In this document: positions 1-64,000 of the stretch, piece after piece
How positions within the stretch are numbered: position 1 is the first letter of the stretch
Layout: every line of letters begins with the position of its first letter
Sequence record: PZ386978.1
Reading direction: 5' to 3' (one strand)
Length of the DNA stretch: 64,000 nt
Source of the DNA: a phage
Made by a program: the position numbers and the translations under genes
The notes under the pieces: model-generated
Database searches by the model: none
Told to the model about the DNA's origin: nothing
Seen by the model: the letters and a program-made list of their open reading frames with translations, nothing else

Positions 1-193
1 GTTTGCGTGAAGTATCAATCAACGAATCTATGTTTGTAGCCCTAACCTTTTCACGTTCATCGTTAAGATAATCATCGAGAGCCTTTTCAATCTGTGAATC
101 ATCTTGACAGATAACTGTAAAGACTGTAAAGCCGTCTGTATCATCAATTATCTTACCATAACCGCTTCTGGGATGTAACTTTTTAAGAGCCAT
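1..193 (-). CDS. hypothetical protein, partial (5' end at 193, continues past window start)
   Basis: Minus-strand ATG at 193-191 (reads MALKKLHPRSGYGKIIDD...) open to the window edge; not in supplied ORF track because truncated. Confidence 0.35.
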   Translation of the reverse strand, partial: MALKKLHPRSGYGKIIDDTDGFTVFTVICQDDSQIEKALDDYLNDEREKVRATNIDSLIDTSRK

Positions 194-194
194 A

Positions 195-578
195 TCAAAT
201 ACCTGTGCAGCTTCTGTTTTCTAAGAAATACTCAACACCATACATAGCTTTTTGCATCAAATCTTCTTTAAACTGGATACGGTGGTTGAGCATAGCCTGT
301 ACATCAATATCATCATGGTGTTTCTCTTTAATATTTGCAGATTGCAGGAAATACTCTGCAAGAACACGATACTGATAGTCAGTCACCTTATCAGTCATCT
401 CTGTCAAAGACTCTTCAGAGATTGGTTTAAGTAACTCACCATTAGCCAAAGCAATCCCTTTTACAATCTGGCAAGTATCTTCTGGAACACCTGATAAGTC
501 CACATTTGGAAGTTCTGTTGCATTGACTGGTAAATTCATTGCCATAACCATTGCAGCAGCTAATAAAATCTTTTTCAT
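195..578 (-). CDS. hypothetical secreted protein (N-terminal signal peptide)
   Basis: 127 aa ORF; N-terminus MKKILLAAAMVMAMNLPVNA is signal-peptide-like; GAGG Shine-Dalgarno upstream of ATG at 578. Confidence 0.5.
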   Translation of the reverse strand: MKKILLAAAMVMAMNLPVNATELPNVDLSGVPEDTCQIVKGIALANGELLKPISEESLTEMTDKVTDYQYRVLAEYFLQSANIKEKHHDDIDVQAMLNHRIQFKEDLMQKAMYGVEYFLENRSCTGI

Positions 579-689
579 AATGACCTCAAAGTTATATTAA
601 ATTTTGTATTACATTGGGTATAAAAATAAGCTATAACACCTGACTTGTCAACAGATTTTATAGCTTATTTGGCAGATTTTTTATAAGGC

Positions 690-1100
690 TACTGCCATCC
701 TTCCATACCAAACCGTTCCCAACCCAACCCTACAGCACCGAGCCAAACCCTACCGAACCGTGCCTAACCTGACCTAGCCGTACCTTACCAAACATCGCTT
801 AAAAACCCTCTTAGAAGACGCTTAAGTGATGTAATCGAATTTTAATGTAGCTTCGATTAACTACCCATACCTCACCTTACTTAACCGTACCGCACAGAAC
901 CACACCAAACCTAACACCACTTCTCATCACCTTATTAAAAACTCTGTTTAAAGACCTTTTAAAAAGATGAGTCTCATTTTAATGTAGATGAGACTAGCTA
1001 CCCATACCTTACCTAGCCAAACCTCACCTAACCATACCAAACCCCACTCCACCTCATTAAAAGACCCTCTTAAAGACCTTTTAAAAAGGAGCCTCCGAAG
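690..1100. repeat. three tandem ~130 bp non-coding units: ACC-rich tract followed by a conserved hairpin module
   Basis: Units at ~690-860, ~860-1000, ~1000-1100; hairpins 832-859 and 970-995 share loop TTTAATGTAG with different complementary stems; unit 3 ends in hairpin GGAGCCTCCGAAGAGGCT. Confidence 0.55.
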
Positions 1101-1116
1101 AGGCTGCCTAGTCAAA

Positions 1117-1557
1117 TTAGAAAGGTTTTCTGCGTTGTTTGTTAATGTTAGCTTTCATAGCAGCTAAATGGTTTTGCTGTTCAATCAGTCGTGAACGTTC
1201 TTGATGACTAAGTGCCATAGTGTTCACATTCTCAATTGCTTGAGTGGCTTGTTTTAAAGCACGACCAATCTTACCAGACATTTTACGTTTTGCAATAGTT
1301 GCTTGATGCTTAGGTTCAACCACACGATAACCAACACCCATTGAAGCAACCAGATAAATCTTCTCTTCTTTAAGAAGCTTCTCAATAAACTTCTCAAGCC
1401 GGTTTAGACGTGTAAGTGCATAAGCCTTCATTTCATCTTCGTACTTAACAATGTCGCCTTGATAAGTTGGCTTAACAATACCTAAGAAGGTATCCATCTC
1501 AGAATGTGATACAGTGTCACCGTAACTAAACTTTGCTGCTAATGCTTTTGTATTCAT
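1117..1557 (-). CDS. hypothetical protein
   Basis: 146 aa ORF in minus-strand gene block, tightly packed with downstream ORF. Confidence 0.5.
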   Translation of the reverse strand: MNTKALAAKFSYGDTVSHSEMDTFLGIVKPTYQGDIVKYEDEMKAYALTRLNRLEKFIEKLLKEEKIYLVASMGVGYRVVEPKHQATIAKRKMSGKIGRALKQATQAIENVNTMALSHQERSRLIEQQNHLAAMKANINKQRRKPF

Positions 1558-1559
1558 AA

Positions 1560-2165
<606 letters not shown>

Positions 2166-2214
2166 TTAGTTGATTGTTAAGTTGTTTGTAAAGAACCCTC
2201 AACAGAAGACTCTT

Positions 2215-2395
2215 TAGAAACTTGGTAGATTTTTAACGTGGCTACTACCATCCACCCATACCGCGCCCGACCCTACATTACCAGACCATACAAAGCCATA
2301 CCCAACCAAACACTACCGCACCATACCGAACATCACTTAAAAACCCTCTTAGAAGACTCTTAAGTGATGCTGGTGAGTACCCGTTGGTTTATGCT
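2215..2395. repeat. fourth copy of the ACC-rich non-coding unit seen at 690-1100
   Basis: Shares GGCTACT(A/G)CCATCC start and CTTAAAAACCCTCTTAGAAGAC(G/T)CTTAAGTGATG end with the unit at 690-840; followed by hairpin GGTGAGTA...TACTCACC. Confidence 0.5.
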
Positions 2396-2434
2396 GCTCA
2401 GTATACTCACCAAATTTTCTATGTCAACAACTTT

Positions 2435-3535
2435 TTATTCGTAGTCTCGAATAACTAACCCAACAGGGAACTGTAAAGAACCCTTACGAGTCATCTTCTG
2501 GAACTGAACCGTTAAAGGCTTCCCGATAAACTCATCAGGATGCTCAGCAAGATACTGCTTCTTCTCATGAGTAGTCTTCCATGAGACATCTACAAAGACG
2601 TTAGGAAGAGTCTCTACAACGAACTTACCATGACCACGTTTATCAGTCTTTACACCAGTCACTTTAAACTCTTCAGTGTGCATCTTCTTGTGCTTAATCA
2701 AGAAGTATGAACGGTGACAACACTCATAGAAGGAGTCTTCAGAGATTGAACGGTACATTGCACCTTCAAACTTAGCTTCAACCCACTTATCATGAGCTTC
2801 ATCAAACTCTTCCCAAGAATTTACACGACGAGACTTAACAGGAACAACTCTACAGCCATCTCTAAAGTCATTCAATGGTGAAGTCTCAATAATATCTCTA
2901 CGCTCAGGCCAAGTTTTTGAATTGTCACAGATATCATACCAGTAGAACTTAAGAAGGTGGCGGTCTGGATTGTCAGCATTCTTAATCATAGACACAATAT
3001 CTTCTAAGTCCCAACCATGAGCATAAATCTCACCATCAAAGTCTTCGACTTGTGGATGCAATTTAAGCAACAAAAGCAAATCTGGGATTAGTTCTGCTGG
3101 GACGTTGTAAACAGTATTCTCACGAGAATAAGCCGTGAAACTAACTGAATCAGCATTTCTTGAAATCCTACAACGTACACCATCCAGTTTCGGTTGAGCA
3201 TCAGCAGGAAATTTCAAATACTTTGCATGACTTACCTTCGCAGCATCGTGAGCAAGCTGTACACCTACCTTTTCAGCATTCTGTGCAGACTCTTTTGTGT
3301 AAGCATAACCTTTACGGTCAACTTGCTTTTTATACTTAGCAGAAACTTCAAAGAGAGCTTGCTGTTCAGCGTTACGCTCATTCTTTTTACCGATGTTTTT
3401 AGGTTCTGCTGTATACTCTTCAAACATCATCTTGCCATTTTCTTTGCCATACGTGGTAACAACTTTGTCACCTACAGCAACGCATGACCAGACGTTAAAA
3501 GAGCCGTCTTTATTTTGTTTGTATAGAATTGTCAT
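2435..3535 (-). CDS. ATP-dependent DNA ligase
   Basis: 366 aa; adenylation motif I KxDGxR present as PKLDGVRC; size and context typical of phage ligases. Confidence 0.8.
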   Translation of the reverse strand: MTILYKQNKDGSFNVWSCVAVGDKVVTTYGKENGKMMFEEYTAEPKNIGKKNERNAEQQALFEVSAKYKKQVDRKGYAYTKESAQNAEKVGVQLAHDAAKVSHAKYLKFPADAQPKLDGVRCRISRNADSVSFTAYSRENTVYNVPAELIPDLLLLLKLHPQVEDFDGEIYAHGWDLEDIVSMIKNADNPDRHLLKFYWYDICDNSKTWPERRDIIETSPLNDFRDGCRVVPVKSRRVNSWEEFDEAHDKWVEAKFEGAMYRSISEDSFYECCHRSYFLIKHKKMHTEEFKVTGVKTDKRGHGKFVVETLPNVFVDVSWKTTHEKKQYLAEHPDEFIGKPLTVQFQKMTRKGSLQFPVGLVIRDYE

Positions 3536-3738
3536 TTTCTCTTACCACCAATTTCCACGTCAATAACTTGAACATCACCAGCAACATCAAACTTATGAAT
3601 GATGCTTTCCACAGTGTAAGTCCAACCCTCGATGCGAACCAATTCACCTTCTCGTGGGACGATTGGATTACGTTGAGCTACGGTTGTAGTGGAGTGAACA
3701 ACATCATAACAGTAGATATAGTTTACTAGAACTTGCAT
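3532..3738 (-). CDS. hypothetical small protein
   Basis: 68 aa ORF, start overlaps stop of downstream gene. Confidence 0.35.
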   Translation of the reverse strand: MQVLVNYIYCYDVVHSTTTVAQRNPIVPREGELVRIEGWTYTVESIIHKFDVAGDVQVIDVEIGGKRK

Positions 3739-3747
3739 ATCCCCACC

Positions 3748-4002
3748 TTAAAAGAATAAGTCAGATGCTTTTGGGTTGATTAAACTCATGCAGTTTTGAA
3801 GCATGGCTTCATTGTAACCCTCTTGGCAAACTGCGTAGAGTTTATCGAAAGTTTCTTTTGATACGGGGGAGACTGATAACTCTTGGCATACACTAAGATA
3901 CCATTCGTAATCTAAGCCTCTGCTCCAAGCGTCAGCGATTAAGGCTGTAGCTTTGTCTTTGCTTCTGATAACTTCATCAGACTTTTCAATTTTACTGTTC
4001 AC
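3748..4002 (-). CDS. hypothetical protein
   Basis: 84 aa ORF in co-directional compact block. Confidence 0.4.
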   Translation of the reverse strand: MNSKIEKSDEVIRSKDKATALIADAWSRGLDYEWYLSVCQELSVSPVSKETFDKLYAVCQEGYNEAMLQNCMSLINPKASDLFF

Positions 4003-4234
4003 GATGCTCCACCTCTCTGTACGTTCGTCGATAATATATAATAAGCTGTGCTAACTCGTTGCTTTTAACATCTGAACGCAGCAGTTGCCAATCAAAACCT
4101 TTACCGACTCTTCCATACAGACTAAATAATTTTACTTTGCGTTTCATTTTGGTATACCAATACTCAGAAGTCAATATTAATACGTTCGCCCTTAAGGACT
4201 CCAGTACGGTCCCTTGCAATCTTGCCATCAACAA
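3992..4234 (-). CDS. hypothetical protein
   Basis: 80 aa ORF, overlapping start/stop with neighbours. Confidence 0.4.
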   Translation of the reverse strand: MLMARLQGTVLESLRANVLILTSEYWYTKMKRKVKLFSLYGRVGKGFDWQLLRSDVKSNELAQLIIYYRRTYREVEHREQ

Positions 4235-4391
4235 TAAGGATATGTGCAGCCCTTAAAGATTCACTATTAAAACCTTTTACGAACTTGCTAGGCATCACTA
4301 CAATAAGCATTTCCTGAATTAACTCTGGAGTGTAGCAATTGTCATGAAGTTGCTGAATAACGTCTGCAAGTGTCATTTTTGATGTCTCCAA
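4164..4391 (-). CDS. hypothetical protein
   Basis: 75 aa ORF; overlaps 3992..4234 in a different frame, so one of the two may be spurious or the start is internal. Confidence 0.35.
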   Translation of the reverse strand: METSKMTLADVIQQLHDNCYTPELIQEMLIVVMPSKFVKGFNSESLRAAHILIVDGKIARDRTGVLKGERINIDF

Positions 4392-4582
4392 TACTCAATG
4401 TCAATAAGTTCTTGTGCAATGCTTTTCAGATTACCTTTCAAGAAAACCTTCTCAGAACCAGAAAGAGATGAATTGTCAATTAACCTGTTCATCCTCTCAA
4501 ACAACTTCTGCTTACGGTTCTTGATAGTTTCCTTCGAAGCACCTTTCAACATCGCTGCATGGGTTCTTCCACGGTGGCTCAT
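4373..4582 (-). CDS. hypothetical protein
   Basis: 69 aa ORF. Confidence 0.4.
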   Translation of the reverse strand: MSHRGRTHAAMLKGASKETIKNRKQKLFERMNRLIDNSSLSGSEKVFLKGNLKSIAQELIDIEYWRHQK

Positions 4583-4633
4583 AAGCCCTCCTATACAAGA
4601 TATAGTATAAGGTACTCTTCCCTGAGCACCTTG

Positions 4634-5161
4634 TCAACTTAGTTTTGCAAACTCTCCGTGGAGTTTTACAGCAGCTTCACAGTAAGCTTTATGGGCTTCT
4701 TCAGGTGTGTCATAGTAGCCTAATGACATCTTTTTACCTTTATAGCTTATTTGTGCAACCCACCTGCCAGACTTCTTCTTCAGGCTTACACCTTTATAGC
4801 CTGATTTATTGGTGGATAGTTTGCTTTTATTCCAAGCACTTTGGCAGTCATCTGCTTCTCTTAAGTTTACAACCCTGTTATCAAGGGAGTCCCCATTAAT
4901 ATGGTCAATAACACCTTTCGGTAGCCTACCATACACGTACAGCCATGCGAGTCTGTGTGCTTTATGTGCTTTCTTGTCAAAATAGATAGTAATCTGCTTA
5001 TGACCAGTTGAGTCAATCTGGATGCTCCCCGCTACCTGTCCTGCGTACTTACTATTAAAGACTTTAACAGCCCTTGAGTCACCCTCTCTACGAAGCCAAG
5101 TAAAGACCCCTGTTTCGGGGTCATAGTGTAGTAGTTCCTTTAAACGTTCTTGTGTAATCAT
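4634..5161 (-). CDS. HNH homing endonuclease with AP2-type DNA-binding domain
   Basis: N-terminal HYDPETGVFTWL...HRLAWLYVYG...VDHINGDSLDNRVVNLREA (HNH core) then GVSLKKKSGRWVAQISYKGKKMSLGYYDTPEEAHKAY (AP2-like); start placed at internal Met (MITQERL) by comparison with paralogue at 14764. Confidence 0.7.
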   Translation of the reverse strand: MITQERLKELLHYDPETGVFTWLRREGDSRAVKVFNSKYAGQVAGSIQIDSTGHKQITIYFDKKAHKAHRLAWLYVYGRLPKGVIDHINGDSLDNRVVNLREADDCQSAWNKSKLSTNKSGYKGVSLKKKSGRWVAQISYKGKKMSLGYYDTPEEAHKAYCEAAVKLHGEFAKLS

Positions 5162-5171
5162 TTTGTCACCA

Positions 5172-7871
5172 TTAATGCACTTCCAACCACGATTTACCAA
5201 CCTTACCAGTACCAGTTACCAGTGTTTCACTCTTTAGTCCTAAGTTCTTAGAGGCTTGACCGTAATACCAATCAGTGACAGCCTTCACCTCTGCCGTCAT
5301 ACTTTCTGGGCATTCCCAACTCGTCTCGTCGTGATAGGAGCACAATAAACGAGCACCTATAGCTGGTTTGCGACCGTTCAACTTCATCAAACCTTCGTCA
5401 ATCATACGACGGCAAGCAAGGTTAATTGCCTCGTTCTGAATCTGACTTTCCGAACCCATGAGCAAATAATTCAATAACTTATGTGGAGATTTACACCACA
5501 ACCAAGCTCCAGCAACCTTTACAAAACCTCCTTTAGAGATTGCAGCAGTCTTACCAAACACCTCTTCAAGTGCCTTTTTAGTTGCTTTGTAGTCAGCTTC
5601 CAAGTCATCTAGCAGCTTCTTAATTTTAGGCAAACGAATAAAGTAAGTCTGTTTAGTCAGCGCACCTTCCTGAGTAGTTGCAGCTTTAATTGTCTTAGCA
5701 AACTTCTCATCACCTGCACCGAACAGTAGTGCATAGATACCATTCTTAGCTTTCTTACGACCTTTGCTAATCTCATGAAGAAGATTCTCATCCTGAGTAG
5801 CTCGACAAGTCAAGATGTCCTGCTCATCGTTCAAGCTAAAGTAAATACTGTTCAGTGTATGTGCATCAGTCCCTGAATAGACAACGTACAGGTCATTCTC
5901 AGAGTCATAGCGAAGGTACTTATCAATTTCTGGGTTGAGATACTCATCAAAATGTTTGCAGTAATAGCGTCCATCTTCTTGACGAATGAACTCAATTTCT
6001 TCTTTACCTTGTGTTACCGCTTTGGTGAAGTCTTTATCACCCATAAAGTTACAAAGGAGAACTAGCTGGGCTGAGTTCATGTCTACAGAGACAACGTTAG
6101 TCCCTTCCTCACAAATCCACACTGCCCTCATTGGTTCCCCATAGACAGCAGCACCAGACGGTACGTTTACAATACCATATTGTGTCATACGTCCAGTTGA
6201 AGTACCAAACACCATTGCACCAGCACTAAGGCGACCATCAGGACGAATCTGGTTCAACCAACCTTTTTCATCATCTTTTGAGTTCTCAATAGTTCTGCGT
6301 CGGTGCATTAAAGTATAGTACTTAGCAATCTTCTGTCCAAGCTCACCTTCAATCGTATCATAAGATGATTCAGTAAGTTTTGGTGAAGTACGGATTAAGC
6401 AAGGCTCAAGCAAATCTGTATATTTCTTCACAGACCAGTTATGCTCAATGTACTGTACACCTTCATGTTCAACATAACTCAAACCACATCGTTCCACCAT
6501 TTCCTGCCACTTAGGATGTTTTGTAATCATCTTTTTATTGTCTTTGAAACGACAAACTTTGACAGGGCGACCGTCTGAGTCTTTCTTGTAGTTCCAGTCA
6601 TCTGGAATCCAACCAACTGATTTCAAGTAGTCTTTAACAACTGCTACCTGAGTCATACGAGAAACTTCGAACTCAATTGGTGTATATGGTGCATCAATCA
6701 AACCTGTGTAGCGACTTGACTCAAGTTCAAAGTGGTTAACAACGTGACTGTTATAGTACTTCACAGTTTTGACTGTTTTTACTGGCTTCCAGTCTTTGCA
6801 CTTCTTACCAATCTTTGCGTTCAACTCATTGCAAATTGCACGAGCATCCTTCATTGCTACAAAACCTTCCTTGTACTCTTCACCAGTTACAGTGTTGGTT
6901 GGTGTATAGCAATTCCTTTTCTCAATGTTAAAAATCTTTGTAGTTGGCTTACCAAATGGCTTGATTTCATATGTTTGCATCTCGCCGTTACGTACCTGCT
7001 GACGATACTTCGTCTTAGGGTACTTGGTAATTCTTTTCAGACCATCTGCATGACCGAATGTTTCAACATACTCATTCCAAGCTTTTGCAAACTCTTCTCC
7101 AGTGACTTTACCTTTGGTCTTAATAGTTGGAGGAAGATGTGGTTCAACCTCTGAAGCAAGCTCATTAGTCAATTTGTCAAGTTCCTTCACATGGAACTCC
7201 ATAAGCTCTTTATCAGCTTTCCAGCCATTAATAGCTTGTTGACTCATCCAGAAAGATGTCTCTTTAGCTCGCATGTAAGTCTCATAAGTGTCTATACCAC
7301 ACTTCTTAAGCTTGAGATACTCGTTATCAAGTGCCCGTTTAGTTTTGGCGTTAATACGGATATCTTCTACAACACGAGTGAAGATTTCTGCATTCCACAC
7401 ACCCCAATGTTCAATCTCTGGTTTACGGACACCAACACGAGCACCCCATGCAGCCAAACCATGAGCACCTTTATAACCCTTTGGAGTTGGTCTATCCATC
7501 CACTGAACACGAGACTGGATAAGAGAATCCTGAAAGAAATTACTCCACGGCTTACATTTTGGATTATCAAAGTTCCATAAATCAGGTGCAATGTGATTGA
7601 AAACCCACCAGTCATAGCCGAGACCATTATGGATGCAAAGACGTTTTGCCTTTAACGCAAATTCAACACCTTCACGTAAGCCGCCCTTGATGTACTTGGT
7701 ATACTTGTGACCGAGGATAGGCTCATCTGTAAAGACCCATACAGGAGGCTCTTCATCGTCAGATTTATAGTCTGCAAAAGCCATTACGTGAACTTTAGTG
7801 AACTCAAGGAGTAAACCATCAGTCTCTGTATCACCAACTAAATGTAAGTTTTTAAAATCTACGTTTTCCAT
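5172..7871 (-). CDS. DNA polymerase, family A, with 3'-5' proofreading exonuclease
   Basis: Exo motif GDTETDG near N-terminus; polymerase motifs KKAKNGIYALLFGAG and YHDE; start at Met MENVDF with GGAGGG SD (ORF track begins 30 nt upstream). Confidence 0.9.
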   Translation of the reverse strand: MENVDFKNLHLVGDTETDGLLLEFTKVHVMAFADYKSDDEEPPVWVFTDEPILGHKYTKYIKGGLREGVEFALKAKRLCIHNGLGYDWWVFNHIAPDLWNFDNPKCKPWSNFFQDSLIQSRVQWMDRPTPKGYKGAHGLAAWGARVGVRKPEIEHWGVWNAEIFTRVVEDIRINAKTKRALDNEYLKLKKCGIDTYETYMRAKETSFWMSQQAINGWKADKELMEFHVKELDKLTNELASEVEPHLPPTIKTKGKVTGEEFAKAWNEYVETFGHADGLKRITKYPKTKYRQQVRNGEMQTYEIKPFGKPTTKIFNIEKRNCYTPTNTVTGEEYKEGFVAMKDARAICNELNAKIGKKCKDWKPVKTVKTVKYYNSHVVNHFELESSRYTGLIDAPYTPIEFEVSRMTQVAVVKDYLKSVGWIPDDWNYKKDSDGRPVKVCRFKDNKKMITKHPKWQEMVERCGLSYVEHEGVQYIEHNWSVKKYTDLLEPCLIRTSPKLTESSYDTIEGELGQKIAKYYTLMHRRRTIENSKDDEKGWLNQIRPDGRLSAGAMVFGTSTGRMTQYGIVNVPSGAAVYGEPMRAVWICEEGTNVVSVDMNSAQLVLLCNFMGDKDFTKAVTQGKEEIEFIRQEDGRYYCKHFDEYLNPEIDKYLRYDSENDLYVVYSGTDAHTLNSIYFSLNDEQDILTCRATQDENLLHEISKGRKKAKNGIYALLFGAGDEKFAKTIKAATTQEGALTKQTYFIRLPKIKKLLDDLEADYKATKKALEEVFGKTAAISKGGFVKVAGAWLWCKSPHKLLNYLLMGSESQIQNEAINLACRRMIDEGLMKLNGRKPAIGARLLCSYHDETSWECPESMTAEVKAVTDWYYGQASKNLGLKSETLVTGTGKVGKSWLEVH

Positions 7872-8128
7872 TTTTACTCCCTCTAAAATCATTAACCTCA
7901 TACATTACTGCAAAAAATTATAAAAAGCAAGTTGACAATGCACTTGACAAGGTGTTAATCTTTGCGAAGTGGGTTTTTACTTAAAAGGTTACTTAACAGT
8001 TTAACTATACAGATACTTTAAAACTCTTAAAAGATTATTTAATAGCTTTTAAAAAGCTTTAAAGTATAACGTATAGAATACGTTAAGATAAAAGATTAAA
8101 ACTTAATAGTTACTTAAAAGAGGCTTAC

Positions 8129-8551
8129 ATGCAGAAAATGTTTGTTCACCCAGACATAGCTGACTTTGTTAGAGCTTTGCAGAAGTTGGAAGAACTTGAC
8201 ATTGCTGCTCAACGGGAATATGCTCACCATCACAGGAGAATGGTTGATATACAACATGAAATAGAGTTGTCTGAAAACTATGAAGATGACTTAAAATGCT
8301 CTGTATTTGAGCATATGAAAGATGTTGCTACAGCGAGACGTAAAGCTAAAGACACAGTTGCTTTACTAGATTCTCTTAAAAAGAGGTTGCAAAGTGGTAC
8401 AGACCTGTGTAATCTGGCGTCACTGATTAACGATGTTGAAACTTCTTGGGATAGGCACTATTATCCACGCTCTGAAAAGACACTTGACTTTTCTTCATCA
8501 GAAAACTTAAAATGTTCTAGAAAGAAACTTAACCAACTGAGAGAGAAATAA
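8129..8551 (+). CDS. hypothetical protein
   Basis: 140 aa, first gene of plus-strand block after divergent intergenic region. Confidence 0.5.
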   Translation: MQKMFVHPDIADFVRALQKLEELDIAAQREYAHHHRRMVDIQHEIELSENYEDDLKCSVFEHMKDVATARRKAKDTVALLDSLKKRLQSGTDLCNLASLINDVETSWDRHYYPRSEKTLDFSSSENLKCSRKKLNQLREK

Positions 8552-8552
8552 T

Positions 8553-9353
8553 ATGAATATCGATGTAGAAAAGATGCTTGAAGAAAAAGGTATTGACGAA
8601 GCATTTTTAATCAATGCCGTAGAAAGTATGGCTATGATTCTTCGTGGGAACAACTACACAGAACAGTTTATGCCTTCAAGCTATAACTTGCCTGAAGACA
8701 AGTCTGATAACGGTGCTTTTGCAGAACAGGTTAACATGATGTTGACAGACACTACACTTGCTCTGGCATCTATTGCGGTTGGTGTTGATGCACTTGCTGA
8801 GTTTATTTTTTATGAAATGCAAAAGAATGACTATATCAGGATGTCAGACGAAGATAAGGAACTGTTGCTGACTAAGGATACTGATTTCCTTATTGACATG
8901 CTTATCTCATCAACTAGTGCTGTTATGGCTGCTCTTGAGAAGCGTATGGAAGAAAAGCTGTCACGATATGAAAAGCTTGATTGGGGCGTAGAAGAATTAA
9001 GCCCACGAATCAAGGAGATTATCCAGCAAACTAAAGAGTCTTTGGAAGAAGCTGTTGAAAATGACTCTGTAGCTGATATAGAACCACTTCAGGTGAAAGT
9101 TGCACTGATGATTCCAGCTATCTCTACGATGATGAATATCGTTGCACTAATCCAACTTTCACAGATGATGGGTATGAGTATTAAGTTTATTGAGGAGATG
9201 ACTGGCGGTGTCAGTATGCAAGCAATCAATGATGTTTTGGTGAACATTGGTGCTTCAATCATTGAAGAGAAACTACGCATTAACTTCGGTGATGATTTTG
9301 TGAAGCAACTCTCAGCTATGGCTGAAAAAGAGTCTGCTGAGCAACTGCACTAA
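8553..9353 (+). CDS. hypothetical protein
   Basis: 266 aa ORF, start 2 nt after previous stop. Confidence 0.5.
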   Translation: MNIDVEKMLEEKGIDEAFLINAVESMAMILRGNNYTEQFMPSSYNLPEDKSDNGAFAEQVNMMLTDTTLALASIAVGVDALAEFIFYEMQKNDYIRMSDEDKELLLTKDTDFLIDMLISSTSAVMAALEKRMEEKLSRYEKLDWGVEELSPRIKEIIQQTKESLEEAVENDSVADIEPLQVKVALMIPAISTMMNIVALIQLSQMMGMSIKFIEEMTGGVSMQAINDVLVNIGASIIEEKLRINFGDDFVKQLSAMAEKESAEQLH

Positions 9354-9371
9354 GTCTTTATAAATCTTACA

Positions 9372-9397
9372 AGCCTCCTTAGTTGGGGGCTTTTTAG
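9372..9397 (+). terminator. putative intrinsic terminator
   Basis: Imperfect GC hairpin AGCCTCC...GGGGGCT followed by TTTTT. Confidence 0.4.
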
Positions 9398-9414
9398 TAA
9401 TTAATGGAGATAAA

Positions 9415-10158
9415 ATGAATAAAATCATCGCATTTACTGGAAAGGCACGTTCTGGAAAAGACACCTCATGTTCTATTGTGAAGAACATCTTAGAGGATGA
9501 GTATGGCTACAATGTTGAAGTAATGGCCTTTGCAGACAACCTTAAACTATCTGCATCAAAGATATTTGACTTGACTTGGAATGACCTGTACGGTGGAACT
9601 AAAGAGACTCTACAGGTTTTTGACTTATCATATCCTGAACTGATGTTTAAAGTTACGGAAGCTATGGAGTTCACCTTCAGAGATGAACGTTACCATATGG
9701 ACTTCAAGCTTATGTCAGAGTTAACCGGACGATTAATCATAGAGCTTAAGAAGGTTGCTAAACCGACTCTATTGACACGTCTGGGGTTTAGCAAAAAGTA
9801 TAAATTCTCATCAAGACAAATTCAACAGATTTGGGGCACTGAAGTTGTCCGTAAAGTAATGGGCGACAAGTTCTGGTCTAAAGACCTTGAAAAAAGAATG
9901 GCTAGATTCTATGAAATGTGCTCACTTAGAAATCAATATGGTTTTGTCTTAATCAGCGATTTAAGATTTGACTCTGAAGCTGAATGGCTGAGTAGATTTG
10001 CACACCAAACTATTGAAGTAAAAAGAGACAATGTGGACAAAGTTTCATCACATGTTTCAGAAAATGGGATTTCTACAAAATATGAGCGTGACATTATTCA
10101 TAATAATGGTACTCTTGCAGACCTTGAGAACAAGCTAAGAGCCATCATTAAAGTTTAA
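9415..10158 (+). CDS. deoxynucleoside monophosphate kinase-like P-loop protein
   Basis: N-terminal FTGKARSGKDT P-loop resembling phage dNMP kinase. Confidence 0.55.
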   Translation: MNKIIAFTGKARSGKDTSCSIVKNILEDEYGYNVEVMAFADNLKLSASKIFDLTWNDLYGGTKETLQVFDLSYPELMFKVTEAMEFTFRDERYHMDFKLMSELTGRLIIELKKVAKPTLLTRLGFSKKYKFSSRQIQQIWGTEVVRKVMGDKFWSKDLEKRMARFYEMCSLRNQYGFVLISDLRFDSEAEWLSRFAHQTIEVKRDNVDKVSSHVSENGISTKYERDIIHNNGTLADLENKLRAIIKV

Positions 10159-10166
10159 AAGAGAGA

Positions 10167-10367
10167 ATGAAGATGAGAGTAAAAGACAATTTTAAAGTTA
10201 TTGACCACCGTTTAGTGGAACTCTCATCTCTTTCCAATGAGGTAATGATTGAACGTCTTAAGAGAGTTGAATCACGAAGGAAAGAGATTGCAGATGAAAT
10301 TCATGAACTGGACAAGATTGAAAATGGATTAAAAGCAGAACTACAACGAAGAGGTGCTAATGTCTAA
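10167..10367 (+). CDS. hypothetical small protein
   Basis: 66 aa ORF. Confidence 0.4.
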   Translation: MKMRVKDNFKVIDHRLVELSSLSNEVMIERLKRVESRRKEIADEIHELDKIENGLKAELQRRGANV

Positions 10368-12345
10368 AGGTCGTAAATTGAAAGAGGCTGGTCAGTTTGT
10401 TGGTCATTGTGCATGTCCACGTTGTGGTTCATCAGATGCTGGTTCAATCTATCATCATGACGATGATTCTTATTCGATGACTTGCTTTAGTTGTAACAAA
10501 GGTTTCCCAGAGTGGGATTTTGATAAAGGACAAATCGTGAGCACTTATTCTACTGGTTCAGACAATAAAAACCGTACTTTCCGTGGAATGGATTTAGACG
10601 ATGTGAAAGAAAACCTTGAAGCGATGGACTTGAAAGATAGGAAGATTCCTGCAAAAGTCCTTGAACGCTTAGGTATCAAGGTAGACATTGACAGTGATGG
10701 TGAAATTGATGCGCATTTCTATCCAACTTACAAACGTAATGAAGATGGTAAGCTAGAGCACGTCGGTTACCGTGTACGTCATCGTTATCCAGAAGACCAT
10801 CCAAAAGAACACCTACGAGGTAAGTTAAAAGACTTCTCAGGTGGCGTTGGAGACATTAAAGGTGAACTGGCAATGTTCGGTTCATGGATTGCTCCAGAAG
10901 GTGGTAACCGTCTATTCATCTGGGAAGGTGAGATGGAATGTGCGACAGCAATCTATATGACTTCTCTTGCGATTAAGGACAAGTCTCGTCGTAAGAATTA
11001 CTGTCACGTATCTGTTCCATCAGGTGCAAACATTAAGTCTATCAAAGACAACTATCAGTACATCACATCATTTGATGAGATTTACTTGTGCTTTGATAAC
11101 GATGAAGCAGGTGCTAAAGCTACCAAAGAGGCTGCTGGTATCCTACCTATTGAGAAGGTTCGTTTATTCCAGTATCCAGAGGGTGTAAAAGACCTTAATG
11201 AATGGTGGACAAAGTTCTATAAAGAGAAAGATACAGTTCTGGAAGGATTTAAGCAGCGTATCTACAATGCACCTCGTTACTGTCCTGCTGGTATCAAGAA
11301 CTTCGCAGATGGTTTTGAGGCAATGAAGAATCGTGGTCAGATTCCATTGATTCCTTTCCCAGAATCTTTCGGAGATTTGAACAGACTGACTTATGGTGGT
11401 TATGGTCTAGGTGAGATTACAACTCTGGCAGCACCATCTTCAGTGGGTAAATCAGCATACACTCGTGAAATGATTTACACAGCTTGGAAAGATACCGATT
11501 ACAATATTGGTGTAATTCCTGTAGAAGATACCTATGAAGAGTTGATGGAGATGCTCTGTGCAATCCACCTAAGCAAGCAGATTTCTGAGATTCCTTATGA
11601 CGAACGTGATTGGGATGAATTGAAGGAAGCACACGCAGAACTATCTAAAGGTCGTCGTATCCACATCGTAGACCATCAAGGGGCAATTGACCAAGATAAC
11701 TTGCTGGAGTTTGTTGACTATCTTGTTAATAGTTTAGACTGTAAGATTATTATTCTTGACCCTATTACGTTGGCTCTGTCACGTTCAGATACGGATGAAG
11801 AGGAAGTTTTGTCTGAGCTATTGCGTCGTTGCAAACGCTACCAGTATGCACAGGTAAACGTCTGTCACGTTCGTAAAAGTGCAGGTGGTCAGAAGGCTAA
11901 CTCCGAAGGTGGAGATATCTCTGAAGAGGATATTAAAGGTTCTGGTGCGTATTTCCAGATTTCTATGAACAACATCCTGTTAATGCGTAACAAAGTTGAC
12001 CCAGACCCTGTTAAGAAAAACTTGACAAAAATCAAGCTAACTAAATGTCGTCGTCACGGTAAGTCAACGGGTATTGCTGGTCATACTTGGTACAATCCAG
12101 ATACAGGACGCCTCATCAAAGCATCTGGTTGCGGAGTTGACATTGATGGTGCAGCAGAAAATATTCGCCAACAGTTTGGTATTGGTGAAGCTGAAGACCA
12201 TTACGATGACTCTTTGCCACATTATGAGGATGAAGTATTTGACCGTGAGACTGGTGAAGTCTATACTGAAGAGCAGCGTCAAAGCTCAACGATTCCACCT
12301 GTATTAAGTGAGGATGCAGATGACTGCCCATTCGAAACTGAGTGA
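10354..12345 (+). CDS. bifunctional DNA primase-helicase (T7 gp4-like)
   Basis: N-terminal zinc ribbon CxxC...CxxC (CPRCGSSDAG...CFSCNKGF); C-terminal DnaB-like helicase with Walker A APSSVGKSAY. Confidence 0.85.
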   Translation: MLMSKGRKLKEAGQFVGHCACPRCGSSDAGSIYHHDDDSYSMTCFSCNKGFPEWDFDKGQIVSTYSTGSDNKNRTFRGMDLDDVKENLEAMDLKDRKIPAKVLERLGIKVDIDSDGEIDAHFYPTYKRNEDGKLEHVGYRVRHRYPEDHPKEHLRGKLKDFSGGVGDIKGELAMFGSWIAPEGGNRLFIWEGEMECATAIYMTSLAIKDKSRRKNYCHVSVPSGANIKSIKDNYQYITSFDEIYLCFDNDEAGAKATKEAAGILPIEKVRLFQYPEGVKDLNEWWTKFYKEKDTVLEGFKQRIYNAPRYCPAGIKNFADGFEAMKNRGQIPLIPFPESFGDLNRLTYGGYGLGEITTLAAPSSVGKSAYTREMIYTAWKDTDYNIGVIPVEDTYEELMEMLCAIHLSKQISEIPYDERDWDELKEAHAELSKGRRIHIVDHQGAIDQDNLLEFVDYLVNSLDCKIIILDPITLALSRSDTDEEEVLSELLRRCKRYQYAQVNVCHVRKSAGGQKANSEGGDISEEDIKGSGAYFQISMNNILLMRNKVDPDPVKKNLTKIKLTKCRRHGKSTGIAGHTWYNPDTGRLIKASGCGVDIDGAAENIRQQFGIGEAEDHYDDSLPHYEDEVFDRETGEVYTEEQRQSSTIPPVLSEDADDCPFETE

Positions 12346-12819
12346 TAGTTATAAAAGAGAGGGGTTCACACCCTTCTTTGAAGAAAAAAGTTTAAATAAA
12401 TTTCAGGAAGAGTGTTTGACAAAGGTTGATAGGTTCTATAGAATGCTCTACATGAAATGTGATGGGGGTGTTGAGGTAGAAGAAAAGTTCCATCACAGTA
12501 TTATTACAGTCACTATTACTATACCTCAGCATAATATTGGTTGGCTGTTTATAATTAAAGAAAATGTGTTTGAATATCAAGTATATCGGAGAATATCATG
12601 AAACACTCTAAAGCATTTGAAAAAGTTTTTGGGGATTCCTTAAAAGCCACTGCTGGAAAACCAGCAAAATACTATGAAGAGAAACGTGTAAGAACTGGAA
12701 AAACTGCACGTAAAGCAGCTTCTAAAGATAAGCACAACTTCCAGTAATTAGTATTTGACAATAGAGTATCAACAAATTAGAATTGGTACTCTTCATAAAT
12801 TGAGATAGAGGTTTAAATA

Positions 12820-13677
12820 ATGTCTAAAGTTGTTAAAATGAAAGCTCCGGTAGAGAAGTACAATGGTACTGAACGTCAAACTCTGCGTTACCTGCTGAAA
12901 GATGTCTGGTTTTATTACCTGAACACTTCACCACGTCCGGGAAAAGGTAAGTCTATTGATAAGAAATTCCCAGGAAAAGATTGTAACTACAGCGTATCAA
13001 TTCTGGCAGAGGACGGTAACAAACTGTTTAAAGAGTTTACTAAGTCTAAGAAAAATCCAGAAGGCTGGGATAAAGTTACTACTGAAGCAGTTGATGCAGA
13101 TGACTTCGAAGAGAAGTTTGGTTGTAAACCACCTTTTGAAGCAGACACTTACTACATCTTGAAAGTAAGTCGTGCAGCAGCTTATAAAGATGGTGCTGTA
13201 TGGACAGCTAAACAGTCATTCCCTGTTATGCTTATTGAAGAAGTAAATGGTAAGCGTGTAGCTGTTAAACAGCCGATGAAGAAAATCAAAGCTCAAGCAT
13301 CTGATAAACATGAAGATGACAAGAACTATGATGTAATTCATCCAGATATTGCAGTTGGTAACGGTTCTTTTGGTAGTGTGATTCTTTCTACTCACTTCTA
13401 CACTTTTGAGAACAATGTTCTGACAAAACCTATTCAGGAGCAGTTTATCATTGATACTCTTGTGCCTTACACTGGTGGTAATGGTACTAACGGTGAACCT
13501 GAACTGGATGAAGACGAACTGGCTATGCTTGGTCTTGATGGTGTCGAAGATAACGGTGAAATCACTGAAGAAGACGCAACAGACCATAAATCTTCGAATG
13601 ATTCTGATGATGGCGATGACGAAGACTTGCCAGACCCAGATGACGAAGAAGATGAAGACTTCGATACAGAAGACTAA
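12820..13677 (+). CDS. putative single-stranded DNA-binding protein (acidic C-terminal tail)
   Basis: 285 aa with extremely acidic C-terminus ...DDGDDEDLPDPDDEEDEDFDTED, placed between primase-helicase and flap endonuclease. Confidence 0.45.
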   Translation: MSKVVKMKAPVEKYNGTERQTLRYLLKDVWFYYLNTSPRPGKGKSIDKKFPGKDCNYSVSILAEDGNKLFKEFTKSKKNPEGWDKVTTEAVDADDFEEKFGCKPPFEADTYYILKVSRAAAYKDGAVWTAKQSFPVMLIEEVNGKRVAVKQPMKKIKAQASDKHEDDKNYDVIHPDIAVGNGSFGSVILSTHFYTFENNVLTKPIQEQFIIDTLVPYTGGNGTNGEPELDEDELAMLGLDGVEDNGEITEEDATDHKSSNDSDDGDDEDLPDPDDEEDEDFDTED

Positions 13678-13739
13678 TCTCTAAAAGTTACTTTAAAGCC
13701 CTGTACTTAGTATGGGGCTTTTTCATATGGAGAGCCATA

Positions 13740-14786
13740 ATGGAGAAGTACACATTAACAAAGCTTCCCGATTCAGTTACACATGTTTTTATTGACTCTG
13801 ACAGCATTGCCTATAAAGGTGCTTGTGTAGTTGAGAAAGCAAAATATAAATATGTCAATAAACTCACAGCAGAAGAATCTGATTCGTTTGATAATGCAAA
13901 AGATGCTGCAAGATGGTTAGCAGACCAGAGAATCCTTGTGGAAGAGCTTGGTCTGACATTTGATGAAGATGAATGGGAAAGACAGACTTGGAAAGAAGCT
14001 AAGAGTGAAAAAGAAGCTATCATGGCTACTCAACAGGTGCTTCAGGAATGGCTTAAGGTTGTTGGTAAAGAAAGAACTTGGGTAGGTTATTTAACAGAGA
14101 AAGGTGTGCATAAACATAAAGACGTTAAAGGTCTTGAGCACCAATATCAAGGCAACCGTAAAGATGCTGTCACACCAACACACCTAGTTGCTTGTCGTGA
14201 GTATCTTCTGTCAAGACCAGAGTTCAAACTAATTCTTGATGGGTTTGAAGCCGACTCTATCGTTATTGCTAAAGCTGAAAAGATGGGTAAAAAGGCTGCC
14301 TTAATGAGTATTGATAAAGACCTTCGCCAAGCTGAAGGAACTTACTGCATTGATATGACCTATGAAAAGTCACCTTTGATTTTCATTGCTGATAACAACG
14401 TTGGTGAAATTTGGGATTGCCCAATAAAATCAACACCAAAAGCTAAGAAGACAGTTGGTGTAGGTTTTAAATTCCTTTGTTATCAAGCTGTGGCTGGTGA
14501 TAACGCGGATAATTATTTTGGTTTAAAGGGCGTTGGTAAGGCTACTGTAATGAAAGCCCTTGAAGGTAAAACCACCTACAAAGAGTGTCTTGATGCAATT
14601 TATGAGCTTTATGCTAAGAAAGAGTCGTACACTTATGTCTCGTGGGATGGTCAAACAATTACCAGAACACCCTTAGAGTTAATGCAGCAACACTTTTTCT
14701 TAGCTTATCAGGAAAGAAACAAGAAAGACGATTTCACTTTTGATAAGTATGGGTGGACACCAAATGTTAACTCAACAAACTCTTAA
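13740..14786 (+). CDS. 5'-3' exonuclease / flap endonuclease (FEN family)
   Basis: Helix-3-turn-helix-like motif GDNADNYFGLKGVGKAT; replication gene neighbourhood. Confidence 0.6.
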   Translation: MEKYTLTKLPDSVTHVFIDSDSIAYKGACVVEKAKYKYVNKLTAEESDSFDNAKDAARWLADQRILVEELGLTFDEDEWERQTWKEAKSEKEAIMATQQVLQEWLKVVGKERTWVGYLTEKGVHKHKDVKGLEHQYQGNRKDAVTPTHLVACREYLLSRPEFKLILDGFEADSIVIAKAEKMGKKAALMSIDKDLRQAEGTYCIDMTYEKSPLIFIADNNVGEIWDCPIKSTPKAKKTVGVGFKFLCYQAVAGDNADNYFGLKGVGKATVMKALEGKTTYKECLDAIYELYAKKESYTYVSWDGQTITRTPLELMQQHFFLAYQERNKKDDFTFDKYGWTPNVNSTNS

Positions 14787-15264
14787 AGAGCACCTGCACT
14801 ATGACCCCGAAACAGGGGTCTTTACTTGGTTAGTTGATAGAACAGGTAAGGCCAAAGCTGGCTCAGTAGCAGGTTTTAAACACCATAGCGGTTATATCTA
14901 TATAAAACTCTTCGGAAAAAGATATGCAGCACACAGACTGGCATTCTTGTATATGAAAGGATACCTCCCAAAATTTGTTGACCACAAGAATTGTATCAGA
15001 CACGACAACTGGTTCGACAATTTGAGAGAGTGTAGCAGGTCAGACAACAACTGTAATGCAGTCAAAAGAAGAGATAATAAGTCTGGTGTGAAGGGTGTAT
15101 ATTACCACAAGCAAAGAGGTAGATGGGCTGCACAAGTTAAGCATAATAAAGTTTGCTACCATCTAGGCCTATTTGACTCTGTTGCTGAGGCTGAAAAAGT
15201 TGTCAAAAAGAAAAGAGAAGAACTCCATAGAGAGTTTACAAATCACGGAGAAACTCATGAATGA
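14764..15264 (+). CDS. HNH homing endonuclease with AP2-type domain (paralogue of 4634..5161)
   Basis: Shares HYDPETGVFTWL N-terminus, HRLAFLYMKG, VDHKN...DNLRE HNH core and GVKGVYYHKQRGRWAAQV AP2-like segment; start moved to Met MLTQQTL. Confidence 0.7.
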   Translation: MLTQQTLKEHLHYDPETGVFTWLVDRTGKAKAGSVAGFKHHSGYIYIKLFGKRYAAHRLAFLYMKGYLPKFVDHKNCIRHDNWFDNLRECSRSDNNCNAVKRRDNKSGVKGVYYHKQRGRWAAQVKHNKVCYHLGLFDSVAEAEKVVKKKREELHREFTNHGETHE

Positions 15265-15761
15265 TTAAAGTTAAAGGTTTTGGGAGTTGCCCCACTTATG
15301 GTCACTGGATTTCACTATGTGGTGAAGTTGACCCAGCAAAGCACTTTGGTTTTGTCTACCTAGTGTACTGCAAAAAGACTGGACAGTACTATTTGGGTAA
15401 GAAGCAGCTTAACAGTGTGACCAAAAGAAAAGTTGCTGGGAAGACTCGGAAGAAGGTAGTCACTAAGGAGAGTGATTGGATGACTTACGAGACTTCTTCT
15501 GAGTATATTAAAAAAGATATTGATAGCTTTGGAAAAGAATTTTTTGACTTTTACATTATTCAAACCTACTACACAAAAGGTGGCCTAGTCTATGGTGAAG
15601 CAAACCTTCAACATAAATTCGATGTAATGACAAAAAGGATTGACTCGAAGCTCAGACTCTTCTACAATGCCAATATTGCAGCAATTAAGTTTATTACTAA
15701 AGAAACTTATGAAGATGCTGAAAAAAGAATCCATAAGGTAATGAAAGCAAATTGTGCTTGA
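15261..15761 (+). CDS. hypothetical protein
   Basis: 166 aa ORF. Confidence 0.45.
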   Translation: MIKVKGFGSCPTYGHWISLCGEVDPAKHFGFVYLVYCKKTGQYYLGKKQLNSVTKRKVAGKTRKKVVTKESDWMTYETSSEYIKKDIDSFGKEFFDFYIIQTYYTKGGLVYGEANLQHKFDVMTKRIDSKLRLFYNANIAAIKFITKETYEDAEKRIHKVMKANCA

Positions 15762-15782
15762 TAACTATTGAGAGAGAATAAA

Positions 15783-16031
15783 ATGTTTAACAAAAGTAAA
15801 GCTGTGAGTCATGTAGCAAAAGTTGACAGCAAGATTGAAGAACTTGAGCGCATCCTTGCAAATGCTAGAGAGTCAATAATTAAAGAAGTTGAAGCTGTTG
15901 AGTCTCAAATGCAGCACCTAATGCTTAAACGTCAAGAGCTACGTGAGCATCTAGAATATATTGAAACACGAGAGCTAAAGGTTAACAAATATTTTAAGGA
16001 GTCCGAATGTTTAACTCAAGAGAATCAGTAA
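15783..16031 (+). CDS. hypothetical protein (coiled-coil-like)
   Basis: ORF with internal start MFNKSK after GAGAGAA; heptad-like charged sequence. Confidence 0.4.
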   Translation: MFNKSKAVSHVAKVDSKIEELERILANARESIIKEVEAVESQMQHLMLKRQELREHLEYIETRELKVNKYFKESECLTQENQ

Positions 16032-16762
16032 AAAACTGGAACCTTCGTTGTGGAAACACTCAAAAGCAACCTTACAGTGATGAGTATTGGGAATCTTTAA
16101 AATCTCAATCTCTGTGTATGCTTGAAGAAGCAAAAGAGCTTGTAAAAGCAATTGAAGAGAAAGACCCCATTGAGACACTGGATGCTCAGGCAGATTTGCA
16201 ATATGTTCTTGACGGCTTGATTTATCTGTCACAACATGACCATAACGGTGCTATGAAAGCTGTTTGCCATAATAATGACCTGAAGTACACAGATGACTAT
16301 GAAGAAGCTTTAAAACGTCTTGCAGACATTGAAAAGCGTACTGGTCAAGAGTGTATTATCAGAATGTCAGTAGTTGATGGTAAAGAGTGGTATGCTATTG
16401 TTCGTGCAGCCGATGGGAAGATTATGAAGCAATCAAATCTCCCTAAAGTACAGCTTGGTGAATACATTGTAGAACTTGAAAGCCAAGAACTTTTTGTGGT
16501 AGTATCTGAGACATGCGTTATCTGCAAAGGTATTGTAGGTAGCTTAAAGGATTTGGGTGTAGATGGTTTTGTAGAAGTTAATCCAATTACCTCTAAAGCA
16601 GATAAAGACTTCTGTAAAGAGAACGGACTATGGATTGCAGATATTGTCTACTATGATGGTGAGCAGTTCCATGTAACCTCATACCCGAAACTGAATTATG
16701 ATGCTAATAACCTGAAGTGCTGGTTAAAAGGGGTTGGTTATAATGGATTCACAGAACATTAA
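16007..16762 (+). CDS. hypothetical protein
   Basis: 251 aa ORF with AGGAG SD. Confidence 0.45.
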   Translation: MFNSRESVKNWNLRCGNTQKQPYSDEYWESLKSQSLCMLEEAKELVKAIEEKDPIETLDAQADLQYVLDGLIYLSQHDHNGAMKAVCHNNDLKYTDDYEEALKRLADIEKRTGQECIIRMSVVDGKEWYAIVRAADGKIMKQSNLPKVQLGEYIVELESQELFVVVSETCVICKGIVGSLKDLGVDGFVEVNPITSKADKDFCKENGLWIADIVYYDGEQFHVTSYPKLNYDANNLKCWLKGVGYNGFTEH

Positions 16763-17066
16763 TAAAGAGGGTGTGGCTCAGAAGAGCCACTTCTCAAACT
16801 ACAATATTTCTATGACGGTGTTTATGAATGACCCGTTACTAGAAAAATATGGTGAGACTCCAGATACACTTCTGGACAATGAACAAGTTTTAAAAGCAGT
16901 CCTGTACAAATACGGGATTGATATTGAGAAAGAGTATTCTTTTGAAATCTGCCAACACAGAAACACTTTTGGTAAAGTTGTGATGGCTCCACTCTTTATG
17001 GGCGTAGAAAGGACTGACTATGGCTGGTTGTATCTGAAAAGAAACTTGGAGAAATACCGTGTCTAA
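16743..17066 (+). CDS. hypothetical protein
   Basis: ORF overlapping previous stop. Confidence 0.4.
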   Translation: MDSQNINKEGVAQKSHFSNYNISMTVFMNDPLLEKYGETPDTLLDNEQVLKAVLYKYGIDIEKEYSFEICQHRNTFGKVVMAPLFMGVERTDYGWLYLKRNLEKYRV

Positions 17067-17394
17067 AGCAAAAAAGCTATCTTATGATGACATTATCTCA
17101 GGTGCTAAGTTAGGTGTTGATAGTATCGGACAAGATGTTAAGCACGGAGACACAGTCATGTACTGTGATGACCGAAGAGGTAGAAGTGCAATCTTGTTTG
17201 GAAGAATTGTTTGCAAGATGAGAGGTAATTACGTTGTTGCAGACATGGATGTGAACGTTACACAAAAACTTGAAACAATTATGGATGCTAGCGCACCATC
17301 ATGGTTCCTAAATTGTATGCACACCTCGTCAGTCACAAAAGTAAGTGATAAGTTTTACGATATGTGGCAGAATGAGCAAATTTTCAAGATTTAA
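17059..17394 (+). CDS. hypothetical protein
   Basis: 111 aa ORF followed by terminator. Confidence 0.45.
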   Translation: MSKAKKLSYDDIISGAKLGVDSIGQDVKHGDTVMYCDDRRGRSAILFGRIVCKMRGNYVVADMDVNVTQKLETIMDASAPSWFLNCMHTSSVTKVSDKFYDMWQNEQIFKI

Positions 17395-17398
17395 ACTA

Positions 17399-17422
17399 TG
17401 GAGCCTCTTCGGAGGCTCTTTT
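17399..17422 (+). terminator. intrinsic terminator
   Basis: Hairpin GGAGCCTCTTCGGAGGCTC followed by TTTTC. Confidence 0.6.
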
Positions 17423-17440
17423 CATCTGTAGGATTCAAAA

Positions 17441-19675
17441 ATGATTAAGACAATTAAAAAATCAAACGGTACAGTAGTAAGCTTTGACCCAGAAAGACTG
17501 AACAAGTGGGCATCATGGGCAGATAAGCGTGGAATTATCTGGTCAGAAGTCACTATGGAAGCCATGAAACGTGTCTATGAAGGATGCACTACAAAAGAGA
17601 TGCACCAAGCCATGATTGATGTTTGTGTTGATAAACAAACTCAAGAGTACTCAGACATGGCTGGACGGCTACTTTTGGGTATTATCTACAAAGAAGCCTT
17701 TGGAGGCTTTACTAAGGTTCCTACACTGATTACCTTCGTTAAAAATATGGAGAGAGCAGGACTTTGGGAGAAGATGGACTATTCACAGGAAGAGCTTGAA
17801 TACCTGCAAGGTTACATCGTACACTCAAAAGATATCTCTTACGGTTATGCAGTCTTGAAACAGTTCAGAGACAAGTATGGTATCCGTGATATTAAAACGG
17901 GAAGACTTTTTGAGTCACCACAATTTATGTTTATGGGTATGGCTATGAAAGCTTTTGAGAAGCAACCAAAGCACCGTAGACTGCAAGATGTTATCAAGCT
18001 GTACACTTACCTATCTGACCTGAAGATTAACGCTCCTACGCCTTATTTAAATGGTTTAAGAGCAACTAAATCAGGTTATGCGTCATGCTGTTTGATTAAG
18101 GCAAATGATACTGCTGAGTCTCTCGGTATTGCTGCAAAGGTTGCTTATGATATGACCACAAAGCAAGCTGGTATCGGTATGCTGATGGAGACACGCACTA
18201 TTGGTGATGGTATCCGTCAAAATACGATTGAGCACATGGGTAAACTGCCTTATTACAAGCTTGTACGTTCATCTGTAGAGGCAAACAAACAGAAGAGCCG
18301 TGGTGGTTCAGCTAATAACTTCTACACTGCTCTAGACCCGCAGATTGAAGATTTACTGCGTTTGAAGCACCCTACAACGGTTCCTTCTAAACGTATTAAT
18401 GAGATGGACTACTCATTCGGCACAAACGATTATTTCTGGCAGTGTGTTCAGTATGATACAGATTGGTTGCTATTCTCTTACAAAGATGCACCAAAACTCT
18501 ATGACATGTTCTACACAGCATCTGCTGATGAGTTTGCTATGGCAGTTGGTCACGCAGTACATTCAGGAGTTAAGCACAGACGAGTAAAGGCTCGTGAAAT
18601 TGCTAAGCTGTTTATTCAACAGCGTTATGCTACAGGTCGTGTGTATCCATTCTTCACAAATAATGCGAACACACATACACCATTTAAAGAGCCTTTGAAG
18701 ATGTCAAATCTTTGTATGGAAATTGTGTTGCCAGTGTATGGTTTTGAGAAAGAGACAGACCTTTACAGAGACGATGCTGTGAAAGAGGATGGTGAGGTGG
18801 CTCTTTGCTTCCTAGCTAGTTTGGTTGCAGGGAGAATTTCAGAAGATGAATACGCTGACGTTGCTTATTATGCTCTTGCAATGGTTGACTCCGTTATTGA
18901 CCTTATGGATTATCCGTATCCGTCGATGCGTAACCACGTTCAGAAGCGTCGTTCTGTTGGGATTGGCCTTACAAATGTGGCTCATTACCTTGCGAAGAAC
19001 TACGTGAACTACTCTTCACGAGCAGGTAAAACGAAACTTCATGAACTTGCAGAGATGCACTCTTACTACCTGCATGAAGCCTCTCTGAGACTTGCTAAAG
19101 AGCGTGGAGTTCCAGAGTACATGAAGTTCACTAAGTATCCTGAAGGGTGGGTTCCTCCAAAGACAGCTAACAAGAAGATTGATGAAAAGCATGATGCGAA
19201 ACTACGATATGATTGGGATGACTTAGCACAACGTATCAAAGAGAATGGTGGAATCCGAAACTCTGTATTAGAAGCTTACATGCCTAATGAGAGTTCTTCA
19301 CTAGCAACTAATACGACAAATGGCTTGTACCCAATTCGTGACTTTATTTTAACTAAAAAGTCTGCAACTGGTAACGTGCTGTTTATTGTTCCAGACTACG
19401 AAGAGTTGAAGTATGTCTATGAAATTGCTTGGGATATTGACACCTTTGATATGATTGACTGTTATGCAATTGTTCAAAAGTTCACTGGTCAAGCTATCTC
19501 TTCAGACTTCTATGTTGACTATTCAAAGTCTAAGAAGGTATCATTGGCTCAAGCTCTGAAGTACATGATTTATGCCAACTCGGTAGGTATGAAAACCATG
19601 TACTACCTTAACAGTCGCATTGGTGTAGGTAAATCTGCACTGCAAGATGCTTATTGCGAGGGTTGTGGTGTTTAG
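17441..19675 (+). CDS. nrdA: ribonucleoside-diphosphate reductase large subunit (class I)
   Basis: 744 aa; N-terminal ATP-cone-like region; catalytic-site motif NLCMEI; followed by nrdB. Confidence 0.9.
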   Translation: MIKTIKKSNGTVVSFDPERLNKWASWADKRGIIWSEVTMEAMKRVYEGCTTKEMHQAMIDVCVDKQTQEYSDMAGRLLLGIIYKEAFGGFTKVPTLITFVKNMERAGLWEKMDYSQEELEYLQGYIVHSKDISYGYAVLKQFRDKYGIRDIKTGRLFESPQFMFMGMAMKAFEKQPKHRRLQDVIKLYTYLSDLKINAPTPYLNGLRATKSGYASCCLIKANDTAESLGIAAKVAYDMTTKQAGIGMLMETRTIGDGIRQNTIEHMGKLPYYKLVRSSVEANKQKSRGGSANNFYTALDPQIEDLLRLKHPTTVPSKRINEMDYSFGTNDYFWQCVQYDTDWLLFSYKDAPKLYDMFYTASADEFAMAVGHAVHSGVKHRRVKAREIAKLFIQQRYATGRVYPFFTNNANTHTPFKEPLKMSNLCMEIVLPVYGFEKETDLYRDDAVKEDGEVALCFLASLVAGRISEDEYADVAYYALAMVDSVIDLMDYPYPSMRNHVQKRRSVGIGLTNVAHYLAKNYVNYSSRAGKTKLHELAEMHSYYLHEASLRLAKERGVPEYMKFTKYPEGWVPPKTANKKIDEKHDAKLRYDWDDLAQRIKENGGIRNSVLEAYMPNESSSLATNTTNGLYPIRDFILTKKSATGNVLFIVPDYEELKYVYEIAWDIDTFDMIDCYAIVQKFTGQAISSDFYVDYSKSKKVSLAQALKYMIYANSVGMKTMYYLNSRIGVGKSALQDAYCEGCGV

Positions 19676-19730
19676 TTTTAACAACTATGAGGGTCGTAAA
19701 AGACCCTCTAAAAATAACTTTGGAGAGACC

Positions 19731-19988
19731 ATGAAAGATTTAATAGAAAAACATGAGCGGCCTATATACTTGCTCTACAAGCCTAGGAAAACGATGTACT
19801 ATGTGAGTAGCACAGACATAATGATAAAACAAAATGATGACTCATGGGTTGCTGGTATCTCTTACATCTCTACAGCAGATGGTAAAATCTACGCAAGACC
19901 TTATGAGATGTTTAACAAAGAAAATTGGGAAGTTTTAGACAGAAAACAAGCCTTAAAAATGATAAAGAAAGGAGAAATCACGCTATGA
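19731..19988 (+). CDS. hypothetical small protein between nrdA and nrdB
   Basis: Start at MKDLIEKHE with GGAGAG SD; ORF track begins earlier at 19647. Confidence 0.4.
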   Translation: MKDLIEKHERPIYLLYKPRKTMYYVSSTDIMIKQNDDSWVAGISYISTADGKIYARPYEMFNKENWEVLDRKQALKMIKKGEITL

Positions 19989-21058
19989 TTAACCAGCACC
20001 CAATCTTTTTAGGTGGTGAGAGAAAAACTTTTGACTCACTTAATAAGTACTACCCAAAAATCTTTGAACTTTATAAACAACAAAAAGCACAAGACTGGTC
20101 AGAAGATGAGTTCCCTTTTGAACAATCACGTCTTGATTTTGAGAGTGTCCCAGCATCAATGTCAGGTGTAATGCTTGAGATTCTTAAGTGGCAATGGGAA
20201 GCAGATACTCAAGTTGCTAAGAGCTTGGCATTTGCCTTTGCACCATTTATCTCTGATGACATTTATGCAACTGCAATTATGAAGCAGTCTGAGATTGAAA
20301 ACCTACATGCTCTCACTTACTCAGAGATTGTAAGACAATGTATTAAAAACCCTGAAACAATCTTAGATGAGATTAACCAGAATGTTGCTGTGCAAGACCG
20401 ATTAAAAACTGTGAATCGTGTTCTTGAAGAATTACTGGATGAAGGTATAAACTATCGTCTTAGTTATGTGCGTGATTCACTTCTGGACAAAGACCCTTTA
20501 CACTTCCATAAAGTGATTCTGAAAGGGCTGTTTGCAGTGACTGCACTTGAAGGTATATCTTTTATGGCATCATTTGCATGTACTTTTGCACTTGATGCTC
20601 AAGATAAATTTCAGGGTATTGCTCAAGCGGTACAGAAAATCATGCTTGACGAAATCCTTCACACTAAAATTGATATTGAAGTTTTAAAAGAAACTTTAAG
20701 AGATGATGAGTGGCAGAAAGCTTTTCAACAAATTCTTCCAGAGATTAAAGTAATCTTAGATGAAGTAGTTGAAAGTGAAGAGAAATGGTCGTATTATATC
20801 TTCTCCGAAGGACGTGCTGTAGTTGGCCTAAATACAAAGCTTCTTCATGAGTGGGTTTACTATAATGCTGCCCCACTGTATGATATGTTTGGCATTCCCA
20901 GAGATTTTGTAGCTCCTAAAGAACCACCTTTGAAGTACATGATTAAGAAGATGGAAATTGATAAAGAGCAGAATGCTAATCAGGAGCAACAGAACGGTGC
21001 GTACCTATTGAATACTGTTGTAGATGATTTGAATAGTGGATTTTTAGAGGTTCCTTAA
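19985..21058 (+). CDS. nrdB: ribonucleoside-diphosphate reductase small subunit (class I)
   Basis: Adjacent to nrdA; start placed at MINQHPIF with GGAG SD (ORF track starts 19925); size and position typical. Confidence 0.8.
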   Translation: MINQHPIFLGGERKTFDSLNKYYPKIFELYKQQKAQDWSEDEFPFEQSRLDFESVPASMSGVMLEILKWQWEADTQVAKSLAFAFAPFISDDIYATAIMKQSEIENLHALTYSEIVRQCIKNPETILDEINQNVAVQDRLKTVNRVLEELLDEGINYRLSYVRDSLLDKDPLHFHKVILKGLFAVTALEGISFMASFACTFALDAQDKFQGIAQAVQKIMLDEILHTKIDIEVLKETLRDDEWQKAFQQILPEIKVILDEVVESEEKWSYYIFSEGRAVVGLNTKLLHEWVYYNAAPLYDMFGIPRDFVAPKEPPLKYMIKKMEIDKEQNANQEQQNGAYLLNTVVDDLNSGFLEVP

Positions 21059-21300
21059 TGACTTATGTAATTTACTCCAAAACTGGATGCCCTCAATGTG
21101 AGACTGCAAAGAATTTTGCAAAAGCTCGTGGTATTGAACATGTTGTGAGAATGTTAGGGCAGGACTATGAGCTATCAGACCTGATGGATATTGCACAGAT
21201 GCCAGTTCGTCAGATGCCATTCATCATGAAAACTGATGGGCAAAACCTAAAACCTGTTGGAACGCTACAGAATTTTATGGCAGAGGTGAATAATGCTTAA
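21058..21300 (+). CDS. glutaredoxin/NrdH-like redoxin
   Basis: 80 aa, N-terminal YSKTGCPQCETAK thioredoxin-fold CxxC active site. Confidence 0.7.
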   Translation: MTYVIYSKTGCPQCETAKNFAKARGIEHVVRMLGQDYELSDLMDIAQMPVRQMPFIMKTDGQNLKPVGTLQNFMAEVNNA

Positions 21301-21499
21301 ACGCCTTTGGGAAGGTTTGGTTGTTGATGCACCAGCTATTGTGATTGGTATGCTTATTGTTAACCTATTTACTGACTTTGAACAAGGTTCATTGTTTGGA
21401 GCCATGTTACTATGGGTTATCTTTGAAATATTAGAGATACAGTTAGGTATCACTGAAAAATTAAGAGAACTCTTTTCGAAGTTTTCTAAAAAGATTTAA
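21293..21499 (+). CDS. hypothetical small hydrophobic protein
   Basis: 68 aa ORF with hydrophobic segment. Confidence 0.35.
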   Translation: MLKRLWEGLVVDAPAIVIGMLIVNLFTDFEQGSLFGAMLLWVIFEILEIQLGITEKLRELFSKFSKKI

Positions 21500-21506
21500 A
21501 ATGAAA

Positions 21507-21529
21507 GGGTCTCTTCGGAGACCTTTTTA
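21507..21529 (+). terminator. intrinsic terminator
   Basis: Hairpin GGGTCTCTTCGGAGACCC followed by TTTT. Confidence 0.6.
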
Positions 21530-21547
21530 GCATGTAAAGGGGCAATA

Positions 21548-22744
21548 ATGAACAAAGTACAGATTATTAAAAAGAACGGCTCACTCGAAGAACCTGATAT
21601 CAAAAAAGTTTTAGCAGCAGTCACAAAGTCAGCTAATAGGGTTGGGTATAAAGAACTCCCACCAGATGTTACCCAAGCTCTTGAGTCAGCATTTATGAGG
21701 ATTCTGGTAAAATCCACTAAGCAGAATAATTTACTCATTTCAGTAAATGATATTCACAGTATTGTTGAGGGTGCTTTGGCAGAAGTCAATCACGAGATTT
21801 ATGAGTCTTACTCAACATATAGAAATTACCGTAAAGAAGTTGCTCAGAATTGGGATGAGCTTTATCAGAAGACCAAAGATACACTCTTCTTAGGTGACCG
21901 AGAAAATGCTAATTTTGACAGCAGTTTAATTTCTACAAAAGGTTCAATTATTCGTGGTTATCTGACTAAAGAAATCTTTAAACAGTACCATTTAACACCA
22001 GAGGAACTTGAAGCCATTGAAAAAGGGTTTATCTATATCCATGATTTAAGAGACCTAATTTTTGGTGGTATCAACTGTTGCCTGTTTGACATTGGTAAAG
22101 TCCTGAAAGGTGGCTTTGAAATGTCTGGCATTGAATATTGTGAACCAAAGTCTGTGCTGTCGGCCTTACAGGTTATTGGTGACGTAGTTCTTTCAGCAAC
22201 TGCACAGCAATTTGGTGGCTTTACTTTAGCAGAGATTGATAAGGTACTCGTACCGTATGCTAAGAAGTCTCTACGCTATCATGCTGAGAAAGCAGCATCT
22301 TATGGTATTCCTAAAGAACATTACCACAATTATGTCATGGAGCAGTTACAGATTGAGCTAACTCAAGGTTTCCAGTCACTTGAAATGAAACTCAATACTG
22401 TGCCTTGTAGCCGTGGGGATTTTGCATTCACAACTTTGACATTCGGGTTACTTGACTCAGATATGTCCAATGAAGATAACCGACTGCAATATATGATTGC
22501 AAGTACTCTCCTAGATGTTCGTATGAATGGACAAGGTAAGAGCAAGAAGCCTGTTGTATTTCCTAAACTGGTTTATATTTATGACCAGAAGAGACACGAT
22601 GAGAATATCTGTCAAGGACACCTGTACAGTAAAGCTATTGAGTGTTGCTCTAAAGCAATGTATCCAGATTTCTTAAGTGTATCTGGTCATGGTGCTGTAG
22701 CAGAGGCTTTTGAGCGTTCTGGCAAGGTTATTTCACCGATGGGT
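21548..22744 (+). CDS. nrdD: anaerobic ribonucleoside-triphosphate reductase, exon 1
   Basis: Reading frame ends ...ISPMG at an in-frame TAA; continuation found in frame ~740 nt downstream; exon ends with U as expected for a group I 5' splice site. Confidence 0.75.
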
Positions 22745-23486
22745 TAACAAGCTCTATAGCTCATCTAAAACGTGCCTAAACAGGGAAACTCTACAGGTGT
22801 AGACAATCCTGTGCTAAATGATGTACGATGTAAGAAACTATATGACATAGGAGTATTACATGCCAAATTATCATGTTACTGAAGACGGAAGAGTCTTTAG
22901 GAAAAATGGTGTAGAACTTAAGCAGTGGAAATCCAACACTGGGTATATGAAAGTGAGGTTTTACGGTAAGAAGAATCGTGACATGTATGTTCATAGGTTA
23001 GTTGCTGAGAAATATGTACCTAACCCGAACAATCTTCCAATTGTAAAACACAAAGATGATAACAAACTGAATAACCATGCTTCTAACTTAGAATGGGGAA
23101 CTCATTCTGAGAATGTTAAAGAAGGTTATGAAAATGGTTGCTACAAGTTTTGTAAGCGTTCATATGCTGTGAAGGCTACACACAAAGTAACAAAAGAAGT
23201 TATTGTTGCGAACTCGATACGAGAGTTGTCCAAGATGCTTGGGTATAATCGCAAGACTATCTCTTCAATACTGAAGGGTGTAAAAGAATATAATAACTTT
23301 GAACATGAATTTGAATACATCTAAATGCCGAACGACTAACCGTGATGAATGTAGCGGTGTAGGGTCAAGCGACTCGAAATGGTACGCTACTTAGAAATAA
23401 GTAGAAGATATAGTCTGGACTTACTGGCGACAGTAAGCAGCTTGAATAAAGCGGGGTAAGCTTAGCGAACTTACCTGAACAACAAG
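22745..23486 (+). mobile_element. putative group I intron interrupting nrdD, carrying an HNH homing endonuclease ORF
   Basis: Non-coding flanks around ORF 22860..23324; 3' end ...AACAAG ends in G; joining 22744 to 23487 restores ...ISPMG|CRAFLSPYHNEHGEEFYVGRAN... Confidence 0.6.
22860..23324 (+). CDS. HNH homing endonuclease (intron-encoded)
   Basis: 154 aa; motifs YVHRLVAEKY...VKHKDDNKLNNHASNLEWGTHSEN typical of HNH_3 family. Confidence 0.75.
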   Translation: MPNYHVTEDGRVFRKNGVELKQWKSNTGYMKVRFYGKKNRDMYVHRLVAEKYVPNPNNLPIVKHKDDNKLNNHASNLEWGTHSENVKEGYENGCYKFCKRSYAVKATHKVTKEVIVANSIRELSKMLGYNRKTISSILKGVKEYNNFEHEFEYI

Positions 23487-24434
23487 TGTAGAGCATTTTT
23501 ATCACCATACCATAACGAACATGGTGAAGAGTTTTATGTAGGTCGTGCTAATATTGGTGCTGTATCTTTGAACTTACCAATGATTTACCAGTATTCTAAA
23601 GAGAATGGCTTAGATTTCTGGAAAGAGCTTGATAAGTACCTAGAAATGATTCGTAGTTTCCACAAGAAACGCTATGAAATGATTGCCAATATGCCAGCAA
23701 GTTCTAATCCTCTTGCATTTACACAAGGTGGTCTGTACAAAGGAACTAAGAAGCCTACTGACAGGGTTGGTTGGGATATTGTGAAGTCCTTCACAGCTTC
23801 TTTTGGGGTTACTGCGCTTGATGAGCTATCTGTTCTTGCTGAAGGTAAACGACTTCATGAAGTTGGAAGCTATAGTTTTGCATATGATGTTCTGGCATAC
23901 ATCAACATGAAAACTGAAGAGTTTAAGAACGAAGATGGCTTCTTGTATGCGGTATATGGCACTCCAGCAGAATCACTTTGTGGAACTCAGTTAAAACAGT
24001 TCAGAGATATGTTTGGCGTTATTAAAGGTGTCTCTGACAAGGAATACTTTACAAACAGTTTCCATATGAATGTTGCAGCAGACATCTCACCATTTGAGAA
24101 GCAGGACTTAGAAGAACCATTCTTCCATATCTGTAGAGGTGGCAGAATCCAGTATGTCAGGGTAGCTAACCCAGAAAACTTAACAGCACTTAAGAGTTGT
24201 ATTACGAGAGGTATGTTGAAAGGTTTCTATCAGGGACTTAACTTTGACTTAGCAATCTGTGAACATTGTGGTAACAGACCAAAGGCTGATGTTGAAGAAT
24301 GTGAGGTTTGTCATTCACATGACATCTCTGTGATTAACAGGGTGTGCGGGTACTTGTCATTCACAAAAATTAAAGGTCAGTCTCGAATGAATGATGCAAA
24401 AATCGCTGAGATTCGTGACAGGATTTCTATGTAA
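23487..24434 (+). CDS. nrdD: anaerobic ribonucleoside-triphosphate reductase, exon 2
   Basis: C-terminal zinc site CEHCG...CEVCHSH and glycyl-radical motif RVCGYLS; ORF track calls only the portion from 23568. Confidence 0.75.
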   Translation, partial: CRAFLSPYHNEHGEEFYVGRANIGAVSLNLPMIYQYSKENGLDFWKELDKYLEMIRSFHKKRYEMIANMPASSNPLAFTQGGLYKGTKKPTDRVGWDIVKSFTASFGVTALDELSVLAEGKRLHEVGSYSFAYDVLAYINMKTEEFKNEDGFLYAVYGTPAESLCGTQLKQFRDMFGVIKGVSDKEYFTNSFHMNVAADISPFEKQDLEEPFFHICRGGRIQYVRVANPENLTALKSCITRGMLKGFYQGLNFDLAICEHCGNRPKADVEECEVCHSHDISVINRVCGYLSFTKIKGQSRMNDAKIAEIRDRISM

Positions 24435-24442
24435 AACTTGAC

Positions 24443-24485
24443 AAGGTGATGTGGGTCTTGATAGGCTTACATCACCTTTTTATTT
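24443..24485 (+). terminator. intrinsic terminator after nrdD
   Basis: Stem AAGGTGATGT / ACATCACCTT followed by TTTTATTT. Confidence 0.6.
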
Positions 24486-24496
24486 GGAGTTACACT

Positions 24497-24832
24497 ATGG
24501 ACTTGTGGCTTTATGTAGCAGTTTGTGGGATTGTATGTCTGATAATCTTATTTATTCTTGGAGTAATGCGATTTAGAGACATCATACAGTCAGATTTTTT
24601 GCCTGAGTTTGCCATGATAGTTGGGGTTATTACCCTTTGTGTCTTGGCAGTGTTCTATTCATACAAAACTGTGATATGGATGGAGGAAAACAATTGTGTA
24701 AAAACTCATCAGCATCGTGAGGTTACTCATTTTGTGAGTGTACTTAGTGGTAGCACCACTATACTTGTCCCACAAACTTCTGTAGAGTATCTTTACACAT
24801 GTGATAATGGTAAAACTATATGGTGGAATTAA
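24497..24832 (+). CDS. hypothetical membrane protein
   Basis: Start at MDLWLYV with GGAG SD; two hydrophobic helices. Confidence 0.4.
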   Translation: MDLWLYVAVCGIVCLIILFILGVMRFRDIIQSDFLPEFAMIVGVITLCVLAVFYSYKTVIWMEENNCVKTHQHREVTHFVSVLSGSTTILVPQTSVEYLYTCDNGKTIWWN

Positions 24833-24834
24833 CA

Positions 24835-25035
24835 ATGACAACACTCTTAAAAGTATTGATACCCATACTACATATAGCAGTCTTCTTCTTTGGTGTTAGT
24901 GTTATGGTATGGGGATTTTCAGACCCACAATGGAGTTTCTCATATCATGGTCAGATGGACTTATGGTCATGCTTCAAACCATTTTTAGGGTTAGCTATAG
25001 CATTCAGTGCATTACCAACTAAGGTGAAATTATGA
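24835..25035 (+). CDS. hypothetical membrane protein
   Basis: Small ORF with hydrophobic segment ILHIAVFFFGVSVMVW. Confidence 0.4.
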   Translation: MTTLLKVLIPILHIAVFFFGVSVMVWGFSDPQWSFSYHGQMDLWSCFKPFLGLAIAFSALPTKVKL

Positions 25036-25427
25036 TTAAGTTGAGCCAAAAACAGTTAGAGTGGATTAAAGATTATGCCTCAGAGTGTGGCTCTTGCGAA
25101 AAGAATCACGTAAGATACTCAACATTCCATACGACCTTCACATTGTATATTGGCGACAATGTTCTAAGTGATTCTGTAGAAGATGGTGTAGCATTGCCTA
25201 ATGAATTACTTGATAAACTGGCTGTAGTCTCTGGAACTTGGTCTGAAGAAGATGGTCACGAACTATCTGACGATGTTGTCTTCTACACCCTTGAAAACAT
25301 CATGAATCCAGAGTACATTATGCTAATGACTTGCGCACAAGATTGTGTACCATTACAAAACTTTATTAAAGAGCACTGTGAAGAGTTTATTACTAAACAG
25401 GTTCCTTGTCAGGTGGTGTTTGAATGA
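25032..25427 (+). CDS. hypothetical protein
   Basis: 131 aa ORF, overlapping stop/start. Confidence 0.45.
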   Translation: MIKLSQKQLEWIKDYASECGSCEKNHVRYSTFHTTFTLYIGDNVLSDSVEDGVALPNELLDKLAVVSGTWSEEDGHELSDDVVFYTLENIMNPEYIMLMTCAQDCVPLQNFIKEHCEEFITKQVPCQVVFE

Positions 25428-25723
25428 GTAAAACAATTCGAAGAAAAGGTTTAAAGAACGTTCATGGGCTTTATGAGTGGAGAAATGAGGTACGTAACAG
25501 AGAAAACGCTTCAGATGTCTACTTCCATTCTGATATGATGTCCAGAAAAGGTGGCTCTTATGACTTTACAAGCCAACCTTGTAGAGAGATTAAGAAGGCT
25601 ACTAAACGTCTTACAAGAACACAAATAAGGCAGCTTTCTAAGACATCTTTCTTAGATGAAGACTTTGACATTGATAGTAAGTCCCCAAAGAAAGCTGCTA
25701 AGAATACTTATATGTATTGGTGA
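25424..25723 (+). CDS. hypothetical protein
   Basis: 99 aa ORF. Confidence 0.45.
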   Translation: MSKTIRRKGLKNVHGLYEWRNEVRNRENASDVYFHSDMMSRKGGSYDFTSQPCREIKKATKRLTRTQIRQLSKTSFLDEDFDIDSKSPKKAAKNTYMYW

Positions 25724-25732
25724 GGTAACTAG

Positions 25733-26218
25733 ATGAATTACATGGAGATTAGACCATTTGACACAGCTAATGGTGAAGGGGTTCGTGTAAGCCTCTTCGT
25801 AGCTGGTTGTAAGCATCACTGTGAAGGCTGCTTTAACAGGGAGTCTTGGAAGTTTAATGCTGGTAAAGTGTTCACTTATGCAAACCTATATGGAATCATC
25901 CAGTTAATGGGTGATGATGCTGTCAGTGGGTTGTCAATACTTGGTGGAGAACCTCTGGATGATAGAAACATTCAAGAGGTTACCAACATATGCAAACGTA
26001 TTAAAACCGTTTACCCAGAAAAATCTATCTGGCTCTGGACAGGTTTTCAGTTACATGAAAAAATTCACCTTGATGTGATGAAATATGTTGACGTGGTGAT
26101 TGATGGCAAGTATGATTCATCTAAACCAACAGTTAAACCATATCGTGGTTCTGATAACCAAAACCTCTGGAGAAAAGAGTATGGGTGGCAAGGTGATTGT
26201 CAGTGGAGAGCAGAGTGA
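25733..26218 (+). CDS. nrdG: anaerobic ribonucleotide reductase activating protein (radical SAM)
   Basis: 161 aa; N-terminal FDTANGEGVRVSLFVAGCKHHCEGC iron-sulfur cluster motif. Confidence 0.8.
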   Translation: MNYMEIRPFDTANGEGVRVSLFVAGCKHHCEGCFNRESWKFNAGKVFTYANLYGIIQLMGDDAVSGLSILGGEPLDDRNIQEVTNICKRIKTVYPEKSIWLWTGFQLHEKIHLDVMKYVDVVIDGKYDSSKPTVKPYRGSDNQNLWRKEYGWQGDCQWRAE

Positions 26219-26317
26219 TTATTCTGGCAAATGGACTAAGGTATAACTCCAATTGGTATCACTGAAGAAGAACTTCATAAGTTCTGTATTAAACTTTAAT
26301 GAGAGAGAGACTAAAAA

Positions 26318-26584
26318 ATGGGAATTTTAGGTAATATGAAAGCTGGATTCTTGAAGGCATTGGCAAAAGCAGCAGCAATTGTTTCTATGACTGGAAAGCA
26401 GGTCGGTGTAGATGCTTCAGCGGTTGCACAGGTTCTTACAAGCCAAATTGAAAAGCAGCCTTACATCTATGTAGGCCGTGGCAAAGGTGGTAAGAAACAA
26501 GCCCACCGTCCGTCTGGTGCAGCAGCTATTAAACGAGCAGCTAAGAAAGCTCGTAACCGTAAACGTAATAAGAAGGCTAAATAA
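26318..26584 (+). CDS. hypothetical basic protein
   Basis: 88 aa with lysine/arginine-rich C-terminus KKARNRKRNKKAK. Confidence 0.45.
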   Translation: MGILGNMKAGFLKALAKAAAIVSMTGKQVGVDASAVAQVLTSQIEKQPYIYVGRGKGGKKQAHRPSGAAAIKRAAKKARNRKRNKKAK

Positions 26585-26586
26585 TC

Positions 26587-26907
26587 ATGAGCAAAGTTTA
26601 TAACACTCGCAAATTACAGATTTTCGTACTGTGCCAGTTTATGGCTAAAGAATATAACTTCTACTATTGTGGTACAGGTTTTATTAGCGATGATGATGGC
26701 TCATACCTCCCATTCAAAGAAGCTGTAAAACTCTTTAATGAAGAGAAAAGCTCTAAGAAAGATATTGAAAAGGTTAAACTAACCTACAGCAAGAAAGATA
26801 AGAAGATTATCTGCCTAGATAACTTTGTAAAAGTTACTGGAGAAGCAAAAGAGTTTATGGATGAGAGTGAAATTTCATTCACAAGTATCTTGAAAGTAGC
26901 TCAGTAA
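26587..26907 (+). CDS. hypothetical protein
   Basis: 106 aa ORF. Confidence 0.45.
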   Translation: MSKVYNTRKLQIFVLCQFMAKEYNFYYCGTGFISDDDGSYLPFKEAVKLFNEEKSSKKDIEKVKLTYSKKDKKIICLDNFVKVTGEAKEFMDESEISFTSILKVAQ

Positions 26908-26920
26908 ACAGATACTATAA

Positions 26921-26947
26921 GGGAACTGTAAAGGTTCCCTTTTTTAT
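26921..26947 (+). terminator. intrinsic terminator
   Basis: Hairpin GGGAACTGTAAAGGTTCCC followed by TTTTTTAT. Confidence 0.6.
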
Positions 26948-26959
26948 TTTGGAGATAAA

Positions 26960-27475
26960 ATGTATCTGTCAAACCTGAAACGTTCGGCTGCAATGTCAGT
27001 TCTAAGACTCAGCTTTGAGGAACGTCAAGAGTTCATTGACTCCCACCAATATGACCCTTCTAACTCGAATCACATGGTTCTTTGGAATCGTGATAGTACT
27101 CGTGAAAGAGCACTATTCCGCTACTACCCACATTACACCGTAGACAACCTGTATGAATGTTTTGTTGTGAAGAACACCATTACAGTACTCAATAAACTTT
27201 GCAGATACACAGGTAGTCAATCCTTCACATTAGGACATCACAAACCTGTTACAAAGGGTGGTGAGCATCACTGTGCAAACTGGTTTATCCAGACTAGACT
27301 TGATAACCAGAGGCAAGGTGATAGTCTTTTAAGTACCCCTAAGATGTCCTATGAAGAGCAAGAGAAATATATCAAAAATAATATGCCAGATGTGCTTGAC
27401 AACAACTATACAGATTTGGCAATATCTCTCCTGTTGAAGTTCGAGACAGTTTATAGGGCAACTTATAATGGCTAA
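26960..27475 (+). CDS. hypothetical protein (weak HNH-like His cluster)
   Basis: 171 aa; segment LGHHKPVTKGGEHHCANW is only loosely HNH-like. Confidence 0.4.
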   Translation: MYLSNLKRSAAMSVLRLSFEERQEFIDSHQYDPSNSNHMVLWNRDSTRERALFRYYPHYTVDNLYECFVVKNTITVLNKLCRYTGSQSFTLGHHKPVTKGGEHHCANWFIQTRLDNQRQGDSLLSTPKMSYEEQEKYIKNNMPDVLDNNYTDLAISLLLKFETVYRATYNG

Positions 27476-27746
27476 AGAGAAGTGGGAGATTTTACCATTA
27501 GTCAGTGAAGGCGGTAATGGTTGTGAAATGTACATGATACGTGGTCATGTTCCAGAACCAATTGCACTTGAGATGGTAAACAACTTTACAGATGGCTCTT
27601 ACAAAGACTTAGGGGAGCCAACTATAAAGCAGCAATGGGTAAAGCCTGTACCAGACAGCACAGGTAACTGTAGTGTACTTTATCACGTTGTAGACCCTGC
27701 AAGATGCAAATCTGCAATGGCAGTAACAAACGTAACTTTTGATTGA
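27468..27746 (+). CDS. hypothetical protein
   Basis: 92 aa ORF. Confidence 0.4.
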   Translation: MAKEKWEILPLVSEGGNGCEMYMIRGHVPEPIALEMVNNFTDGSYKDLGEPTIKQQWVKPVPDSTGNCSVLYHVVDPARCKSAMAVTNVTFD

Positions 27747-27757
27747 GAGAGAAAACT

Positions 27758-28639
27758 ATGAAAACATCTATCCGTGTTACAGTTCATTCACCAACTAAAG
27801 GGACTCATGAAGAAGAGTTTAACATCATCCAATTCCCTTCTGGTGAGATTGGTGGACACTTTTCACCAGAGTTTGTTGATTTCACTGCTTATGCAGCATC
27901 ATCCATCAACAATGTGGTTATGATTGTAAAAGGTTATGATAAGGACACATTGTTTGCTGTGGCACTTGCTAAAGAGGCGGTGGATGACTTAGTACCTCAT
28001 AAGTTTGCTATGAAGACTGTTATCTTTTACTATTTGCCAAATGCACGTTACGACCGTCACATGTTTAAAGGTGATGCAGCAGCTTTGAAAGTGTTTGCAC
28101 AACAGGTTAATGCAATGGGTTTTGATGCAGTCTGTGCAGTTGACCCTCACAGTTACGTTCCAGACAACCTGTTTAACTGCTTCCAGAGTATTCCTCAAAA
28201 GGAGATTGCAGTTCACTATGCAAATGACCCTCTGATTGATTACTTAGTAGCCCCAGATGCAGGTGCTTCTAAGAAGATTGCAGAGACTGCTAAAGAGGTG
28301 GATAAACCATATATCACAATGTCTAAAGTGCGTAACCTTAAGACTGGTGAAATTACTGGTATGCGAATCCTTGATGATGTTGATTTGACAGATAAAACCG
28401 TCATGATTCTGGATGATATCTGTGATGGTGGTCGAACCTTCGTAGAAGCAGCAAAACATCTTCGTGAAGCAGGTGCAAAACGTGTGGAACTTTATGTAAC
28501 ACATGGTATCTTCTCTAAAGATGTTGAAAACCTTCTTGACAACGGTATCGACCATATTTACACTACGAACTCTTTAGGCGAAGCTAAAGACCGTGGTTTA
28601 ACACATTATAGTCAAGTTACTGTAGCAAACCTTGATTGA
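27758..28639 (+). CDS. ribose-phosphate pyrophosphokinase (PRPP synthetase)-like protein
   Basis: Type I PRTase/PRPP-binding loop VMILDDICDGGRTF in C-terminal half; ATG at 27758 preferred over track start 27743. Confidence 0.7.
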   Translation: MKTSIRVTVHSPTKGTHEEEFNIIQFPSGEIGGHFSPEFVDFTAYAASSINNVVMIVKGYDKDTLFAVALAKEAVDDLVPHKFAMKTVIFYYLPNARYDRHMFKGDAAALKVFAQQVNAMGFDAVCAVDPHSYVPDNLFNCFQSIPQKEIAVHYANDPLIDYLVAPDAGASKKIAETAKEVDKPYITMSKVRNLKTGEITGMRILDDVDLTDKTVMILDDICDGGRTFVEAAKHLREAGAKRVELYVTHGIFSKDVENLLDNGIDHIYTTNSLGEAKDRGLTHYSQVTVANLD

Positions 28640-28648
28640 AAGTTTATA

Positions 28649-28669
28649 GGGGCTTAAAAGCCCCATTTT
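28649..28669 (+). terminator. hairpin, possible terminator/attenuator
   Basis: GGGGCTTAAAAGCCCC followed by ATTTT. Confidence 0.4.
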
Positions 28670-28684
28670 GAGAGAGATTAAAAG

Positions 28685-30466
28685 ATGACTAAATCACTTT
28701 ATGCAGTACCAGCAGGTTTAAATGCAGATGCTTACAAGGCATCACATATATATCAGTATCCAGATGCTACGCAATATCTTATGTTGAACCTAACACCACG
28801 TAGCGACAAATGGTTTAACAGCCCCTTAGCAATTGATGGTGTAGTGGCTTTTGGTATTCAACGTTTCGTTAAAGATTACTTGATAGACCATTGGAATGCC
28901 ACCTTCTTTGAACGTGACAAAAAAGAAGCAATTGACGAAATCTTAGAAGTCATGAATGGTGTTCTGGGTAAAGATGCTATCGGTCGAGAGCATTGGGAAG
29001 CACTTCACGACTTAGGTTATCTACCAGTTGAAGTATACGCTGTAGAAGAAGGTACAGTTGTCCCTATGCGTGTCCCAATGATTGTCTTCCAGAACACTGT
29101 TTCAGGTTTCCATTGGGTAGCAGGTTATCTGGAAGATGCTTTCTCTGCTGAGATTTGGAAGGCTTGTACCATTGCAACTATTGCATTGCATTATAAACGC
29201 ATCTGTAAGAAGTGGGCTGACCTTACTTGTGACAATGACTTACATTTACCTTATCAGTGCCATGACTTTGCTATGCGTGGTATGTCCGGCTTTACTGATG
29301 ACGCATTTAACGCTGTAGGTCACTTAACCAGCTTTAAAGGAACTGATAGCTTCCCTGCTGTATACACGGCTAAACGCATCTATGGACAGTCTTACCCAAT
29401 TTCTGATATTGGTAGTTCTGTACCAGCCACTGAACACTCTGTAATGTGTGCAAACATTGCTTGGGAAGGTGGTAATGAATTGATTGAAGAGGAAAGACGC
29501 TTTAAAGGTGAATTACAAACCTTCCGTCGCTTCTTAACAGAAACTTACCCAACTGGTATTGCAAGTATTGTTTCAGACACTTATAACTTCTGGAGAACTG
29601 TGTCAGAAATCTTACCAGCACTTCGCAAAGAGATTATGGAACGTGACGGTAAACTGGTAATTCGTCCTGACTCTGGAGACCCTGTACACATTGTCACAGG
29701 TTATAAAGCAATCCACTTAGAGTGTGCTAAAAAGGCTTATTATGAGCACCTAAGCAAGCTGGAAGCCAGTGACACAATGCTGAATGCTGTTCTGAACATG
29801 AAGCTTGAAAACATCAGCTATGGTATTGCTGGATGGCTACTGTCAGAAGGCTACGAAATGGTTGTTGACCGAGAAGACTTTGAAGTTGCTGATACAGTGA
29901 TGTTGAAAAATGCTTATATGGTTGGCTCTGCAAACGTTGTAACACGTCCTGTAGCAGAGATTGATGGAGCTATTAAGACACTGTACAACATCTTTGGAGG
30001 AACTATTAACTCGAAAGGGTTTAAGGTACTGGATGAGCACATCGGCCTTATCTATGGTGACTCTATCACACTGGAACGTGCAAACGAAATCCTGAAGCGT
30101 CTGTATGAAATGGGTTTTGCAAGCTCTAACGTAGTGTTTGGCGTAGGCTCTTACACTTACCAGTACATGACTCGTGACACCTTTGCATTTGCTGTTAAAG
30201 CAACTCTTGCAAGCATTGGTGGTAAAGAGATTATGCTTGCAAAAGACCCTAAAACAGATAGTGGTGTTAAGAAGTCTGCTTTTGGTGGTGTAGCACCTAT
30301 GTGGGATGGTGATAAGTTGAAAGCTGTAGATGGCTACGGATTCCAGAGCTTTGCAGATGCACTTGAACATCCAGCTTGTGCTTTACGTTTAGTCTTTAGT
30401 GACTCTGAGCAGTACGGTTACACATCTCTTGGTGATATTCGAAATAATATTGACAAGCAGCTTTAA
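28685..30466 (+). CDS. nicotinamide phosphoribosyltransferase (NAMPT)-like protein
   Basis: 593 aa; overall NAMPT-like by eye, immediately downstream of the PRPP-synthetase-like gene. Confidence 0.7.
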   Translation: MTKSLYAVPAGLNADAYKASHIYQYPDATQYLMLNLTPRSDKWFNSPLAIDGVVAFGIQRFVKDYLIDHWNATFFERDKKEAIDEILEVMNGVLGKDAIGREHWEALHDLGYLPVEVYAVEEGTVVPMRVPMIVFQNTVSGFHWVAGYLEDAFSAEIWKACTIATIALHYKRICKKWADLTCDNDLHLPYQCHDFAMRGMSGFTDDAFNAVGHLTSFKGTDSFPAVYTAKRIYGQSYPISDIGSSVPATEHSVMCANIAWEGGNELIEEERRFKGELQTFRRFLTETYPTGIASIVSDTYNFWRTVSEILPALRKEIMERDGKLVIRPDSGDPVHIVTGYKAIHLECAKKAYYEHLSKLEASDTMLNAVLNMKLENISYGIAGWLLSEGYEMVVDREDFEVADTVMLKNAYMVGSANVVTRPVAEIDGAIKTLYNIFGGTINSKGFKVLDEHIGLIYGDSITLERANEILKRLYEMGFASSNVVFGVGSYTYQYMTRDTFAFAVKATLASIGGKEIMLAKDPKTDSGVKKSAFGGVAPMWDGDKLKAVDGYGFQSFADALEHPACALRLVFSDSEQYGYTSLGDIRNNIDKQL

Positions 30467-30480
30467 AAGTATATGATAAG

Positions 30481-30504
30481 AGGCTCCTACGGGAGCCTTT
30501 TTAA
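30481..30504 (+). terminator. intrinsic terminator
   Basis: AGGCTCCTACGGGAGCCT followed by TTTTAA. Confidence 0.6.
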
Positions 30505-30519
30505 TTTCTGGAGAAAGAT

Positions 30520-30855
30520 ATGAAAATCAAAGAGATGAACATTAACGTTGTCCTAGAAGAACGTTGGGAAAACATTAAGAAACCTGAAGATGGTAAAAAG
30601 TTCCTTAACAAAATTTTAGTAGCAGCTAAAGAAGAACTGACTGGCAAGATTGCAGCAGCAATCACAATAAAAGTCTGTGTAAAAGGTCTTCCACAACATC
30701 ACCAATTTGCACTTGACGAGTTTAAAGAAAGCTTCTACAATCCAAACAAACAGATACTTGAAAGTAACTTTGCAGTGTCTACAAGTATCGTCCATGACAG
30801 AAGCTTTATCCTTTACAAAAACATGAGGGGTGAGTCATGCAAGCATATTGGATAG
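30520..30855 (+). CDS. hypothetical protein
   Basis: 111 aa ORF. Confidence 0.45.
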   Translation: MKIKEMNINVVLEERWENIKKPEDGKKFLNKILVAAKEELTGKIAAAITIKVCVKGLPQHHQFALDEFKESFYNPNKQILESNFAVSTSIVHDRSFILYKNMRGESCKHIG

Positions 30856-31013
30856 AAATTTTACTGTCACTTGGTAGTGTAGCAGTATTTGTTTACCTTC
30901 TTTGCAAGTACTATGCAGAGCACAAGAAGTGTGATTACTGCAACGGGGAAGGGTATACGAGAGCAGGCTGTTGCCCTATTTGTGGTGGTTCTGGTAAAAT
31001 GTTTAATAAGTAA
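30837..31013 (+). CDS. hypothetical small membrane/zinc-ribbon protein
   Basis: ~58 aa ORF below the track cutoff: hydrophobic N-terminus then CDYCNGEG...CCPICGGSG. Confidence 0.3.
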   Translation: MQAYWIEILLSLGSVAVFVYLLCKYYAEHKKCDYCNGEGYTRAGCCPICGGSGKMFNK

Positions 31014-31041
31014 TTTAACAGTAAACTAAGAGGAAAGTATT

Positions 31042-33408
31042 ATGCGCATGGTAAACGACCACGCAGAAGTGATTAAGAGTTCAACTTCTTTGGAGACATC
31101 TCAAGCACAGATTACAATGACACCTGAAATGTTCAGCCTTTTGAGTTCAGGTGTATACACATTCAAAGAAAGGGCAGTAATTCGTGAACTGTCATGTAAC
31201 GCAGTAGATGCTCAAAAAGAAGCTGGAAAAGAGAACATCCCATTCCATGTGCATTTACCTACTCGATTTGAGCCTTACTTTGAAGTCCGTGACTTTGGAA
31301 CTGGTTTAACCCATGACAAAGTAATGAGTTTGTATCTGAACTATGGGGCTTCTACGAAGAATGACTCCAATGATTACATTGGTGCAATGGGTATCGGCTC
31401 AAAATCCCCATTTGCAATTGCTCAGTCATTCACAGTATCTAGCTATGTTGATGGTGTTGTTAATAAGTACTCTGTTTACCTTGAGAATGGTATCCCTCAA
31501 GTAACTAAGCTTACTACCAACCCAACAAATGAACCCAATGGTTTAGCTGTACGTGTAGCAGTTGCTGACCATCGTATCTCAAAGTTCTTTGAAGAGGCTG
31601 GTCACGTATACTCATACTTTGCTGTAAAACCAGAAAGTAATATTGTGTACGACGATGTATTAGCAGATATGAACGTCATTGCCCGTGAAGAGGGTGTTTA
31701 TGATGCCATGATTCATAAGCAAAGTTGGCGCTCTAGCGGTAACAGGACAGAGTTTAATGTGGTGATGGGTAATATCACCTATCCAGTTAACATGGAAGCG
31801 TTACTTGGTGATGATTTCTTCAAAGTCTTGCCAGAATTTTTCCGTAGGAGCGTAGACCTTGTAAACATCTACATGCCTATCGGTTCAGTTGCTATTGCAG
31901 CTTCTCGTGAAGCATTGCAGATGAATGATACGACAAAAAATGTTATCATTGAAGCTACTAAAAAGATAACTGAAGCAATTACAAAGGATGTTATCAAGAA
32001 AGTTAACAGCCAACCTACACTCATGGATGCTGCACAGGCTTATGCTGAGTTACGTTTGAACTCACGAGAGATGTTTAATGCTGTGTGTCCAAAGCTAGAG
32101 TGGGGAGGCGTTAAGCTTGATTCTCTGGAAGAAGAATTACTAAACATTCGTCGTGGGATTATCTACGCAGAAGACGGCTCAGTCATTTATGAACGTGACG
32201 GTAAAGGTAATATCAAGGTTGATAGGAACGGGAACAATATCCCTAAAGTGGATTATCTTTATAACCCAGTTGCTTATGTCAAGTTCAACTCTTTAGAGAG
32301 TAAGATTCGTGCAACAGCACTTTCCTACACTCAAGAGGCAAGTATGTTCAATATCTTTGGTGCAATGCGTAAAAGCCAAATTGAACAGTTTTTGTTCGTG
32401 ATTAATGACCGTCGTAATAAAAATGGCACTGAGAAGACTGTAGGCCGCAATCAGATTCTGCGTGGTGCATGTCGAGACTACGCTAACGAGTCAAGCCTGT
32501 TCCACAGATACAATGGTATTGTGTTTGTATTCTCGACTGAAAAAGAGTTAGATGATTTAATCAATCTGCATAAACTTGATAAAAGTTTGTTAAAGATTGT
32601 GAAGATGTCTGATAAGGAACACCATTATCAGCGTAAAGAAGCTGTGAGGGGTGTTGTAAAACTCTGGAAAGCTGTTCCATCAGAAACTAAAGCTTCATAC
32701 ACAGAGGTGTCAGAAGACCTAGATACAATTGAAGAACCCCAGCTTTATATCAAGGCAGTAGGCGACACAGTTGATGGTGAATGTTTTTGCTCATCCCCAG
32801 AAGATGTAGCTAAAACAATTGCTAATTTTATAGGAAAAACAGTCTATGTTTTCCGAAAAGCAAATTGGAAAAAGATACCAGAAGACTGGATTGAAGTAGA
32901 TGAGAAGCTATTGAATGACAGCTTAACTGATGTTCACTGGATTAATCATAACAGGTATATGACACGTATCTATATGAATGGTGTCCTTGACCTTACAAGT
33001 AGTTGGATTATTGCCAGAAACTTTACGTTTAATAACAAGAAGATTTCTCGCGGGTATTGCTATTCACGAGATACAAACAAAACCATCTTCTTAGAAGGTA
33101 ATGAGAATGCTGTTGAGGCAATGTTTGGTAAGATTCAGTATGTGGCTGCACCGTTTGCATACACTTACACTATCAGTGTTCTTCAGGATTTGAAGTCATG
33201 CCTTGACAATGATACAAAACTGTACAAAAAGATTAAGAAAGCGGGTGACCGCATGGTTATCAAACTGACAAACTACCTTTCAAAAAGAAAACAAGAAAAC
33301 TTCTTGCTTTCCCATTTAGATTGGAATAAAGTGTCACCCATCGAAGTGAGTAAGTTCTTAGGCTTTGATGTGAAGTGTGTTCCAGAAGGGACTACAATTT
33401 ACGATTAA
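31042..33408 (+). CDS. rIIA: rIIA-like protein (GHKL ATPase-like N-terminal domain)
   Basis: N-terminal motifs RAVIRELSCNAVDA, VRDFGTGL and SNDYIGAMGIGSKSPF closely resemble T4 rIIA as I recall it. Confidence 0.75.
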   Translation: MRMVNDHAEVIKSSTSLETSQAQITMTPEMFSLLSSGVYTFKERAVIRELSCNAVDAQKEAGKENIPFHVHLPTRFEPYFEVRDFGTGLTHDKVMSLYLNYGASTKNDSNDYIGAMGIGSKSPFAIAQSFTVSSYVDGVVNKYSVYLENGIPQVTKLTTNPTNEPNGLAVRVAVADHRISKFFEEAGHVYSYFAVKPESNIVYDDVLADMNVIAREEGVYDAMIHKQSWRSSGNRTEFNVVMGNITYPVNMEALLGDDFFKVLPEFFRRSVDLVNIYMPIGSVAIAASREALQMNDTTKNVIIEATKKITEAITKDVIKKVNSQPTLMDAAQAYAELRLNSREMFNAVCPKLEWGGVKLDSLEEELLNIRRGIIYAEDGSVIYERDGKGNIKVDRNGNNIPKVDYLYNPVAYVKFNSLESKIRATALSYTQEASMFNIFGAMRKSQIEQFLFVINDRRNKNGTEKTVGRNQILRGACRDYANESSLFHRYNGIVFVFSTEKELDDLINLHKLDKSLLKIVKMSDKEHHYQRKEAVRGVVKLWKAVPSETKASYTEVSEDLDTIEEPQLYIKAVGDTVDGECFCSSPEDVAKTIANFIGKTVYVFRKANWKKIPEDWIEVDEKLLNDSLTDVHWINHNRYMTRIYMNGVLDLTSSWIIARNFTFNNKKISRGYCYSRDTNKTIFLEGNENAVEAMFGKIQYVAAPFAYTYTISVLQDLKSCLDNDTKLYKKIKKAGDRMVIKLTNYLSKRKQENFLLSHLDWNKVSPIEVSKFLGFDVKCVPEGTTIYD

Positions 33409-33487
33409 AGTGTTTGACAAGGGGCTTCAAAGCCCCTTAGAATAGCCTTACAAAATGATTTATTAACTAACAAGAGAGAGTAATAAG

Positions 33488-34597
33488 ATGACTATTAAAA
33501 CTAAAGCACAGATTGACGCAGAAATTTACAAACTGGTTAAAGAGGGTAAGCTGACTAAAACAGCTATTGCACAGAAATTTAACACCTCAACCCGTTCAGT
33601 CGGTCGTGCTGTAGAGCGTCATGAAGCAACCTTAAAAGGTAAGAAAAAGGTAGCTTCTAAACCAGCTACGAAGACTTTGAAGCAAGTTGCTAAATCAGTT
33701 AAAAAGAAAGCTGGAAAACCAGTTGAAAATGTTGTTAAAGAGACTGTACAAAAGGCTCCGGTAAATAAACTACACGAAGCTATGCAGAATGGTAACCAGA
33801 TTGAGTATATGATTACTGGCGATTCTGTTATCATGACTTTCGGTGCAGATTCTGAAATCGTTGAATCTACCCATCCGAACTACAAAGAAATCGTAATGGC
33901 TGTTGTATCCGGTGAGTATAAGAAAGCTTTCGAACTGATGAACATTCGTAAGTCTATCGAAAACTTCACTCAGGGTGCTATCACAATCAAAGGTGACAAG
34001 CTATTCTACGGTGCTGTTGAGATGCGTTCTACTCTGGTTGACCGTATTCTTCACATGATGAAGACTGGAGATAAAGGTTTTGAACGCCTTGTGATGTTCT
34101 TCGAAAAACTGATGGAAAACCCATCTAAAGACTCTGTAGAACAACTTTGGGGCTTCGTATCTCACCTTGATGTTGAAATTGATGAAGAAGGTTACATCAT
34201 TGGTTGGAAGAAAGTATCTACTCGTGAAGGCAAGCTGGTTGACTCCCACACCTACAGAGTACCTAATGATTTGGGTAACATTGTAGAAATGCCACGTTGG
34301 ATGGTTGATAATAACCGTAACGTGACTTGCTCTCAAGGTCTTCATGTTGGTGCTTGGGATTATGTTCGTTGCTTCTCAGGTGATACAATTCTGAAGGTTC
34401 GTGTCCATCCACGAGACGTTGTATCCGTACCAACTGATTACAATGATATGAAGATGCGCTCGTCTCGTTATGAAGTTGCAGCAATCGTTGATAATCAACG
34501 TAAAGTGCTGAAAGCATGGGATGGCAAGACTGAAGCTTTGCATGTCATCGTTGGCACTGCTGGAGAACTTATCTCCCAACGTAAACGTGAAATCTAA
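33488..34597 (+). CDS. rIIB: rIIB-like protein
   Basis: C-terminal CSQGLHVG...VRVHPRDVVSVPTDYNDMKMR matches the T4 rIIB C-terminal signature as I recall it; follows rIIA. Confidence 0.75.
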   Translation: MTIKTKAQIDAEIYKLVKEGKLTKTAIAQKFNTSTRSVGRAVERHEATLKGKKKVASKPATKTLKQVAKSVKKKAGKPVENVVKETVQKAPVNKLHEAMQNGNQIEYMITGDSVIMTFGADSEIVESTHPNYKEIVMAVVSGEYKKAFELMNIRKSIENFTQGAITIKGDKLFYGAVEMRSTLVDRILHMMKTGDKGFERLVMFFEKLMENPSKDSVEQLWGFVSHLDVEIDEEGYIIGWKKVSTREGKLVDSHTYRVPNDLGNIVEMPRWMVDNNRNVTCSQGLHVGAWDYVRCFSGDTILKVRVHPRDVVSVPTDYNDMKMRSSRYEVAAIVDNQRKVLKAWDGKTEALHVIVGTAGELISQRKREI

Positions 34598-34614
34598 TAA
34601 GTAATTTCTTAAAA

Positions 34615-34637
34615 GGCTGCTTCGGCGGCCTTTTTTA
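34615..34637 (+). terminator. intrinsic terminator
   Basis: GGCTGCTTCGGCGGCC followed by TTTTTTAT. Confidence 0.6.
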
Positions 34638-34697
34638 TTTGTATTTTGTGCAGAGTGCTGTATAATTGTTGTCACGATAAACTAAACAGGAGAACCA

Positions 34698-35246
34698 ATG
34701 AAGAAATTGATTCTAGGTTTGTGCTTAATGTTTACAGCACACTTATCTTATGCAGTTGACTGCCCAGAGCTATCAATTAGCCAAAAAGTAAACATGTTAA
34801 AAGCTTACCAGTATGGTGAGAATAACATGGGTAAAGGTTGGGGTATCACTCTAGCTGCTATAGCCTTACAAGAGTCAGAGTTAGGTCTGAATGTAGAGAA
34901 TAAAAAGACACATGATTATGGTATCTTCCAGAATCACTTGAAGACTGTTGTAAAGCGTAACAAAATCAGTCCTAATGTGGCTAAAAAGAAACTCTTAAAA
35001 GATTTTGACTATGCTGCAAAGGAAACACACAAAGAGCTTGAATTTTGGACTAAGGTACACGGTCAACCAAAGTCAAAGAAGACTTTACAAAAAGTTTTAG
35101 CATCATATAATGCTGGGTATTCGTACAGAATCCCTAAAGCTAAGAAATATTCTCAAAATGTCTATAACAATATGAAAGTCATCGCTCAATGTGAATTTGC
35201 AACAAACATTTCTAAGGTAAATCATGAAAAAATTAAGAAAGTCTGA
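34698..35246 (+). CDS. putative secreted lytic transglycosylase-like protein
   Basis: Signal peptide MKKLILGLCLMFTAHLSYA; ALQESELG...YGIFQ resembles the SLT-domain catalytic region. Confidence 0.45.
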   Translation: MKKLILGLCLMFTAHLSYAVDCPELSISQKVNMLKAYQYGENNMGKGWGITLAAIALQESELGLNVENKKTHDYGIFQNHLKTVVKRNKISPNVAKKKLLKDFDYAAKETHKELEFWTKVHGQPKSKKTLQKVLASYNAGYSYRIPKAKKYSQNVYNNMKVIAQCEFATNISKVNHEKIKKV

Positions 35247-35919
35247 TGAAGTACTGTGTCATGCTTATGACTTGCATCCTCATGAGTTAGGGCTTGATTC
35301 CTGTATATGGACTCCAGAACAGTGCAGGGATTTTGAAGACACTGCAAGAGAGGTTGCATGTTCACTCGAAGAGTTCCACACATCAGAACCAATTGTGAAC
35401 GTTGTGGACAAAGAGACTGGACAATCTATAGGTGTAAGACGTGACAGTTTAGTCATAGTCAATAAAGACCTTGTAGAAAAAGGTAACCTCATCTTAGCAG
35501 ATATTGATGGTGTTCTTACAAATTTTAATCACGAAGATTGTTCAACGGAATTGACTGATGGTTCATTTTCACAGTACACTAATCTTCTTGACTCTGTAAG
35601 AGCAAAACCAACGTATGTTTTCAATATCATTGATGCAATTGCTAATCATGCTGCCGTTGGACTCTTGACAGCGAGAGGCGAATCTCAGAGAATACCCACT
35701 GAGATGTTTTTAAGGCATAACACAGAGCATGATTATATGCTTTTTATGCGTGGTTTTGGAACTAACTCTATAAGTGCAGAAAGTTTGAAAGTGAGGATGA
35801 TTCAGTCTTGCATTCTGCCTTACTTTAATATAGTATGTTTTATAGAAGATACAGAGAAGAATGTGCAGAAGGTGAACAGAATCCTTCCACACATCAAAAC
35901 CATGTTAGTTAAACATTGA
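35224..35919 (+). CDS. hypothetical protein
   Basis: 231 aa ORF. Confidence 0.45.
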   Translation: MKKLRKSDEVLCHAYDLHPHELGLDSCIWTPEQCRDFEDTAREVACSLEEFHTSEPIVNVVDKETGQSIGVRRDSLVIVNKDLVEKGNLILADIDGVLTNFNHEDCSTELTDGSFSQYTNLLDSVRAKPTYVFNIIDAIANHAAVGLLTARGESQRIPTEMFLRHNTEHDYMLFMRGFGTNSISAESLKVRMIQSCILPYFNIVCFIEDTEKNVQKVNRILPHIKTMLVKH

Positions 35920-35929
35920 GAGAAAACTT

Positions 35930-36394
35930 ATGAACAATATCATTACGGTAGCACTGGACGTTACGGCAAACAAATCTGAAGTAGTTCGTAACATTATCAA
36001 GAGCAACTTTGAGGGTAAAATCTTCCGTGCTGTCAATGTAAAAGCAGACGGCAACATCCGAGAGTATCGTGCTCTTTTGAATGTTAAGAAACACGTCAAA
36101 GGTTCTGGTTCAACGACTGCACACAAAGAAAACCTGATGACTATCTATGATATGGGGATGGCCTCAGAATTAGGTGCTGAAGGTATCGTTAAAGAAGGTG
36201 CTCCGTACCGCTCTTTCAATCTGGAAACTGCTCTTATGCTTTCCTTTACAAGTGGTTCTAAAACAACCACTTATCTCTTTACTGATGCTGCAACGGTATC
36301 TGCTATCAAGGATAACGCTATCAAAGCTGGGGTAGCTGCTGCTGCAAAAGCTTCTTCGATGGCTGCAAATGTCCTTGCTAAAGTCCTCGGTTAA
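35930..36394 (+). CDS. hypothetical protein
   Basis: 154 aa ORF. Confidence 0.45.
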   Translation: MNNIITVALDVTANKSEVVRNIIKSNFEGKIFRAVNVKADGNIREYRALLNVKKHVKGSGSTTAHKENLMTIYDMGMASELGAEGIVKEGAPYRSFNLETALMLSFTSGSKTTTYLFTDAATVSAIKDNAIKAGVAAAAKASSMAANVLAKVLG

Positions 36395-36404
36395 GGTTAA
36401 GATA

Positions 36405-36428
36405 CAGGCTCCTTCGGGAGCCTTTTTC
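36405..36428 (+). terminator. intrinsic terminator
   Basis: CAGGCTCCTTCGGGAGCCT followed by TTTTC. Confidence 0.6.
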
Positions 36429-36446
36429 ATTTCAGGAGATTGTTAA

Positions 36447-36794
36447 ATGACATTTAAAGAGTTCTGTCAAGCTACTTTCATAATTGTTTTCTTAGTTGGG
36501 GCAGGTGTCTGGGGAGGATACTCTTACAGAGACTACCAAGTTGCTGAAACTGAGCTAAACAATCAAAAGCTCATAAGTGTTGCTAAAGATGCTTATCAGG
36601 AAGGATTAGTTACACTGAGCACCAATTACAAAAATGATTTGAAAGATGTGCTTGCTAAGAATAAGCACACAAAAGAGGTACTAACATATGAAAAAACTAA
36701 GCCAGAGTTTTATAATGTTTGTGTTACTGATAATTATGTCAGGGTGTTCAACGAACAAAGTGAACAGTACATTCAAAAACTCCCAAGTAAGTGA
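36447..36794 (+). CDS. membrane-anchored protein, possible i-spanin
   Basis: N-terminal transmembrane helix FIIVFLVGAGVWGG then soluble domain; an overlapping out-of-frame lipoprotein ORF begins inside its 3' end. Confidence 0.35.
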   Translation: MTFKEFCQATFIIVFLVGAGVWGGYSYRDYQVAETELNNQKLISVAKDAYQEGLVTLSTNYKNDLKDVLAKNKHTKEVLTYEKTKPEFYNVCVTDNYVRVFNEQSEQYIQKLPSK

Positions 36795-36957
36795 GAGTGA
36801 TAAGTACACTCAAGAAGAATCACGGTATATCGTCAAAGGCAACACAGGCAGTGATGTAGCAGCAGCACTTGAGTTCTACCGTGACGGCTTTTACCAGTGT
36901 ACAATTAAAGCTAATAACCTTATTGACATGATTTTATTAGGGAATAAGCAGCAATGA
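36688..36957 (+). CDS. lipoprotein, possible o-spanin
   Basis: Signal peptide with lipobox LLIIMSGC|S; starts within the preceding gene in another frame. Confidence 0.4.
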   Translation: MKKLSQSFIMFVLLIIMSGCSTNKVNSTFKNSQVSESDKYTQEESRYIVKGNTGSDVAAALEFYRDGFYQCTIKANNLIDMILLGNKQQ

Positions 36958-37223
36958 CAGAGAATCAAGACACTTTCTATGTAGAAGGTTACTTACTGTT
37001 GCCACGACCAAAAGAAACTTATATGCGAATTGATTTCTTACCAACCATTATGGATAATGTGATGTGCCATATCTTTATGCAAGGTGTCACAGCACAACTT
37101 AAACATGTTGGTAAAGAGTGCAAAATAAAGATTGACACTCATCCAGAAATCAAAGAGAATCACTACACATGGTTCTTACCAGACTCTAAAGAAATCTTAG
37201 CAGTTCTTAAAACGAGGAAGTAA
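36954..37223 (+). CDS. hypothetical protein
   Basis: 89 aa ORF. Confidence 0.4.
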   Translation: MTENQDTFYVEGYLLLPRPKETYMRIDFLPTIMDNVMCHIFMQGVTAQLKHVGKECKIKIDTHPEIKENHYTWFLPDSKEILAVLKTRK

Positions 37224-37225
37224 CT

Positions 37226-37552
37226 ATGCAGATTAATGGAAGAGACTTTGTAGCCGTTTACTACGAGAAAGGTAAAGAAGTTGGCGTAGCACAAGTATCT
37301 TATGGCAATGGTAAGTGGCTATATGGAACAATCGCAGTAGTAGGAACAAGAAGTGATACAAAAACTTTTAAAGATTGTGTTGAACTTCTTGAAGAATCCA
37401 TCCATAATCATTGGTGTCTGATATGGATGACTGATAACGAAGTGATGGAGCGTTTCAAAAAGATTGATATCCACATTGACAGTATTGAGCATGTTGATTT
37501 ATATGAGCTAACTGAGAAGGTAAACTATGAAAGTAATACTAGCCAGAGATAA
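37226..37552 (+). CDS. hypothetical protein
   Basis: 108 aa ORF. Confidence 0.4.
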   Translation: MQINGRDFVAVYYEKGKEVGVAQVSYGNGKWLYGTIAVVGTRSDTKTFKDCVELLEESIHNHWCLIWMTDNEVMERFKKIDIHIDSIEHVDLYELTEKVNYESNTSQR

Positions 37553-37754
37553 AAAGACACGAAAACTTATCAGGTCAGCAGTGTTCATTGGACGAAATGA
37601 GGTCATCCCATTTACAGCAAATGATGTGATAGTTTACAGGAAAAACTTAGTATTCACTGACTGCTTACGTGGCTTCATCTCTGAACCATTGGAAGACTTT
37701 AAAAGTCGTTGTGGTAAAGGTATCATCATTCAAGAGGCAATTATTCATGGCTGA
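37527..37754 (+). CDS. hypothetical protein
   Basis: 75 aa ORF. Confidence 0.35.
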   Translation: MKVILARDKKTRKLIRSAVFIGRNEVIPFTANDVIVYRKNLVFTDCLRGFISEPLEDFKSRCGKGIIIQEAIIHG

Positions 37755-37947
37755 CTTCTGCAAAGACTGTTCTATCGAGATGTTTGGACGTGATACAGGT
37801 GCCTTAAAAGGTCTCATCACTGAAGATGACTTTAAAGCTGGCTATGCAATGCCAGTAATCTGTGAAGGTTGTGGGTGCATCTGGGTAGACCACGAAGGGC
37901 AACGTGTAAAACCTTCAGAAGATAAAGAATCTTGGGAGAGATGTTAA
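37747..37947 (+). CDS. hypothetical small Cys-rich protein
   Basis: Start at MADFCKDC; CxxC...CEGCGC pattern suggests a zinc ribbon. Confidence 0.4.
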   Translation: MADFCKDCSIEMFGRDTGALKGLITEDDFKAGYAMPVICEGCGCIWVDHEGQRVKPSEDKESWERC

Positions 37948-38733
37948 ATGGGCATTGTAAAAATCATCAATGGTGATATCTTTGCAGCATTTGATAAAGG
38001 TAAGTTTGACGTCATTGGTCACGGTTGCAACTGTATGAATTTAATGGGTGCAGGTATCGCTGACAAGATTTCTAAACTTTACCCAAAAGCATATGAGACC
38101 GATACAGAAGTTTATCTATATGCAGGTGGTATAGGCCACAAACCCTGTGAAAATTTACTGGGTAATTTCTCTGTAGCACGTTTAAAACAAGGTCGCATAG
38201 CTAACCTTTACACTCAACTTAAGACTGGTAAAGATGCCAGATACAGTGCTTTAGAGTCATCTTTGAAACAGCTTAACAGATACTGTGAAGTCAACCAGTT
38301 GAAGAAGGTTGGTCTACCTATGATTGGTGCAGGTATCGGTGGGCTAGACCCTCAAGCCGTCACAGTTATCATTAATCAGGTGATGAAGAGTGTAGATGTG
38401 TATCTTTATGTCTACGAAGGAGAGATGTACCACAAGTTACGCTCAGGTTGGAAGAACTACTGTGAACCAGAATACTTTGCAGGTGTAGTAGTGTTCACTA
38501 ATGATGCAGTTACCCTCTTCAGACGAAGAAAAGGTAAGATACATCAAAGTAACCCTCCGGTTGAAAAGATGTCTCTAAGTAACGCTCTAGTTACCCACCT
38601 GTCGAAGAGCAGTCACAGGATTGCAGTAACATTTGGCAGTGATGCAGATGCTTACATCTATGCAAGAACTGATGAGGATATCGAGACGGTTTTCTCTTCA
38701 CCAGAGCTTACCTTCTTAGACGCAAAGAACTAA
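37948..38733 (+). CDS. macro-domain-like protein (ADP-ribose binding/processing)
   Basis: N-terminal NGDIFAAFDKGKFDVIGHGCNCMNLMGAGIADKI follows the macro-domain pattern GDI...D.IVNAAN...GGGV..AI. Confidence 0.5.
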   Translation: MGIVKIINGDIFAAFDKGKFDVIGHGCNCMNLMGAGIADKISKLYPKAYETDTEVYLYAGGIGHKPCENLLGNFSVARLKQGRIANLYTQLKTGKDARYSALESSLKQLNRYCEVNQLKKVGLPMIGAGIGGLDPQAVTVIINQVMKSVDVYLYVYEGEMYHKLRSGWKNYCEPEYFAGVVVFTNDAVTLFRRRKGKIHQSNPPVEKMSLSNALVTHLSKSSHRIAVTFGSDADAYIYARTDEDIETVFSSPELTFLDAKN

Positions 38734-38805
38734 GAAACTTCGTAGTATATTCACAATAGACTAAGCCTTTCTTATCTGGTAAATTTCTCAGGTAAGGAGG
38801 GCTTT

Positions 38806-38992
38806 TTCATTTCAGAATTGTGCAGGTAGAGTTCTGTAGAGAAATCTATAGAGAAAATTTTGAACTCCAAAGAGAAAATTCATTTTCAAACTGTGCAGGT
38901 AATCTCCAAAGAGCTTTTTCATTTTCAAAACGTGCAGACCCCGCTCAGGTCGGGCAAGAAAAATCATTTTAGAATTGTGCAGGTAGGTGGGT
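38806..38992 (+). repeat. four direct repeats, consensus TTTTCATTTTCARAAYTGTGCAGGTA (iteron-like)
   Basis: Copies near 38814, 38879, 38926 and 38963, spaced ~45-65 bp, in the 500 bp non-coding gap upstream of the small-gene array. Confidence 0.6.
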
Positions 38993-39162
38993 GTAGGTGG
39001 GGCTGTCGCCATTTCTCACAAGGCTACCACATCTGGAAATAAAAGTCAACAGAAAAATTTGTAGCGGATTGAAAAATAATTCTTGATTGTAGTTCTGTTT
39101 TGTGGTAGTCGCGCGCACCCGTTTCATTACAATCTTTGCAAAAAATATTTTTAAAATTCCTA

Positions 39163-39191
39163 TTGACTCTTTGAGTATGGTTATCTAATAT
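39163..39191 (+). promoter_or_regulatory. sigma70-like promoter for the small-gene array
   Basis: TTGACT at 39163-39168, 17 nt spacer, TAATAT at 39186-39191. Confidence 0.55.
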
Positions 39192-39241
39192 TTGCATCAG
39201 ACGGGCAATCAAGCCCACTTCCTAAACTGGAGAATCTAAAA

Positions 39242-39448
39242 ATGCTTTACAGTCGTGAATTGATGGTTACAACTAACGTTAACACAAAGGTAAAACGTTT
39301 TTACATGCAAATTTGTGGCGTATGGTCTAGAATATCAGAGGCTGACTATTGCAACTATGTAGAAACAGCTATAAACTCTAATTGCTACCTTACAAGAAAT
39401 ACAAGAAAGTACATAAGACAGACAGCAATTTACTACTACGATAAATAA
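39242..39448 (+). CDS. hypothetical small protein (array ORF1)
   Basis: 68 aa; preceded by conserved leader CCTAAACTGGAGAATCTAAAAATG. Confidence 0.5.
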   Translation: MLYSRELMVTTNVNTKVKRFYMQICGVWSRISEADYCNYVETAINSNCYLTRNTRKYIRQTAIYYYDK

Positions 39449-39538
39449 AAAGTACTTTACAGGGGGCTTATAAGGCTGTACAGTAAGCCCCAGATAAAGA
39501 GCTTTACCACATTAACCCTTAAACTAGGAGATTCTAAA

Positions 39539-39919
39539 ATGGCATATCGCGCACCTAAATTCATCAATAAAGACAACTTTCGCAACGCACTGGAGAAGTC
39601 ACTTGATGAGAATTTTAAAGGCAACGTTATTGTTGTTCACTCGTTTAATTTCAAGTATGATATCAACGGGAATAAAATCAACCATTACACGGCAACCATG
39701 ATAGATGGTACACTATCAAGTGAAAAAGCCATTTTGCATGCACTTGCTGGACGTGGTAAAAAACTGATAAAATGCGATAAGAGACGTTATCAGGGTGGCG
39801 CATATGGTTATGATGATACTGTTTATCATCTTGAAAATATGGGCTATCAAGTAGAAAAAGCTGGAGTATCACAAATCATCGGGAGTGACGGCTATGTGAC
39901 AATCTTCAAAATTAAATAA
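39539..39919 (+). CDS. hypothetical protein (array ORF2)
   Basis: 126 aa; conserved leader upstream. Confidence 0.5.
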   Translation: MAYRAPKFINKDNFRNALEKSLDENFKGNVIVVHSFNFKYDINGNKINHYTATMIDGTLSSEKAILHALAGRGKKLIKCDKRRYQGGAYGYDDTVYHLENMGYQVEKAGVSQIIGSDGYVTIFKIK

Positions 39920-40007
39920 AAAGTACTTTACAGGGGGCTTATAGTTCGATAAAGTAAGCCCCAGATAAAGAGCTTTACCACTAAATCCTAAATTGGAGAT
40001 TCAAAAA

Positions 40008-40298
40008 ATGGCTATTATCAAAAACGTTGTAATTCCTGCAAAAACTCGTGATGACGCTCGCATCATGGCGAAAAAGTTAGGCGGGAAAGTGGTTGACAAT
40101 GGAAAACAATCTGCTGTAAGATGGGGTGTGAAGGCTGATAAACAGTTGAAGTTAAAAAATTCACCAATAAACCTTTTTACATGTGTAAACACTATCGGGA
40201 AGACAAATGTATACACGAAAAAGGCATATATTAGACGCGTAGCCTTAACATCTCCCATTCGTACAATGAGAAGCTATGCAAAGCTAAAAATTAACTGA
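40008..40298 (+). CDS. hypothetical protein (array ORF3)
   Basis: Start at MAIIKNVV right after conserved leader GGAGATTCAAAAA; track ORF begins 15 nt upstream inside the leader. Confidence 0.5.
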   Translation: MAIIKNVVIPAKTRDDARIMAKKLGGKVVDNGKQSAVRWGVKADKQLKLKNSPINLFTCVNTIGKTNVYTKKAYIRRVALTSPIRTMRSYAKLKIN

Positions 40299-40385
40299 TA
40301 AAGTACTTTACAGGGGGCTTAAAAGTTGATATCTTAAGCCCCAGATAAAGAGCTTTACCACTCAATCCTAAACTGGAGATTCAAA

Positions 40386-40898
40386 ATGAAGACTGTAGAC
40401 GCTACTTTTGAAGTTGTAAAAGAAAAATTCACTATTATTTATGAAGCGGTAAATTGCTACGAAGCAAGCCATAATCTTGATAATTGGAAGTTTACAGATG
40501 ACCATCAAGGCGGCGTGACTGTTAAAAATCCTAACTGTCAGCATAATGAATTTAAATATGCAATCCCTTTACATTACAGCCTTAAACAGCTTTCTAGTGA
40601 CTATGCAAAACAAGGCCGGGAAAATCCATCAAAAGAGGCTTACGCAAGCTTACAGAAAGAACTAGAAAGAGATTTAGAGGCTTCAGAGTACAACCTTGCC
40701 GCGAAAGTTGTCGATGCAAACGGTAACACGGTTTTAGAAAGTTTTTATCTTGGTTATGCTTTCGATTGGTGCTATCGTGACGGCGATGATTTAGAGGATA
40801 GACTAAAAGAAGAGGTGAACAATTCAGACGCAGAAACTGAAGTATTAGAACGTTTGGAATCGTTGAAAGACTCAGTGATGAATATCTTTAAGAACTAA
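40386..40898 (+). CDS. hypothetical protein (array ORF4)
   Basis: 170 aa; conserved leader upstream. Confidence 0.5.
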   Translation: MKTVDATFEVVKEKFTIIYEAVNCYEASHNLDNWKFTDDHQGGVTVKNPNCQHNEFKYAIPLHYSLKQLSSDYAKQGRENPSKEAYASLQKELERDLEASEYNLAAKVVDANGNTVLESFYLGYAFDWCYRDGDDLEDRLKEEVNNSDAETEVLERLESLKDSVMNIFKN

Positions 40899-40989
40899 AT
40901 AGATTTCTTTACACGGGGTTATCAAGCTGGTAGGATAGCCCCAGATAAAGAGATTTATCAAATAAAGCCCTTAAACTAGGAGATTCAAA

Positions 40990-41286
40990 ATGAAATTATC
41001 AAATAAAGTTCGTGAAAATCTAAGCAAGTTACTAAACAAAATTGATTTCATTGAAACATCAAGAAATAATCATGATGTTATGGAATGGTTGCACGGCAAA
41101 ATAAAAGGCCGTCGTGTAGTGATTTGCTTATGGAATAGCTGCAGGGAGTATAAAAAACCTGTATTGCAAGTCAATATTTATGATGACACCTTTAAAAGTC
41201 CTGTAAAGTCTAAAAGCGATTTATTAGAATCCTATGAGATAACTGTAAATGGTAAAGTGTCACGTAAAGAGGAAACACCATGCTGA
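40990..41286 (+). CDS. hypothetical protein (array ORF5)
   Basis: 98 aa; conserved leader upstream. Confidence 0.5.
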   Translation: MKLSNKVRENLSKLLNKIDFIETSRNNHDVMEWLHGKIKGRRVVICLWNSCREYKKPVLQVNIYDDTFKSPVKSKSDLLESYEITVNGKVSRKEETPC

Positions 41287-41612
41287 TGACTGGTATCACT
41301 GCAATCATTGCCATTTTCGCGCTCTATAAGGCATATAAAGCCTATAATCTAGCAAATAAGGCAATCACGCAGCAGGTTAGCAATAGCCTTGTAGAGAGCT
41401 TTCTAGAGCGCCTCAGTGATGAGCAAATAAAGCGGCTAGAGATGAGCTTCAGATATAAAGCGAAAACCTATCAGATAAGTGACATCTTCAAAGATGATTT
41501 TCAGTTAGTCGATGATTATAATTCACTGATAAATGCTTTAAATATCAGTGACTTAAAAGACTACTACGCTGTAATTGTTCAAGAATTGAGCAAACGAAAA
41601 CAAAGTGTTTGA
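41280..41612 (+). CDS. hypothetical membrane-anchored protein (array ORF6)
   Basis: Start overlaps the ORF5 stop (no repeat unit between); N-terminal hydrophobic helix. Confidence 0.45.
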   Translation: MLMTGITAIIAIFALYKAYKAYNLANKAITQQVSNSLVESFLERLSDEQIKRLEMSFRYKAKTYQISDIFKDDFQLVDDYNSLINALNISDLKDYYAVIVQELSKRKQSV

Positions 41613-41702
41613 CACTGGTTTTTAGATAGATTAAATTACACATCAACGGGGAGGTAATAACCTTCCCCACTAAATAAAGTCCTTAAACTAGGAGAGTCTA
41701 AA

Positions 41703-41975
41703 ATGTATACTACTAACAATGGTCGTACTTTAAATGTAACTTTACGTCACTATGTAGACGGTGTAATGCACTTTGAGGATTTACGGGCTGAACAACATAT
41801 CTTAGATTGGCAAGTAGCAGGACTCCAAAAAACTGCTACGGGATATGGTAAAAAGATTCCAACCAGTTGGAAAGTACACTACGAAGGACGTTTGCGCAGA
41901 ATTTATCAAGATGTATGTAGTAATAGCGCAGCAAGTTACATCATAGTAAAAGGTAAAAAACTGCACTTAGTATAA
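41703..41975 (+). CDS. hypothetical protein (array ORF7)
   Basis: 90 aa; type 2 leader upstream. Confidence 0.5.
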   Translation: MYTTNNGRTLNVTLRHYVDGVMHFEDLRAEQHILDWQVAGLQKTATGYGKKIPTSWKVHYEGRLRRIYQDVCSNSAASYIIVKGKKLHLV

Positions 41976-42060
41976 AGTGCTTTACATGGGGCTTAAAAGT
42001 CTGTAAAGTAAGCCCCAGATAAAGAGCTTTACCACTAAATCCTAAATTGGAGATTCTAAA

Positions 42061-42465
42061 ATGGCTATTAACAACCGTGAATTATCAATCTTAAAAGCAC
42101 GTTTGACCGTTAACCGGATTAATGTTATTACGTCATCAGCACCGGACGAAACATTACACAACATTATCGGGAAGATTCAAAGCGTTATCTTAGACGTTGA
42201 AAATGTAAAAAGCTCATTGGCTGACGTTGCAGCAGGTATCACGCTAGACGGTGCACAATATGAAATGGCTGACATGTTAGGCAAATCAAAGATAATGAAT
42301 AAAGAGCTTGATTTAAAAATGTTTCGATTTGCCGTGAAAGTGTGGCTATCCGTCGAGTATGACGCCAATTTTGCAATCGCTGATTTCTTTGCCACTTGGT
42401 TACAACGTAATTTGACAAATCACGATTTTCGTGATGTCTGTGATGCAATTTATGCAGAACTCTAA
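42061..42465 (+). CDS. hypothetical protein (array ORF8)
   Basis: 134 aa; type 1 leader upstream. Confidence 0.5.
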   Translation: MAINNRELSILKARLTVNRINVITSSAPDETLHNIIGKIQSVILDVENVKSSLADVAAGITLDGAQYEMADMLGKSKIMNKELDLKMFRFAVKVWLSVEYDANFAIADFFATWLQRNLTNHDFRDVCDAIYAEL

Positions 42466-42568
42466 AAATTTTATTGACACTGGTTTTTAGATAGATTAAA
42501 TTACACATCAACGGGGAGGTAATAACCTTCCCCACTAAATAAAGTCCTTAAACTAGGAGATTCTAAAA

Positions 42569-42772
42569 ATGGCTATTATTAATGGCTTAACCATTGAAAC
42601 TACACACATCAAAGATATTAAAGTTGGTGATATAGTCCTTTCCCACGGCGTAGAAAAAACTGTCACTGCAAAGGATATCAAAGAGGATTCTTTCATGGGT
42701 AGGACTCTCTTCGGTGATTCTTATTGCTTAGGTTATCTTGCAGTTTTAAAAGTTGTCAAAAATAACAAATAA
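42569..42772 (+). CDS. hypothetical protein (array ORF9)
   Basis: 67 aa; type 2 leader upstream. Confidence 0.5.
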   Translation: MAIINGLTIETTHIKDIKVGDIVLSHGVEKTVTAKDIKEDSFMGRTLFGDSYCLGYLAVLKVVKNNK

Positions 42773-42858
42773 AGTACTTTACAAGGGGCTTATAGTTCGA
42801 TAAAGTAAGCCCCAGATAAAGAGCTTTACCACTAAATCCTTAAACTAGGAGATTCAAA

Positions 42859-43425
42859 ATGAAATGCTATCACGGCACTACTCTGAAAAACTTTGTAAAC
42901 CTGCTTAAAGGTGGCGACAAGCCGGAAGGTATCTGGAACTGCTCTTACATGGATGATTGTTTTTACGTTTACCCGATGGATAAGATTATCAAGACGGAAT
43001 GCCTGGAAGATGAAGAAGCCTCTTACATCCGTGAACGCTGCATTCAAAACGCTTTAGAGTCGGGGCTTATTACGGCAGCTTTCCAAATGGAAACGCAGGA
43101 AGTGATTGTAATTGAGATGGATATCCCAGAGGAAGAACTTGAGGACGATTATTCTTGTGACAACATGAGCGAAATCGCCAGCTTTACCGGTTACTTTGAT
43201 AAAGATTGGATTATTGGTATTCACTCAACGAAATTTAGTGCAATGTATGCGCCATTCTTTGTACCTGATACAACTAACCTAAATTTGGGATATATTGACG
43301 ATGATTTGTTGAGTATTGCAAAAATTGTACAGAATAGCGGGGATACTTCTTCTTTGTTTTGTGACCTGCTGGATAAAATTACCGAGAATCTCACAGAGCG
43401 CAATCTAAGCGACTTTTTAGACTAA
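42859..43425 (+). CDS. hypothetical acidic protein (array ORF10)
   Basis: 188 aa; type 1 leader upstream. Confidence 0.5.
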   Translation: MKCYHGTTLKNFVNLLKGGDKPEGIWNCSYMDDCFYVYPMDKIIKTECLEDEEASYIRERCIQNALESGLITAAFQMETQEVIVIEMDIPEEELEDDYSCDNMSEIASFTGYFDKDWIIGIHSTKFSAMYAPFFVPDTTNLNLGYIDDDLLSIAKIVQNSGDTSSLFCDLLDKITENLTERNLSDFLD

Positions 43426-43488
43426 GCAGTACAAAGACACTAATTTCCAACTTAAGGCCCATACAGGGCCATTTAAAGGGCTTAAATC

Positions 43489-43722
43489 ATGCTTACAACC
43501 GTTTACCTTATCCTTTCTGTTTGTAATGGCCATTCATGTGACTTTAAAGGGCTTGAGGAGTTCACAGGAAGTAAAGAAAATACTATTCAAGTTTGCCAGA
43601 TAGCAAGACAAGACTACCCCGCCAGTGACGACATTCAATGCTACTTTAAGACAGAAGATGAAGACGGAATCTATTTTGACAGCGTTGACGGTCAATATGA
43701 AATTATCATAGAAAAAGATTAG
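43489..43722 (+). CDS. hypothetical protein (array ORF11)
   Basis: 77 aa; preceded by a different hairpin GGCCCATACAGGGCC. Confidence 0.45.
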   Translation: MLTTVYLILSVCNGHSCDFKGLEEFTGSKENTIQVCQIARQDYPASDDIQCYFKTEDEDGIYFDSVDGQYEIIIEKD

Positions 43723-43810
43723 ACAAGCCTGATAAAAGTCTGTAAATTGTCAATCAACGGGGGTAACAACCTCCCACTACATAAAACCCTTAAACTAGGA
43801 GATTCAAAAA

Positions 43811-44152
43811 ATGGCTTATGTAACTGTAATTACCAATAAACCGGATTCATCTTGGTCAACTCAAGTAAGCGACAAGATGTCACCTATGCAGTGCCTAAAA
43901 TACTTTGAGCAATGGAATAAAGGCGAGGATGTAAGCCCCTTTCAAATAATGCAGATTATTCATGTAGACAATGAAGGGAAGAAAACGACTCTGAACAGTG
44001 AGTACTATGCAAGCCGCTTCGAAACGAGAAGTAAAGCAATGAAGCTTCTACGTGAATCCGGTTATGCTCATATTGCCGCACTAATCTGGGATGACCTGCT
44101 AAAAAGTCAACGTATCAGCTATGTAAAGCCTGAAAAAATATTCATCAGTTAA
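43811..44152 (+). CDS. hypothetical protein (array ORF12)
   Basis: 113 aa; type 2 leader upstream. Confidence 0.5.
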   Translation: MAYVTVITNKPDSSWSTQVSDKMSPMQCLKYFEQWNKGEDVSPFQIMQIIHVDNEGKKTTLNSEYYASRFETRSKAMKLLRESGYAHIAALIWDDLLKSQRISYVKPEKIFIS

Positions 44153-44184
44153 TCAATAACTTACAAAAAACTTTTAAAAAAGTG

Positions 44185-44213
44185 TTGACAATACCCCTTG
44201 ACATTGGTAACTT
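44185..44213 (+). promoter_or_regulatory. possible internal sigma70-like promoter
   Basis: TTGACA at 44185-44190 (second TTGACA at 44198), 17 nt spacer, weak -10 TAACTT. Confidence 0.35.
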
Positions 44214-44371
44214 TGTTCGAGGGGGTTTATCTAAAAGGGATTCACTTAAAAGATTCTTTATAGATAAGCTTAAAAAATTGCTTGCAATCAGTTATCAAAA
44301 CAAGTAAATTACTAATCAACGGGAGGGATGACCTCCCCACTAAATAAAATCCTTAAACTAGGAGAGCCAAA

Positions 44372-44902
44372 ATGAACAAGTTTAAAGCTATCAACTTCAT
44401 TCGTTCAAATGCTGTAATGTCAAAACCTGTAAAAGACACATACGAATTTCGCTGCAATGGGGTACACTTTGCAACCATCACTAAGTCAGAAAACGGGGCT
44501 TATTACATTCATCGCCGTAATGTTTCTACTGTTGTAGTCTCTCACTTTATGCAAGCTGTAGCGGAATTATTACCATTATTCTTAGAGATTTATCTAGATG
44601 AGTGTAAAAACGTTCGTAACCACGTTAAAAACCTTTTAAACGGTTATAAAATGGCTTATGAACGTTCTATCAAGTCCTTAAACAAGTTCTATAAAGCCCC
44701 TATGAATACCGTTTCAATGGCTTACAGTGTAAGCGGTGAGTTGGTTAGCCTCTTCGAAGTGGAAGAAATAGAACTGCATGACTTGCGCCCTAGTGGTTAC
44801 TCTAAGACACTGGGAGAAGGCTTATCTTTCAATATCAAGAACTTAGAAAAAACTTTAAAAGATATTGAAAAAGATATTGACGAAACAATCAAAAGTCTGT
44901 AA
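44372..44902 (+). CDS. hypothetical protein (array ORF13)
   Basis: 176 aa; type 2 leader upstream. Confidence 0.5.
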   Translation: MNKFKAINFIRSNAVMSKPVKDTYEFRCNGVHFATITKSENGAYYIHRRNVSTVVVSHFMQAVAELLPLFLEIYLDECKNVRNHVKNLLNGYKMAYERSIKSLNKFYKAPMNTVSMAYSVSGELVSLFEVEEIELHDLRPSGYSKTLGEGLSFNIKNLEKTLKDIEKDIDETIKSL

Positions 44903-44968
44903 ATTGTTAATCAACGGGGAGGGAATGAACTTCCCCACTAAGTAAAGTCCTAAACTGGAGTTATCAAG

Positions 44969-45232
44969 ATGGAAAACGTAGAGTTAACCACACTTTTACA
45001 AATCGCAACCGACAAAGAAAACGTAGCATTATTACACCGCATTGAAAGCGATTTGTTCAATGGTGAAATCATCAAAGAGTCTTATGAAGTTGTTGGATTC
45101 AAAGATGGTAAAGCATTTGGATTCTTTGACCTCGACAAAGGCAACGCGGTTACAAAATATGATGTTTTATCTTGTGAGATTCTTACAAAATACAACGAAA
45201 AAAGGCTTGCAACTTACGACAACATGCAGTAA
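44969..45232 (+). CDS. hypothetical protein (array ORF14)
   Basis: 87 aa; type 2 leader upstream. Confidence 0.5.
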   Translation: MENVELTTLLQIATDKENVALLHRIESDLFNGEIIKESYEVVGFKDGKAFGFFDLDKGNAVTKYDVLSCEILTKYNEKRLATYDNMQ

Positions 45233-45311
45233 ATTACTAATCAACGGGGAGGGAATGAACTTCCCCACTAAACAAAACCCTTAATCAACTTCCTAAACTG
45301 GAGATTCTAAA

Positions 45312-45560
45312 ATGGCTACTATCCGCGCAACTGTTAACGAATTCGGCTTCTACTCTCTGGACGTTAAATTTGACCTTGTAGGTACTGATAACGCCTTTGA
45401 AATGGTGAAAGGCCTTATCATCCAGACCATCAGCGATTACAACCCCTCTGATGAATTCTGGAAAGAAACAAAAGAGGAAGTTCTCAAAGAGGGTTACACT
45501 TATCACTATTGGGGTGAAAAAATTGTATCCCTGTACTACGACAAAAAAGGCACTAACTAA
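45312..45560 (+). CDS. hypothetical protein (array ORF15)
   Basis: 82 aa; leader CCTAAACTGGAGATTCTAAAATG upstream; last gene of the plus-strand block. Confidence 0.5.
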   Translation: MATIRATVNEFGFYSLDVKFDLVGTDNAFEMVKGLIIQTISDYNPSDEFWKETKEEVLKEGYTYHYWGEKIVSLYYDKKGTN

Positions 45561-45598
45561 ACGCCGCAACGGGGCTAAATAGCCCCAGATACCTTTAC

Positions 45599-45620
45599 AG
45601 CCCCTTAAATGGGGCTTTTT
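45599..45620 (+). terminator. intrinsic terminator closing the plus-strand block
   Basis: GCCCCTTAAATGGGGC followed by TTTTTT. Confidence 0.6.
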
Positions 45621-47298
45621 TACGTCTATCAAATTCCTTTCCAGAATCTTAAAACCCACCTAACAAGTCAGAACTTTACCAGACCTTAAAAAGCAATAAC
45701 TCTATAGTCTACTCTATAGCCTTTTATCAAATCAACTGATTGGCATTGTTACCAATCCCTTAAATATAAGCCCATAACCCGAAAGGGAAGGGCAACCACT
45801 AAAATGCTCTATAAAGCTCTATAACAGCCTTATCAACCTAACTTAAGCAATCATATTAACCCACTCTAAAAAGCCCTTCCTAGAGCTTCCCAGAGCCTTA
45901 AAAGAATCTTATAAGGGGTGTAAGCTTTATCATCTCGTTAGTATTCTTGTGAACTACTATAAAGGGCTATGAGATAGGACTCTATGAGGGTAATTCATTA
46001 CCTGAATCACTATCGAATCCTATTGTTATTGTCTTAAAAGTATGTTATAGGGGCTTAAAAGTAGCTTAAAAGTTACGTAAAAGAGGCTATAAAGTTACGT
46101 AAATGCTAGCCCCCTTAACATTTTCTTAACAATTTCTTAACAAACCCTACATAGTTATGCTTGTTAGAGACTTGTTAGCCCCTTGTTAAATCTCTGTTAA
46201 GACCACGTAAAAGCCTTGTAAGAGTCTTTGGCATAGCCTTAAAAGCCACTGTAAAGCCCTATAAAGAGCTATCCATACAGTTGAGGGGTAAATACTAGGA
46301 AGATGCTTAAAAGAGCCTATAAAGAGTTATAGAGAGCTTTTAAGAGGTATGTTTAAGGAATCACTAAGAAAGGAAAGGGAACGATAAGAAAAGAGTAGTG
46401 ACCATGTTAATAGCTTGTTAAAAAGATTAAGCACTTGTTAGGAACTTGTTAATTATCTTAACAAAATAACTCTTTAAAATTAACTTGTTAGCTCTTGTTA
46501 GCCATCTGTTAAGCATCTGTAAAGACTATTCAGCACTTGTTAAGAATCTGTTACAACCTTGTTAGTTCTGTTAAGAAACTGTTAAGACCTTTGAAGAGAT
46601 GTTAAGAAGATGTTATGACTGTTAAGAGATTGTTAAGGATATTTTAAAATTTTGCAAAGGGGGTGTTAAGGGGCTGTTAAGGGCTACCAAGCAGATATAC
46701 ATCCTAATCAGATATTTTCAGTTCCTTCAAAGACCCTAAAAAATGACTTGATAGTCCTATTTTATAAAAATTTTAAAATTCTGGATAATTACCTAGACAG
46801 TCTTTTAAAATACAGGCAGAAACAGGCTTATAAGATACCTTGTTAGTACCGTGTTAGACCTTGTGAGATAAGGTCTGTAAAGATATTCCTGTTAAGTTTG
46901 TTAAAACAGTCTATATAGAGGCTTAGTAATACCTAGTGAACACCTATAGAGGGTATCATAGCTGACATAGAGATTAAGAGGTGTATAGGGGCTTCTAAGA
47001 GTGTGTAGAGAGATGGTTAAGGTGATTGTATAGGCTGTTAAGAAGGCTTGTTAGAAGAGTGTTTAGAAGGTTTGTTAGAGGGCTAGTTAGAAGGGTTATA
47101 CAGAGGGGCTATTAAGACCACTAGATAATTACTAAGATACTATATAGTACTATATAACTATATAGAGAGTAAGATTAAGAAGGTTGTTAAGAAGGGTAGA
47201 TATTTTATTCACATATGATGGTGACCCAGAGGTTGGGACAACCGATAAAATTTTATAAAAATTAAAAAGCCCCCAATTAAGGAGGCTCTTAAGATATT
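45621..47298. repeat. 1.7 kb ORF-free region densely populated with short YTGTTAR / CTATAAAG-type repeats
   Basis: No ORF of 60 aa or more on either strand in the supplied track; ~18 YTGTTAR copies at 46380-46680, more at 46130-46215 (both orientations) and 47030-47200; lies between convergent gene blocks. Confidence 0.65.
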
Positions 47299-47904
47299 TT
47301 AAATCAGTGTTTCCAGAACTGTTTTTAATGATGACTTGGTTGTCTGATAAAAATGAGTGAATCCGTTGTTGTTATCAAATATCTGCATCATAACAGCATC
47401 TCCCTTGATTGGGTACACTCGGATATCATAGTGAAACCCATTAAAGACAGCAGAACCGTTACAGAACACACTAAAATCATCCACTGAGATATACTCTTCA
47501 TGCCCTGTGATTTTTATACAGACACCTTTGCTCGGTCTCTTAGGGTTGATATCTTCCATCACAGACATATTCTGTCCACCAAGAGATACCATAGTGACCA
47601 CTTTACGGTTCTTCTGTTTAAAGTACATTTTAACTTTCTGTAAAGTGTCTTCATAGAACGGATAAGACTTCTCTACAAAGATTCCTTCTAATGGCTCTTT
47701 ACCATTTTCAACTTCTCTGTTATGCCGTACTGCAAAGATAATTTGTTCGAACCAGTCAAGATTTTCTTCGGAGAGTGCTTCTCGAACATCACTCCAGTCA
47801 AGTACTAGGTAGTTACCTTCAACTTCTTTTAAGTTATCTTTTTCCATAGCTGTCACACCATTATCGTAAAACTTGGTAGTCTGGTACTGCAAACTTGTTG
47901 TCAT
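47299..47904 (-). CDS. hypothetical protein
   Basis: 201 aa; first (3'-most) gene of minus-strand block. Confidence 0.5.
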   Translation of the reverse strand: MTTSLQYQTTKFYDNGVTAMEKDNLKEVEGNYLVLDWSDVREALSEENLDWFEQIIFAVRHNREVENGKEPLEGIFVEKSYPFYEDTLQKVKMYFKQKNRKVVTMVSLGGQNMSVMEDINPKRPSKGVCIKITGHEEYISVDDFSVFCNGSAVFNGFHYDIRVYPIKGDAVMMQIFDNNNGFTHFYQTTKSSLKTVLETLI

Positions 47905-48325
47905 TGTTTTTAATGAGGTCTTCTTCTGTTACTAAGAATGTAAGACCACACAAGTGTGTATAGCGGCTATCATACTCAAATATTTTAAGTAAGTATTTAC
48001 CATCATGATAGACAGATTCTACTACACCTTTTGCAACAATCTTTCCAGTCTTGAAGTCTTTAAGACGGTATACATTACCAACTTTAGGGACTGTTTTCAC
48101 TTCAGGTTCTTTTAGCTTCTCACCAGCTTCTACATCCCCTAGTAAGTGAGAACTTTCAAACGCTACATATTGCATATAAGCTTCTGAGCATTCCCAGATA
48201 AAACAGTGTACAAGAACCTTAGCAGCATGTCTTGAGCAATTCAACTTATCACAAATCTCTTTGTACATTTCATCTTTAGTTGAGTTGTCAAGCATTGCTT
48301 TTTGGACTACTTCTTTAATTTTCAT
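47861..48325 (-). CDS. hypothetical protein
   Basis: 154 aa ORF. Confidence 0.45.
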   Translation of the reverse strand: MKIKEVVQKAMLDNSTKDEMYKEICDKLNCSRHAAKVLVHCFIWECSEAYMQYVAFESSHLLGDVEAGEKLKEPEVKTVPKVGNVYRLKDFKTGKIVAKGVVESVYHDGKYLLKIFEYDSRYTHLCGLTFLVTEEDLIKNNDNKFAVPDYQVLR

Positions 48326-48737
48326 AAGCTCTCCGAATAACCCTATTAAGCGTCTCTAAAGTCAGCTTTCCAGATTCTAAATGTGGCATAACAAGCTTTA
48401 AAGCTTTTTCAACATCATGCACAACATCTATTATACCTTCTGCATAGGCTTCCACAAGGATATCTTTTACACCAATATAGCTTTCATTGATGAGGACTTG
48501 CATATCAAAATCTTTTGGATTCCGGTTTAATTTACCTCTCCAATACCCATCTACATTAAAAGATATGACTTCACACTCATGAAAGTCTACACCATCTGCA
48601 CTAAATGGGTTAAGTATTGTGCATTGGATTGGATATTCTACACCAGTGGTGTCAACATCAAAGACTTTCACAGAAGTGAGTGGTTTCTTTGTTTTAGAGC
48701 AGTAAACTGTCAATCTTTTACCAATAAGCTCTTTCAT
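48315..48737 (-). CDS. hypothetical protein
   Basis: 140 aa ORF. Confidence 0.45.
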   Translation of the reverse strand: MKELIGKRLTVYCSKTKKPLTSVKVFDVDTTGVEYPIQCTILNPFSADGVDFHECEVISFNVDGYWRGKLNRNPKDFDMQVLINESYIGVKDILVEAYAEGIIDVVHDVEKALKLVMPHLESGKLTLETLNRVIRRAYEN

Positions 48738-48793
48738 TTCGCTACCTTCTAAGTTTCTACAAAGGGGCTATCAAGTAACCCCTAAGTTATTAC

Positions 48794-49015
48794 TCAGACT
48801 TTTTCAGTCTTCTTATCGGATTTCTTACTAGTCTTCTTCTCAGCTTTCTGTTCAGGCTCCTTCTCAGGAGTTGCCTTGATAACCATATCAAGAAGCTCTG
48901 ATAAGTCACTCTTCAGCAAAGTAACAGGCTGCTCGTTGTAGAAGTTTTTGTCAAGATAAACTTTAAACTCTTCTATAGAAGGAAATCCAAAAATTGGTAC
49001 AGGTGTCTTAATCAT
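48794..49015 (-). CDS. hypothetical protein with lysine-rich C-terminus
   Basis: 73 aa ORF. Confidence 0.4.
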   Translation of the reverse strand: MIKTPVPIFGFPSIEEFKVYLDKNFYNEQPVTLLKSDLSELLDMVIKATPEKEPEQKAEKKTSKKSDKKTEKV

Positions 49016-49091
49016 TACTTAGTCTCTCCATAGGCATCTTTTAAGATTGCCTTGTTAATCATTTCAGCGATTGCAAAACGAACACATACAG

Positions 49092-49625
49092 CTATAATTG
49101 TAGGTTGCATTCTTTACTTACCTCTTCAAGTTTAACCTCAGAATCCTTAAGTCGTTTCTTATGAACTCTGAATCTTATTAGTGAGATGATGATACCAGCT
49201 AAAGGGACAGCATACAAGTACCAGATATCATGTAGCTTTGCAGTAATCTGTGTAATGGTTAAATCTTGAGCTATGTAGCTGATTGCTGATACTGCCAGTA
49301 ACGTTGCTAAGAAGAACGCCAGTACCATAACAATACTTAGGCAACCTCTGGCATGGTGTTCATGCTTAATGCACTTATTCTTTTCGTCAACAACTCTGTT
49401 GTAGTCATTTGCAAAGTCTCTGTAGAAAGCTTTCAGGTATTCTTGAGTGTAGCCTTCAAAGCAACCTGTGCCATACCAATAATCACCACCAAAATGTGCT
49501 ATGATACCGGTATCTCCATTTGGTTTCGTCACTCTTAAAGAAGTGTGATGGCGAGTATCCTGAAAATCTATCTTGTATCTTTCTTCGTAAATCATTTTCC
49601 AACCCCTCTCAATCGTTTGTTCCAT
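49092..49625 (-). CDS. hypothetical membrane protein
   Basis: 177 aa with two C-terminal hydrophobic helices. Confidence 0.45.
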   Translation of the reverse strand: MEQTIERGWKMIYEERYKIDFQDTRHHTSLRVTKPNGDTGIIAHFGGDYWYGTGCFEGYTQEYLKAFYRDFANDYNRVVDEKNKCIKHEHHARGCLSIVMVLAFFLATLLAVSAISYIAQDLTITQITAKLHDIWYLYAVPLAGIIISLIRFRVHKKRLKDSEVKLEEVSKECNLQL

Positions 49626-49810
49626 TCAAGGTCAACAAGTCTTTGCAGGACTTTCCCTCTAGGTGTTACACCTTTTAAATCTGCATCATAGCAACGGTAA
49701 AAGTCACCTTCAGCGTGTTTACCATAGCATTTTCTGATATTCTGGCTTCTACGATACTGTTCTAACAGGGAAAGTTTGTAGTAATCTTCAACTGTAGTTA
49801 ACTTTTTCAT
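49592..49810 (-). CDS. hypothetical protein
   Basis: 72 aa ORF. Confidence 0.35.
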   Translation of the reverse strand: MKKLTTVEDYYKLSLLEQYRRSQNIRKCYGKHAEGDFYRCYDADLKGVTPRGKVLQRLVDLEWNKRLRGVGK

Positions 49811-50352
49811 TCTTTCACCATAGCATTTCTGAACTGGCGTTGTGTTTCTCTTGTAATTTCGTTTGGAGTAAACCCTGCTTTTAGCATATCTCTGAAAAGA
49901 GCTTCTAAGTGGTTCCTCTCAATGATGTAAATGGCATTCTGAATAGCTGTTTTATGCTCCTTCAAGTCACTGCTCATCTCTTCACACTTACTGGTAAGCT
50001 CTGTATCAACTCTCTTAAAGGGTGGTATAATATGTGTATGACCACCTTTAGCAGCATCCATGAAAAATTTAAAAGATTCTTCAGAGTCCTTTAAAGCAAT
50101 TCCTATAAAGTTTTTGTAAGCACCTGTGAAAGATAAGGAATCAATCTCAGCAGTTGAGTATACAGTCCCTGCACACAGTCTTGCAGAAGTACTAAATGTG
50201 TGGTTTGGTGTTGTGTCAAAGTCTAAGTTCTTCAGTGGTCGGAAATAAACTGTACCATTTTGTGAGATGTGTGTTACAACAGCCTCAACACTCTTTGAAG
50301 GGTTCTGCTTAACATACAAAATAATTTTATCGTGCTCTTTCACTTTAGCCAT
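49807..50352 (-). CDS. hypothetical protein
   Basis: 181 aa ORF. Confidence 0.45.
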   Translation of the reverse strand: MAKVKEHDKIILYVKQNPSKSVEAVVTHISQNGTVYFRPLKNLDFDTTPNHTFSTSARLCAGTVYSTAEIDSLSFTGAYKNFIGIALKDSEESFKFFMDAAKGGHTHIIPPFKRVDTELTSKCEEMSSDLKEHKTAIQNAIYIIERNHLEALFRDMLKAGFTPNEITRETQRQFRNAMVKE

Positions 50353-50424
50353 ATCTACTCTCCAGAAACTAAAAAGGGAACTACCTCTCGATAGCTCCCA
50401 TCATAATCAGTTTTGTATAATCGG

Positions 50425-51006
50425 TCAAGAGTATTTTTTAGGCAGTAATGCACTGCGCTTGTTACTCTCTTCACTCAATAGTGCAATGAAATCATCACTT
50501 TTACCTTTCCACGGGCTAAATGAAGGGATATGCTCACGGATAGCCTCAATCACTGTTTTAAGTGCTGTGTTCTTCATCCACCAATCAGGGTCTGCTGATG
50601 CTACCACGTAGTATCCACCGTCATCAGTTAAAATTGGCTCTGAAATACATGGTGAAATCAAAGTGGTGATAATTGAACCATTGTTCATGTAGTATGTGCG
50701 CTTCATAACCTTTTCAAGAAGCTTGTGAAGGTCACCAAACAGTGTTACAAGTTCTTTGTGGTCGATGTCTTTTTCGAGATTTGCTCGGTACTTCAATAGT
50801 GCAGCATCAACCTCTCTGTCATTAAACTTGAAGTACTGGACTTCATCAACAAGGCAAACACTGATATTGTTAACATTCATAGTCAACTTGCAAACTTTTG
50901 CAGGAGAGTTGATGTTTGGTTGAAAAAGTGCAACACACCCTTCAATATTTCCAAAGTGTTGTACAAGTGTTACTTGTGGAATGATATCCTGTTGCTCTTC
51001 GGACAT
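50425..51006 (-). CDS. hypothetical protein
   Basis: 193 aa ORF. Confidence 0.45.
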   Translation of the reverse strand: MSEEQQDIIPQVTLVQHFGNIEGCVALFQPNINSPAKVCKLTMNVNNISVCLVDEVQYFKFNDREVDAALLKYRANLEKDIDHKELVTLFGDLHKLLEKVMKRTYYMNNGSIITTLISPCISEPILTDDGGYYVVASADPDWWMKNTALKTVIEAIREHIPSFSPWKGKSDDFIALLSEESNKRSALLPKKYS

Positions 51007-51350
51007 TACAGTTTCCTCATTAAATACTTTTTAAGTTGTGTGTTAGGTTTCTCAAAAACTTCTATAGAAGATATCTTGACAGATTCACCACGCATACCAG
51101 TATGTTTGAATATGTAATACTCTAACATCCCTATGTACTTTGCTGGTAAGTCATATTTGACATACACCGTCACAGAATCTTCAAATTCGACAACCTTTGT
51201 ACCATCTTTATAGTTAAACTCTTTAGGATGGTTGTAGTTGTCTATGTCGTACATTAAAAAGAGTCTTTTACGTTGTAAGTCAAGCTTATTTGTTAAAGAC
51301 TCTTTGATATCTGAGAAGTTTTTGTAAACTGTGACATGGAGCTTACTCAT
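51006..51350 (-). CDS. hypothetical protein
   Basis: 114 aa ORF. Confidence 0.45.
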   Translation of the reverse strand: MSKLHVTVYKNFSDIKESLTNKLDLQRKRLFLMYDIDNYNHPKEFNYKDGTKVVEFEDSVTVYVKYDLPAKYIGMLEYYIFKHTGMRGESVKISSIEVFEKPNTQLKKYLMRKL

Positions 51351-51636
51351 CGTTAAACTCTCTGACGAAGAAATAGTTGACTTTGTTATTGCCTACCATA
51401 AGGTCAAAGCAGGTATTCTCAAAAGGTTTGTTGTAGGCATCGTATGAAACATATGGGTCAGCTACTTGCTTAGTGCTTAACTTCTTACTTGATGGGTTTA
51501 AGAGGCCACCATATAGTTTCTTGATAGCCTCTTCTACAACAGACCAGATAATTTCGTCAGTAATTTCTTCGTACAGGTCAAGTTCACGCTCTAGTGAGAA
51601 GTCACAAATAGGGAAAACAACCTGTACTTTACTCAT
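51343..51636 (-). CDS. hypothetical protein
   Basis: 97 aa ORF. Confidence 0.45.
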   Translation of the reverse strand: MSKVQVVFPICDFSLERELDLYEEITDEIIWSVVEEAIKKLYGGLLNPSSKKLSTKQVADPYVSYDAYNKPFENTCFDLMVGNNKVNYFFVREFNDE

Positions 51637-52031
51637 TAACGAATAACCTGTGATACTTGAATTGCTTCGGTTACTGACAAGTCACCTACTTTCTCTTCTT
51701 TGATAAAAGTGAAGGTGAGTTCAACAGGTTCTTGTTCTTCTTGCTCAACTGGAACACCATTAAGCTCATCAAAGATTGATTGAGTTGTCCAGTCTTCTCC
51801 ACCATCTGGGTAGTGGATTGCATAAAGAGGTAACTCTAAATTATACCAAGCAAAAACAGGACAACCATCTACATCATCTCGACATCTGTGTAGGTATGTG
51901 TTTGTGCCTTCAAAATGTAAATGCAGATTACCATTCTTCTCATAGAGAATCGCATCTCGCAGGTCTAGTTCTTCATCTCCACTGTAACGGCTAACATCGA
52001 CTTTAACTTTAATCTGACTGATATTATTCAT
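51636..52031 (-). CDS. hypothetical protein
   Basis: 131 aa ORF. Confidence 0.45.
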   Translation of the reverse strand: MNNISQIKVKVDVSRYSGDEELDLRDAILYEKNGNLHLHFEGTNTYLHRCRDDVDGCPVFAWYNLELPLYAIHYPDGGEDWTTQSIFDELNGVPVEQEEQEPVELTFTFIKEEKVGDLSVTEAIQVSQVIR

Positions 52032-52422
52032 AAAAACCTCTCTCTGCTAGTTTTATCTTTTCTTTGAGAGTTTCACAACGCTCTATGTGGTATTTTGCTT
52101 CACACTCATGGGTTGCTAACTCTCTTTCAAGTAGAGTTTTATAATAACCTGATAATTGCTCTGCTGTCAATGGGTGTTCAGAAATAATATCTAATCCACT
52201 CTCTCCAAGAGGGTTGAACCGACCGTACTCATCTACTTTGTAACTCTCGAACCTGAAAAACCCATTCTTAGCACGGGTGATAGGTGATAGTTCAGTTAAC
52301 TCTACAGTGAACTTTGTACAAACCTCATCACCACTTACTACAATCTGGCTGCCAATAATCCTCACCATTGAACCATCACGAGTGTACTTAAAAGTCCCAA
52401 AATCACTAGCCCAAAGTTTCAT
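52024..52422 (-). CDS. hypothetical protein
   Basis: 132 aa ORF. Confidence 0.45.
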   Translation of the reverse strand: MKLWASDFGTFKYTRDGSMVRIIGSQIVVSGDEVCTKFTVELTELSPITRAKNGFFRFESYKVDEYGRFNPLGESGLDIISEHPLTAEQLSGYYKTLLERELATHECEAKYHIERCETLKEKIKLAERGFYE

Positions 52423-52441
52423 AGTTTTCTCCTTATGAAAA

Positions 52442-52463
52442 TAAAAAGGCTCCCGAAGGAGCC
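52442..52463 (-). terminator. intrinsic terminator downstream of the endolysin gene
   Basis: On minus strand: GGCTCCTTCGGGAGCC followed by TTTTTAT. Confidence 0.55.
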
Positions 52464-52473
52464 TATGAAGATA

Positions 52474-52938
52474 TTACTTTGGGTATACACTGTCAAGATA
52501 AATGTCAGCTTCCATTCTACGTCTGTTTTTCAGGCCGTTTGAAGTGACCCTCTTACCTTTGACTGTAACCTTGTTCCACCACTGCATAGCTTCTGCACAA
52601 CCTACCTTGTCACCAGCATTATGTCGCTTGATAAATGTAGAATCCTGCATAGCTGTGATACCGATGTTGTATGTTTCACTTACAAGTGCATCAAACTCGT
52701 TCTGAGAAGTTGGAACCTTGATGGCTTTGTTCACTGCTGCAACGAACTTTTCAACATCTTCGAGAAGATACTGTTCAGCTTGTTCAGCGGTAATCTTCAT
52801 ACCCATCTTAACAGGTTTACCAGAAATACGGATTGTTCCGTACCCAATTGTAGGGATTCCAGCAGAATCTTCGTAAGCCTCTAGCTTAAGACCTTCAAAG
52901 AACTTAATAGCCTCTAAACCTTTCTGTGAGAGTTGCAT
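52474..52938 (-). CDS. endolysin, glycoside hydrolase family 24 (T4-lysozyme-like)
   Basis: N-terminal EGLKLEAYEDSAGIPTIGYG catalytic E...D...T signature. Confidence 0.8.
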   Translation of the reverse strand: MQLSQKGLEAIKFFEGLKLEAYEDSAGIPTIGYGTIRISGKPVKMGMKITAEQAEQYLLEDVEKFVAAVNKAIKVPTSQNEFDALVSETYNIGITAMQDSTFIKRHNAGDKVGCAEAMQWWNKVTVKGKRVTSNGLKNRRRMEADIYLDSVYPK

Positions 52939-54323
52939 TATGCCTCCCCTGCTGGGTTAACTGTAACTGTTGCCGCATTAGATGTTACAGAGCCACCTGC
53001 GCCAGTAACTACACAGGTGTAGCTTCCTGCATCAGCAGTGGTTGCACCTTCTTTGGTGTAAGTTGCAGTAGTTGCATCAAGGATGTCTTCCTCACCTTTC
53101 TTCCACTGGTAACCTGTCGCACCTGTTGCCACAACATTCAGTGTTAAGGTCTCACCTTCAGTGATTTCTTGATTGGTTGGCTGTTGAGTGATTACCGGAA
53201 GTGCATTCACAGTAACTGTTGCTGCATTAGATGTGACTGTTGTGCCACCTGCACCAGTAACTACACAAGTGTATGAACCAGCATCGGCAGGAGCTACACT
53301 AGCTTTCGTGTAAGTCGCACCAGTTGCACTAGGGATGTTTACATTGTCCTTTTTCCATTGGTAACCTTCTGCGCCTGTAGCCTCAACACTCAGTGTCAAA
53401 GAGCTACCATCATTAACTACCTGATTGGTTGGCTGCTTGGTAATAACTGGTAAAGCATTTACCGTGACAGTTGCAGGGCTAGAAGTAACAGAACCACCTG
53501 CACCTGTTACGACGCAAGTGTATGAACCTGCATCTGCTGGCAGAGCACCAGACTTGCTATAGGTAGCCCCTGTAGCCGAAGGAATGTCAGAGCCATCTTT
53601 CTTCCACTGGTAACCCGTTGCACCCGTTGCAGTCACTTCCAAGCTGATGTTTCCACCCTCATTGATGGTCTGGCTAGAAGGTTGCTGTGTAATCACAGGT
53701 AGTGCGTTAACAGTAACTGTTGCCGCATCTGAGGTAACACTTGTCCCAGCCTCTCCAGATACAACACAAGTGTATGAACCAGCATCAGAAGGTGCTACAG
53801 ACTGTTTTGTGTAGGTTGCAGATGTGGCGCTAGTGATATCCTCACCATCCTTTTTCCATTGATATCCAGTGGCATTAGTTGCAATAATGCTTAGGGTAAG
53901 TGTACCACCTTCATTTACTGTTTGATTGGTTGGTTGCTGAGTAATTGATGGTGGCTTGATAGCATCCTTCAACTTAGCGTTCAACATTGAGAACGGCTTA
54001 ACCCTTGCCAACCATTCACAATAAATTGTATCAACGTCTTTACCATTGATAATTGCATATTGTAAGTCCATGAAGAAGTCAGAAGTTCTCATTTGAGCAC
54101 CGATGCTGTAAAGCAACTCATCACTAAATGGAACTTTGTAGTCTGGTTTGTAGTCAAACTCCTCAACTTCTGCAATATCAGCTTCAGGCCAATACGAACT
54201 GTAGGTAAGTGGTAAAATAGCCTCTTGATATGTTCTAAAATCATATCTCTTACCAGCTTTTACGTTTGCAATGAAGCCCTTCACAAACTCTTTGAAGTCT
54301 GGGTAAGTCTTTGCTTTAATCAT
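52938..54323 (-). CDS. protein with four tandem Ig-like domains
   Basis: 461 aa; four ~90 aa repeats each with GATGYQWKKDG...SATGATY...ADAGSYTCVV; N-terminal ~110 aa paralogous to 54320..54691. Confidence 0.6.
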   Translation of the reverse strand: MIKAKTYPDFKEFVKGFIANVKAGKRYDFRTYQEAILPLTYSSYWPEADIAEVEEFDYKPDYKVPFSDELLYSIGAQMRTSDFFMDLQYAIINGKDVDTIYCEWLARVKPFSMLNAKLKDAIKPPSITQQPTNQTVNEGGTLTLSIIATNATGYQWKKDGEDITSATSATYTKQSVAPSDAGSYTCVVSGEAGTSVTSDAATVTVNALPVITQQPSSQTINEGGNISLEVTATGATGYQWKKDGSDIPSATGATYSKSGALPADAGSYTCVVTGAGGSVTSSPATVTVNALPVITKQPTNQVVNDGSSLTLSVEATGAEGYQWKKDNVNIPSATGATYTKASVAPADAGSYTCVVTGAGGTTVTSNAATVTVNALPVITQQPTNQEITEGETLTLNVVATGATGYQWKKGEEDILDATTATYTKEGATTADAGSYTCVVTGAGGSVTSNAATVTVNPAGEA

Positions 54324-54691
54324 TTCTTTTTAGCCTCTAAATGTGCGTTTAGTCTAAAATAACCTTTGTGGTGTGGAGATACATCACCAACAACAATGCC
54401 TTTAACCTTATAACCTTTACCAATTACATACTGGATATCCATAAGGAATCTTCCAAGACCAACAATATGGAACATTGGATATAATAGATTCTCAGAGTCT
54501 GGGATATTGATTTCTGGTTTATAGGTGCGTTGTTCGCTTGTTGGTGTAATATCTTCTTCAGGCCATTTACTGAGTCTCCATGTCAAAGGTGTTGGGATAA
54601 CATCATTAAGGTTGTACCTTTCACCATTTTGCACGGAATTGATATAGGATTGTAGGAAGCAATAAAAGTCTTTTGCACTCTTAGCTTTCAT
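54320..54691 (-). CDS. hypothetical protein, paralogue of the N-terminal domain of the Ig-repeat protein
   Basis: Shared pattern KAK...F...V..G.RY...SKWPE.DI...YKP...FMD(I/L)QY(V/A)I. Confidence 0.5.
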   Translation of the reverse strand: MKAKSAKDFYCFLQSYINSVQNGERYNLNDVIPTPLTWRLSKWPEEDITPTSEQRTYKPEINIPDSENLLYPMFHIVGLGRFLMDIQYVIGKGYKVKGIVVGDVSPHHKGYFRLNAHLEAKKK

Positions 54692-54738
54692 TAAATATCC
54701 TTATAAATAGTTAAAGGGGCATCAGCCCCTATTCACAC

Positions 54739-55329
54739 TTAAGCTTTGGTCTTAAGTAGGTTCTTAAGTTTTTTAAGATTCATACTCTCATCAAACTTAA
54801 AACCAAATCCATTGACATAATCAATGAACTCGGATTTCTTACTGAGTGACAGTGCGTAACTCATATCAAAGTTCTTACTTGTTTCTGCGTCTGGACTAGA
54901 GTTCACATCAAATGAAATTTCTGTAGGCTCTTGCTTACTTTTTCTCATATTATCAACCAACAAACATGTATAGTTTGCTGGATAGAAGTTTACACTACCA
55001 TCAACGTAGCTGTACTTATTATTATGGATAAGGTTGGAAAATACCTTAAGGAATGTTTCTGAGTCGTGGCAAACAAGTTTGAATTGGCTACTCTCTCCAA
55101 GCGCAACTAATGAGTACGGGCTTTCACTATCAAAGTTATAGTTTGGATTCGATGCAGTCACTGTTACACGCATCAAGTTATTAGCAATAGTCTTCTGTTT
55201 AAAAGAATTTTGAACATAGTGAAGACCCCTCTCACACTGATTGACTAGCTCTTTAAGTAGGTCATTTGCATATGGTGAGTTAATTGATACAGAGCCGTCA
55301 CTATTGTAATTAAAACTTACTGTTAACAT
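54739..55329 (-). CDS. hypothetical protein
   Basis: 196 aa ORF. Confidence 0.45.
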   Translation of the reverse strand: MLTVSFNYNSDGSVSINSPYANDLLKELVNQCERGLHYVQNSFKQKTIANNLMRVTVTASNPNYNFDSESPYSLVALGESSQFKLVCHDSETFLKVFSNLIHNNKYSYVDGSVNFYPANYTCLLVDNMRKSKQEPTEISFDVNSSPDAETSKNFDMSYALSLSKKSEFIDYVNGFGFKFDESMNLKKLKNLLKTKA

Positions 55330-55556
55330 TTTTCAGTTCTCCTGCGATTTATAATTTTGCTGCAATAGAGAAACGAAGTAAACTCACTGGAAGAAACCAC
55401 TAAGTGTTGTTCACTAGATTGAGCCATTGCCCTGAAATACATTCCAGTCAAAGCATCATAGTGACTATTCTTTCCAATTGAGGTTATATAGCCATGACTC
55501 TTTGCAGTTTGATATAAATCTATAATATCTGTGATTTCTAATTGGGAACTACACAT
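55323..55556 (-). CDS. hypothetical protein
   Basis: 77 aa; first gene of the minus-strand block. Confidence 0.4.
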   Translation of the reverse strand: MCSSQLEITDIIDLYQTAKSHGYITSIGKNSHYDALTGMYFRAMAQSSEQHLVVSSSEFTSFLYCSKIINRRRTEKC

Positions 55557-55948
55557 AGATAATCCTCTTGTCTTCTGTAATTTTGAAAGAACAGGTACAG
55601 ACCAATTTCAGAGGATGAATAGTAGATTAATTCTACTCTTTTTGATTCCTTACAGTGATTGGTATTCTTACCTTTCTTCGGTTTATTTGATTTTCTCATT
55701 AAGTCTCCTTTGTAGAACAAGGCAGACCTACAGCTTTAAGTAAGATGGTACAGTAATCCATACAACAAGTCAAGAACTATTGCAAGTTAAAAAAGTTGTT
55801 GACAAAGTACTTGACAAGGTGTAGGCTTATAAATACTTAGAAGATAACTTAAAAGGTTCCTCTAAAAAGGCTATTTAAACAGATATCTTTCTGGATATCT
55901 ATCTTTTATCTTAAAAGCCTTTTAAGAGGTCTTATAAGAGGCATACCA

Positions 55949-56320
55949 ATGAAAAACAGAACAAACAAAGGCCAGTTTAAAAAAGGCCAATCTGGAAACC
56001 CATCTGGAAGACCAAAAGGCTCTCGTAACAAAAGCTCACTTGTAAAAGCTCAACTGACCATTGATAATTCTGCTGAGTTTGCTGCAAAACTGTTTGAGGC
56101 GATTGTTACAAGGGACGCTGCTAAGCTTGCAGAGTTCGGGTTAAACACAGACGACGTAACCATCAAGAGTATGATTGAGGTCGGTAAAACCATCTTTACT
56201 CACTCAGCAGGTGAGATGAAAGCACTTGCAGCAGACACTAAGAAGACTCCTGATAACGGTGGTCAGTCCCAGACAGATAACAAACCAACGTTCTCTGCTG
56301 TTGCAACGCTCAAAAAATAA
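55949..56320 (+). CDS. hypothetical protein with N-terminal GNPSGRPKG motif
   Basis: 123 aa; basic N-terminus KGQFKKGQSGNPSGRPKGSRNK. Confidence 0.5.
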   Translation: MKNRTNKGQFKKGQSGNPSGRPKGSRNKSSLVKAQLTIDNSAEFAAKLFEAIVTRDAAKLAEFGLNTDDVTIKSMIEVGKTIFTHSAGEMKALAADTKKTPDNGGQSQTDNKPTFSAVATLKK

Positions 56321-56402
56321 TTTTAAAAGGTGTTGACAGACTCTACAAAGTTGCTCTAAAGTCTGTCACATCGACAAACAAAATGAGAGAAGAGAGTAAA
56401 AT

Positions 56403-57818
56403 ATGAGCGAATTATTTAAACATGCGCACCTTCATGCAGGTCGAACTGAAAATGTTGCTGTAAACCATACTTCATCAATGTCTGCTCTTGTAGACTTTTA
56501 CAAAGCTGCTGGTTCAAGCCGTAGCAATGTAGAAATCTTACCAGACCTGTTCTACAAAGCTTTGCGTGAGGATGTTGATGTTGCAGTTCGTATTTTACTG
56601 CATATGCGAGATGTACGAGAAGGTATGGGTGAGCGTAAAGCCTTCAGAACTGTTTTACTTCAAGCAATCGAAGACAAAGTTTTAGAGCCTACACAGGTTC
56701 TTCGCATTATGGATAAGATTGCAGAACTTGGTCGTTTTGATGACTTCAAAATCTTCGTAGGTACTCGTTTCGAGACAGATGCCTTCAAACATTTAGAAGC
56801 AGCATTACTAGACCCTGCAACAGCAGGTTTGGCAGCTAAGTGGTTACCACGAGTCAAACCACGTCATAAACAGTTTGTAAAACGTTTCTGCAAGTTTGCC
56901 AACTTGAGTGAGAAAGAGTACCGTACACTGTTGTCTGCACTATCTGATACAGTTGAGCAAAAAATCTCTGCTAATGAGTTTGGTAAGATTGATTACAGTA
57001 AGATTCCTTCACTTGCTGCTGCACGTTACCAAAAACTGTTTAACCGTAAAGATGGAGAACGCTACAAAGCTTACATTGAGTCTTTATCAAAGGGTGAGGC
57101 TAAGATTAATGCTGGTGCTGTTTACCCATACGATGTGATTAAATCTGTCAAGCATGGTAATGCAGATGTTGCTAATGAGCAGTGGAAAGCACTACCAAAC
57201 TGGATGGCAGAGGGTGAAAACATCTTATGTATGACTGATGTTTCAAGCTCAATGTCTTGGGTGAATTTTGGTTCAATCACTGCTCTTGATATTGGCGTAT
57301 CACTTGCCTTGTATGTAGCAGAACACAATACAGGTTGCTTTAAGGATGAGTTGATGGTTTATTCAACAAACCCTCACTTCATTGAACTGAGTGGTGATTT
57401 ACGAAACCGTCATCGTCAGGTGATGCGATACGTTGAATATGGCTCAACTAACTTACAAGCAGCTTTTGAACGCATTCTTGAGATAGGTAAGAGAAACAAC
57501 TTGACTCAGAAAGATATGCCAAGTAAGCTTATCATCTTCTCCGATATGGAGTTCAATCAGGTTGATGGAGCTAACGGTCGTACAAACTTTGAAGCAATTC
57601 AGAGTAAGTACAAGAAAGCTGGATACGAAATGCCACAACTGGTATTCTGGTACTTAGCAAACCGTAATGGTACTTGCGAAGTATCTGTTAAGGATAACGG
57701 TGTAGCAATGGTATCTGGTTTCTCTCCAGCCACTTTAAAAGCTCTGCTTGGTGGTGAGAAGTTTGACCCAATCAGCGTAATGCTCAAAGCAGTAATGATT
57801 GACCGTTATATCTGGTAA
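56403..57818 (+). CDS. vWA-domain protein (MIDAS DxSxS), possibly Ro60/TROVE-like
   Basis: 471 aa; MIDAS-like CMTDVSSSM in C-terminal half; helical N-terminal half; TROVE assignment is a guess. Confidence 0.45.
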   Translation: MSELFKHAHLHAGRTENVAVNHTSSMSALVDFYKAAGSSRSNVEILPDLFYKALREDVDVAVRILLHMRDVREGMGERKAFRTVLLQAIEDKVLEPTQVLRIMDKIAELGRFDDFKIFVGTRFETDAFKHLEAALLDPATAGLAAKWLPRVKPRHKQFVKRFCKFANLSEKEYRTLLSALSDTVEQKISANEFGKIDYSKIPSLAAARYQKLFNRKDGERYKAYIESLSKGEAKINAGAVYPYDVIKSVKHGNADVANEQWKALPNWMAEGENILCMTDVSSSMSWVNFGSITALDIGVSLALYVAEHNTGCFKDELMVYSTNPHFIELSGDLRNRHRQVMRYVEYGSTNLQAAFERILEIGKRNNLTQKDMPSKLIIFSDMEFNQVDGANGRTNFEAIQSKYKKAGYEMPQLVFWYLANRNGTCEVSVKDNGVAMVSGFSPATLKALLGGEKFDPISVMLKAVMIDRYIW

Positions 57819-57836
57819 AAAGTTTTAAAAAGGGTA

Positions 57837-57865
57837 TTGACAATGTGTTTGATACCCTTTAATAT
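57837..57865 (+). promoter_or_regulatory. sigma70-like promoter upstream of tRNA cluster
   Basis: TTGACA 57837-57842, 17 nt spacer, TAATAT 57860-57865. Confidence 0.55.
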
Positions 57866-57927
57866 GTTCTACATAGAAACGAAACGAGAGCTTTTCTAAG
57901 ATACTGAAAAATATTTTAAAAAAGTTC

Positions 57928-57958
57928 TTGACAATCACTAAAAAATAATGTTAAAGTG
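57928..57958 (+). promoter_or_regulatory. possible second promoter upstream of tRNA cluster
   Basis: TTGACA 57928-57933 with weak -10 candidates (TTAAAG/TAAAGT). Confidence 0.35.
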
Positions 57959-57983
57959 GTTACATAGAGTTTGAAAAGTTTAT

Positions 57984-58057
57984 CTCTGTTTAGCTCAGCT
58001 TGGTAGAGCGTTCCGTTTGGGGCGGTAAGGCCGGAGGTTCAAGTCCTCCAACAGAGA
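57984..58057 (+). tRNA. tRNA-Pro (anticodon UGG)
   Basis: Acceptor CTCTGTT/AACAGAG, D-arm GCTC..GAGC, anticodon loop TTTGGGG, T-arm GGAGGTTCAAGTCCTCC, CCA encoded. Confidence 0.7.
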
Positions 58058-58067
58058 CCAAATTAAT

Positions 58068-58142
58068 GTTCCAGTAGACAAAATGGTATAGTCACCACTC
58101 TTTCAAAGTGGATATTTGAGGGTTCAAATCCCTTCTGGAACG
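58068..58142 (+). tRNA. tRNA-Glu (anticodon UUC)
   Basis: Acceptor GTTCCAG/CTGGAAC, anticodon stem CCACT/AGTGG with loop CTTTCAA, T-loop TTCAAAT, CCA encoded. Confidence 0.7.
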
Positions 58143-58152
58143 CCAGTTTTGA

Positions 58153-58226
58153 CAGAAGACCAATTACAGCAAACTTAATCTTATTCATCTGAAGGTAAAT
58201 CGGACAAAGAAGAGATTTGGTCTGGT
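58153..58226 (+). ncRNA. conserved stem-closed element, copy 1
   Basis: CAGAAGACCAATTACAGCAA...ATTTGGTCTGG; stem AGACCAA/TTGGTCT. Confidence 0.4.
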
Positions 58227-58237
58227 CATTAAGAATT

Positions 58238-58310
58238 GCGGGTATAGAGAAAGGGCGTCTCACATGTCTCATTAGCATGGTATCGGCAGGTTCGACTCCT
58301 GCACCCGCCT
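58238..58310 (+). tRNA. tRNA-Met family (anticodon CAU; initiator, elongator or Ile-lysidine undetermined)
   Basis: D-stem GAGA/TCTC, anticodon stem CATGT/GCATG with loop CTCATTA, T-arm GCAGGTTCGACTCCTGC; acceptor boundary ambiguous by 1 nt. Confidence 0.6.
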
Positions 58311-58317
58311 CCAAATT

Positions 58318-58384
58318 TACAGAAGACCGTTTACAGCAATATTTATTAAATTTTTAGCGGAAAAATTGAAAGATACGGTCTGGT
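58318..58384 (+). ncRNA. conserved stem-closed element, copy 2
   Basis: CAGAAGACCGTTTACAGCAA...ATACGGTCTGG; stem AGACCGT/ACGGTCT (compensatory to copy 1). Confidence 0.4.
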
Positions 58385-58396
58385 AATACTAAACAT

Positions 58397-58470
58397 GGTT
58401 AGGAAGCACATAAGGTATGTGCGGTCGCCTGTTAAGCGAATGGCACAGGGTTCGAATCCCTGACTAACCG
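58397..58470 (+). tRNA. tRNA-Asn (anticodon GUU)
   Basis: Acceptor GGTTAGG/ACTAACC, D-stem GCAC/GTGC, anticodon loop CTGTTAA, T-arm CAGGGTTCGAATCCCTG, CCA encoded. Confidence 0.7.
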
Positions 58471-58542
58471 CCAAATTTAGGAGAGAAGCGATTGCTCACC
58501 GATTTGTAAGGTGCAAGTCCTTAGCCTGAATAGAAATTAAAT

Positions 58543-58627
58543 GTGTCGTTATCCCGTAGATGGTAGCGGTGGGGACTGTAAATCCCTTGTCATTGAGACT
58601 CGGTAGGTTCGACTCCTACACGGCACA
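58543..58627 (+). tRNA. tRNA-Tyr (anticodon GUA), long variable arm
   Basis: 85 nt; acceptor GTGTCGT/ACGGCAC, anticodon loop CTGTAAA, long variable arm, T-arm GTAGGTTCGACTCCTAC, CCA encoded. Confidence 0.65.
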
Positions 58628-58635
58628 CCAATAAA

Positions 58636-58710
58636 GGTTATGTAGTTTAATTTGGTTAAAATACTCCCCTGTCACGGGAGATGATGAGGGTTCAAATCCA
58701 TTCGTAACCG
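58636..58710 (+). tRNA. tRNA-Asp (anticodon GUC)
   Basis: Acceptor GGTTATG/CGTAACC, anticodon stem CTCCC/GGGAG with loop CTGTCAC, T-loop TTCAAAT, CCA encoded. Confidence 0.65.
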
Positions 58711-58773
58711 CCAATTTTGAGAGGGCTATTTAGCCCCTCCCTTAAAGAGTTCTTACGAGTATTCTTTAAAGGA

Positions 58774-58849
58774 GCAGAAGACCAAATACAGCAAGTTACT
58801 TAAAATTTCAAGCCAATTTAATTTTGAAAAATTTAAAACTTGGTCTGGC
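58774..58849 (+). ncRNA. conserved stem-closed element, copy 3
   Basis: CAGAAGACCAAATACAGCAA...CTTGGTCTGG; stem AGACCAA/TTGGTCT. Confidence 0.4.
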
Positions 58850-58860
58850 TCAACAAATTT

Positions 58861-58993
58861 ACAGAAGACCGTTTACAGCAAAACTTAAACAATCTATTTC
58901 TCGGTAAAGAAAAGGCGAAGGTTCGATTCCTTCACTCGGCAGATGTCGAGTTGGTGTAATGGTAGCACTTAAGATGATAAACAACGGTCTGGT
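58861..58993 (+). ncRNA. conserved stem-closed element, copy 4, with an embedded permuted tRNA-like segment
   Basis: CAGAAGACCGTTTACAGCAA...AACGGTCTGG; interior has T-arm GAAGGTTCGATTCCTTC + ACTCGGC directly followed by GTCGAGT + D-arm-like GGTGTAATGGTAGCAC. Confidence 0.4.
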
Positions 58994-59136
58994 AATTATC
59001 TTTGTAGATAAGTTATTAAGCTTACCTGTGAGTATGCGACCACAAAGGGTGAAGGGTAAATTCTAGATTTAAACCCAAAAAGGCACATCGCTACAGACCT
59101 TAAGCAAGTCTGGGTAGCTTATCTACAAAGATAATT
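58994..59136 (+). repeat. 19 bp perfect inverted repeat enclosing ~105 nt
   Basis: AATTATCTTTGTAGATAAG at 58994-59012 and its exact reverse complement CTTATCTACAAAGATAATT at 59118-59136. Confidence 0.6.
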
Positions 59137-59140
59137 TAAT

Positions 59141-59213
59141 GGAAGTGTAGCAGAATGGTGATGCGGCAGACTTTTAATCTGACAGGCGATGGGTTCGAAT
59201 CCCTCCACTTCTA
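59141..59213 (+). tRNA. tRNA-Lys (anticodon UUU)
   Basis: Acceptor GGAAGTG/CACTTCT, anticodon loop CTTTTAA, T-loop TTCGAAT, CCA encoded; paralogue of tRNA at 60730. Confidence 0.6.
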
Positions 59214-59220
59214 CCAATAT

Positions 59221-59294
59221 GGTTCAGTCGCAGATAAGGTAATGCAAGGGTCTCATAAGCCCTATGAATGTGGGTTCGATTCCCATCTGAACCT
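59221..59294 (+). tRNA. tRNA-Met family, second copy (anticodon CAU)
   Basis: Acceptor GGTTCAG/CTGAACC, anticodon stem AGGGT/GCCCT with loop CTCATAA, T-loop TTCGATT, CCA encoded. Confidence 0.65.
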
Positions 59295-59298
59295 CCAA

Positions 59299-59371
59299 GC
59301 TGGTATAGTTAAGAAGGTTATAACACTCCCCTGATAAGGGAACATCGGTGGTTCGATTCCACCTACCAGTA
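59299..59371 (+). tRNA. tRNA-Ile (anticodon GAU)
   Basis: Acceptor GCTGGTA/TACCAGT, D-stem GTTA/TAAC, anticodon loop CTGATAA, T-arm GGTGGTTCGATTCCACC, CCA encoded. Confidence 0.7.
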
Positions 59372-59389
59372 CCAATTTCAATAAAGTTG

Positions 59390-59418
59390 TTGACATTGAG
59401 ATGTGACTACTTTATAGT
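59390..59418 (+). promoter_or_regulatory. sigma70-like promoter inside tRNA cluster
   Basis: TTGACA 59390-59395, 17 nt spacer, TATAGT 59413-59418. Confidence 0.55.
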
Positions 59419-59622
59419 AACCTTAGTTTTCGTTGCGTAGCGTCTATTTTGCAAATTTAAAATAAATGCAAACGACAATGTTTTTCTGGCAGTAGCTTGA
59501 TAGGCTAAACACCAGTGAGGTCTTCCAATCCCTCATCAAAGAATTTGGCGTACTAGCCCACGGTATGATTAATAAGGTGGGCATCTTTAAGGGCTTTCTA
59601 AGAGAGTCTTTAAAGATAATTA

Positions 59623-59701
59623 CGGGGCGTATCTCAGCTGTCTTCTAAACAGCCGTTAATCGAGTAAGTGGAGTATGCGGGTTCGAGTCCTGCCGCCTCG
59701 A
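59623..59701 (+). ncRNA. atypical tRNA-like gene (acceptor + T-arm + anticodon-like hairpin with loop CTTCTAA; no recognisable D-arm)
   Basis: Acceptor CGGGGCG/CGCCTCG, T-arm GCGGGTTCGAGTCCTGC, hairpin GCTGT-CTTCTAA-ACAGC (would read UCU, Arg), 22 nt extra segment, CCA encoded. Confidence 0.4.
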
Positions 59702-59718
59702 CCAATTTTGGAGAAATC

Positions 59719-60066
59719 ATGAAAACTTGTATTAGGTGCAAACTCAGCAAGGATGAAAATGATTTCTACATGAAAGATGGTAGGAGAACTCATTCATACT
59801 GTAAAAAGTGTGTTAATGAGCAAACCATAGAAAGACAAAGAGCACTTAAACTCTCAGCTATTGAGTACAAAGGTGGGGTTTGTCACGATTGTGGTAAAAA
59901 GTATCATCCAGCAGTGTATGACTTCCATCATTTGAATCCTTCAGATAAAGATTTTAACATTGGTCATAGGAAAAGCCTTAAGTTCTCTCAAGAACTAAAA
60001 GATGAACTTGACAAATGTGTTTTGCTATGTTCAAATTGCCATAGGGTAAGACATGCAAAGTATTAG
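59719..60066 (+). CDS. HNH endonuclease within tRNA cluster
   Basis: Start at MKTCIRCK with GGAG SD (track start 59668 overlaps the upstream tRNA-like gene); zinc-finger cysteines and HNH core DFHHLNP...CSNCHRVRH. Confidence 0.7.
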   Translation: MKTCIRCKLSKDENDFYMKDGRRTHSYCKKCVNEQTIERQRALKLSAIEYKGGVCHDCGKKYHPAVYDFHHLNPSDKDFNIGHRKSLKFSQELKDELDKCVLLCSNCHRVRHAKY

Positions 60067-60203
60067 TTAGCAGATTACTTAGACGACCTTAGCGGGTCTC
60101 CGTGTAGGGAGGTGGTCTGTATCTCATGTTTTCCAGAACATGTAAATAATCTGAGAAGGGGCTTTACAGTGTTGAGATAATACGGTAAGCTTCGAATTAT
60201 AGT

Positions 60204-60283
60204 GTGGGACGATGTTAAGACTCTAAGGCATGAGCAACGGCCTCCAAAACCGTTTCAAAGGGGTTCAACTCCTCCGTCCCATG
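60204..60283 (+). tRNA. tRNA-Trp (anticodon CCA), 5' boundary uncertain
   Basis: Anticodon loop CTCCAAA, T-loop TTCAACT, acceptor GTGGGAC/GTCCCAT, CCA encoded; D-region longer than canonical. Confidence 0.5.
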
Positions 60284-60299
60284 CCAAAGTCTTATTAGG

Positions 60300-60387
60300 G
60301 GTAGGTAGCGGCTAATGGCAGCCAAACAGTCTTGAAAACTGTTGCCACTGTAGAGATACGGTGAGGGTTCGACTCCTTTACTTACCG
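60300..60387 (+). tRNA. tRNA-Ser (anticodon UGA), long variable arm
   Basis: 88 nt; acceptor GGTAGGT/ACTTACC, anticodon stem ACAGT/ACTGT with loop CTTGAAA, long variable arm, T-loop TTCGACT. Confidence 0.65.
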
Positions 60388-60644
60388 CCTAATAAGATTT
60401 AAAGCCAAGCTTCATTCGGATGTTGCTTTGGTATCACTCGTGTATTGTCGTACACACTGATAAAACACTTAGTAGGTGTCACGGAGAAGAGATAATATCA
60501 AGCTCTCCAAAGGTTCTAGTCACCGGATTAAACAAGACTATGCAAAGACCTTTTTAGGTCTTTTTAGAGGGCTTCTAAGGTTATTACAGCTTGTTGTGGA
60601 ACCTTGTTGCTTAGGTTCTTAGAAGTTCTCTAAAAAGATTTAAT

Positions 60645-60719
60645 GGGAGATTGATGGTAATTGGTAAACCTATCTCGCTTAGAACGAGATGTTTGAGGGT
60701 TCGAATCCCTTGTCTCCTA
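60645..60719 (+). tRNA. tRNA with anticodon UAG (Leu by anticodon) but short variable arm
   Basis: Anticodon stem TCTCG/CGAGA with loop CTTAGAA, T-arm GAGGGTTCGAATCCCTT, acceptor GGGAGAT/GTCTCCT, CCA encoded; 5 nt variable loop. Confidence 0.5.
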
Positions 60720-60729
60720 CCAAATTAAT

Positions 60730-60802
60730 GCAGGTGTAGCAAAATGGTTATGCGGCTGACTCTTAATCAGTAAGACGATGGGTTCAATTCCCTCCACCTG
60801 TA
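60730..60802 (+). tRNA. tRNA-Lys (anticodon CUU)
   Basis: Acceptor GCAGGTG/CACCTGT, anticodon loop CTCTTAA, T-loop TTCAATT, CCA encoded. Confidence 0.6.
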
Positions 60803-60811
60803 CCAGACATT

Positions 60812-60884
60812 GGGGTCATAGTTTATATGGTTAAAATTCGAGTTTTGCAAACTTGGGAACTGAGTTCAATTCTCAGTGACTCCA
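60812..60884 (+). tRNA. tRNA-Ala (anticodon UGC)
   Basis: Acceptor GGGGTCA/TGACTCC, anticodon loop TTTGCAA, T-arm CTGAGTTCAATTCTCAG, CCA encoded. Confidence 0.65.
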
Positions 60885-60893
60885 CCAATTAGT

Positions 60894-60965
60894 GCATCCA
60901 TAGTTTAAACGGGAAAATTACAGTCTTCCAAACTGAGGTTGAGGGTTCGATTCCCTCTGGATGCT
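60894..60965 (+). tRNA. tRNA-Gly (anticodon UCC)
   Basis: Acceptor GCATCCA/TGGATGC, anticodon loop CTTCCAA, T-arm GAGGGTTCGATTCCCTC, CCA encoded. Confidence 0.7.
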
Positions 60966-60975
60966 CCAAATTAAT

Positions 60976-61048
60976 GCTCCTATCGTATAATCGGCTATTA
61001 CGGTTGCCTTGTAAGCAACTTATCAGGGTTCGAATCCTTGTGGGAGCA
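60976..61048 (+). tRNA. tRNA-Thr (anticodon UGU)
   Basis: Acceptor GCTCCTA/TGGGAGC, anticodon stem GTTGC/GCAAC with loop CTTGTAA, T-loop TTCGAAT, CCA encoded. Confidence 0.7.
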
Positions 61049-61054
61049 CCAATT

Positions 61055-61143
61055 CAGAGGTCAAGTGAAAGACCGCTGGTGTCAACTGAAGACCGTAACA
61101 AATTCCACGGAGTTGAGTTAGCGGCACAACTTCAGACCTCTTT
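61055..61143 (+). ncRNA. large hairpin element between tRNAs
   Basis: Outer stem CAGAGGTC / GACCTCTT enclosing ~75 nt that contains CTGAAGACCGTAACAA (related to the CAGAAGACC elements) and inner stem TGAAG/CTTCA. Confidence 0.35.
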
Positions 61144-61146
61144 CAT

Positions 61147-61218
61147 ACTCGCTTAGTTTATATGGTAAAACATCACCCTTACAAGATGAAGAAAAAGGTT
61201 CAAGTCCTTTAGTGAGTA
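61147..61218 (+). tRNA. tRNA-Val (anticodon UAC)
   Basis: Acceptor ACTCGCT/AGTGAGT, D-stem GTTT/AAAC, anticodon loop CTTACAA, T-arm AAAGGTTCAAGTCCTTT, CCA encoded. Confidence 0.65.
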
Positions 61219-61222
61219 CCAT

Positions 61223-61297
61223 GTTCCAGTATCCCAATTGGCAGAGGATGCAAGCTCAAACCTTGTATTAGTGACGGTTCGAATCCGTCTTGGAACA
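61223..61297 (+). tRNA. tRNA with anticodon CAA (Leu by anticodon) but short variable arm
   Basis: Acceptor GTTCCAG/TTGGAAC, anticodon stem GCAAG/CTTGT with loop CTCAAAC, T-arm GACGGTTCGAATCCGTC, 75 nt, CCA encoded. Confidence 0.5.
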
Positions 61298-61305
61298 CCA
61301 ATTTT

Positions 61306-61378
61306 GCAGGATTAGTTCAAATGGATAGAGCAACAGTCTACGAAACTGTTAATAGGGGTTCGAATCCCTTATCCTGCG
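61306..61378 (+). tRNA. tRNA-Arg (anticodon ACG)
   Basis: Acceptor GCAGGAT/ATCCTGC, anticodon stem ACAGT/ACTGT with loop CTACGAA, T-loop TTCGAAT, CCA encoded. Confidence 0.7.
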
Positions 61379-61399
61379 CCAGATAAGCAAGAGGAATTT

Positions 61400-61642
61400 A
61401 TGCAAACATTAACCGTCGTTGAACATGAAAATTCCAATAGTATTGAGTTTGTAAGGGTTCCCACTATAGATACCCACATTTTCTTAAAAGTCGGATGGGA
61501 ATGCGACCCAATAAAAGTAGAAAGATTTATTGGTCATTGCTTTGGTGGAAGACAACTTAAAAGTGTCAATTTTGAGACAATGTTGCCAGAAAGCTCAGAA
61601 ACAAATAATAATGCTTACCTCCTTACGAGGGTTAGACAATGA
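61400..61642 (+). CDS. hypothetical protein within tRNA cluster
   Basis: 80 aa ORF between tRNA genes; coding status uncertain. Confidence 0.3.
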   Translation: MQTLTVVEHENSNSIEFVRVPTIDTHIFLKVGWECDPIKVERFIGHCFGGRQLKSVNFETMLPESSETNNNAYLLTRVRQ

Positions 61643-62196
61643 GATACTTAAAATATGCTTCATGGATTTTCTTAGCTTTACTAGACCCAATTGCAGCAAT
61701 CCTAGCAGTTATCTTAGCACCTTTCGTAGTTCCATTCTACAGTGAGAAGAAAGGGCATCTACCTTTTGGATTCAGATGGATGGAGACCTATGACAACCCA
61801 ATTGATGGTGACGAAGGTCACGTTAAAAGATGGGCTAAGATTAGAAAGATTGGTAAGCTAGGTGTCTACATGCAGAGAGTCGGATGGCTATGGAGAAACA
61901 AAGCTTATAACTTCTCTTACCATGTATTAGGAAGAGATGTAAAAGATGTCACTAAGTGGAAAGGTAATATCAACGTAAGTTCTGACCCTGAAGATAATCA
62001 GACAGGTTATCTCCTAATGTGGAACAACAATGCTTGGGGATTATTTGCTTTTATTCCGTCAATTAAAGTCTTTGGTAAACAGTTTTACTGGAGAATTTAT
62101 GTTGGATGGAAACTAAAAAGTGTTGTCCCAGAAGAAAGAGCATTCTCAAGGGAAAGAGTTATGTTGGCATTCTTTATTCATCCACTGAGAAAGTAA
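61639..62196 (+). CDS. hypothetical membrane protein within tRNA cluster
   Basis: 185 aa; N-terminal hydrophobic helices IFLALLDPIAAILAVILAPFVVPF; Trp-rich. Confidence 0.45.
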   Translation: MRYLKYASWIFLALLDPIAAILAVILAPFVVPFYSEKKGHLPFGFRWMETYDNPIDGDEGHVKRWAKIRKIGKLGVYMQRVGWLWRNKAYNFSYHVLGRDVKDVTKWKGNINVSSDPEDNQTGYLLMWNNNAWGLFAFIPSIKVFGKQFYWRIYVGWKLKSVVPEERAFSRERVMLAFFIHPLRK

Positions 62197-62204
62197 AGAT
62201 TTAA

Positions 62205-62277
62205 AGGGGATTAGTTTACAAGGTTAAAACCTCGGTCTTTGAAATCGAAGAAGTTGGTTCAATTCCAACATCCCCCG
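62205..62277 (+). tRNA. tRNA-Gln (anticodon UUG)
   Basis: D-stem GTTT/AAAC, anticodon loop CTTTGAA, T-arm GTTGGTTCAATTCCAAC, acceptor 3' ATCCCCC, CCA encoded. Confidence 0.65.
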
Positions 62278-62282
62278 CCAAT

Positions 62283-62358
62283 GCTCCATTACTCCAATTG
62301 GCAGAGAGGCCAGACTTAAAATCTGTGTTATGTATCGGTTCGAATCCGATATGGAGTA
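62283..62358 (+). tRNA. tRNA with anticodon UAA (Leu by anticodon) but short variable arm
   Basis: Acceptor GCTCCAT/ATGGAGT, anticodon loop CTTAAAA, T-arm ATCGGTTCGAATCCGAT, 76 nt, CCA encoded. Confidence 0.5.
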
Positions 62359-62366
62359 CCAAATTT

Positions 62367-62439
62367 AGCGGTATAGCATAACTGGCAATGCAACAGTCTC
62401 TGAAGCTGTCCTATTAAGGTTCAAATCCTTATGCCGCTG
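62367..62439 (+). tRNA. tRNA-Gln (anticodon CUG)
   Basis: Acceptor AGCGGTA/TGCCGCT, D-stem GCAT/ATGC, anticodon loop CTCTGAA, T-arm TAAGGTTCAAATCCTTA, CCA encoded. Confidence 0.65.
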
Positions 62440-62473
62440 CCACTTCTAAGGGTTCTTACGAGAGTCCTTAAAT

Positions 62474-62546
62474 GTGGCCTTATCATAAATGGTAATGACC
62501 CATGCTGTGAACATGGTCTATACGGGTTCAAATCCCGTAGGTCACC
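62474..62546 (+). tRNA. tRNA-His (anticodon GUG)
   Basis: Acceptor GTGGCCT/AGGTCAC, D-stem TCAT/ATGA, anticodon stem CCATG/CATGG with loop CTGTGAA, discriminator C, CCA encoded. Confidence 0.7.
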
Positions 62547-62554
62547 CCAATTTA

Positions 62555-62629
62555 TAGTCCAAGTAGCTTATATGGTTAAAGCGCGTGTCTGAAAAACATG
62601 AGAAGAGGGTTCAAATCCCACTGGACTAC
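62555..62629 (+). tRNA. tRNA-Phe (anticodon GAA)
   Basis: Acceptor TAGTCCA/TGGACTA, anticodon loop CTGAAAA, T-loop TTCAAAT. Confidence 0.65.
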
Positions 62630-62647
62630 CAATTTCAAAGGTGCTTA

Positions 62648-63382
62648 ATGAAAGAGATGACAGAACAAGGTAAGGAGATTTTTAATCTCTTAAAAACCGG
62701 TAAAGGGTTTTCTAACCCACTTATTACTGGTGCAGCAGTTCTCGGTGGAACCGTAGCTGCCTCTACATCACTTGTAAGCTCTATTAGCTCTGTAACAGAC
62801 CCTACAATGAAGGAGAAGCTTGTTGCTGCTGGACTTACAACAGTCCTTCTAAACAGTTTTACAACCAGCCTTACAAGCACTACAGCAACTACTAAGACCC
62901 TAACAGACTATGGTCAAAAGTCTATTGATGAGTTTTCATCACGTATGCAGGTAGCAAAGGGCTATTCCAATGTTATGGGTGCAGCAGGAGAACAAGTTGG
63001 TTGTACACCATTTAGTGGTATTATGGGTGTTGCTACAGAATATGGTCAAAAAGCTATTGACATGATGAACAGTACACTAGATAGTGTTAACGGTGTATTA
63101 AGTGACTTACAAGACGCTATTGACAAGGGTCTTGATACCGTTTCTGATTTAGCTAACCAAGCTGTTAGCAAGATTAATGAAGGTATCTCAAAGATTACAG
63201 CTTATGCAGATGAAGTTGTGCAGATGATTGAAGAAGAAGCTGCCCTTATTGCAGAGTACCTTAAAACGAATATCAATGGGTTCTTAGCAGGTATCTTACC
63301 AGATTGGTTTGATGATGCTTGTAAAACTGGTGTGATTGACACTATTGCAACACCAGAAATGAAGAACGCATTACAGAAATAA
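62648..63382 (+). CDS. hypothetical Ser/Thr-rich protein with hydrophobic segment
   Basis: Start at MKEMTEQ (track start 62585 overlaps tRNA-Phe); segment PLITGAAVLGGTVAASTSLVSSISSV. Confidence 0.45.
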   Translation: MKEMTEQGKEIFNLLKTGKGFSNPLITGAAVLGGTVAASTSLVSSISSVTDPTMKEKLVAAGLTTVLLNSFTTSLTSTTATTKTLTDYGQKSIDEFSSRMQVAKGYSNVMGAAGEQVGCTPFSGIMGVATEYGQKAIDMMNSTLDSVNGVLSDLQDAIDKGLDTVSDLANQAVSKINEGISKITAYADEVVQMIEEEAALIAEYLKTNINGFLAGILPDWFDDACKTGVIDTIATPEMKNALQK

Positions 63383-63383
63383 T

Positions 63384-63473
63384 GGAAGATTAACCCTAAA
63401 AGGTAAGGGAGCAGTTTGCTAAACTGCCAGTAGCTGAGAAATCGGTGTACCAGTTCAAGTCTGGTATCTTCCT
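63384..63473 (+). tRNA. tRNA-Ser (anticodon GCU), long variable arm
   Basis: 90 nt; acceptor GGAAGAT/ATCTTCC, anticodon stem GCAGT/ACTGC with loop TTGCTAA, long variable arm, T-arm ACCAGTTCAAGTCTGGT, CCA encoded. Confidence 0.7.
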
Positions 63474-63480
63474 CCAATTT

Positions 63481-63553
63481 GAATCCGTGACAGAAATGGC
63501 TATGTGCCTGTCTGCAAAACAGGTTTATAAGGGTTCGAGTCCCTTCGGATTCT
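63481..63553 (+). tRNA. tRNA-Cys (anticodon GCA)
   Basis: Acceptor GAATCCG/CGGATTC, anticodon stem CCTGT/ACAGG with loop CTGCAAA, T-arm AAGGGTTCGAGTCCCTT, CCA encoded. Confidence 0.7.
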
Positions 63554-63593
63554 CCAAGTTATTTTACTCTCTCTCAATTAAAATAATAATAAT

Positions 63594-63653
63594 GCCCTGC
63601 TATAAGTATTCTTCCTTTCGCTACCGAAGAGTATTTTTAGACAGGGCTTTTTT
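63594..63653 (+). terminator. intrinsic terminator closing the tRNA cluster
   Basis: Long hairpin GCCCTG...CAGGGC followed by TTTTTT. Confidence 0.55.
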
Positions 63654-63778
63654 ACAGAGTTATACTTTATAGGAAGACTTATACAGTATGTCTCTGACGT
63701 ACATTGTGGTTTCTCCTTGACGGTCTCTGTACCGTCTTTTTTAAGGGGAAACAAGATTTATTATTTGGAGAAAACATA

Positions 63779-63979
63779 ATGAGCGAGAACGTTTATAAAG
63801 AACTTTATGAAGCTAACAAGAAGTTAGAGTTTATGCAGAATACTATCATGGCAATTGCAGATAGATTATCTGTAGCAACAGGTATTGATATTAAAGAAGC
63901 ATCTATGGATGCACTTCTTGATGCTGTTGATGCAAAGTTCGAAGTTAAGAAAGAAGAGACTGCTACAGACTCTGAATAA
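63779..63979 (+). CDS. hypothetical small protein
   Basis: Start at MSENVYKELYE with GGAG SD (track start 63704). Confidence 0.4.
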   Translation: MSENVYKELYEANKKLEFMQNTIMAIADRLSVATGIDIKEASMDALLDAVDAKFEVKKEETATDSE

Positions 63980-64000
63980 TTCTATTTGCGGAGGCGCTTA

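Follow-up and report, generated by a model that had tools for sequence, protein, structure and literature searches.

The nrdD gene of this phage is interrupted by a 742-nt insert that is very probably a mobile group I intron of the T4 td/nrdD type, with IA2-like features. Judged from its sequence, the element is best described as a predicted mobile group I intron that encodes an HNH homing endonuclease, and nothing in it departs from the T4 and SPO1 paradigms. Most of the ~90 Felix O1-like carriers list nrdD as two fragments, which can be read as a broken gene. We consider that nrdD in these carriers is almost certainly one intact gene with a putative self-splicing intron; correct gene models matter here because the phages are widely proposed for Salmonella and E. 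coli biocontrol or therapy. All positions refer to the window, that is, the whole 64,000-nt stretch of phage DNA analysed.

In the GenBank records of Meda and JohannRWettstein, two such phages, nrdD appears as a joined CDS, and the Meda genome announcement treats the nrdD interruption as an intron (PMC6486253). These two records and the announcement support our interpretation and mean that the intron is already known: some annotators have recognised it, but most have wrongly entered two gene fragments. Our literature search returned no paper combining "Felixounavirus" with "group I intron", and no paper classifying, folding or testing the Felixounavirus nrdD intron.

Results

The insert lies immediately upstream of the Cys400 codon

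The frame of nrdD exon 1 (...AFERSGKVISPMG) translates to ...ISPMG and ends with the GGT codon at 22744, after which the next codon is an in-frame TAA (22745-22747). The reading frame picks up at 23487 with TGT AGA GCA..., translating CRAFLSPYHNEHGEEFYVGRAN (CRAFLSPYHNEHGEEF...), and stops at 24434. The first-pass annotation, made from the letters of the window, had placed the break and the in-frame restart at 22744 and 23487, and both were correct to the base. Its ~740 bp insert measured 742 nt, the last base of exon 1 is U and that of the insert is G (23486) as it had described, and the exon 2 frame does run on to the zinc site and the RVCGYL motif. Coordinates of the gene, the intron and its parts are collected in Table 1.

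In Pfam searches, exon 1 matched NRDD positions 1-250 and the ATP-cone, and exon 2 matched NRDD positions 264-560 and Gly_radical. The joined exons encode a 714-aa NrdD. We aligned this product to solved NrdD structures (9d3x and 1h78, the latter T4 NrdD), a comparison with homologues that had been proposed as a check, and the alignment was gapless across the junction (PMGCRAFL versus PMGCRSFL). Furthermore, in 19 intron-less relatives ...CCGATGGGT is joined directly to TG[C/T]AGAGC... at exactly the junction point, so the boundaries of the insert are fixed and are not a judgement call.

The insert separates the Gly399 and Cys400 codons. Gly399-Cys400 of the joined protein aligns with Gly289-Cys290 of T4 NrdD (the SPMGC motif), and T4 Cys290 is the active-site thiyl-radical cysteine. 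The first-pass annotation had put the insertion beside a catalytic-region cysteine, and we found it immediately 5' of the Cys400 codon. Nearby genes are nrdA (17441-19675), nrdB (19925-21058), a glutaredoxin gene (21058-21300) and nrdG (25733-26218).

Table 1. Features of the interrupted nrdD gene and of the predicted intron structure (window coordinates).
Feature	Position	Strand
nrdD exon 1 (399 codons; ATP-cone and N-terminal half of NrdD; ends ...SPMG)	21548-22744	+
P1, exon strand AUGGGU; U22744 in the U.G pair at the 5' splice site	22739-22744	+
Group I intron, 742 nt, IA2-like; in-frame UAA first, terminal G (23486) last	22745-23486	+
Guide-sequence part CUCUAUA; P10 with first 7 nt of exon 2 (UGUAGAG, 23487-93)	22752-22758	+
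Internal guide sequence GCUCAU (P1 3' strand)	22759-22764	+
P3 5' strand CGUGCC (partner 23381-23386)	22771-22776	+
P4 (22780-85 / 22807-12) around hairpin P5 (22790-94 / 22799-803)	22780-22812	+
P6 5' strand GC (22813-14) and P6a 5' strand GAUGUA (22820-25)	22813-22825	+
Shine-Dalgarno AGGAG, 6 nt upstream of the ATG of the ORF	22849-22853	+
Predicted intron-encoded HNH homing endonuclease, 154 aa, I-HmuI-like, in P6a loop	22860-23324	+
P6a 3' strand UACAUC (last two codons of the ORF), ORF stop in internal loop, P6 3' strand GC	23316-23328	+
P7 5' strand GACUA (partner UAGUC, 23411-23415)	23334-23338	+
P7.1 (23339-42 / 23355-58) and P7.2 (23362-66 / 23371-75), extra hairpins typical of subgroup IA	23339-23375	+
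P3 3' strand GGUACG	23381-23386	+
P8 hairpin CUACUUA-GAAA-UAAGUAG (GAAA loop)	23387-23404	+
J8/7 and P7 3' strand (AAGAUAUAGUC), most conserved core segment	23405-23415	+
P9 hairpin CUUACUG-GCGA-CAGUAAG (GCGA loop)	23420-23437	+
P9.1 (23440-43 / 23449-52; weak support) and P9.2 (23455-60 / 23470-75)	23440-23475	+
nrdD exon 2 (315 codons and stop); Cys400 codon first; zinc site, glycyl-radical motif RVCGYL	23487-24434	+
Exon 2 tract (+3 to +54), variants tightly linked to intron presence	23489-23540	+

The insert is predicted to fold as a group I ribozyme

We built a P1-P9.2 structure of the insert by hand (Table 1). All core helices are fully paired in the window copy, U22744 pairs with G22759 to close P1, all seven positions of P10 pair, and the J8/7-P7 segment is an exact match to the Rfam consensus. 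The closing U.G pair, the G at the intron end and the 7-bp P10 agree with what is expected of group I splice sites. The structure has no P2 hairpin. Among the eight introns that we aligned (see below), the P1 pairing holds in six, the remaining two being misaligned in the P1 region; the guide segments of the introns from a Vibrio phage and from phage nieznany pair with their own, differing exon 2 sequences over 8 bp and 5 bp, respectively. In the Michel-Westhof classification, subgroup IA2 is defined by P7.1 and P7.2 together with homology to the T4 introns; the insert has both features, with P7.1 and P7.2 located between P7 and the P3 3' strand.

A default Rfam scan of the 64-kb window at gathering thresholds did not find a group I match. 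In a permissive scan, the intron matched RF00028 with 33.1 bits, below the gathering threshold of 50 (E = 1.8e-6 when 951 nt were scanned and 1.2e-4 for the full window). J8/7-P7 (GAAGAUAUAGUCU) and P9 are covered by this match, and P4-P6 by a second fragment. In phage REP8, the ORF is naturally deleted; this allele, which is ~97% identical to the window intron in the retained parts, scored 53.2 bits (E = 9e-13) and is above the threshold; the window copy falls below it because the 465-nt ORF in the P6a loop splits the core. The Rfam scan that the first-pass annotation had suggested was therefore negative at threshold on the window copy and positive on the ORF-deleted REP8 allele. Its proposal that the insert holds a ribozyme core was upheld by the REP8 score and by the strong covariation described below. 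At E <= 0.05, the nrdD intron gave the only group I match in the 64-kb window, and no other introns were found there.

Compensatory changes support the predicted helices

We aligned eight introns after removing their ORFs: those of the window, Vibrio phage 355E48.1 nrdD, Phapecoctavirus nieznany nrdD, RB6 td (T4 td type), T4 nrdD and SHSML-52-1 nrdD, and two Aeromonas phage introns. Standard pairs occupied 95.1% of cells, compared with 36-42% in slid controls in which the partners were shifted by 1-3 columns. Alignment and structure were partly derived from the window sequence, which favours the unslid structure in the slid control and does not favour the compensatory counts. Compensatory changes on both sides were observed in 44 of the 69 pairs, and none of 500 shuffles matched any of the five observed measures.

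In P3, five of six pairs showed compensatory changes with 100% of cells paired, and seven different, fully paired versions of the helix were present. Likewise, all six pairs of P6a (100% of cells paired), all four of P7.1 (97%), six of seven in P8 (100%) and five of six in P9.2 (92%) covary, and P7.2 is paired in 100% of cells; P3, P6a, P7.2, P8 and P9.2 each occur as several different sequences. P9.1 is weak, with 71% of cells paired. P7 (GACUA/UAGUC) is present and invariant in all eight introns, and covariation is uninformative on P7 since its sequence never varies. Altogether, the comparative evidence for the predicted ribozyme fold is as strong as such evidence gets. The closest relatives, the T4 td and nrdD introns, are experimentally self-splicing (PMC2988022).

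Three allele states occur among close relatives

Across its full length, the nrdD region shares 96% identity with that of Escherichia phage Andreotti, and it is 94-96% identical to those of many Salmonella/Escherichia Felixounavirus phages (Felix O1-like myoviruses). We searched GenBank phages with a 400-nt "spliced" query and with the intron, and also drew on 29 IMG/VR contigs that include exon 2. In total, 31 loci were resolved across the junction (28 of the 29 IMG/VR contigs, two GenBank relatives and the window). In these loci, the insert between ...CCGATGGGT and TG[T/C]AGAGC is exactly 742, 316 or 0 nt long. The 316-nt allele is the same intron minus 426 nt of the ORF, deleted in frame, and retains a mini-ORF, MPNNFEYEF(G/E)YI. 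Twelve close IMG/VR relatives are without the intron. In ~220 GenBank records, we estimated from coverage, and not by census, that ~60-70 have the intron with its ORF, ~30 the ORF-less intron and ~120 no intron. An intron-less nrdD, such as that of BPS15Q2 or Felix O1, reads TGCAGAGCTTTCTTATCC...; the Felix O1 genome paper reports no introns (PMC3185647), correctly for the Felix O1 strain.

Exons 1 and 2 were both open in 12 of 12 intron-bearing alleles, and the differences among these alleles lie mostly at third codon positions (e.g. 123 nt and 12 aa), as they do in intron-less alleles. The first possible start in the exon 2 frame is a TTG at 23568, 27 codons past the junction, so a separately translated C-terminal piece would lack Cys400. 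Open exons, third-position changes and this distant start together suggest that function depends on splicing, and argue against both a split gene and a pseudogene.

The P6a loop encodes a predicted I-HmuI-like endonuclease

The ORF in the P6a loop matched Pfam HNH_3 (E = 2.7e-10; 40.2 bits, cut-off 24.8) and phrog_59, an HNH endonuclease family (E = 1e-45). Residues 3-142 align to residues 12-160 of I-HmuI (PDB 1u3e; E = 1e-10), and His64, Asn76 and Asn85 align with identical I-HmuI residues (the His-Asn-Asn motif). With weak NUMOD1 and HTH matches at residues 110-146, the similarity covers the I-HmuI-type architecture of an N-terminal sheet, an HNH domain and a C-terminal helix-turn-helix DNA-binding part. 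The ORF was intact in all nine 742-nt copies examined.

The ORF is out of frame with exon 1 and comes with a Shine-Dalgarno sequence and ATG of its own; in the Meda record, a ribosome-binding site is annotated at the same position. The first-pass annotation had described a free-standing HNH ORF at 22860-23324. The HNH ORF is there, but it is not free-standing: the P6a loop contains it, with the final two codons serving as the P6a 3' strand. We did not find an I-TevI-style hairpin that would hide the ribosome-binding site of the ORF, the local fold being no better than shuffled sequence (z = -0.30). Nor did a search for a sigma-70-type promoter for the ORF yield a signal, with seven promoter-like sites in the region versus 9.7 expected from shuffles.

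Exon variants linked to the intron suggest homing

We compared 12 close relatives that carry the intron with 13 that do not, using 1150 nt of exon 1 and 1400 nt from the exon 2 side, and scoring a site as intron-linked when allele frequencies differed by >= 0.8 between the two groups. Nine sites were intron-linked, all of them at exon 2 +3 to +54; none was observed in the 1150 nt of exon 1 or downstream of exon 2 +54. Eight of the nine variants are at third codon positions, and one changes His to Leu. Such linked variants suggest homing with co-conversion. A short, sharp and one-sided tract is consistent with co-conversion starting at an exon 2 break, or with an exon 2-binding enzyme having its target there, and the tract is probably either a co-conversion tract or the endonuclease target region. 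Alternatively, the linkage could reflect selection for resistance to the enzyme instead of co-conversion.

Similarity in the intron is also at odds with that in the exons: at one locus, L017, the exons are the most divergent (91.2% identical to the window) and the intron is the most similar (98.5%). The patchy distribution of the intron is by itself no proof of homing, given the free recombination in Felix O1-like phages. Overall, three states (intron with ORF, ORF-less intron and no intron) coexist among phages that are >90% identical, which makes the genus a natural system for intron homing, endonuclease gene loss and co-conversion; the intron-linked exon tract, which is sharply bounded and one-sided, adds to this value.

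Relationship to known introns and endonucleases

Segments of the T4 td and nrdD introns share 71-82% identity with the core, which also has matches among the introns of Vibrio, Aeromonas, Phapecoctavirus and phiKZ-like phages. Like T4 td and nrdD (sunY), which belong to subgroup IA2, the window intron lies in a nucleotide-metabolism gene at a conserved catalytic region, and its P3-P9.2 helices, including P7.1 and P7.2, are homologous to theirs. It shares the P1 guide sequence GCUCAU with T4 nrdD and the position of the endonuclease ORF in the P6a loop with T4 td. However, the T4 nrdD intron is inserted at the equivalent of codons 280/281, which is 119 codons upstream of the 399/400 site used here, and its ORF is downstream of P9. 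In the alignment, the RB6 td-type intron has ~20 extra nt between P1 and P3, in contrast to the window intron without P2. I-TevI and I-TevII of T4 are GIY-YIG enzymes, whereas the window ORF belongs to HNH_3. We rejected orthology with the T4 nrdD (sunY)/I-TevII intron because both the insertion site and the endonuclease family differ.

[quoted passage not shown] Both are encoded in phage group I introns and share the His-Asn-Asn motif, and I-HmuI is a nicking HNH endonuclease. They differ in host gene (nrdD versus DNA polymerase) and phage lineage, and the window protein is 20 aa shorter.

Felixounavirus phages Meda, JohannRWettstein, UAB_Phi87, FSL SP-010 and others carry the intron at the same site with 92-98.5% identity, and no biologically significant difference separates these copies from the window intron. 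Further afield, Vibrio phage 355E48.1 and Escherichia phage nieznany (Phapecoctavirus) have a homologous ribozyme at the identical site, SPMG|CR, with homologous HNH ORFs (39% and 48% identical, respectively) that are also in the P6a loop; their records annotate gene fragments or a hypothetical protein. Their ORFs extend through P6', J6/7 and P7 (C-terminal EMPND), whereas the window ORF has UAA in place of GAA and ends five codons earlier. The host NrdD proteins share just 28-34% identity with that of the window. Homologous ORFs at the same site in such divergent hosts indicate that ribozyme and endonuclease have travelled together, reaching the conserved ...MG|C... site of distant phage lineages as one unit.

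Discussion

In the mechanism that we propose, the transcribed RNA would fold into the P1-P9.2 ribozyme. The guide GCUCAU would pair with the last six bases of exon 1, AUGGGU, placing the splice-site U in a U.G wobble, and the adjoining CUCUAUA would pair with the first seven bases of exon 2 (P10). Free guanosine would then attack after U22744, and the freed exon 1 would attack after G23486. The ligated exons, ...AUGGGU|UGUAGAG..., would restore the 714-aa NrdD, with an expected junction of ...CCGAUGGGU|UGUAGAGCA... (also written ...CCGAUGGGU|UGUAGAGCAUUU...). Ribosomes on unspliced RNA would halt at the opening UAA of the intron. For homing, the 154-aa I-HmuI-like HNH endonuclease would be made from the P6a loop by means of its own Shine-Dalgarno sequence, and recombinational repair would copy the intron and ~50 nt of downstream exon into the recipient.

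NrdD is probably dispensable in aerobic laboratory growth, and a reading in which the intron is a decaying, splicing-defective relic and nrdD a pseudogene in carriers would draw on this general knowledge, as well as on the deletion of the endonuclease ORF in some alleles and the score of the window copy below the Rfam threshold. However, the ORF in the P6a loop accounts for that low score, as the ~97%-identical ORF-deleted allele passes, and all core helices of the window copy are fully paired. The open exons of 12/12 intron-bearing alleles, with mostly third-position substitutions as in intron-less alleles, also speak against decay, and we consider a relic highly improbable. We hold the same low opinion of a truly split nrdD, in which a homing endonuclease gene has inserted, splicing does not occur, and two polypeptides assemble into an active enzyme. 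This is how most GenBank records can be read, with two NrdD fragments and a homing endonuclease, and Bardina et al. (2016) call the UAB_Phi87 nrdD split and interrupted by a homing endonuclease (PMC4837284). There is also a precedent without an intron, the functional NrdA of Aeromonas phage Aeh1, which is split by mobE (PMC3653736). Against this, the non-coding flanks of the ORF make up a covarying group I core that passes the Rfam threshold in the ORF-deleted allele, and the 316-nt ribozyme kept in ORF-less alleles would be purposeless in a split gene. A C-terminal protein initiated at TTG 23568 would lack not only Cys400 but also the conserved CRAFLSP segment. We rejected a split gene without splicing on the ribozyme evidence and because no start codon would include Cys400.

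Phage ribonucleotide reductase genes commonly contain inteins, many of them beside catalytic cysteines (PMC3653736), which would suit an insert at this position that is removed at the protein level. We discarded this reading altogether since the first codon of the insert is an in-frame TAA (22745-22747). The endonuclease ORF is also in another frame than exon 1, with its own Shine-Dalgarno sequence and ATG, and a Pfam search found no intein or Hint domain.

Under the preferred reading, that of a mobile group I intron, the endonuclease may have a role beyond selfish homing. PhiPA3 gp210 is an I-HmuI-like nicking HNH enzyme whose group I intron interrupts a jumbo-phage RNA polymerase gene at a conserved site (PMC11620839). 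Its host gene differs from that of the window enzyme, and a role in co-infection competition has been shown for PhiPA3, whereas for the window enzyme such a role is conjecture. By analogy with gp210, the endonuclease could be a weapon between co-infecting Felix O1-like phages. If so, the ~50-nt exon 2 tract would be an immunity determinant that shields carriers from their own enzyme, and the presence of the intron in ~40% of sequenced Felixounavirus genomes would be explained. A further conjecture concerns the choice of site. The GCUCAU guide serves two nrdD sites, AUGAGU in T4 and AUGGGU in the window, and the intron family may thus have moved between sites by reverse splicing. Taken jointly, the weapon, the immunity tract and the move by reverse splicing are a tentative reading that we think somewhat unlikely to hold.

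Finally, we observed that the 3' core of the window intron matches sequence adjoining an RNA polymerase subunit gene in phiKZ-like phages, and that the DNA polymerase gene, which contains an intron in phage Meda, is uninterrupted in the window.

Related introns in nrdD and in other phage genes

A homologue of the window intron, likewise carrying an HNH ORF, occupies the identical nrdD site in Vibrio phage 355E48.1 (1890-2706 of locus L003) and in Escherichia phage nieznany (1396-2169 of locus L010), where the records annotate the intron region as gene "fragments" or "hypothetical protein". In both phages, the intron ORF extends across P6', J6/7, and P7 to a C-terminal EMPND; however, the window ORF has UAA in place of GAA five codons earlier, which places its stop codon outside the ribozyme core. 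The 355E48.1 record also annotates a second nrdD split (L003 3333-3451; "part 2"/"part 3"). By tblastn, however, exon 2 aligned continuously and in a single frame over that position; this additional interruption may come from an error of annotation or from one stop codon.

One P1 guide sequence, GCUCAU, was found at two nrdD insertion sites, that of the window intron (22759-22764) and that of the T4 nrdD intron (L006). Its exon partner is AUGAGU in T4 and SHSML-52-1 but AUGGGU in the window and in the Vibrio (355E48.1) and nieznany phages. That both sites have this guide in common hints that the intron family moved between sites inside one gene, nrdD.

ORF-less relatives from this intron family interrupt the large terminase gene of Aeromonas phage 4L372XY (L009 1915-2300) and an unannotated gene of Aeromonas phage phiA047 (L008 1925-2180), and a further match adjoins an RNA polymerase subunit gene in the phiKZ-like Pseudomonas phage kmuB (L011). 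None of these three records annotates an intron for these relatives.

Two GenBank records, MG065664.1 (Campylobacter phage A132) and GU169904.1 (Staphylococcus phage SA1), contain nrdD sequence with 93-97% identity to the window Felixounavirus, and that of A132 also includes the ORF-less form of the window intron. Both records are probably mislabelled, chimeric, or contaminated.

Other elements of the window

The DNA polymerase gene of the window is uninterrupted, whereas the genome announcement of Meda, a Felixounavirus relative, describes an ORF-less intron in this gene (PMC6486253); the DNA polymerase intron is therefore also polymorphic in the genus. Three homing-endonuclease genes in the window are free-standing (see table), and the tandem pair (14740-15761) is preceded by a 5'-3' exonuclease-like gene.

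Homing-endonuclease, DNA polymerase, and tRNA features of the window
Feature	Position	Strand	Remark
HNH_3+AP2 homing-endonuclease gene	4634-5200	-	immediately 3' of the family A DNA polymerase gene
Family A DNA polymerase gene	5172-7901	-	
Tandem homing-endonuclease pair	14740-15264, 15261-15761	+	one HNH_3+AP2, one SegE-like GIY-YIG
tRNA cluster	57984-63553	+	densely packed
tmRNA-like matches, sub-threshold	59316-59621		inside the tRNA cluster
Weak long-arm tRNA	60300-60387		inside the tRNA cluster

The tRNA cluster comprises 23-24 genes, which agrees with the published figure of 22 tRNAs in Felix O1 (PMC3185647).

What the first reader, a model, noticed from the sequence alone, without database searches (positions are those of the whole stretch)
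27758..30466. PRPP-synthetase-like plus NAMPT-like gene pair: candidate phage NAD+ reconstitution module
Two adjacent co-directional genes encode a ribose-phosphate pyrophosphokinase-like protein (PRPP-binding loop VMILDDICDGGRT) and a 593 aa NAMPT-like protein, bracketed by terminators. Phages are reported to carry such pairs to rebuild NAD+ after host NADase-based immunity, using either ADP-ribose (a NARP1-type route, as I recall the name) or PRPP as substrate. The NAMPT-like protein is about 100 aa longer than typical NAMPT, which may matter for substrate choice. A macro-domain-like gene at 37948 is consistent with an ADP-ribose/NAD theme.
Basis: partly seen in the sequence, partly recalled or inferred. 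Interest (0 to 1): 0.7.

Follow-up and report, generated by a model that had tools for sequence, protein, structure and literature searches.

The report
Known phage NAD+ rebuilding operon (NARP1)

Summary
The gene pair is real. A 293-aa Prs-like gene (27758-28639) and a 593-aa NAMPT-like gene (28685-30466) lie on the + strand, 45 nt apart.

The window is a Felixounavirus genome (258 phage records match, best 96%). The two proteins are 80% and 98% identical, at equal length and spacing, to bas63_0079 and bas63_0080 of phage Bas63. NARP1 was discovered in that operon: Adps makes ADPR-PP from ADP-ribose and ATP, and Namat joins ADPR-PP to nicotinamide to give NAD+.

The published discriminating features are present:
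- Namat selectivity-clamp motif GSYTYQYMTRD, plus K42-W43 in the clamp loop.
- Catalytic H251 and R327 in Namat.
- In Adps, K190, R97, H131, D167 and the DDICD loop.

The nearest solved structure is Namat (TM 0.95).

The extra ~100 aa is mainly an 85-aa folded subdomain with no fold match. It sits in a loop that carries other insertions in other Namat lineages. Namats without it already prefer ADPR-PP, so it does not set substrate choice.

"Bracketed by terminators" holds only downstream. The macro gene is real and belongs to the same phage family as the NARP1-associated phosphatase Adpp. It lies 7.5 kb away, and the family also occurs in T4-like phages, so the link is unproven.

Verdict: already known, low interest.

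The parts
26919..26941 (+). Upstream terminator-like hairpin followed by a U-run. It is the likely 5' boundary of the transcription unit that contains the pair.
   Evidence: 9-bp stem then TTTTTATTTT; dG -15.1 kcal/mol, z -3.3.
26960..27475 (+). 171-aa ORF of unknown function (equivalent of bas63_0077). It lies between the upstream hairpin and adps and has only weak HNH-like similarity.
   Evidence: phrog_3500 E 1e-91 (unknown function) and phrog_2214 HNH E 4e-4. for synteny.
27468..27746 (+). 92-aa ORF of unknown function (equivalent of bas63_0078). It overlaps the previous ORF and ends 11 nt before the adps start.
   Evidence: phrog_4726 E 6e-60, unknown function; no Pfam match.
27758..28639 (+). 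adps: Prs-like ADP-ribose pyrophosphokinase (ADPR + ATP -> ADPR-PP + AMP), 293 aa.
   Evidence: 80% identical to bas63_0079. 33% identical to the ICP1 Adps, whose activity and structures are published (PMC13586617). phrog_619 E 4e-98. Pfam Pribosyltran and Pribosyl_synth only, with no N-terminal Prs domain match.
28325..28327 (+). Codon of Adps Lys190. It is the equivalent of ICP1 Adps K185 and SpbetaL1 K162, the lysine essential for ADPR-PP formation.
   Evidence: Alignment A1 and residue mapping; for the mutational data.
28400..28438 (+). VMILDDICDGGRT: the ribose/diphosphate (PP) loop of Adps. D219, D220 and D223 correspond to ICP1 D212, D213 and D216.
   Evidence: residue roles.
28649..28664 (+). 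Intergenic GC-rich hairpin (GGGGCU-UAAA-AGCCCC) followed by AUUUUG, between the adps stop and the namat start. It may be an attenuator or an RNA-stability element.
   Evidence: sequence; dG -12.6 kcal/mol, z -2.9. Not called by the terminator scan.
28685..30466 (+). namat: NAMPT-like nicotinamide ADP-ribose transferase (ADPR-PP + nicotinamide -> NAD+ + PPi), 593 aa.
   Evidence: 98% identical to bas63_0080. Best PDB sequence hits 9w5w/9w5x, E 1e-128. AF2 model pLDDT 93. Best fold match is 'Namat' 9w5x/9w5w, TM 0.95.
28802..28813 (+). Selectivity-clamp loop (SCL) residues S40-D41-K42-W43. With Lys at the third position, the fourth residue (Trp43) is the predicted adenine-stacking residue, as described for Bas63 Namat.
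   Evidence: alignment (SpbetaL1 R40 aligns with K42); (rule stated by Lan et al.).
29435..29437 (+). Codon of His251, in the invariant ATEHS motif (residue 251 of the window protein).
   Evidence: Invariant in 43 homologues. Lan et al. state that a catalytic histidine is conserved between Namat and Nampt. That His251 is this residue, and that it corresponds to human NAMPT His247, is from my own knowledge and was not taken from any tool result or paper read.
29705..29959 (+). Lineage-specific inserted subdomain of about 85 aa (aa 341-425) that accounts for most of the extra length. It has an alpha/beta fold and no detectable structural relatives.
30146..30178 (+). Selectivity-clamp helix (SCH) motif GSYTYQYMTRD (aa 488-498). 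[quoted passage not shown]
   Evidence: G488, S489, Y492, T496, R497 and D498 invariant; motif defined in PMC12774641.
30478..30501 (+). Intrinsic-terminator-like hairpin plus UUUUU, 12 nt after the namat stop.
   Evidence: 10-bp stem; dG -16.6 kcal/mol, z -3.2, 0 of 200 shuffles as stable.
37948..38733 (+). Macro-domain protein (261 aa; macro domain roughly aa 1-157 plus about 100 aa of unknown function). It is a possible distal accessory enzyme (ADPR-1''-phosphate phosphatase, Adpp-like). The link to the pair is not shown.
   Evidence: Pfam Macro E 1e-7. 97% identical to bas63_0095. 27% identical over the full macro domain to the in-operon macro of Vibrio phage Pontus, E 3e-13. Both fall in phrog_335. 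The family also occurs in T4-like phages.

Best explanation
The two genes are the NARP1 operon (adps-namat) of a Felix O1-like phage.

Proposed mechanism:
1. A host NADase defence such as SIR2-HerA, type I Thoeris or DSR2 cleaves NAD+ to ADP-ribose and nicotinamide.
2. Adps, which has a Prs fold, transfers the beta-gamma pyrophosphate of ATP to the 1'' position of the distal ribose of ADP-ribose. This gives ADPR-PP.
3. Namat, which has a NAMPT fold, displaces that pyrophosphate with nicotinamide and regenerates NAD+ directly. The host NMN adenylyltransferase steps are not needed.

What is shown here: orthology, gene order, conservation of the catalytic and specificity residues, and fold.

What is shown by others for orthologues and homologues:
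- Deleting the Bas63 operon sensitises the phage to SIR2-HerA and abolishes ADPR-PP in infected cells.
- The enzymology was done with SpbetaL1 and ICP1 proteins.

What is inferred: that this particular allele, and Felixounavirus-type proteins in general, carry out the same two reactions in vitro.
For: Orthology and context:
- The window is a Felixounavirus: megablast of the locus finds 258 phage records, 240 covering most of the query, best 96%.
- Adps is 80% and Namat 98% identical to bas63_0079 and bas63_0080. Lengths (293 and 593 aa) and the 45-nt spacer are identical, and the flanking genes are syntenic.
- Bas63 genes 79-80 are the operon in which NARP1 was found. Its deletion gave about 20-fold fewer plaques on SIR2-HerA cells. 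ADPR-PP appeared only with the wild-type phage plus the defence system. The effect did not depend on host pncC or nadR.

Namat features:
- Signature GSYTYQYMTRD, SCL residues K42-W43, nicotinamide/ribose residues F195, R198, D221, A248, R327 and D329, and His251 in the invariant ATEHS motif are all present.
- AF2 model pLDDT 93.1. The top Foldseek hits are the Namat crystal structures 9w5x/9w5w (TM 0.95, E 3e-52), ahead of HdNadV and mammalian NAMPT.

Adps features:
- It retains the equivalents of ICP1 residues K185, R87, H121, D161, D212, D213 and D216.
- It scores far below every Prs equivalog cut-off (107 against 296 bits) and lacks a Pfam N-terminal Prs domain match.
- The experimentally verified ICP1 Adps behaves the same way.
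Against: - No enzyme from a Felixounavirus has been assayed in vitro. Osterman et al. state that the Bas63 protein did not purify well and used SpbetaL1 homologues.
- The N-terminal ~180 aa of Adps, which carry the ADPR adenine-contact region in ICP1, are a divergent allele relative to Bas63 (58-82% DNA identity in 100-nt bins).
- ICP1 aromatic contacts F18 and F92 align with H17 and M102, although Bas63 has the same residues.
- Namat homologues keep roughly half of NAMPT activity on PRPP in vitro, so some NMN synthesis cannot be excluded.
- Generic HMMs still label both proteins as Prs and nicotinate PRTase.
Confidence: 0.9

Rival explanations
1. Canonical salvage, as the GenBank annotations say. 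The first enzyme is a true PRPP synthetase and the second a true NAMPT/NadV. Together they would make NMN, which host NadR or PncC routes convert to NAD+. On this reading the pair is a general metabolic booster within the phage's nucleotide-metabolism gene block.
For: - Pfam and NCBIfam assign the proteins to Prs and (nicotinate/nicotinamide) PRTase families. Namat even passes the NF006629 equivalog cut-off (470 against 405 bits).
- All related phage records carry these names.
- The genes lie just downstream of the nrdA/B/D/G block (synteny).
- Namat homologues can make NMN from PRPP in vitro.
Against: - Bas63 still overcame SIR2-HerA in a pncC nadR double mutant.
- SpbetaL1 Adps gave no measurable product in the assay reported for the canonical Prs reaction (the figure legend names ribose-5-phosphate plus ATP, the text says PRPP plus ATP), but it made ADPR-PP from ADPR.
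- With both donors present, Namat made only NAD+.
- The window Namat has the adenine clamp, which is absent from NAMPT.
- Adps scores 107 against 296 bits on the best Prs equivalog and lacks the N-terminal Prs Pfam domain.
Confidence: 0.05
2. NARP2-type route. The NAMPT-like enzyme would use host PRPP to make NMN, and a phage NMN adenylyltransferase elsewhere in the genome would finish NAD+. The Prs-like enzyme would simply raise the PRPP supply.
For: - NARP2 (Nampt plus Nmnat, phage KVP40) is a described alternative.
- The window covers only 64 kb of a genome of about 87 kb.
Against: - No Nmnat-like gene is annotated anywhere in the syntenic Bas63 stretch 38-87 kb.
- The immediate neighbours have no Pfam match or fall in unknown-function PHROGs.
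- In the Osterman analysis, 97% of Adps-clade genes pair with Namat as NARP1.
- The clamp motif marks Namat rather than Nampt.
Confidence: 0.03
3. Extended pathway (NARP1-AP in trans). The pair works as NARP1, and the distal macro-domain protein at 37948-38733 also dephosphorylates ADPR-1''-phosphate made by RES-type NADases (aRES). That would feed ADPR into Adps, so the functional module would have three genes split across 7.5 kb.
For: - NARP1-AP with a macro-domain phosphatase (Adpp) is described.
- Vibrio phage Pontus has the arrangement Adps-macro-Namat.
- Its macro aligns full-length with the window macro (27% identity, E 3e-13), and both are in phrog_335 'phosphatase'.
Against: - The macro gene is 7.5 kb and about 13-14 genes downstream, beyond rIIA/rIIB and the spanins.
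- The same macro family is in 2709 phage records, including T4-like phages (tk.4).
- Similarity to Poa1p is marginal (E 0.02-0.03), while OARD1/TARG1 and DarG macros score better. De-ADP-ribosylation of protein or DNA is therefore an equally good guess.
- The extra C-terminal ~100 aa are uncharacterised.
Confidence: 0.25

Closest known systems
NARP1 of Escherichia phage Bas63 (JohannRWettstein), genes 79-80 (Osterman et al. 2024)
   Same: Same genus, gene order, lengths (293 and 593 aa), 45-nt spacer and flanking genes. Namat is 98% and Adps 80% identical. The clamp motif and catalytic residues are the same.
   Different: The N-terminal ~180 aa of Adps are a different allele (58-82% DNA identity). 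By tblastn counts the window allele is the commoner one among Felixounaviruses. Bas63 has one extra small gene (0081) after namat that the window lacks.
NARP1 enzymes with biochemistry and structures: SpbetaL1 Adps/Namat (PDB 9w5w, 9w5x) and Vibrio phage ICP1 Adps
   Same: Same folds and active-site residues. Namat model TM 0.95 to 9w5x, 38% identity. Adps is 33% and Namat 47% identical to the ICP1 proteins. SCH motif GS[YF]TYQY.TRD is shared.
   Different: The window Namat carries an ~85-aa inserted subdomain (aa 341-425) and a 14-aa insertion (aa 259-272) that SpbetaL1 and ICP1 lack. Its SCL uses K42-W43 instead of a stacking Arg. ICP1 Adps residues F18 and F92 are H17 and M102 here.
NARP1-AP (Adps-Adpp-Namat; Vibrio phage Gary; same layout in phage Pontus)
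   Same: Same two core enzymes. The genome also encodes a macro-domain protein of the same PHROG family as the in-operon macro of Pontus.
   Different: The macro gene is not in or next to the operon (7.5 kb away), is 261 aa with an extra C-terminal part against 158 aa, and is only 27% identical. Its activity is unknown.
NARP2 (Nampt + Nmnat, Vibrio phage KVP40) and NARP3 (PnuC-like + NadR-like, phage Bas30)
   Same: Same purpose: phage-encoded restoration of NAD+ against NAD+-depleting defences. NARP2 also uses a NAMPT-fold enzyme.
   Different: NARP2 starts from PRPP and needs an Nmnat. NARP3 imports nicotinamide riboside. Neither partner gene is next to this pair, and the NAMPT-fold enzyme here has the Namat adenine clamp.
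Cellular Prs (PRPP synthetase) and NAMPT/NadV (e.g. Haemophilus ducreyi NadV 9ke8, human NAMPT)
   Same: Same folds and the same type of chemistry (pyrophosphoryl transfer to a ribose C1; nicotinamide displacement of pyrophosphate). Generic HMMs match.
   Different: The acceptor and donor are ADP-ribose derivatives rather than ribose-5-phosphate and PRPP. Adps is far below the Prs equivalog cut-offs. Namat has aromatic residues in the SCH where, according to Lan et al., NAMPT has none.

Membership tests
NARP1 (Adps + Namat) | A Prs-family protein of the phage-specific Adps clade | tested here: met
   80% identical to the founding Adps, bas63_0079, and 33% to the verified ICP1 Adps. phrog_619 E 4e-98, shared with the Pontus Adps. 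No formal tree was built.
NARP1 (Adps + Namat) | Adps catalytic lysine on the beta-hairpin and conserved acceptor-site residues (ICP1 K185, R87, H121, D161, D212, D213, D216) | tested here: met
   K190, R97, H131, D167, D219, D220 and D223 in the window protein. The aromatic adenine contacts F18 and F92 are not conserved (H17 and M102, with F103 adjacent).
NARP1 (Adps + Namat) | [quoted passage not shown] | tested here: met
   GSYTYQYMTRD at aa 488-498.
NARP1 (Adps + Namat) | Namat selectivity-clamp loop supplying an adenine-stacking residue (Arg at position 3, or the residue after a Lys/Tyr) | tested here: met
   S40-D41-K42-W43. K42 aligns with SpbetaL1 R40. Stacking itself was not modelled with ligand.
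NARP1 (Adps + Namat) | The two genes adjacent and co-directional | tested here: met
   45-nt spacer on the same strand.
NARP1 (Adps + Namat) | Enzyme activities: ADPR + ATP -> ADPR-PP; ADPR-PP + nicotinamide -> NAD+ | not testable with these tools
   Shown for SpbetaL1 and ICP1 enzymes, and by in vivo metabolites for Bas63. Not shown for this allele.
NARP1 (Adps + Namat) | Counter-defence phenotype against NAD+-depleting systems | not testable with these tools
   Shown for the Bas63 deletion of genes 79-80 on SIR2-HerA.
Canonical PRPP synthetase (Prs) | Reaches the curated equivalog score and has the N-terminal Prs domain | tested here: not met
   Best Prs equivalog NF002095 scores 107 bits against a cut-off of 296. 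Only the broad TIGR01251 subfamily model is passed (126 against 113). No Pfam Pribosyltran_N match.
Canonical NAMPT/NadV | NAMPT fold and catalytic core, with PRPP as the preferred donor (no adenine clamp) | tested here: inconclusive
   Fold and core are present, and NF006629 is passed at 470 against 405 bits. But the adenine clamp typical of Namat is also present. Donor preference needs an assay.
NARP2 (Nampt + Nmnat) | An NMN adenylyltransferase partner gene | tested here: not met
   None adjacent and none annotated in the syntenic Bas63 region 38-87 kb. The rest of the genome lies outside the window and was not searched.
NARP1-AP (with Adpp) | A macro-domain ADPR-1''-P phosphatase gene within two genes of the NARP1 operon | tested here: not met
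   The only macro gene is at 37948-38733, 7.5 kb downstream. It is homologous to an in-operon macro, but the family is broad.

The most novel reading that the evidence does not exclude
The Felixounavirus module may be more than plain NARP1, in two ways.

(a) The ~85-aa, fold-orphan subdomain inserted in Namat (aa 341-425) is conserved across Ounavirinae-like phages. It sits at a loop where other Namat lineages carry unrelated insertions. It may add a function such as regulation or docking to the Adps hexamer, so that the labile ADPR-PP is handed over directly.

(b) The distal macro-domain protein may serve as an Adpp in trans. In that case these phages would also resist RES-type NADases, although they are not counted among NARP1-AP phages.
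Probability: 0.2. Interest if true: 0.35.

Novelty: already known. Interest (0 to 1): 0.15.

Why it matters
The finding itself adds nothing new. NARP1 was discovered in this very operon of a sister phage, and it has since been dissected structurally.

It is still a useful annotation correction. About 250 Felixounavirus records, and the standard HMMs, label these genes as PRPP synthetase and nicotinamide or nicotinate phosphoribosyltransferase. Phages carrying the pair are expected to resist SIR2-, TIR- and other NADase-based defences, which matters when choosing therapeutic or diagnostic Felix O1-like phages.

Two small open points remain: the role of the lineage-specific Namat insertion, and the role of the distal macro-domain protein.

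Tried and rejected
- **Sequence relation between insertions in different Namat lineages.** None detected (E 0.067).
- **Pfam on the C-terminal ~100 aa of the macro protein and on the two upstream ORFs.** Nothing significant.
- **PADLOC.** Only generic PRTase-domain hits for Adps and a DarG macro hit for the macro protein.
- **The DarG hit as a discriminator.** Rejected, because the in-operon Pontus macro hits DarG too.
- **PDB sequence search for a solved Adps.** Only cellular Prs were returned. The ICP1 Adps structures were not in the copy.
- **Rfam on the whole window.** Only tRNAs. No riboswitch or intron model near the pair or in the split nrdD.
- **Literature search 'Felixounavirus' plus 'NARP1'.** No paper. 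The link goes through the name Bas63.
- **Locating the Bas63 record.** Several accession guesses were needed.
- **Considered and rejected:** that the extra length decides substrate choice; that the pair is bracketed tightly by terminators; that HMM family names indicate the real substrates.
Full report
**Observation.**
- The first protein matches Pfam Pribosyltran (E 4.7e-11) and Pribosyl_synth (E 2.5e-10). It contains VMILDDICDGGRT at aa 215-227.
- The second matches NAPRTase (E 6.5e-35) and NAMPT_N (E 9e-6).
- The gene at 37948-38733 has a Macro domain (E 1e-7).
- These are long ORFs with strong family matches and hundreds of conserved homologues, so chance is not an issue.

**What the window is.** The locus matches 258 phage records by megablast, 240 of them over most of its length and the best at 96%. 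Almost all are Felix O1-like myoviruses of Escherichia, Salmonella, Shigella and Citrobacter. A cluster of 25 tRNA genes and gene-by-gene synteny with Escherichia phage JohannRWettstein agree with a Felixounavirus genome.

**Orthology with the founding NARP1 operon.**
- JohannRWettstein is phage Bas63 of the BASEL collection, a Felixounavirus.
- Its genes bas63_0079 (882 bp) and bas63_0080 (1782 bp) have the same lengths and the same 45-nt spacer as the window genes.
- The proteins are 80% (Adps) and 98% (Namat) identical without gaps.
- Osterman et al. (bioRxiv 10.1101/2024.02.11.579819) discovered NARP1 in this operon:
  - Deleting genes 79-80 made Bas63 about 20-fold less able to plate on SIR2-HerA cells.
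  - NAD+ recovery was lost.
  - The effect did not need host pncC or nadR.
  - ADPR-PP (m/z 720.010) appeared only in defence-positive cells infected by wild-type phage.
- With SpbetaL1 homologues they showed two reactions: Adps makes ADPR-PP from ADPR and ATP, and Namat makes NAD+ from ADPR-PP and nicotinamide. Namat prefers ADPR-PP over PRPP.
- They note that the Bas63 protein itself did not purify well. Felixounavirus-type enzymes therefore have genetic and metabolite evidence but no in vitro enzymology.

**Family-defining features, tested on the window proteins.**

*Namat.* Lan et al. (PMC12774641) define a selectivity clamp.
- The clamp loop has a third residue that is Arg, Lys or Tyr. 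When it is Lys or Tyr, the next residue stacks, and Bas63 is their example.
- The window protein has GSYTYQYMTRD (aa 488-498) and S40-D41-K42-W43. K42 aligns with SpbetaL1 R40.
- The nicotinamide and ribose residues F195, R198, D221, A248, R327 and D329 are conserved, as is His251 in the invariant ATEHS motif.
- An AlphaFold2 model built on 43 homologues has pLDDT 93.1 and pTM 0.91.
- Its best PDB matches are the Namat crystal structures 9w5x/9w5w (TM 0.95 on the target, 38% identity, E 3e-52). These rank ahead of Haemophilus ducreyi NadV and mammalian NAMPT.

*Adps.* Liu et al. (PMC13586617) solved the ICP1 enzyme and list the acceptor and catalytic residues.
- I fetched an ICP1 record, aligned it (33% identity) and mapped the residues.
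- K185, R87, H121, D161, D212, D213 and D216 correspond to K190, R97, H131, D167, D219, D220 and D223 in the window protein.
- The aromatic adenine contacts F18 and F92 are H17 and M102 (F103 adjacent) in both the window and Bas63.

*Generic HMMs cannot make the distinction.*
- The window Adps passes only the broad TIGR01251 model (126 against 113 bits). It is far below every Prs equivalog (107 against 296).
- The verified ICP1 Adps behaves the same way (98 bits).
- Namat even passes the 'nicotinate phosphoribosyltransferase' equivalog (470 against 405).
- This explains the uniform Prs and NAMPT names in GenBank.

**The extra ~100 residues.**
- Relative to SpbetaL1 (491 aa) and ICP1 (488 aa) Namat, the window protein has two insertions: 14 aa at 259-272 and about 85 aa at 341-425.
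- The large one is predicted with high confidence as a compact alpha/beta subdomain, both within the whole model and when folded alone (pLDDT 91.6).
- By tblastn it occurs in 254 phage records, all Felixounavirus and sister genera, falling to 43-52% identity.
- In metagenomic homologues of 590-610 aa it is found down to 45% overall identity.
- The same linker is 18-23 aa in plain Namat. It carries other insertions with no detectable sequence similarity to this one in other lineages, including Bas62 of the BASEL collection. It is therefore an insertion hot spot.
- Enzymes without any insertion already prefer ADPR-PP, and the clamp lies elsewhere in the sequence. The extra length is therefore not what sets substrate choice. 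Its role is unknown, and Lan et al. do not mention it.

**Operon anatomy.**
- A strong hairpin plus U-run follows namat (30478-30501; dG -16.6, z -3.2).
- The nearest upstream terminator-like hairpin is at 26919-26941. The likely transcription unit therefore also holds two small ORFs of unknown function, 26960-27475 and 27468-27746, the equivalents of bas63_0077 and bas63_0078.
- A weaker GC hairpin lies between adps and namat (28649-28664; dG -12.6, z -2.9).
- The consensus scan found no more sites than shuffled sequence would give (3 against 2.6), so these are only suggestive.
- Both genes are preceded by the same TTGAGAGAGA stretch.

**Allelic variation.**
- The window is 93-100% identical to Bas63 on both sides of the locus, but only 58-82% (100-nt bins) across nt 27740-28290, the N-terminal ~180 aa of Adps.
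- tblastn shows two allele groups among relatives: 118 records at 95% or above and 79 at 60-80%. The window carries the commoner one.
- Bas63 also has an extra ~350-bp gene after namat.
- Other relatives carry HNH homing endonuclease genes or extra small ORFs in the locus.

**The macro-domain gene.**
- It is 97% identical to bas63_0095, annotated 'putative phosphatase'.
- Osterman et al. 2026 (bioRxiv 10.64898/2026.01.28.702374) describe NARP1-AP. In it, a macro-domain phosphatase (Adpp) inside the operon converts ADPR-1''-phosphate, the product of aRES NADases, into ADPR for Adps. They counted macro genes only within two genes of NARP1.
- Vibrio phage Pontus has the Adps-macro-Namat layout.
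- Its macro aligns over its full length with the window macro domain (27% identity, E 3e-13), and both fall in phrog_335.
- Against a link:
  - The window gene is 7.5 kb and 13-14 genes downstream.
  - The family is found in 2709 phage records, including T4-like phages (tk.4).
  - Similarity to Poa1p is marginal, while OARD1/TARG1 and DarG macros score better. The Pontus macro also hits DarG.
- An ADP-ribose theme is plausible, but a functional tie to the pair is not established.

**Rivals.**
- Canonical Prs plus NAMPT salvage is contradicted by the Bas63 genetics and metabolites, by the SpbetaL1 enzymology, and by the clamp motif.
- A NARP2-type route lacks the Nmnat partner in the window and in the syntenic Bas63 annotation.
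- A three-gene NARP1-AP acting in trans is possible but unsupported beyond homology.

**Verdict.** The pair is the already published NARP1 operon in its original phage genus, so novelty is nil and interest is low. The only loose ends are the fold-orphan Namat insertion, the divergent Adps N-terminal allele and the distal macro-domain protein.

Noticed in passing
window 29705-29959 (Namat aa 341-425): An ~85-aa, confidently folded alpha/beta subdomain is inserted in a surface linker of Namat. It is restricted to Ounavirinae-like phages and has no fold match in PDB or BFVD. The same linker carries other insertions, with no detectable sequence similarity to this one, in other Namat lineages (e.g. 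Bas62, P0095/P0096). It is not discussed in the Namat structure paper.
   Followed up: yes
window 27740-28290 (N-terminal ~180 aa of Adps): This segment is only 58-82% identical to Bas63 at the DNA level, while both flanks are 93-100% identical. Two allele groups of the Adps N-terminal domain circulate among Felixounaviruses, which looks like mosaic recombination or diversifying selection.
   Followed up: partly
window 28649-28664: A GC-rich hairpin (GGGGCU-UAAA-AGCCCC) followed by AUUUUG lies between the adps stop and the namat start (dG -12.6, z -2.9). It could attenuate transcription or stabilise the RNA and so set the ratio of the two enzymes.
   Followed up: partly
window ~30513, and related phage records: The locus is a hot spot for small insertions in relatives. 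Bas63 has an extra ~350-bp gene after namat. Many Felixounaviruses have an HNH homing endonuclease or ~1.7 kb of small ORFs in or beside the pair. In Salmonella phage ST11 the Namat gene is annotated in two pieces around a homing endonuclease. The window has none of these.
   Followed up: no
window 37948-38733: The macro-domain protein has an uncharacterised C-terminal ~100 aa with no Pfam match. Its macro domain is in the same PHROG as the in-operon Adpp-like macro of Vibrio phage Pontus, and it also resembles DarG and TARG1 macros. The family is present in 2709 phage records, including T4-like tk.4.
   Followed up: partly
window 26960-27475 and 27468-27746: Two overlapping small ORFs of unknown function (phrog_3500, with weak HNH similarity, and phrog_4726) sit between the upstream hairpin and adps. 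They are probably co-transcribed with the NARP1 genes. They were not part of the published Bas63 deletion.
   Followed up: partly
window 21548-24434: Two nrdD-like ORFs (21548-22747 and 23568-24434) are separated by a 154-aa ORF (22860-23324). This matches the Bas63 annotation of a joined nrdD CDS interrupted by a homing endonuclease gene. Rfam at gathering threshold finds no group I intron model there.
   Followed up: partly
window 57984-63556: A cluster of 25 tRNA genes on the + strand, as is typical of Felix O1-like phages.
   Followed up: no

Follow-up and report, generated by a model that had tools for sequence, protein, structure and literature searches.

Introduction

Phage macrodomain proteins have been tied to two bacterial defense systems. 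In T4, the Tk.4 protein, termed AdfM (anti-DarT factor, macrodomain), counters DarTG2, and deletion of tk.4 sensitizes the phage to this system; the evidence is genetic, of preprint level and from T4 alone, with the underlying biochemistry presumed (preprint 10.1101/2025.11.20.689424). The AdfM of phage PhiKZ has been shown biochemically to remove DarT2-added ADP-ribose from DNA (PMC13309987). The second activity is that of Adpp of Vibrio phage Gary (KNV71_gp137), an ADP-ribose-1''-phosphate (ADPR-1''-P) phosphatase that feeds NARP1 against aRES and in which H24 and N27 are essential, as seen with H24A/N27A (preprint 10.64898/2026.01.28.702374). NARP1, consisting of Adps and Namat, was discovered and first experimentally characterized in Bas63, and aRES is present in E. 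coli, Klebsiella, and Enterobacter. About 15% of NARP1 phages encode a macrodomain phosphatase for ADPR-1''-P inside the NARP1 operon itself, an arrangement (NARP1-AP) that is recognized when the Adpp gene lies no more than two genes away from Adps or Namat (preprint 10.64898/2026.01.28.702374).

A bacterial chromosomal protein is also relevant. SCO6735 of Streptomyces coelicolor (PDB 5E3B), a thymidine-ADP-ribose DNA hydrolase, cleaves dT-ADPr DNA and protects against DarT, its Q85A variant being inactive and N27S almost completely so, and it also de-ADP-ribosylates protein in vitro (PMC9411070). Mutational data on the H-x-x-N residues are available for both SCO6735 (PMC9411070) and PhiKZ AdfM (PMC13309987). 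The gene analyzed here is a macrodomain gene of the FelixO1-like phages, which are widely used in typing and biocontrol of Salmonella and E. coli. Our literature search retrieved nothing that connects DarTG with Bas63 or, in functional terms, with Felixounavirus, and nothing on Felix-like phages against aRES.

Gene Annotation and Genomic Setting

The window (the whole stretch of 64,000 nt of phage DNA that was analyzed, record PZ386978.1) belongs to a Felixounavirus, i.e., a FelixO1-like phage, and is 95% identical to Bas63. A complete ORF does occupy exactly positions 37948..38733, as initially annotated, and the peptide NGDIFAAFDKGKFDVIGHGCNCMNLMGAGIADKI, in which a macro-domain pattern had been recognized, corresponds to residues 8-41 of its product, hereafter the Felix-type protein (Table 1). 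The FelixO1 ortholog (Felix01p025, NP_944801.1) is annotated as "phosphatase" and that of Bas63 (gene 0095) as "putative phosphatase"; a macro domain protein or phosphatase label for this gene predates the present analysis. The gene is kept in approximately 260 Ounavirinae records, and its product matches PHROG 335 with an E value of 1.8e-112.

Table 1. Features of the macrodomain gene and its surroundings (positions in the window).
Feature	Position	Strand	Remarks
NARP1 operon (context)	27743..30466	+	Adps 27743..28639, Namat 28685..30466
Complete ORF, ATG to stop	37948..38733	+	261 aa plus stop; ortholog of FelixO1 ORF13 and Bas63 bas63_0095
Macrodomain, residues 1-157	37948..38418	+	PF01661, profile matches, AlphaFold2, Foldseek, dN/dS
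H25-G-C-N28-C motif	38020..38034	+	H25, G26, N28, and C29 invariant in 30 homologs
Glycine-rich loop 1 of the predicted ADP-ribose pocket, M33-G-A-G-I-A38	38044..38061	+	
N86-L-Y-T-Q90 motif	38203..38217	+	invariant in 30 homologs
Phosphate-binding loop 2, P124-M-I-G-A-G-I-G-G132	38317..38343	+	
C-terminal domain, residues 158-261	38419..38730	+	one helix, six-to-seven-strand beta domain, short helix
Terminator-like hairpin	38763..38804	+	17-bp stem, then T run; 30 nt past the stop codon

The surroundings agree with the initial annotation, which had placed NAD genes upstream and an array of small genes behind: Adps, which is Prs-like (Pfam Pribosyltran/Pribosyl_synth), and Namat, which is NAMPT-like (NAPRTase/NAMPT_N), correspond to bas63_0079/0080 and lie 7.5-10 kb upstream, and short ORFs follow downstream. 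Counting downstream from Namat, the macrodomain gene comes 15th; the 14 genes (7.5 kb) in between include rIIA/rIIB, and this interval contains at least two hairpins resembling terminators (34611 and 36406). The gene thus lies outside the NARP1 operon and beyond the two-gene distance that defines NARP1-AP. It is part of a seven-ORF unit that starts past the hairpin at 36406..36423 and is closed by the hairpin behind the gene.

The same order, with Namat approximately 9 kb upstream, was observed in every two-domain relative with a readable neighborhood, and a Kolesnikvirus also has Namat. The macrodomain gene is co-inherited with NARP1 because the whole early block is conserved. As to the functional link with the NAD genes that had been proposed for this locus, there is published precedent in NARP1 and in the operon-encoded Adpp, but what the genomes themselves display is this co-inheritance of a syntenic block. 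A HAD_PNKP-like gene is located 2 kb upstream of the macrodomain gene, an arrangement that recurs in distant relatives. The 66-aa Cys-rich ORF upstream was considered as a conserved partner and rejected: a CxxC...CxxC ORF is equally placed in one distant relative with an unrelated sequence, and two other distant relatives have none.

The N-Terminal Macrodomain

Our analysis confirmed that the gene encodes an N-terminal macrodomain. The Pfam Macro family (PF01661) matches residues 25-141 over profile positions 2-117 of 118, with 32.3 bits (E 1e-7) against a curated gathering cutoff of 22 bits. A profile built from 30 homologs matches human TARG1 (5e-17), DarG of M. tuberculosis (1e-14), SCO6735 (5e-14), DarG of T. 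aquaticus (2e-13), and yeast Poa1p (2e-12). The AlphaFold2 model of the 261-aa protein has a mean pLDDT of 92.1 and a pTM of 0.89, with pLDDT values of 87-98 across residues 1-157, and these residues form the three-layer alpha/beta/alpha macro fold. In Foldseek the model matched Poa1p, TARG1, and DarG with a probability of 1.00 and target-normalized TM scores of 0.77-0.87. Strong purifying selection acts on the macrodomain (dN/dS 0.02-0.15). The initial macro-domain call, for which an HMM search and a structure prediction had been proposed as checks, is well borne out by both. The macrodomain is confined to residues 1 to ~157, and the C-terminal domain had been overlooked in that annotation.

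Alignments identify N28 as the conserved macrodomain Asn, equivalent to N23 of PhiKZ AdfM and to N27 of both SCO6735 and Gary Adpp, and H25 as the equivalent of H24 in the latter two. In loop 1, which is also conserved in TARG1, DarG, and PhiKZ AdfM, M33, G36, and A38 are invariant among the 30 homologs and G34 and I37 are at least 90% conserved, while in loop 2 P124, G127, G129, and I130 are invariant. N28 and both glycine-rich loops, i.e., pocket elements that align with those of TARG1, DarG, and PhiKZ AdfM, are present and invariant or nearly so. The catalytic lysine is absent: in both profile and MAFFT alignments Q90, invariant in the 30 homologs, falls in the column of the catalytic TARG1 K84 and DarG K80, which is Q85 in SCO6735. 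Since the catalytic D125 of TARG1 aligns with G131, the Lys/Asp dyad of that enzyme is missing as a whole, and the protein does not carry the Lys-type signature of TARG1 and DarG. It belongs to the Gln-type phage macrodomain family (PHROG 335).

Comparison With Characterized Macrodomain Proteins

The best-scoring characterized relative is T4-type Tk.4, compared as the sequence from the T4-like phage RB32 (35% identity over ~155 aa, 83.6 bits, E 7e-25). Both proteins belong to PHROG 335 and have in common HGCNC, MG[AS]G[IV]A, NLYTQ with a short loop behind it, and IGAGIG. The two proteins are products of early-region phage genes, and a vs.1-like SLT gene lies nearby in both genomes. However, Tk.4 is a single domain of 155 aa, whereas the Felix-type protein has 261 aa with an extra C-terminal domain of 104 aa; the tree does not make the two proteins sisters, and T4 lacks NARP1. 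PhiKZ AdfM (gp104) is a distant, Lys-type, DarG-like protein that scored 25.8 bits against the query.

Gary Adpp shares with the Felix-type protein PHROG 335, the Gln-type active site, the essential H24/N27 (kept as H25/N28), and a NARP1 encoded in the same genome. The two nevertheless have only 27% identity (52.8 bits), and Adpp differs in its HQCNC, in its YGQ-Y-x-[YW] motif with inserted residues and in its GCGLAGG loop, in being a single-domain protein, and in being encoded inside the Adps-Namat operon, 14 genes away from which the Felix-type gene is found. The NARP1-associated Adpp of JG004, with 76.3 bits, comes close to Tk.4 in its similarity to the query, and Tk.4 itself scored 84.7 bits against an Adpp.

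SCO6735 resembles the Felix-type protein in having a Gln at the position of TARG1 K84 and DarG K80, as well as the H-x-x-N motif and the loop-2 glycines, with Q85, N27, and G126/G128 corresponding to Q90, N28, and G127/G129. It differs in its bacterial chromosomal origin, in its longer loop after the Gln and in having no C-terminal domain. Its DNA-positioning K34 is replaced by Ala35; K92 and K95 of the Felix-type protein lie near the position of the other DNA-positioning lysine, K89, but in other alignment columns, the loop lengths being different.

With DarG2 of T. aquaticus (5M31/5M3E) and M. tuberculosis (5M3I) and with PhiKZ AdfM, the protein shares the macro fold (TM ~0.8), the Asn, and the Gly loops, while these proteins carry a catalytic Lys (FPTK) in place of the Gln. 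The overall layout of DarG2, a macrodomain plus a C-terminal domain, is also similar. Yet the C-terminal domain of DarG2 is an acidic mimic of ssDNA, whereas charge is not conserved in that of the Felix-type protein, and no DarT adjoins the gene, its neighbors being phage genes. DarG was the only significant match in the PADLOC and NCBIfam libraries; the NCBIfam model NF048014 scored 47.5 bits against a cutoff of 250, with positions 12-153 of 338 matched. The protein thus has neither the full-length, above-cutoff match to NF048014 nor the adjacent darT by which DarG2 antitoxins are defined. Finally, the Felix-type protein shares its macrodomain class (ALC1-like/Poa1p-like) with human TARG1/OARD1 (4J5R) and yeast Poa1p (6LFQ), but TARG1 has the K84/D125 dyad where the Felix-type protein has Q90/G131, and Poa1p has a Ser at the position of Q90.

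Proposed Function and Alternative Explanations

The catalytic activity, substrate, and biological role that we infer for the Felix-type protein are those of a two-domain anti-defense enzyme with AdfM-like DNA de-ADP-ribosylation, a reading that we favor over an Adpp-like role in trans and to which we assign a probability of about 50%. The N-terminal macrodomain would bind ADP-ribose and hydrolyze the C1'' linkage of the distal ribose through a lysine-independent, Gln-dependent active site as in SCO6735, made up of Q90, which N28 may position, and the two glycine-rich loops. Its most likely physiological substrate would be ADP-ribose that toxins of the DarT2 type link to thymidine in single-stranded DNA of the phage. 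The protein, presumably expressed from an early-region transcription unit with a terminator at either end, could work in the manner of T4 Tk.4/AdfM, as an orphan antitoxin that would erase the modification and release free ADP-ribose, upon which replication could continue. An anti-defense factor, which had been suggested initially, is now the best-supported reading, as both characterized Gln-type phage members are anti-defense proteins (Tk.4/AdfM against DarTG2, Gary Adpp against aRES). For host takeover and for the degradation of ADPR-derived signals, also suggested at that stage, no specific support was obtained. The AdfM-like reading draws on the fold and the invariant pocket motifs, on Q90 at the place of SCO6735 Q85, on Tk.4 as the top-scoring relative among those characterized, on DarG as the sole significant PADLOC and NCBIfam match, on the purifying selection and wide conservation of the gene in Ounavirinae, and on the biochemistry of PhiKZ AdfM. 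Speaking against it are the remoteness of that Lys-type protein, the nearly equal similarity of the query to NARP1-associated Adpp, the poorly supported deeper nodes of the tree, Ala35 in place of the DNA-positioning K34 of SCO6735, and the missing C-terminal domain in T4 AdfM.

Between the roles of AdfM and Adpp, however, sequence, motifs, tree, and synteny could not decide. In the bootstrapped neighbor-joining tree the two-domain clade forms its own branch with 74% support, and deeper nodes have at most 24%. The loop after the Gln was evaluated as a discriminator of phosphatases from glycohydrolases: all 10 sampled operon-encoded Adpp carry an insertion of 3-8 residues, beginning with Y-x-[Y/W] in nine of them, and the Felix-type protein and Tk.4 have none. 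It was dropped because the short loop is ancestral, TARG1 and DarG also lacking the insertion, because the DNA hydrolase SCO6735 (which a Pakpunavirus Adpp matches best in the PDB) has a long loop, so that the insertion is not specific to phosphatases, and because Poa1p has a Ser at the catalytic position. Database labels are likewise common to both kinds of protein and were rejected for this use (PHROG, PADLOC, NCBIfam): PHROG 335 contains the query along with T4 AdfM, PhiKZ AdfM, Gary Adpp, and JG004 Adpp, and the DarG model of PADLOC gave about equal matches for the three proteins on which it was run, the query, Tk.4, and Gary Adpp.

The main competitor, possible though in our view rather doubtful, is that the macrodomain is an ADPR-1''-P phosphatase and the phage has a NARP1-AP whose phosphatase is encoded outside the operon; ADPR-1P made by aRES (RES-domain NAD+ phosphorylases) would be converted to ADPR and then to NAD+ via the phage NARP1. 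Such a role is compatible with the AdfM-like one, as one macrodomain could do both. It is suggested by the shared PHROG 335 and Gln-type family of Gary Adpp with its essential His and Asn, by the presence of NARP1 in the window, by Namat in the two-domain relatives and the Kolesnikvirus, and by the bacterial occurrence of aRES given above. The top Foldseek match, Poa1p, is moreover the reference ADPR-1P phosphatase, and it is because of similarity to Poa1p that the long-standing "phosphatase" annotation arose. Against it stand the genes, rIIA/rIIB included, and terminator-like hairpins that separate the macrodomain gene from the NARP1 operon, the low similarity to the validated Gary Adpp and the missing post-Gln insertion, although the latter is not phosphatase-specific. 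Furthermore, most phages with a Tk.4-like macrodomain, such as T4-like phages, have no Namat (994 Escherichia records with the macrodomain vs. 192 with Namat), and it is not obvious why a phosphatase acting on a small molecule should need an extra domain.

Another target altogether, i.e., protein or RNA mono-ADP-ribosylated by host defense ADP-ribosyltransferases, O-acetyl-ADP-ribose to be deacetylated, or ADPR-based immune signals to be hydrolyzed, appears improbable. In line with such a target, TARG1/OARD1 is the protein in the PDB that matches best by sequence, and SCO6735 acts on modified protein in vitro. Macrodomains are also generally promiscuous for C1''-linked ADP-ribose conjugates. 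But the catalytic dyad of TARG1 is absent, both characterized Gln-type phage members point to DNA-ADPr or ADPR-1P, and no phage ADP-ribosyltransferase was noticed in the examined part of the window. Least probable, and very unlikely indeed, is a protein that binds or sequesters ADP-ribose without any catalysis, or else a housekeeping Appr-1''-p phosphatase working in RNA repair with the nearby HAD_PNKP-like gene. Some macrodomains do only bind their ligand, and that gene keeps its place in distant relatives; still, every residue known to be a catalytic need in SCO6735 and Adpp is invariant (H25, N28, Q90, and the loop-2 glycines), and a stoichiometric role is hard to reconcile with so strongly constrained an enzyme-like pocket. 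RNA repair of the T4 type, by PNK and ligase, is not known to produce Appr-1''-p.

A more speculative combination, which we consider unlikely, is a dual-purpose orphan antitoxin whose macrodomain would both erase DarT2 marks and dephosphorylate aRES-derived ADPR-1''-P, the resulting ADPR becoming NAD+ via NARP1 ("NARP1-AP in trans"), and whose C-terminal domain would engage the toxin or the substrate as a new kind of module, a functional analog, though no homolog, of the domain by which DarG2 binds DarT. If the AdfM-like reading is true, the gene explains part of the DarTG2 resistance of FelixO1-like phages. If the phosphatase acts in trans, the estimate that about 15% of NARP1 phages handle aRES would be too low, because only operon-adjacent macrodomain genes were counted. 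Current annotation lumps one sequence family with two characterized activities as "phosphatase"; since we could not separate these activities by motifs, tree, or synteny, substrate specificity becomes a directly testable question.

The C-Terminal Domain

Residues 158-261 form a separate, confidently folded and fast-evolving domain. Searches of Pfam and PHROGs with it returned nothing save its own full-length PHROG, and the DarG models of NCBIfam and PADLOC match the macrodomain part only. In an exhaustive profile search, 11 matches were obtained, those from outside the family being repeat proteins; no homolog or structural neighbor was detected outside its own lineage and no similarity to any solved structure. 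A fused T4 neighbor was also considered as the origin of the domain, and HMM comparisons with T4-type Tk.3, Tk.2, Tk.1, Vs, Vs.1, and two unnamed ORFs were negative. Homologs of the domain vary between pI 4.75 and 9.46 and carry net charges anywhere from -5 to +4 with no conserved charge pattern, and this variation does not support a DarG-like, DarT-binding ssDNA mimic or a basic DNA-binding module. The domain is a real, selected module, which might, as a guess, help the protein to contact its substrate or some host protein, and as an orphan it offers a handle on how a phage macrodomain is targeted.

Identity and distribution of the macrodomain

In silico analysis confirmed the macro domain that the initial annotation had proposed from residues 8-41 of the 261-aa product. 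Pfam Macro (PF01661) covers residues 25-141 with 32.3 bits (curated cutoff, 22), and a profile of 30 homologues matched the solved structures of TARG1/OARD1 (E 5e-17), M. tuberculosis DarG (1e-14), SCO6735 (5e-14), T. aquaticus DarG (2e-13) and yeast Poa1p (2e-12). The AlphaFold2 model built on the 30-homologue alignment is confident (mean pLDDT 92.1, pTM 0.89); its superpositions on Poa1p, TARG1 and DarG give TM-scores, normalised to the target, of 0.77-0.87. Thus, HMM search and structure prediction both returned the macro fold, with no unrelated family as best match.

The proposal is correct, yet largely annotated before. Over this region, nucleotide identity with FelixO1-like phages (Felixounavirus, Ounavirinae) amounts to 93-97%. 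The counterpart in FelixO1 is ORF13 (Felix01p025, 'phosphatase'), whose original note already cites likeness to the T4 '17.5 kDa protein in tk-vs intergenic region', i.e., Tk.4; that in Bas63 is bas63_0095 ('putative phosphatase'), and further records use 'macro domain-containing protein'. Given these annotations, the domain identity is not new. New here are an orphan C-terminal domain and the observation that two anti-defence activities, not yet separable by sequence, occur side by side in the 'phosphatase' family. In tblastn searches a related macrodomain was found in 2,796 phage records, only 262 of them with at least 80% query coverage; the N-terminal ~155 aa are widespread among phages, while the C-terminal ~100 aa are limited to Felix-like phages.

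Coordinates of the macro gene, its neighbourhood and related loci
Feature	Coordinates	Strand	Remarks
Adps (Prs-like)	27743..28639	+	NARP1 operon; orthologue of bas63_0079
Namat (NAMPT-like)	28685..30466	+	NARP1 operon; orthologue of bas63_0080
Terminator-like hairpins	34611, 36406		between Namat and macro gene
SLT-domain protein	34698-35246	+	T4 vs.1-like
'Polynucleotide kinase'	35224-35919	+	231 aa; 23-nt overlap with SLT gene
i-spanin/o-spanin	36447-36957	+	overlapping ORFs, names from relatives; head of macro gene's terminator-bounded unit
Cys-rich ORF	37747-37947	+	66 aa; CxxC ... CxxC; TAA stop adjoins macro-gene ATG
Macro gene	ATG 37948, stop codon 38731-38733	+	261 aa
C-terminal domain	38419-38730	+	residues 158-261; predicted helix, six to seven strands, short helix
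Terminator-like hairpin	38763-38804		17-bp; ends seven-ORF unit whose last gene is the macro gene
TTCATTTYNRAANYGTGCAGG array	38806-38983	+	four copies of 21 nt, spacing 73, 39, 45 nt
tRNA array	57984-63556	+	25 genes; typical for FelixO1-like phages
TTCATTTYNRAANYGTGCAGG array, relatives' loci	L001 8061-8119; L005 13305-13436; L007 1159-1290; L009 11453-11644
Macro orthologue, Erwinia phage Tian	L004 3998-4780
Cys-rich ORF of a relative	L010 9810-10001		CxxC...CxxC

Active site

Invariant in the 30 homologues are H25-G-C-N28-C, M33-G-A-G-I-A38, N86-L-Y-T-Q90 and P124-x-I-G-A-G-I130. To read the active-site columns, the protein was aligned with TARG1, the two DarG structures and PhiKZ gp104. 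N28 is the conserved macrodomain Asn and both Gly-rich loops are present, but the catalytic lysine (TARG1 K84, DarG K80) is replaced by Q90 and TARG1 D125 by G131; hence, this is not a Lys-type TARG1/DarG enzyme. Streptomyces SCO6735 is defined by the same Lys-to-Gln substitution and shares the H-x-x-N ... G-Q layout. Hydrolytic removal of ADP-ribose from thymidine in DNA was abolished by Q85A and nearly abolished by N27S in SCO6735, and this enzyme is protective against DarT (PMC9411070). We predict, with a probability of about 0.85, that the macro gene encodes a catalytically competent Gln-type macrodomain hydrolase acting at C1'' of ADP-ribose, a phage anti-defence enzyme. In the orthologue of Tian (Kolesnikvirus) Gln replaces H25 (AQGCNC for HGCNC); this His is indispensable to Gary Adpp and important for the structure of SCO6735.

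AdfM-like or Adpp-like function

Two activities are known among phage relatives, on recent evidence, part of it from preprints. T4 tk.4, which encodes the anti-DarT factor AdfM, was the single hit of a transposon screen on DarTG2, and its clean knockout makes T4 sensitive to DarTG2 (10.1101/2025.11.20.689424). PhiKZ gp104, also named AdfM, clears an oligonucleotide of the DarT2 modification in vitro (PMC13309987); it has the DarG-type FPTK lysine and reaches only 25.8 bits against the query. Adpp, a Poa1p-like macrodomain encoded within ~15% of NARP1 operons, dephosphorylates the ADPR-1''-P made by the aRES defence, a RES-domain NAD+ phosphorylase, and thereby allows NARP1 to restore NAD+; it loses function upon H24A or N27A mutation (10.64898/2026.01.28.702374). 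A literature search found no publication in which DarTG or aRES had been tested against a Felix-like phage.

The query macrodomain scored 83.6 bits against T4-type Tk.4 (the sequence of T4-like phage RB32), followed by Adpp of JG004 (76.3), phiPsa374 (67.8), phiAbaA1 (67.4) and Gary (52.8), TARG1 (47) and T. aquaticus DarG (43). It shares 35% identity (E 7e-25) and the motifs HGCNC, NLYTQ and IGAGIG with Tk.4; Gary Adpp (AHQCNC, NVYGQY, LIGCGLAGG) is also Gln-type. Tk.4 and phiAbaA1 Adpp match each other at 84.7 bits, so Tk.4, the Adpp proteins and the query belong to one family. The query falls into PHROG 335 together with each of the four characterised phage proteins. The PADLOC DarG model was run on three proteins (query, Tk.4, Gary Adpp) and matched them about equally. 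In a MAFFT alignment the loop after the Gln is short in the Felix protein, all two-domain relatives and Tk.4-like proteins, while all ten sampled operon-encoded Adpp carry an insertion of 3-8 residues, starting Y-x-[Y/W] in nine. We do not regard this loop as diagnostic, since the short form is ancestral (TARG1 and DarG have it too), Poa1p has Ser in the catalytic column and the loop is long in SCO6735, a DNA hydrolase and the best PDB match of a Pakpunavirus Adpp (E 1e-10). In an NJ tree (147 columns, 200 bootstrap replicates), the phage family of Gln type stood apart from TARG1 and DarG (72% support) and the two-domain clade was recovered (74%); nodes linking this clade, Tk.4-like and Adpp proteins reached at most 24%.

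AdfM-like reversal of DarT2 DNA ADP-ribosylation ranks first, at roughly even odds, because Tk.4 is the closest characterised relative, the active site is of SCO6735 type and the extra domain would have no obvious use in a small-molecule phosphatase. Ranked second and rather unlikely, though it may coexist with the AdfM-like role, is an Adpp-like ADPR-1''-P phosphatase feeding NARP1 in trans. The link to upstream NAD genes made in the initial annotation gains a concrete mechanistic precedent, as these genes are orthologues of the bas63_0079/0080 operon in which NARP1 (Adps and Namat; ADPR and nicotinamide to NAD+) was experimentally discovered; between Namat and the macro gene, however, lie 14 genes (rIIA and rIIB among them) and terminator-like hairpins. 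Synteny does not separate the two functions either. Among two-domain relatives, the two that diverge most (35-44% identity) keep the order Namat - rIIA - rIIB - ... - SLT-like - HAD-PNKP - ... - macro plus C-terminal domain, and Namat is also present in a Kolesnikvirus, so that NARP1 and the macro gene are always co-inherited in this lineage, but as parts of a conserved block. Outside it, most carriers of Tk.4-like macrodomains lack Namat; among Escherichia phage records, macro occurs in 994 versus 192 for Namat. Standard annotation still names the NARP1 genes ribose-phosphate pyrophosphokinase and nicotinamide phosphoribosyltransferase.

C-terminal domain

This domain is carried by 19 proteins of 246-264 aa and is modelled with pLDDT 83-94 in the full-length protein and 80 when folded alone. 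Searches of Pfam and PHROG matched only its own full-length PHROG, and its profile had 11 matches among 1.84 billion cluster representatives, the credible ones all being macro fusions or fragments of these. It is unrelated to tk.3 or other T4 neighbours. Its charge is not conserved (pI 4.75 to 9.46), and purifying selection is much weaker than on the macrodomain (dN/dS 0.14-0.54 versus 0.02-0.15), with ~1.2-7 times more non-synonymous change. The Tian orthologue has a C-terminal extension of similar length (~100 aa) that the Felix C-terminal-domain HMM does not recognise. The combination of macro and C-terminal domains resembles that of DarG2, in which the C-terminal domain is the DarT-binding part; the tests run gave homology or a shared property no support.

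Neighbouring genes and repeat array

Distant relatives likewise have the SLT and 'polynucleotide kinase' pair upstream of their macro gene. The latter protein may be a 3'-phosphatase without kinase domain, as a Pfam search gave no match and its relatives show only weak HAD_PNKP (phosphatase-domain) matches. The Cys-rich ORF was rejected as a conserved partner: the L010 ORF has the same position and motif but is unrelated by BLASTP, and other relatives carry a different gene there. The spanin ORFs lie in an otherwise early-gene region adjoining rIIA and rIIB.

Directly after the macro-gene terminator, the motif TTCATTTYNRAANYGTGCAGG forms an array that is possibly a promoter or regulator-binding array. 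Within the 64-kb window the motif is unique to the array (0.14 matches expected by chance); an Rfam search of the array matched no family. The array occupies the same place in FelixO1, Bas63 and EcF-vB, and a relative whose macro protein is only ~36-38% identical has three copies in the non-coding gap that follows its macro gene. In Bas63, the two small minus-strand ORFs annotated over the array look spurious.
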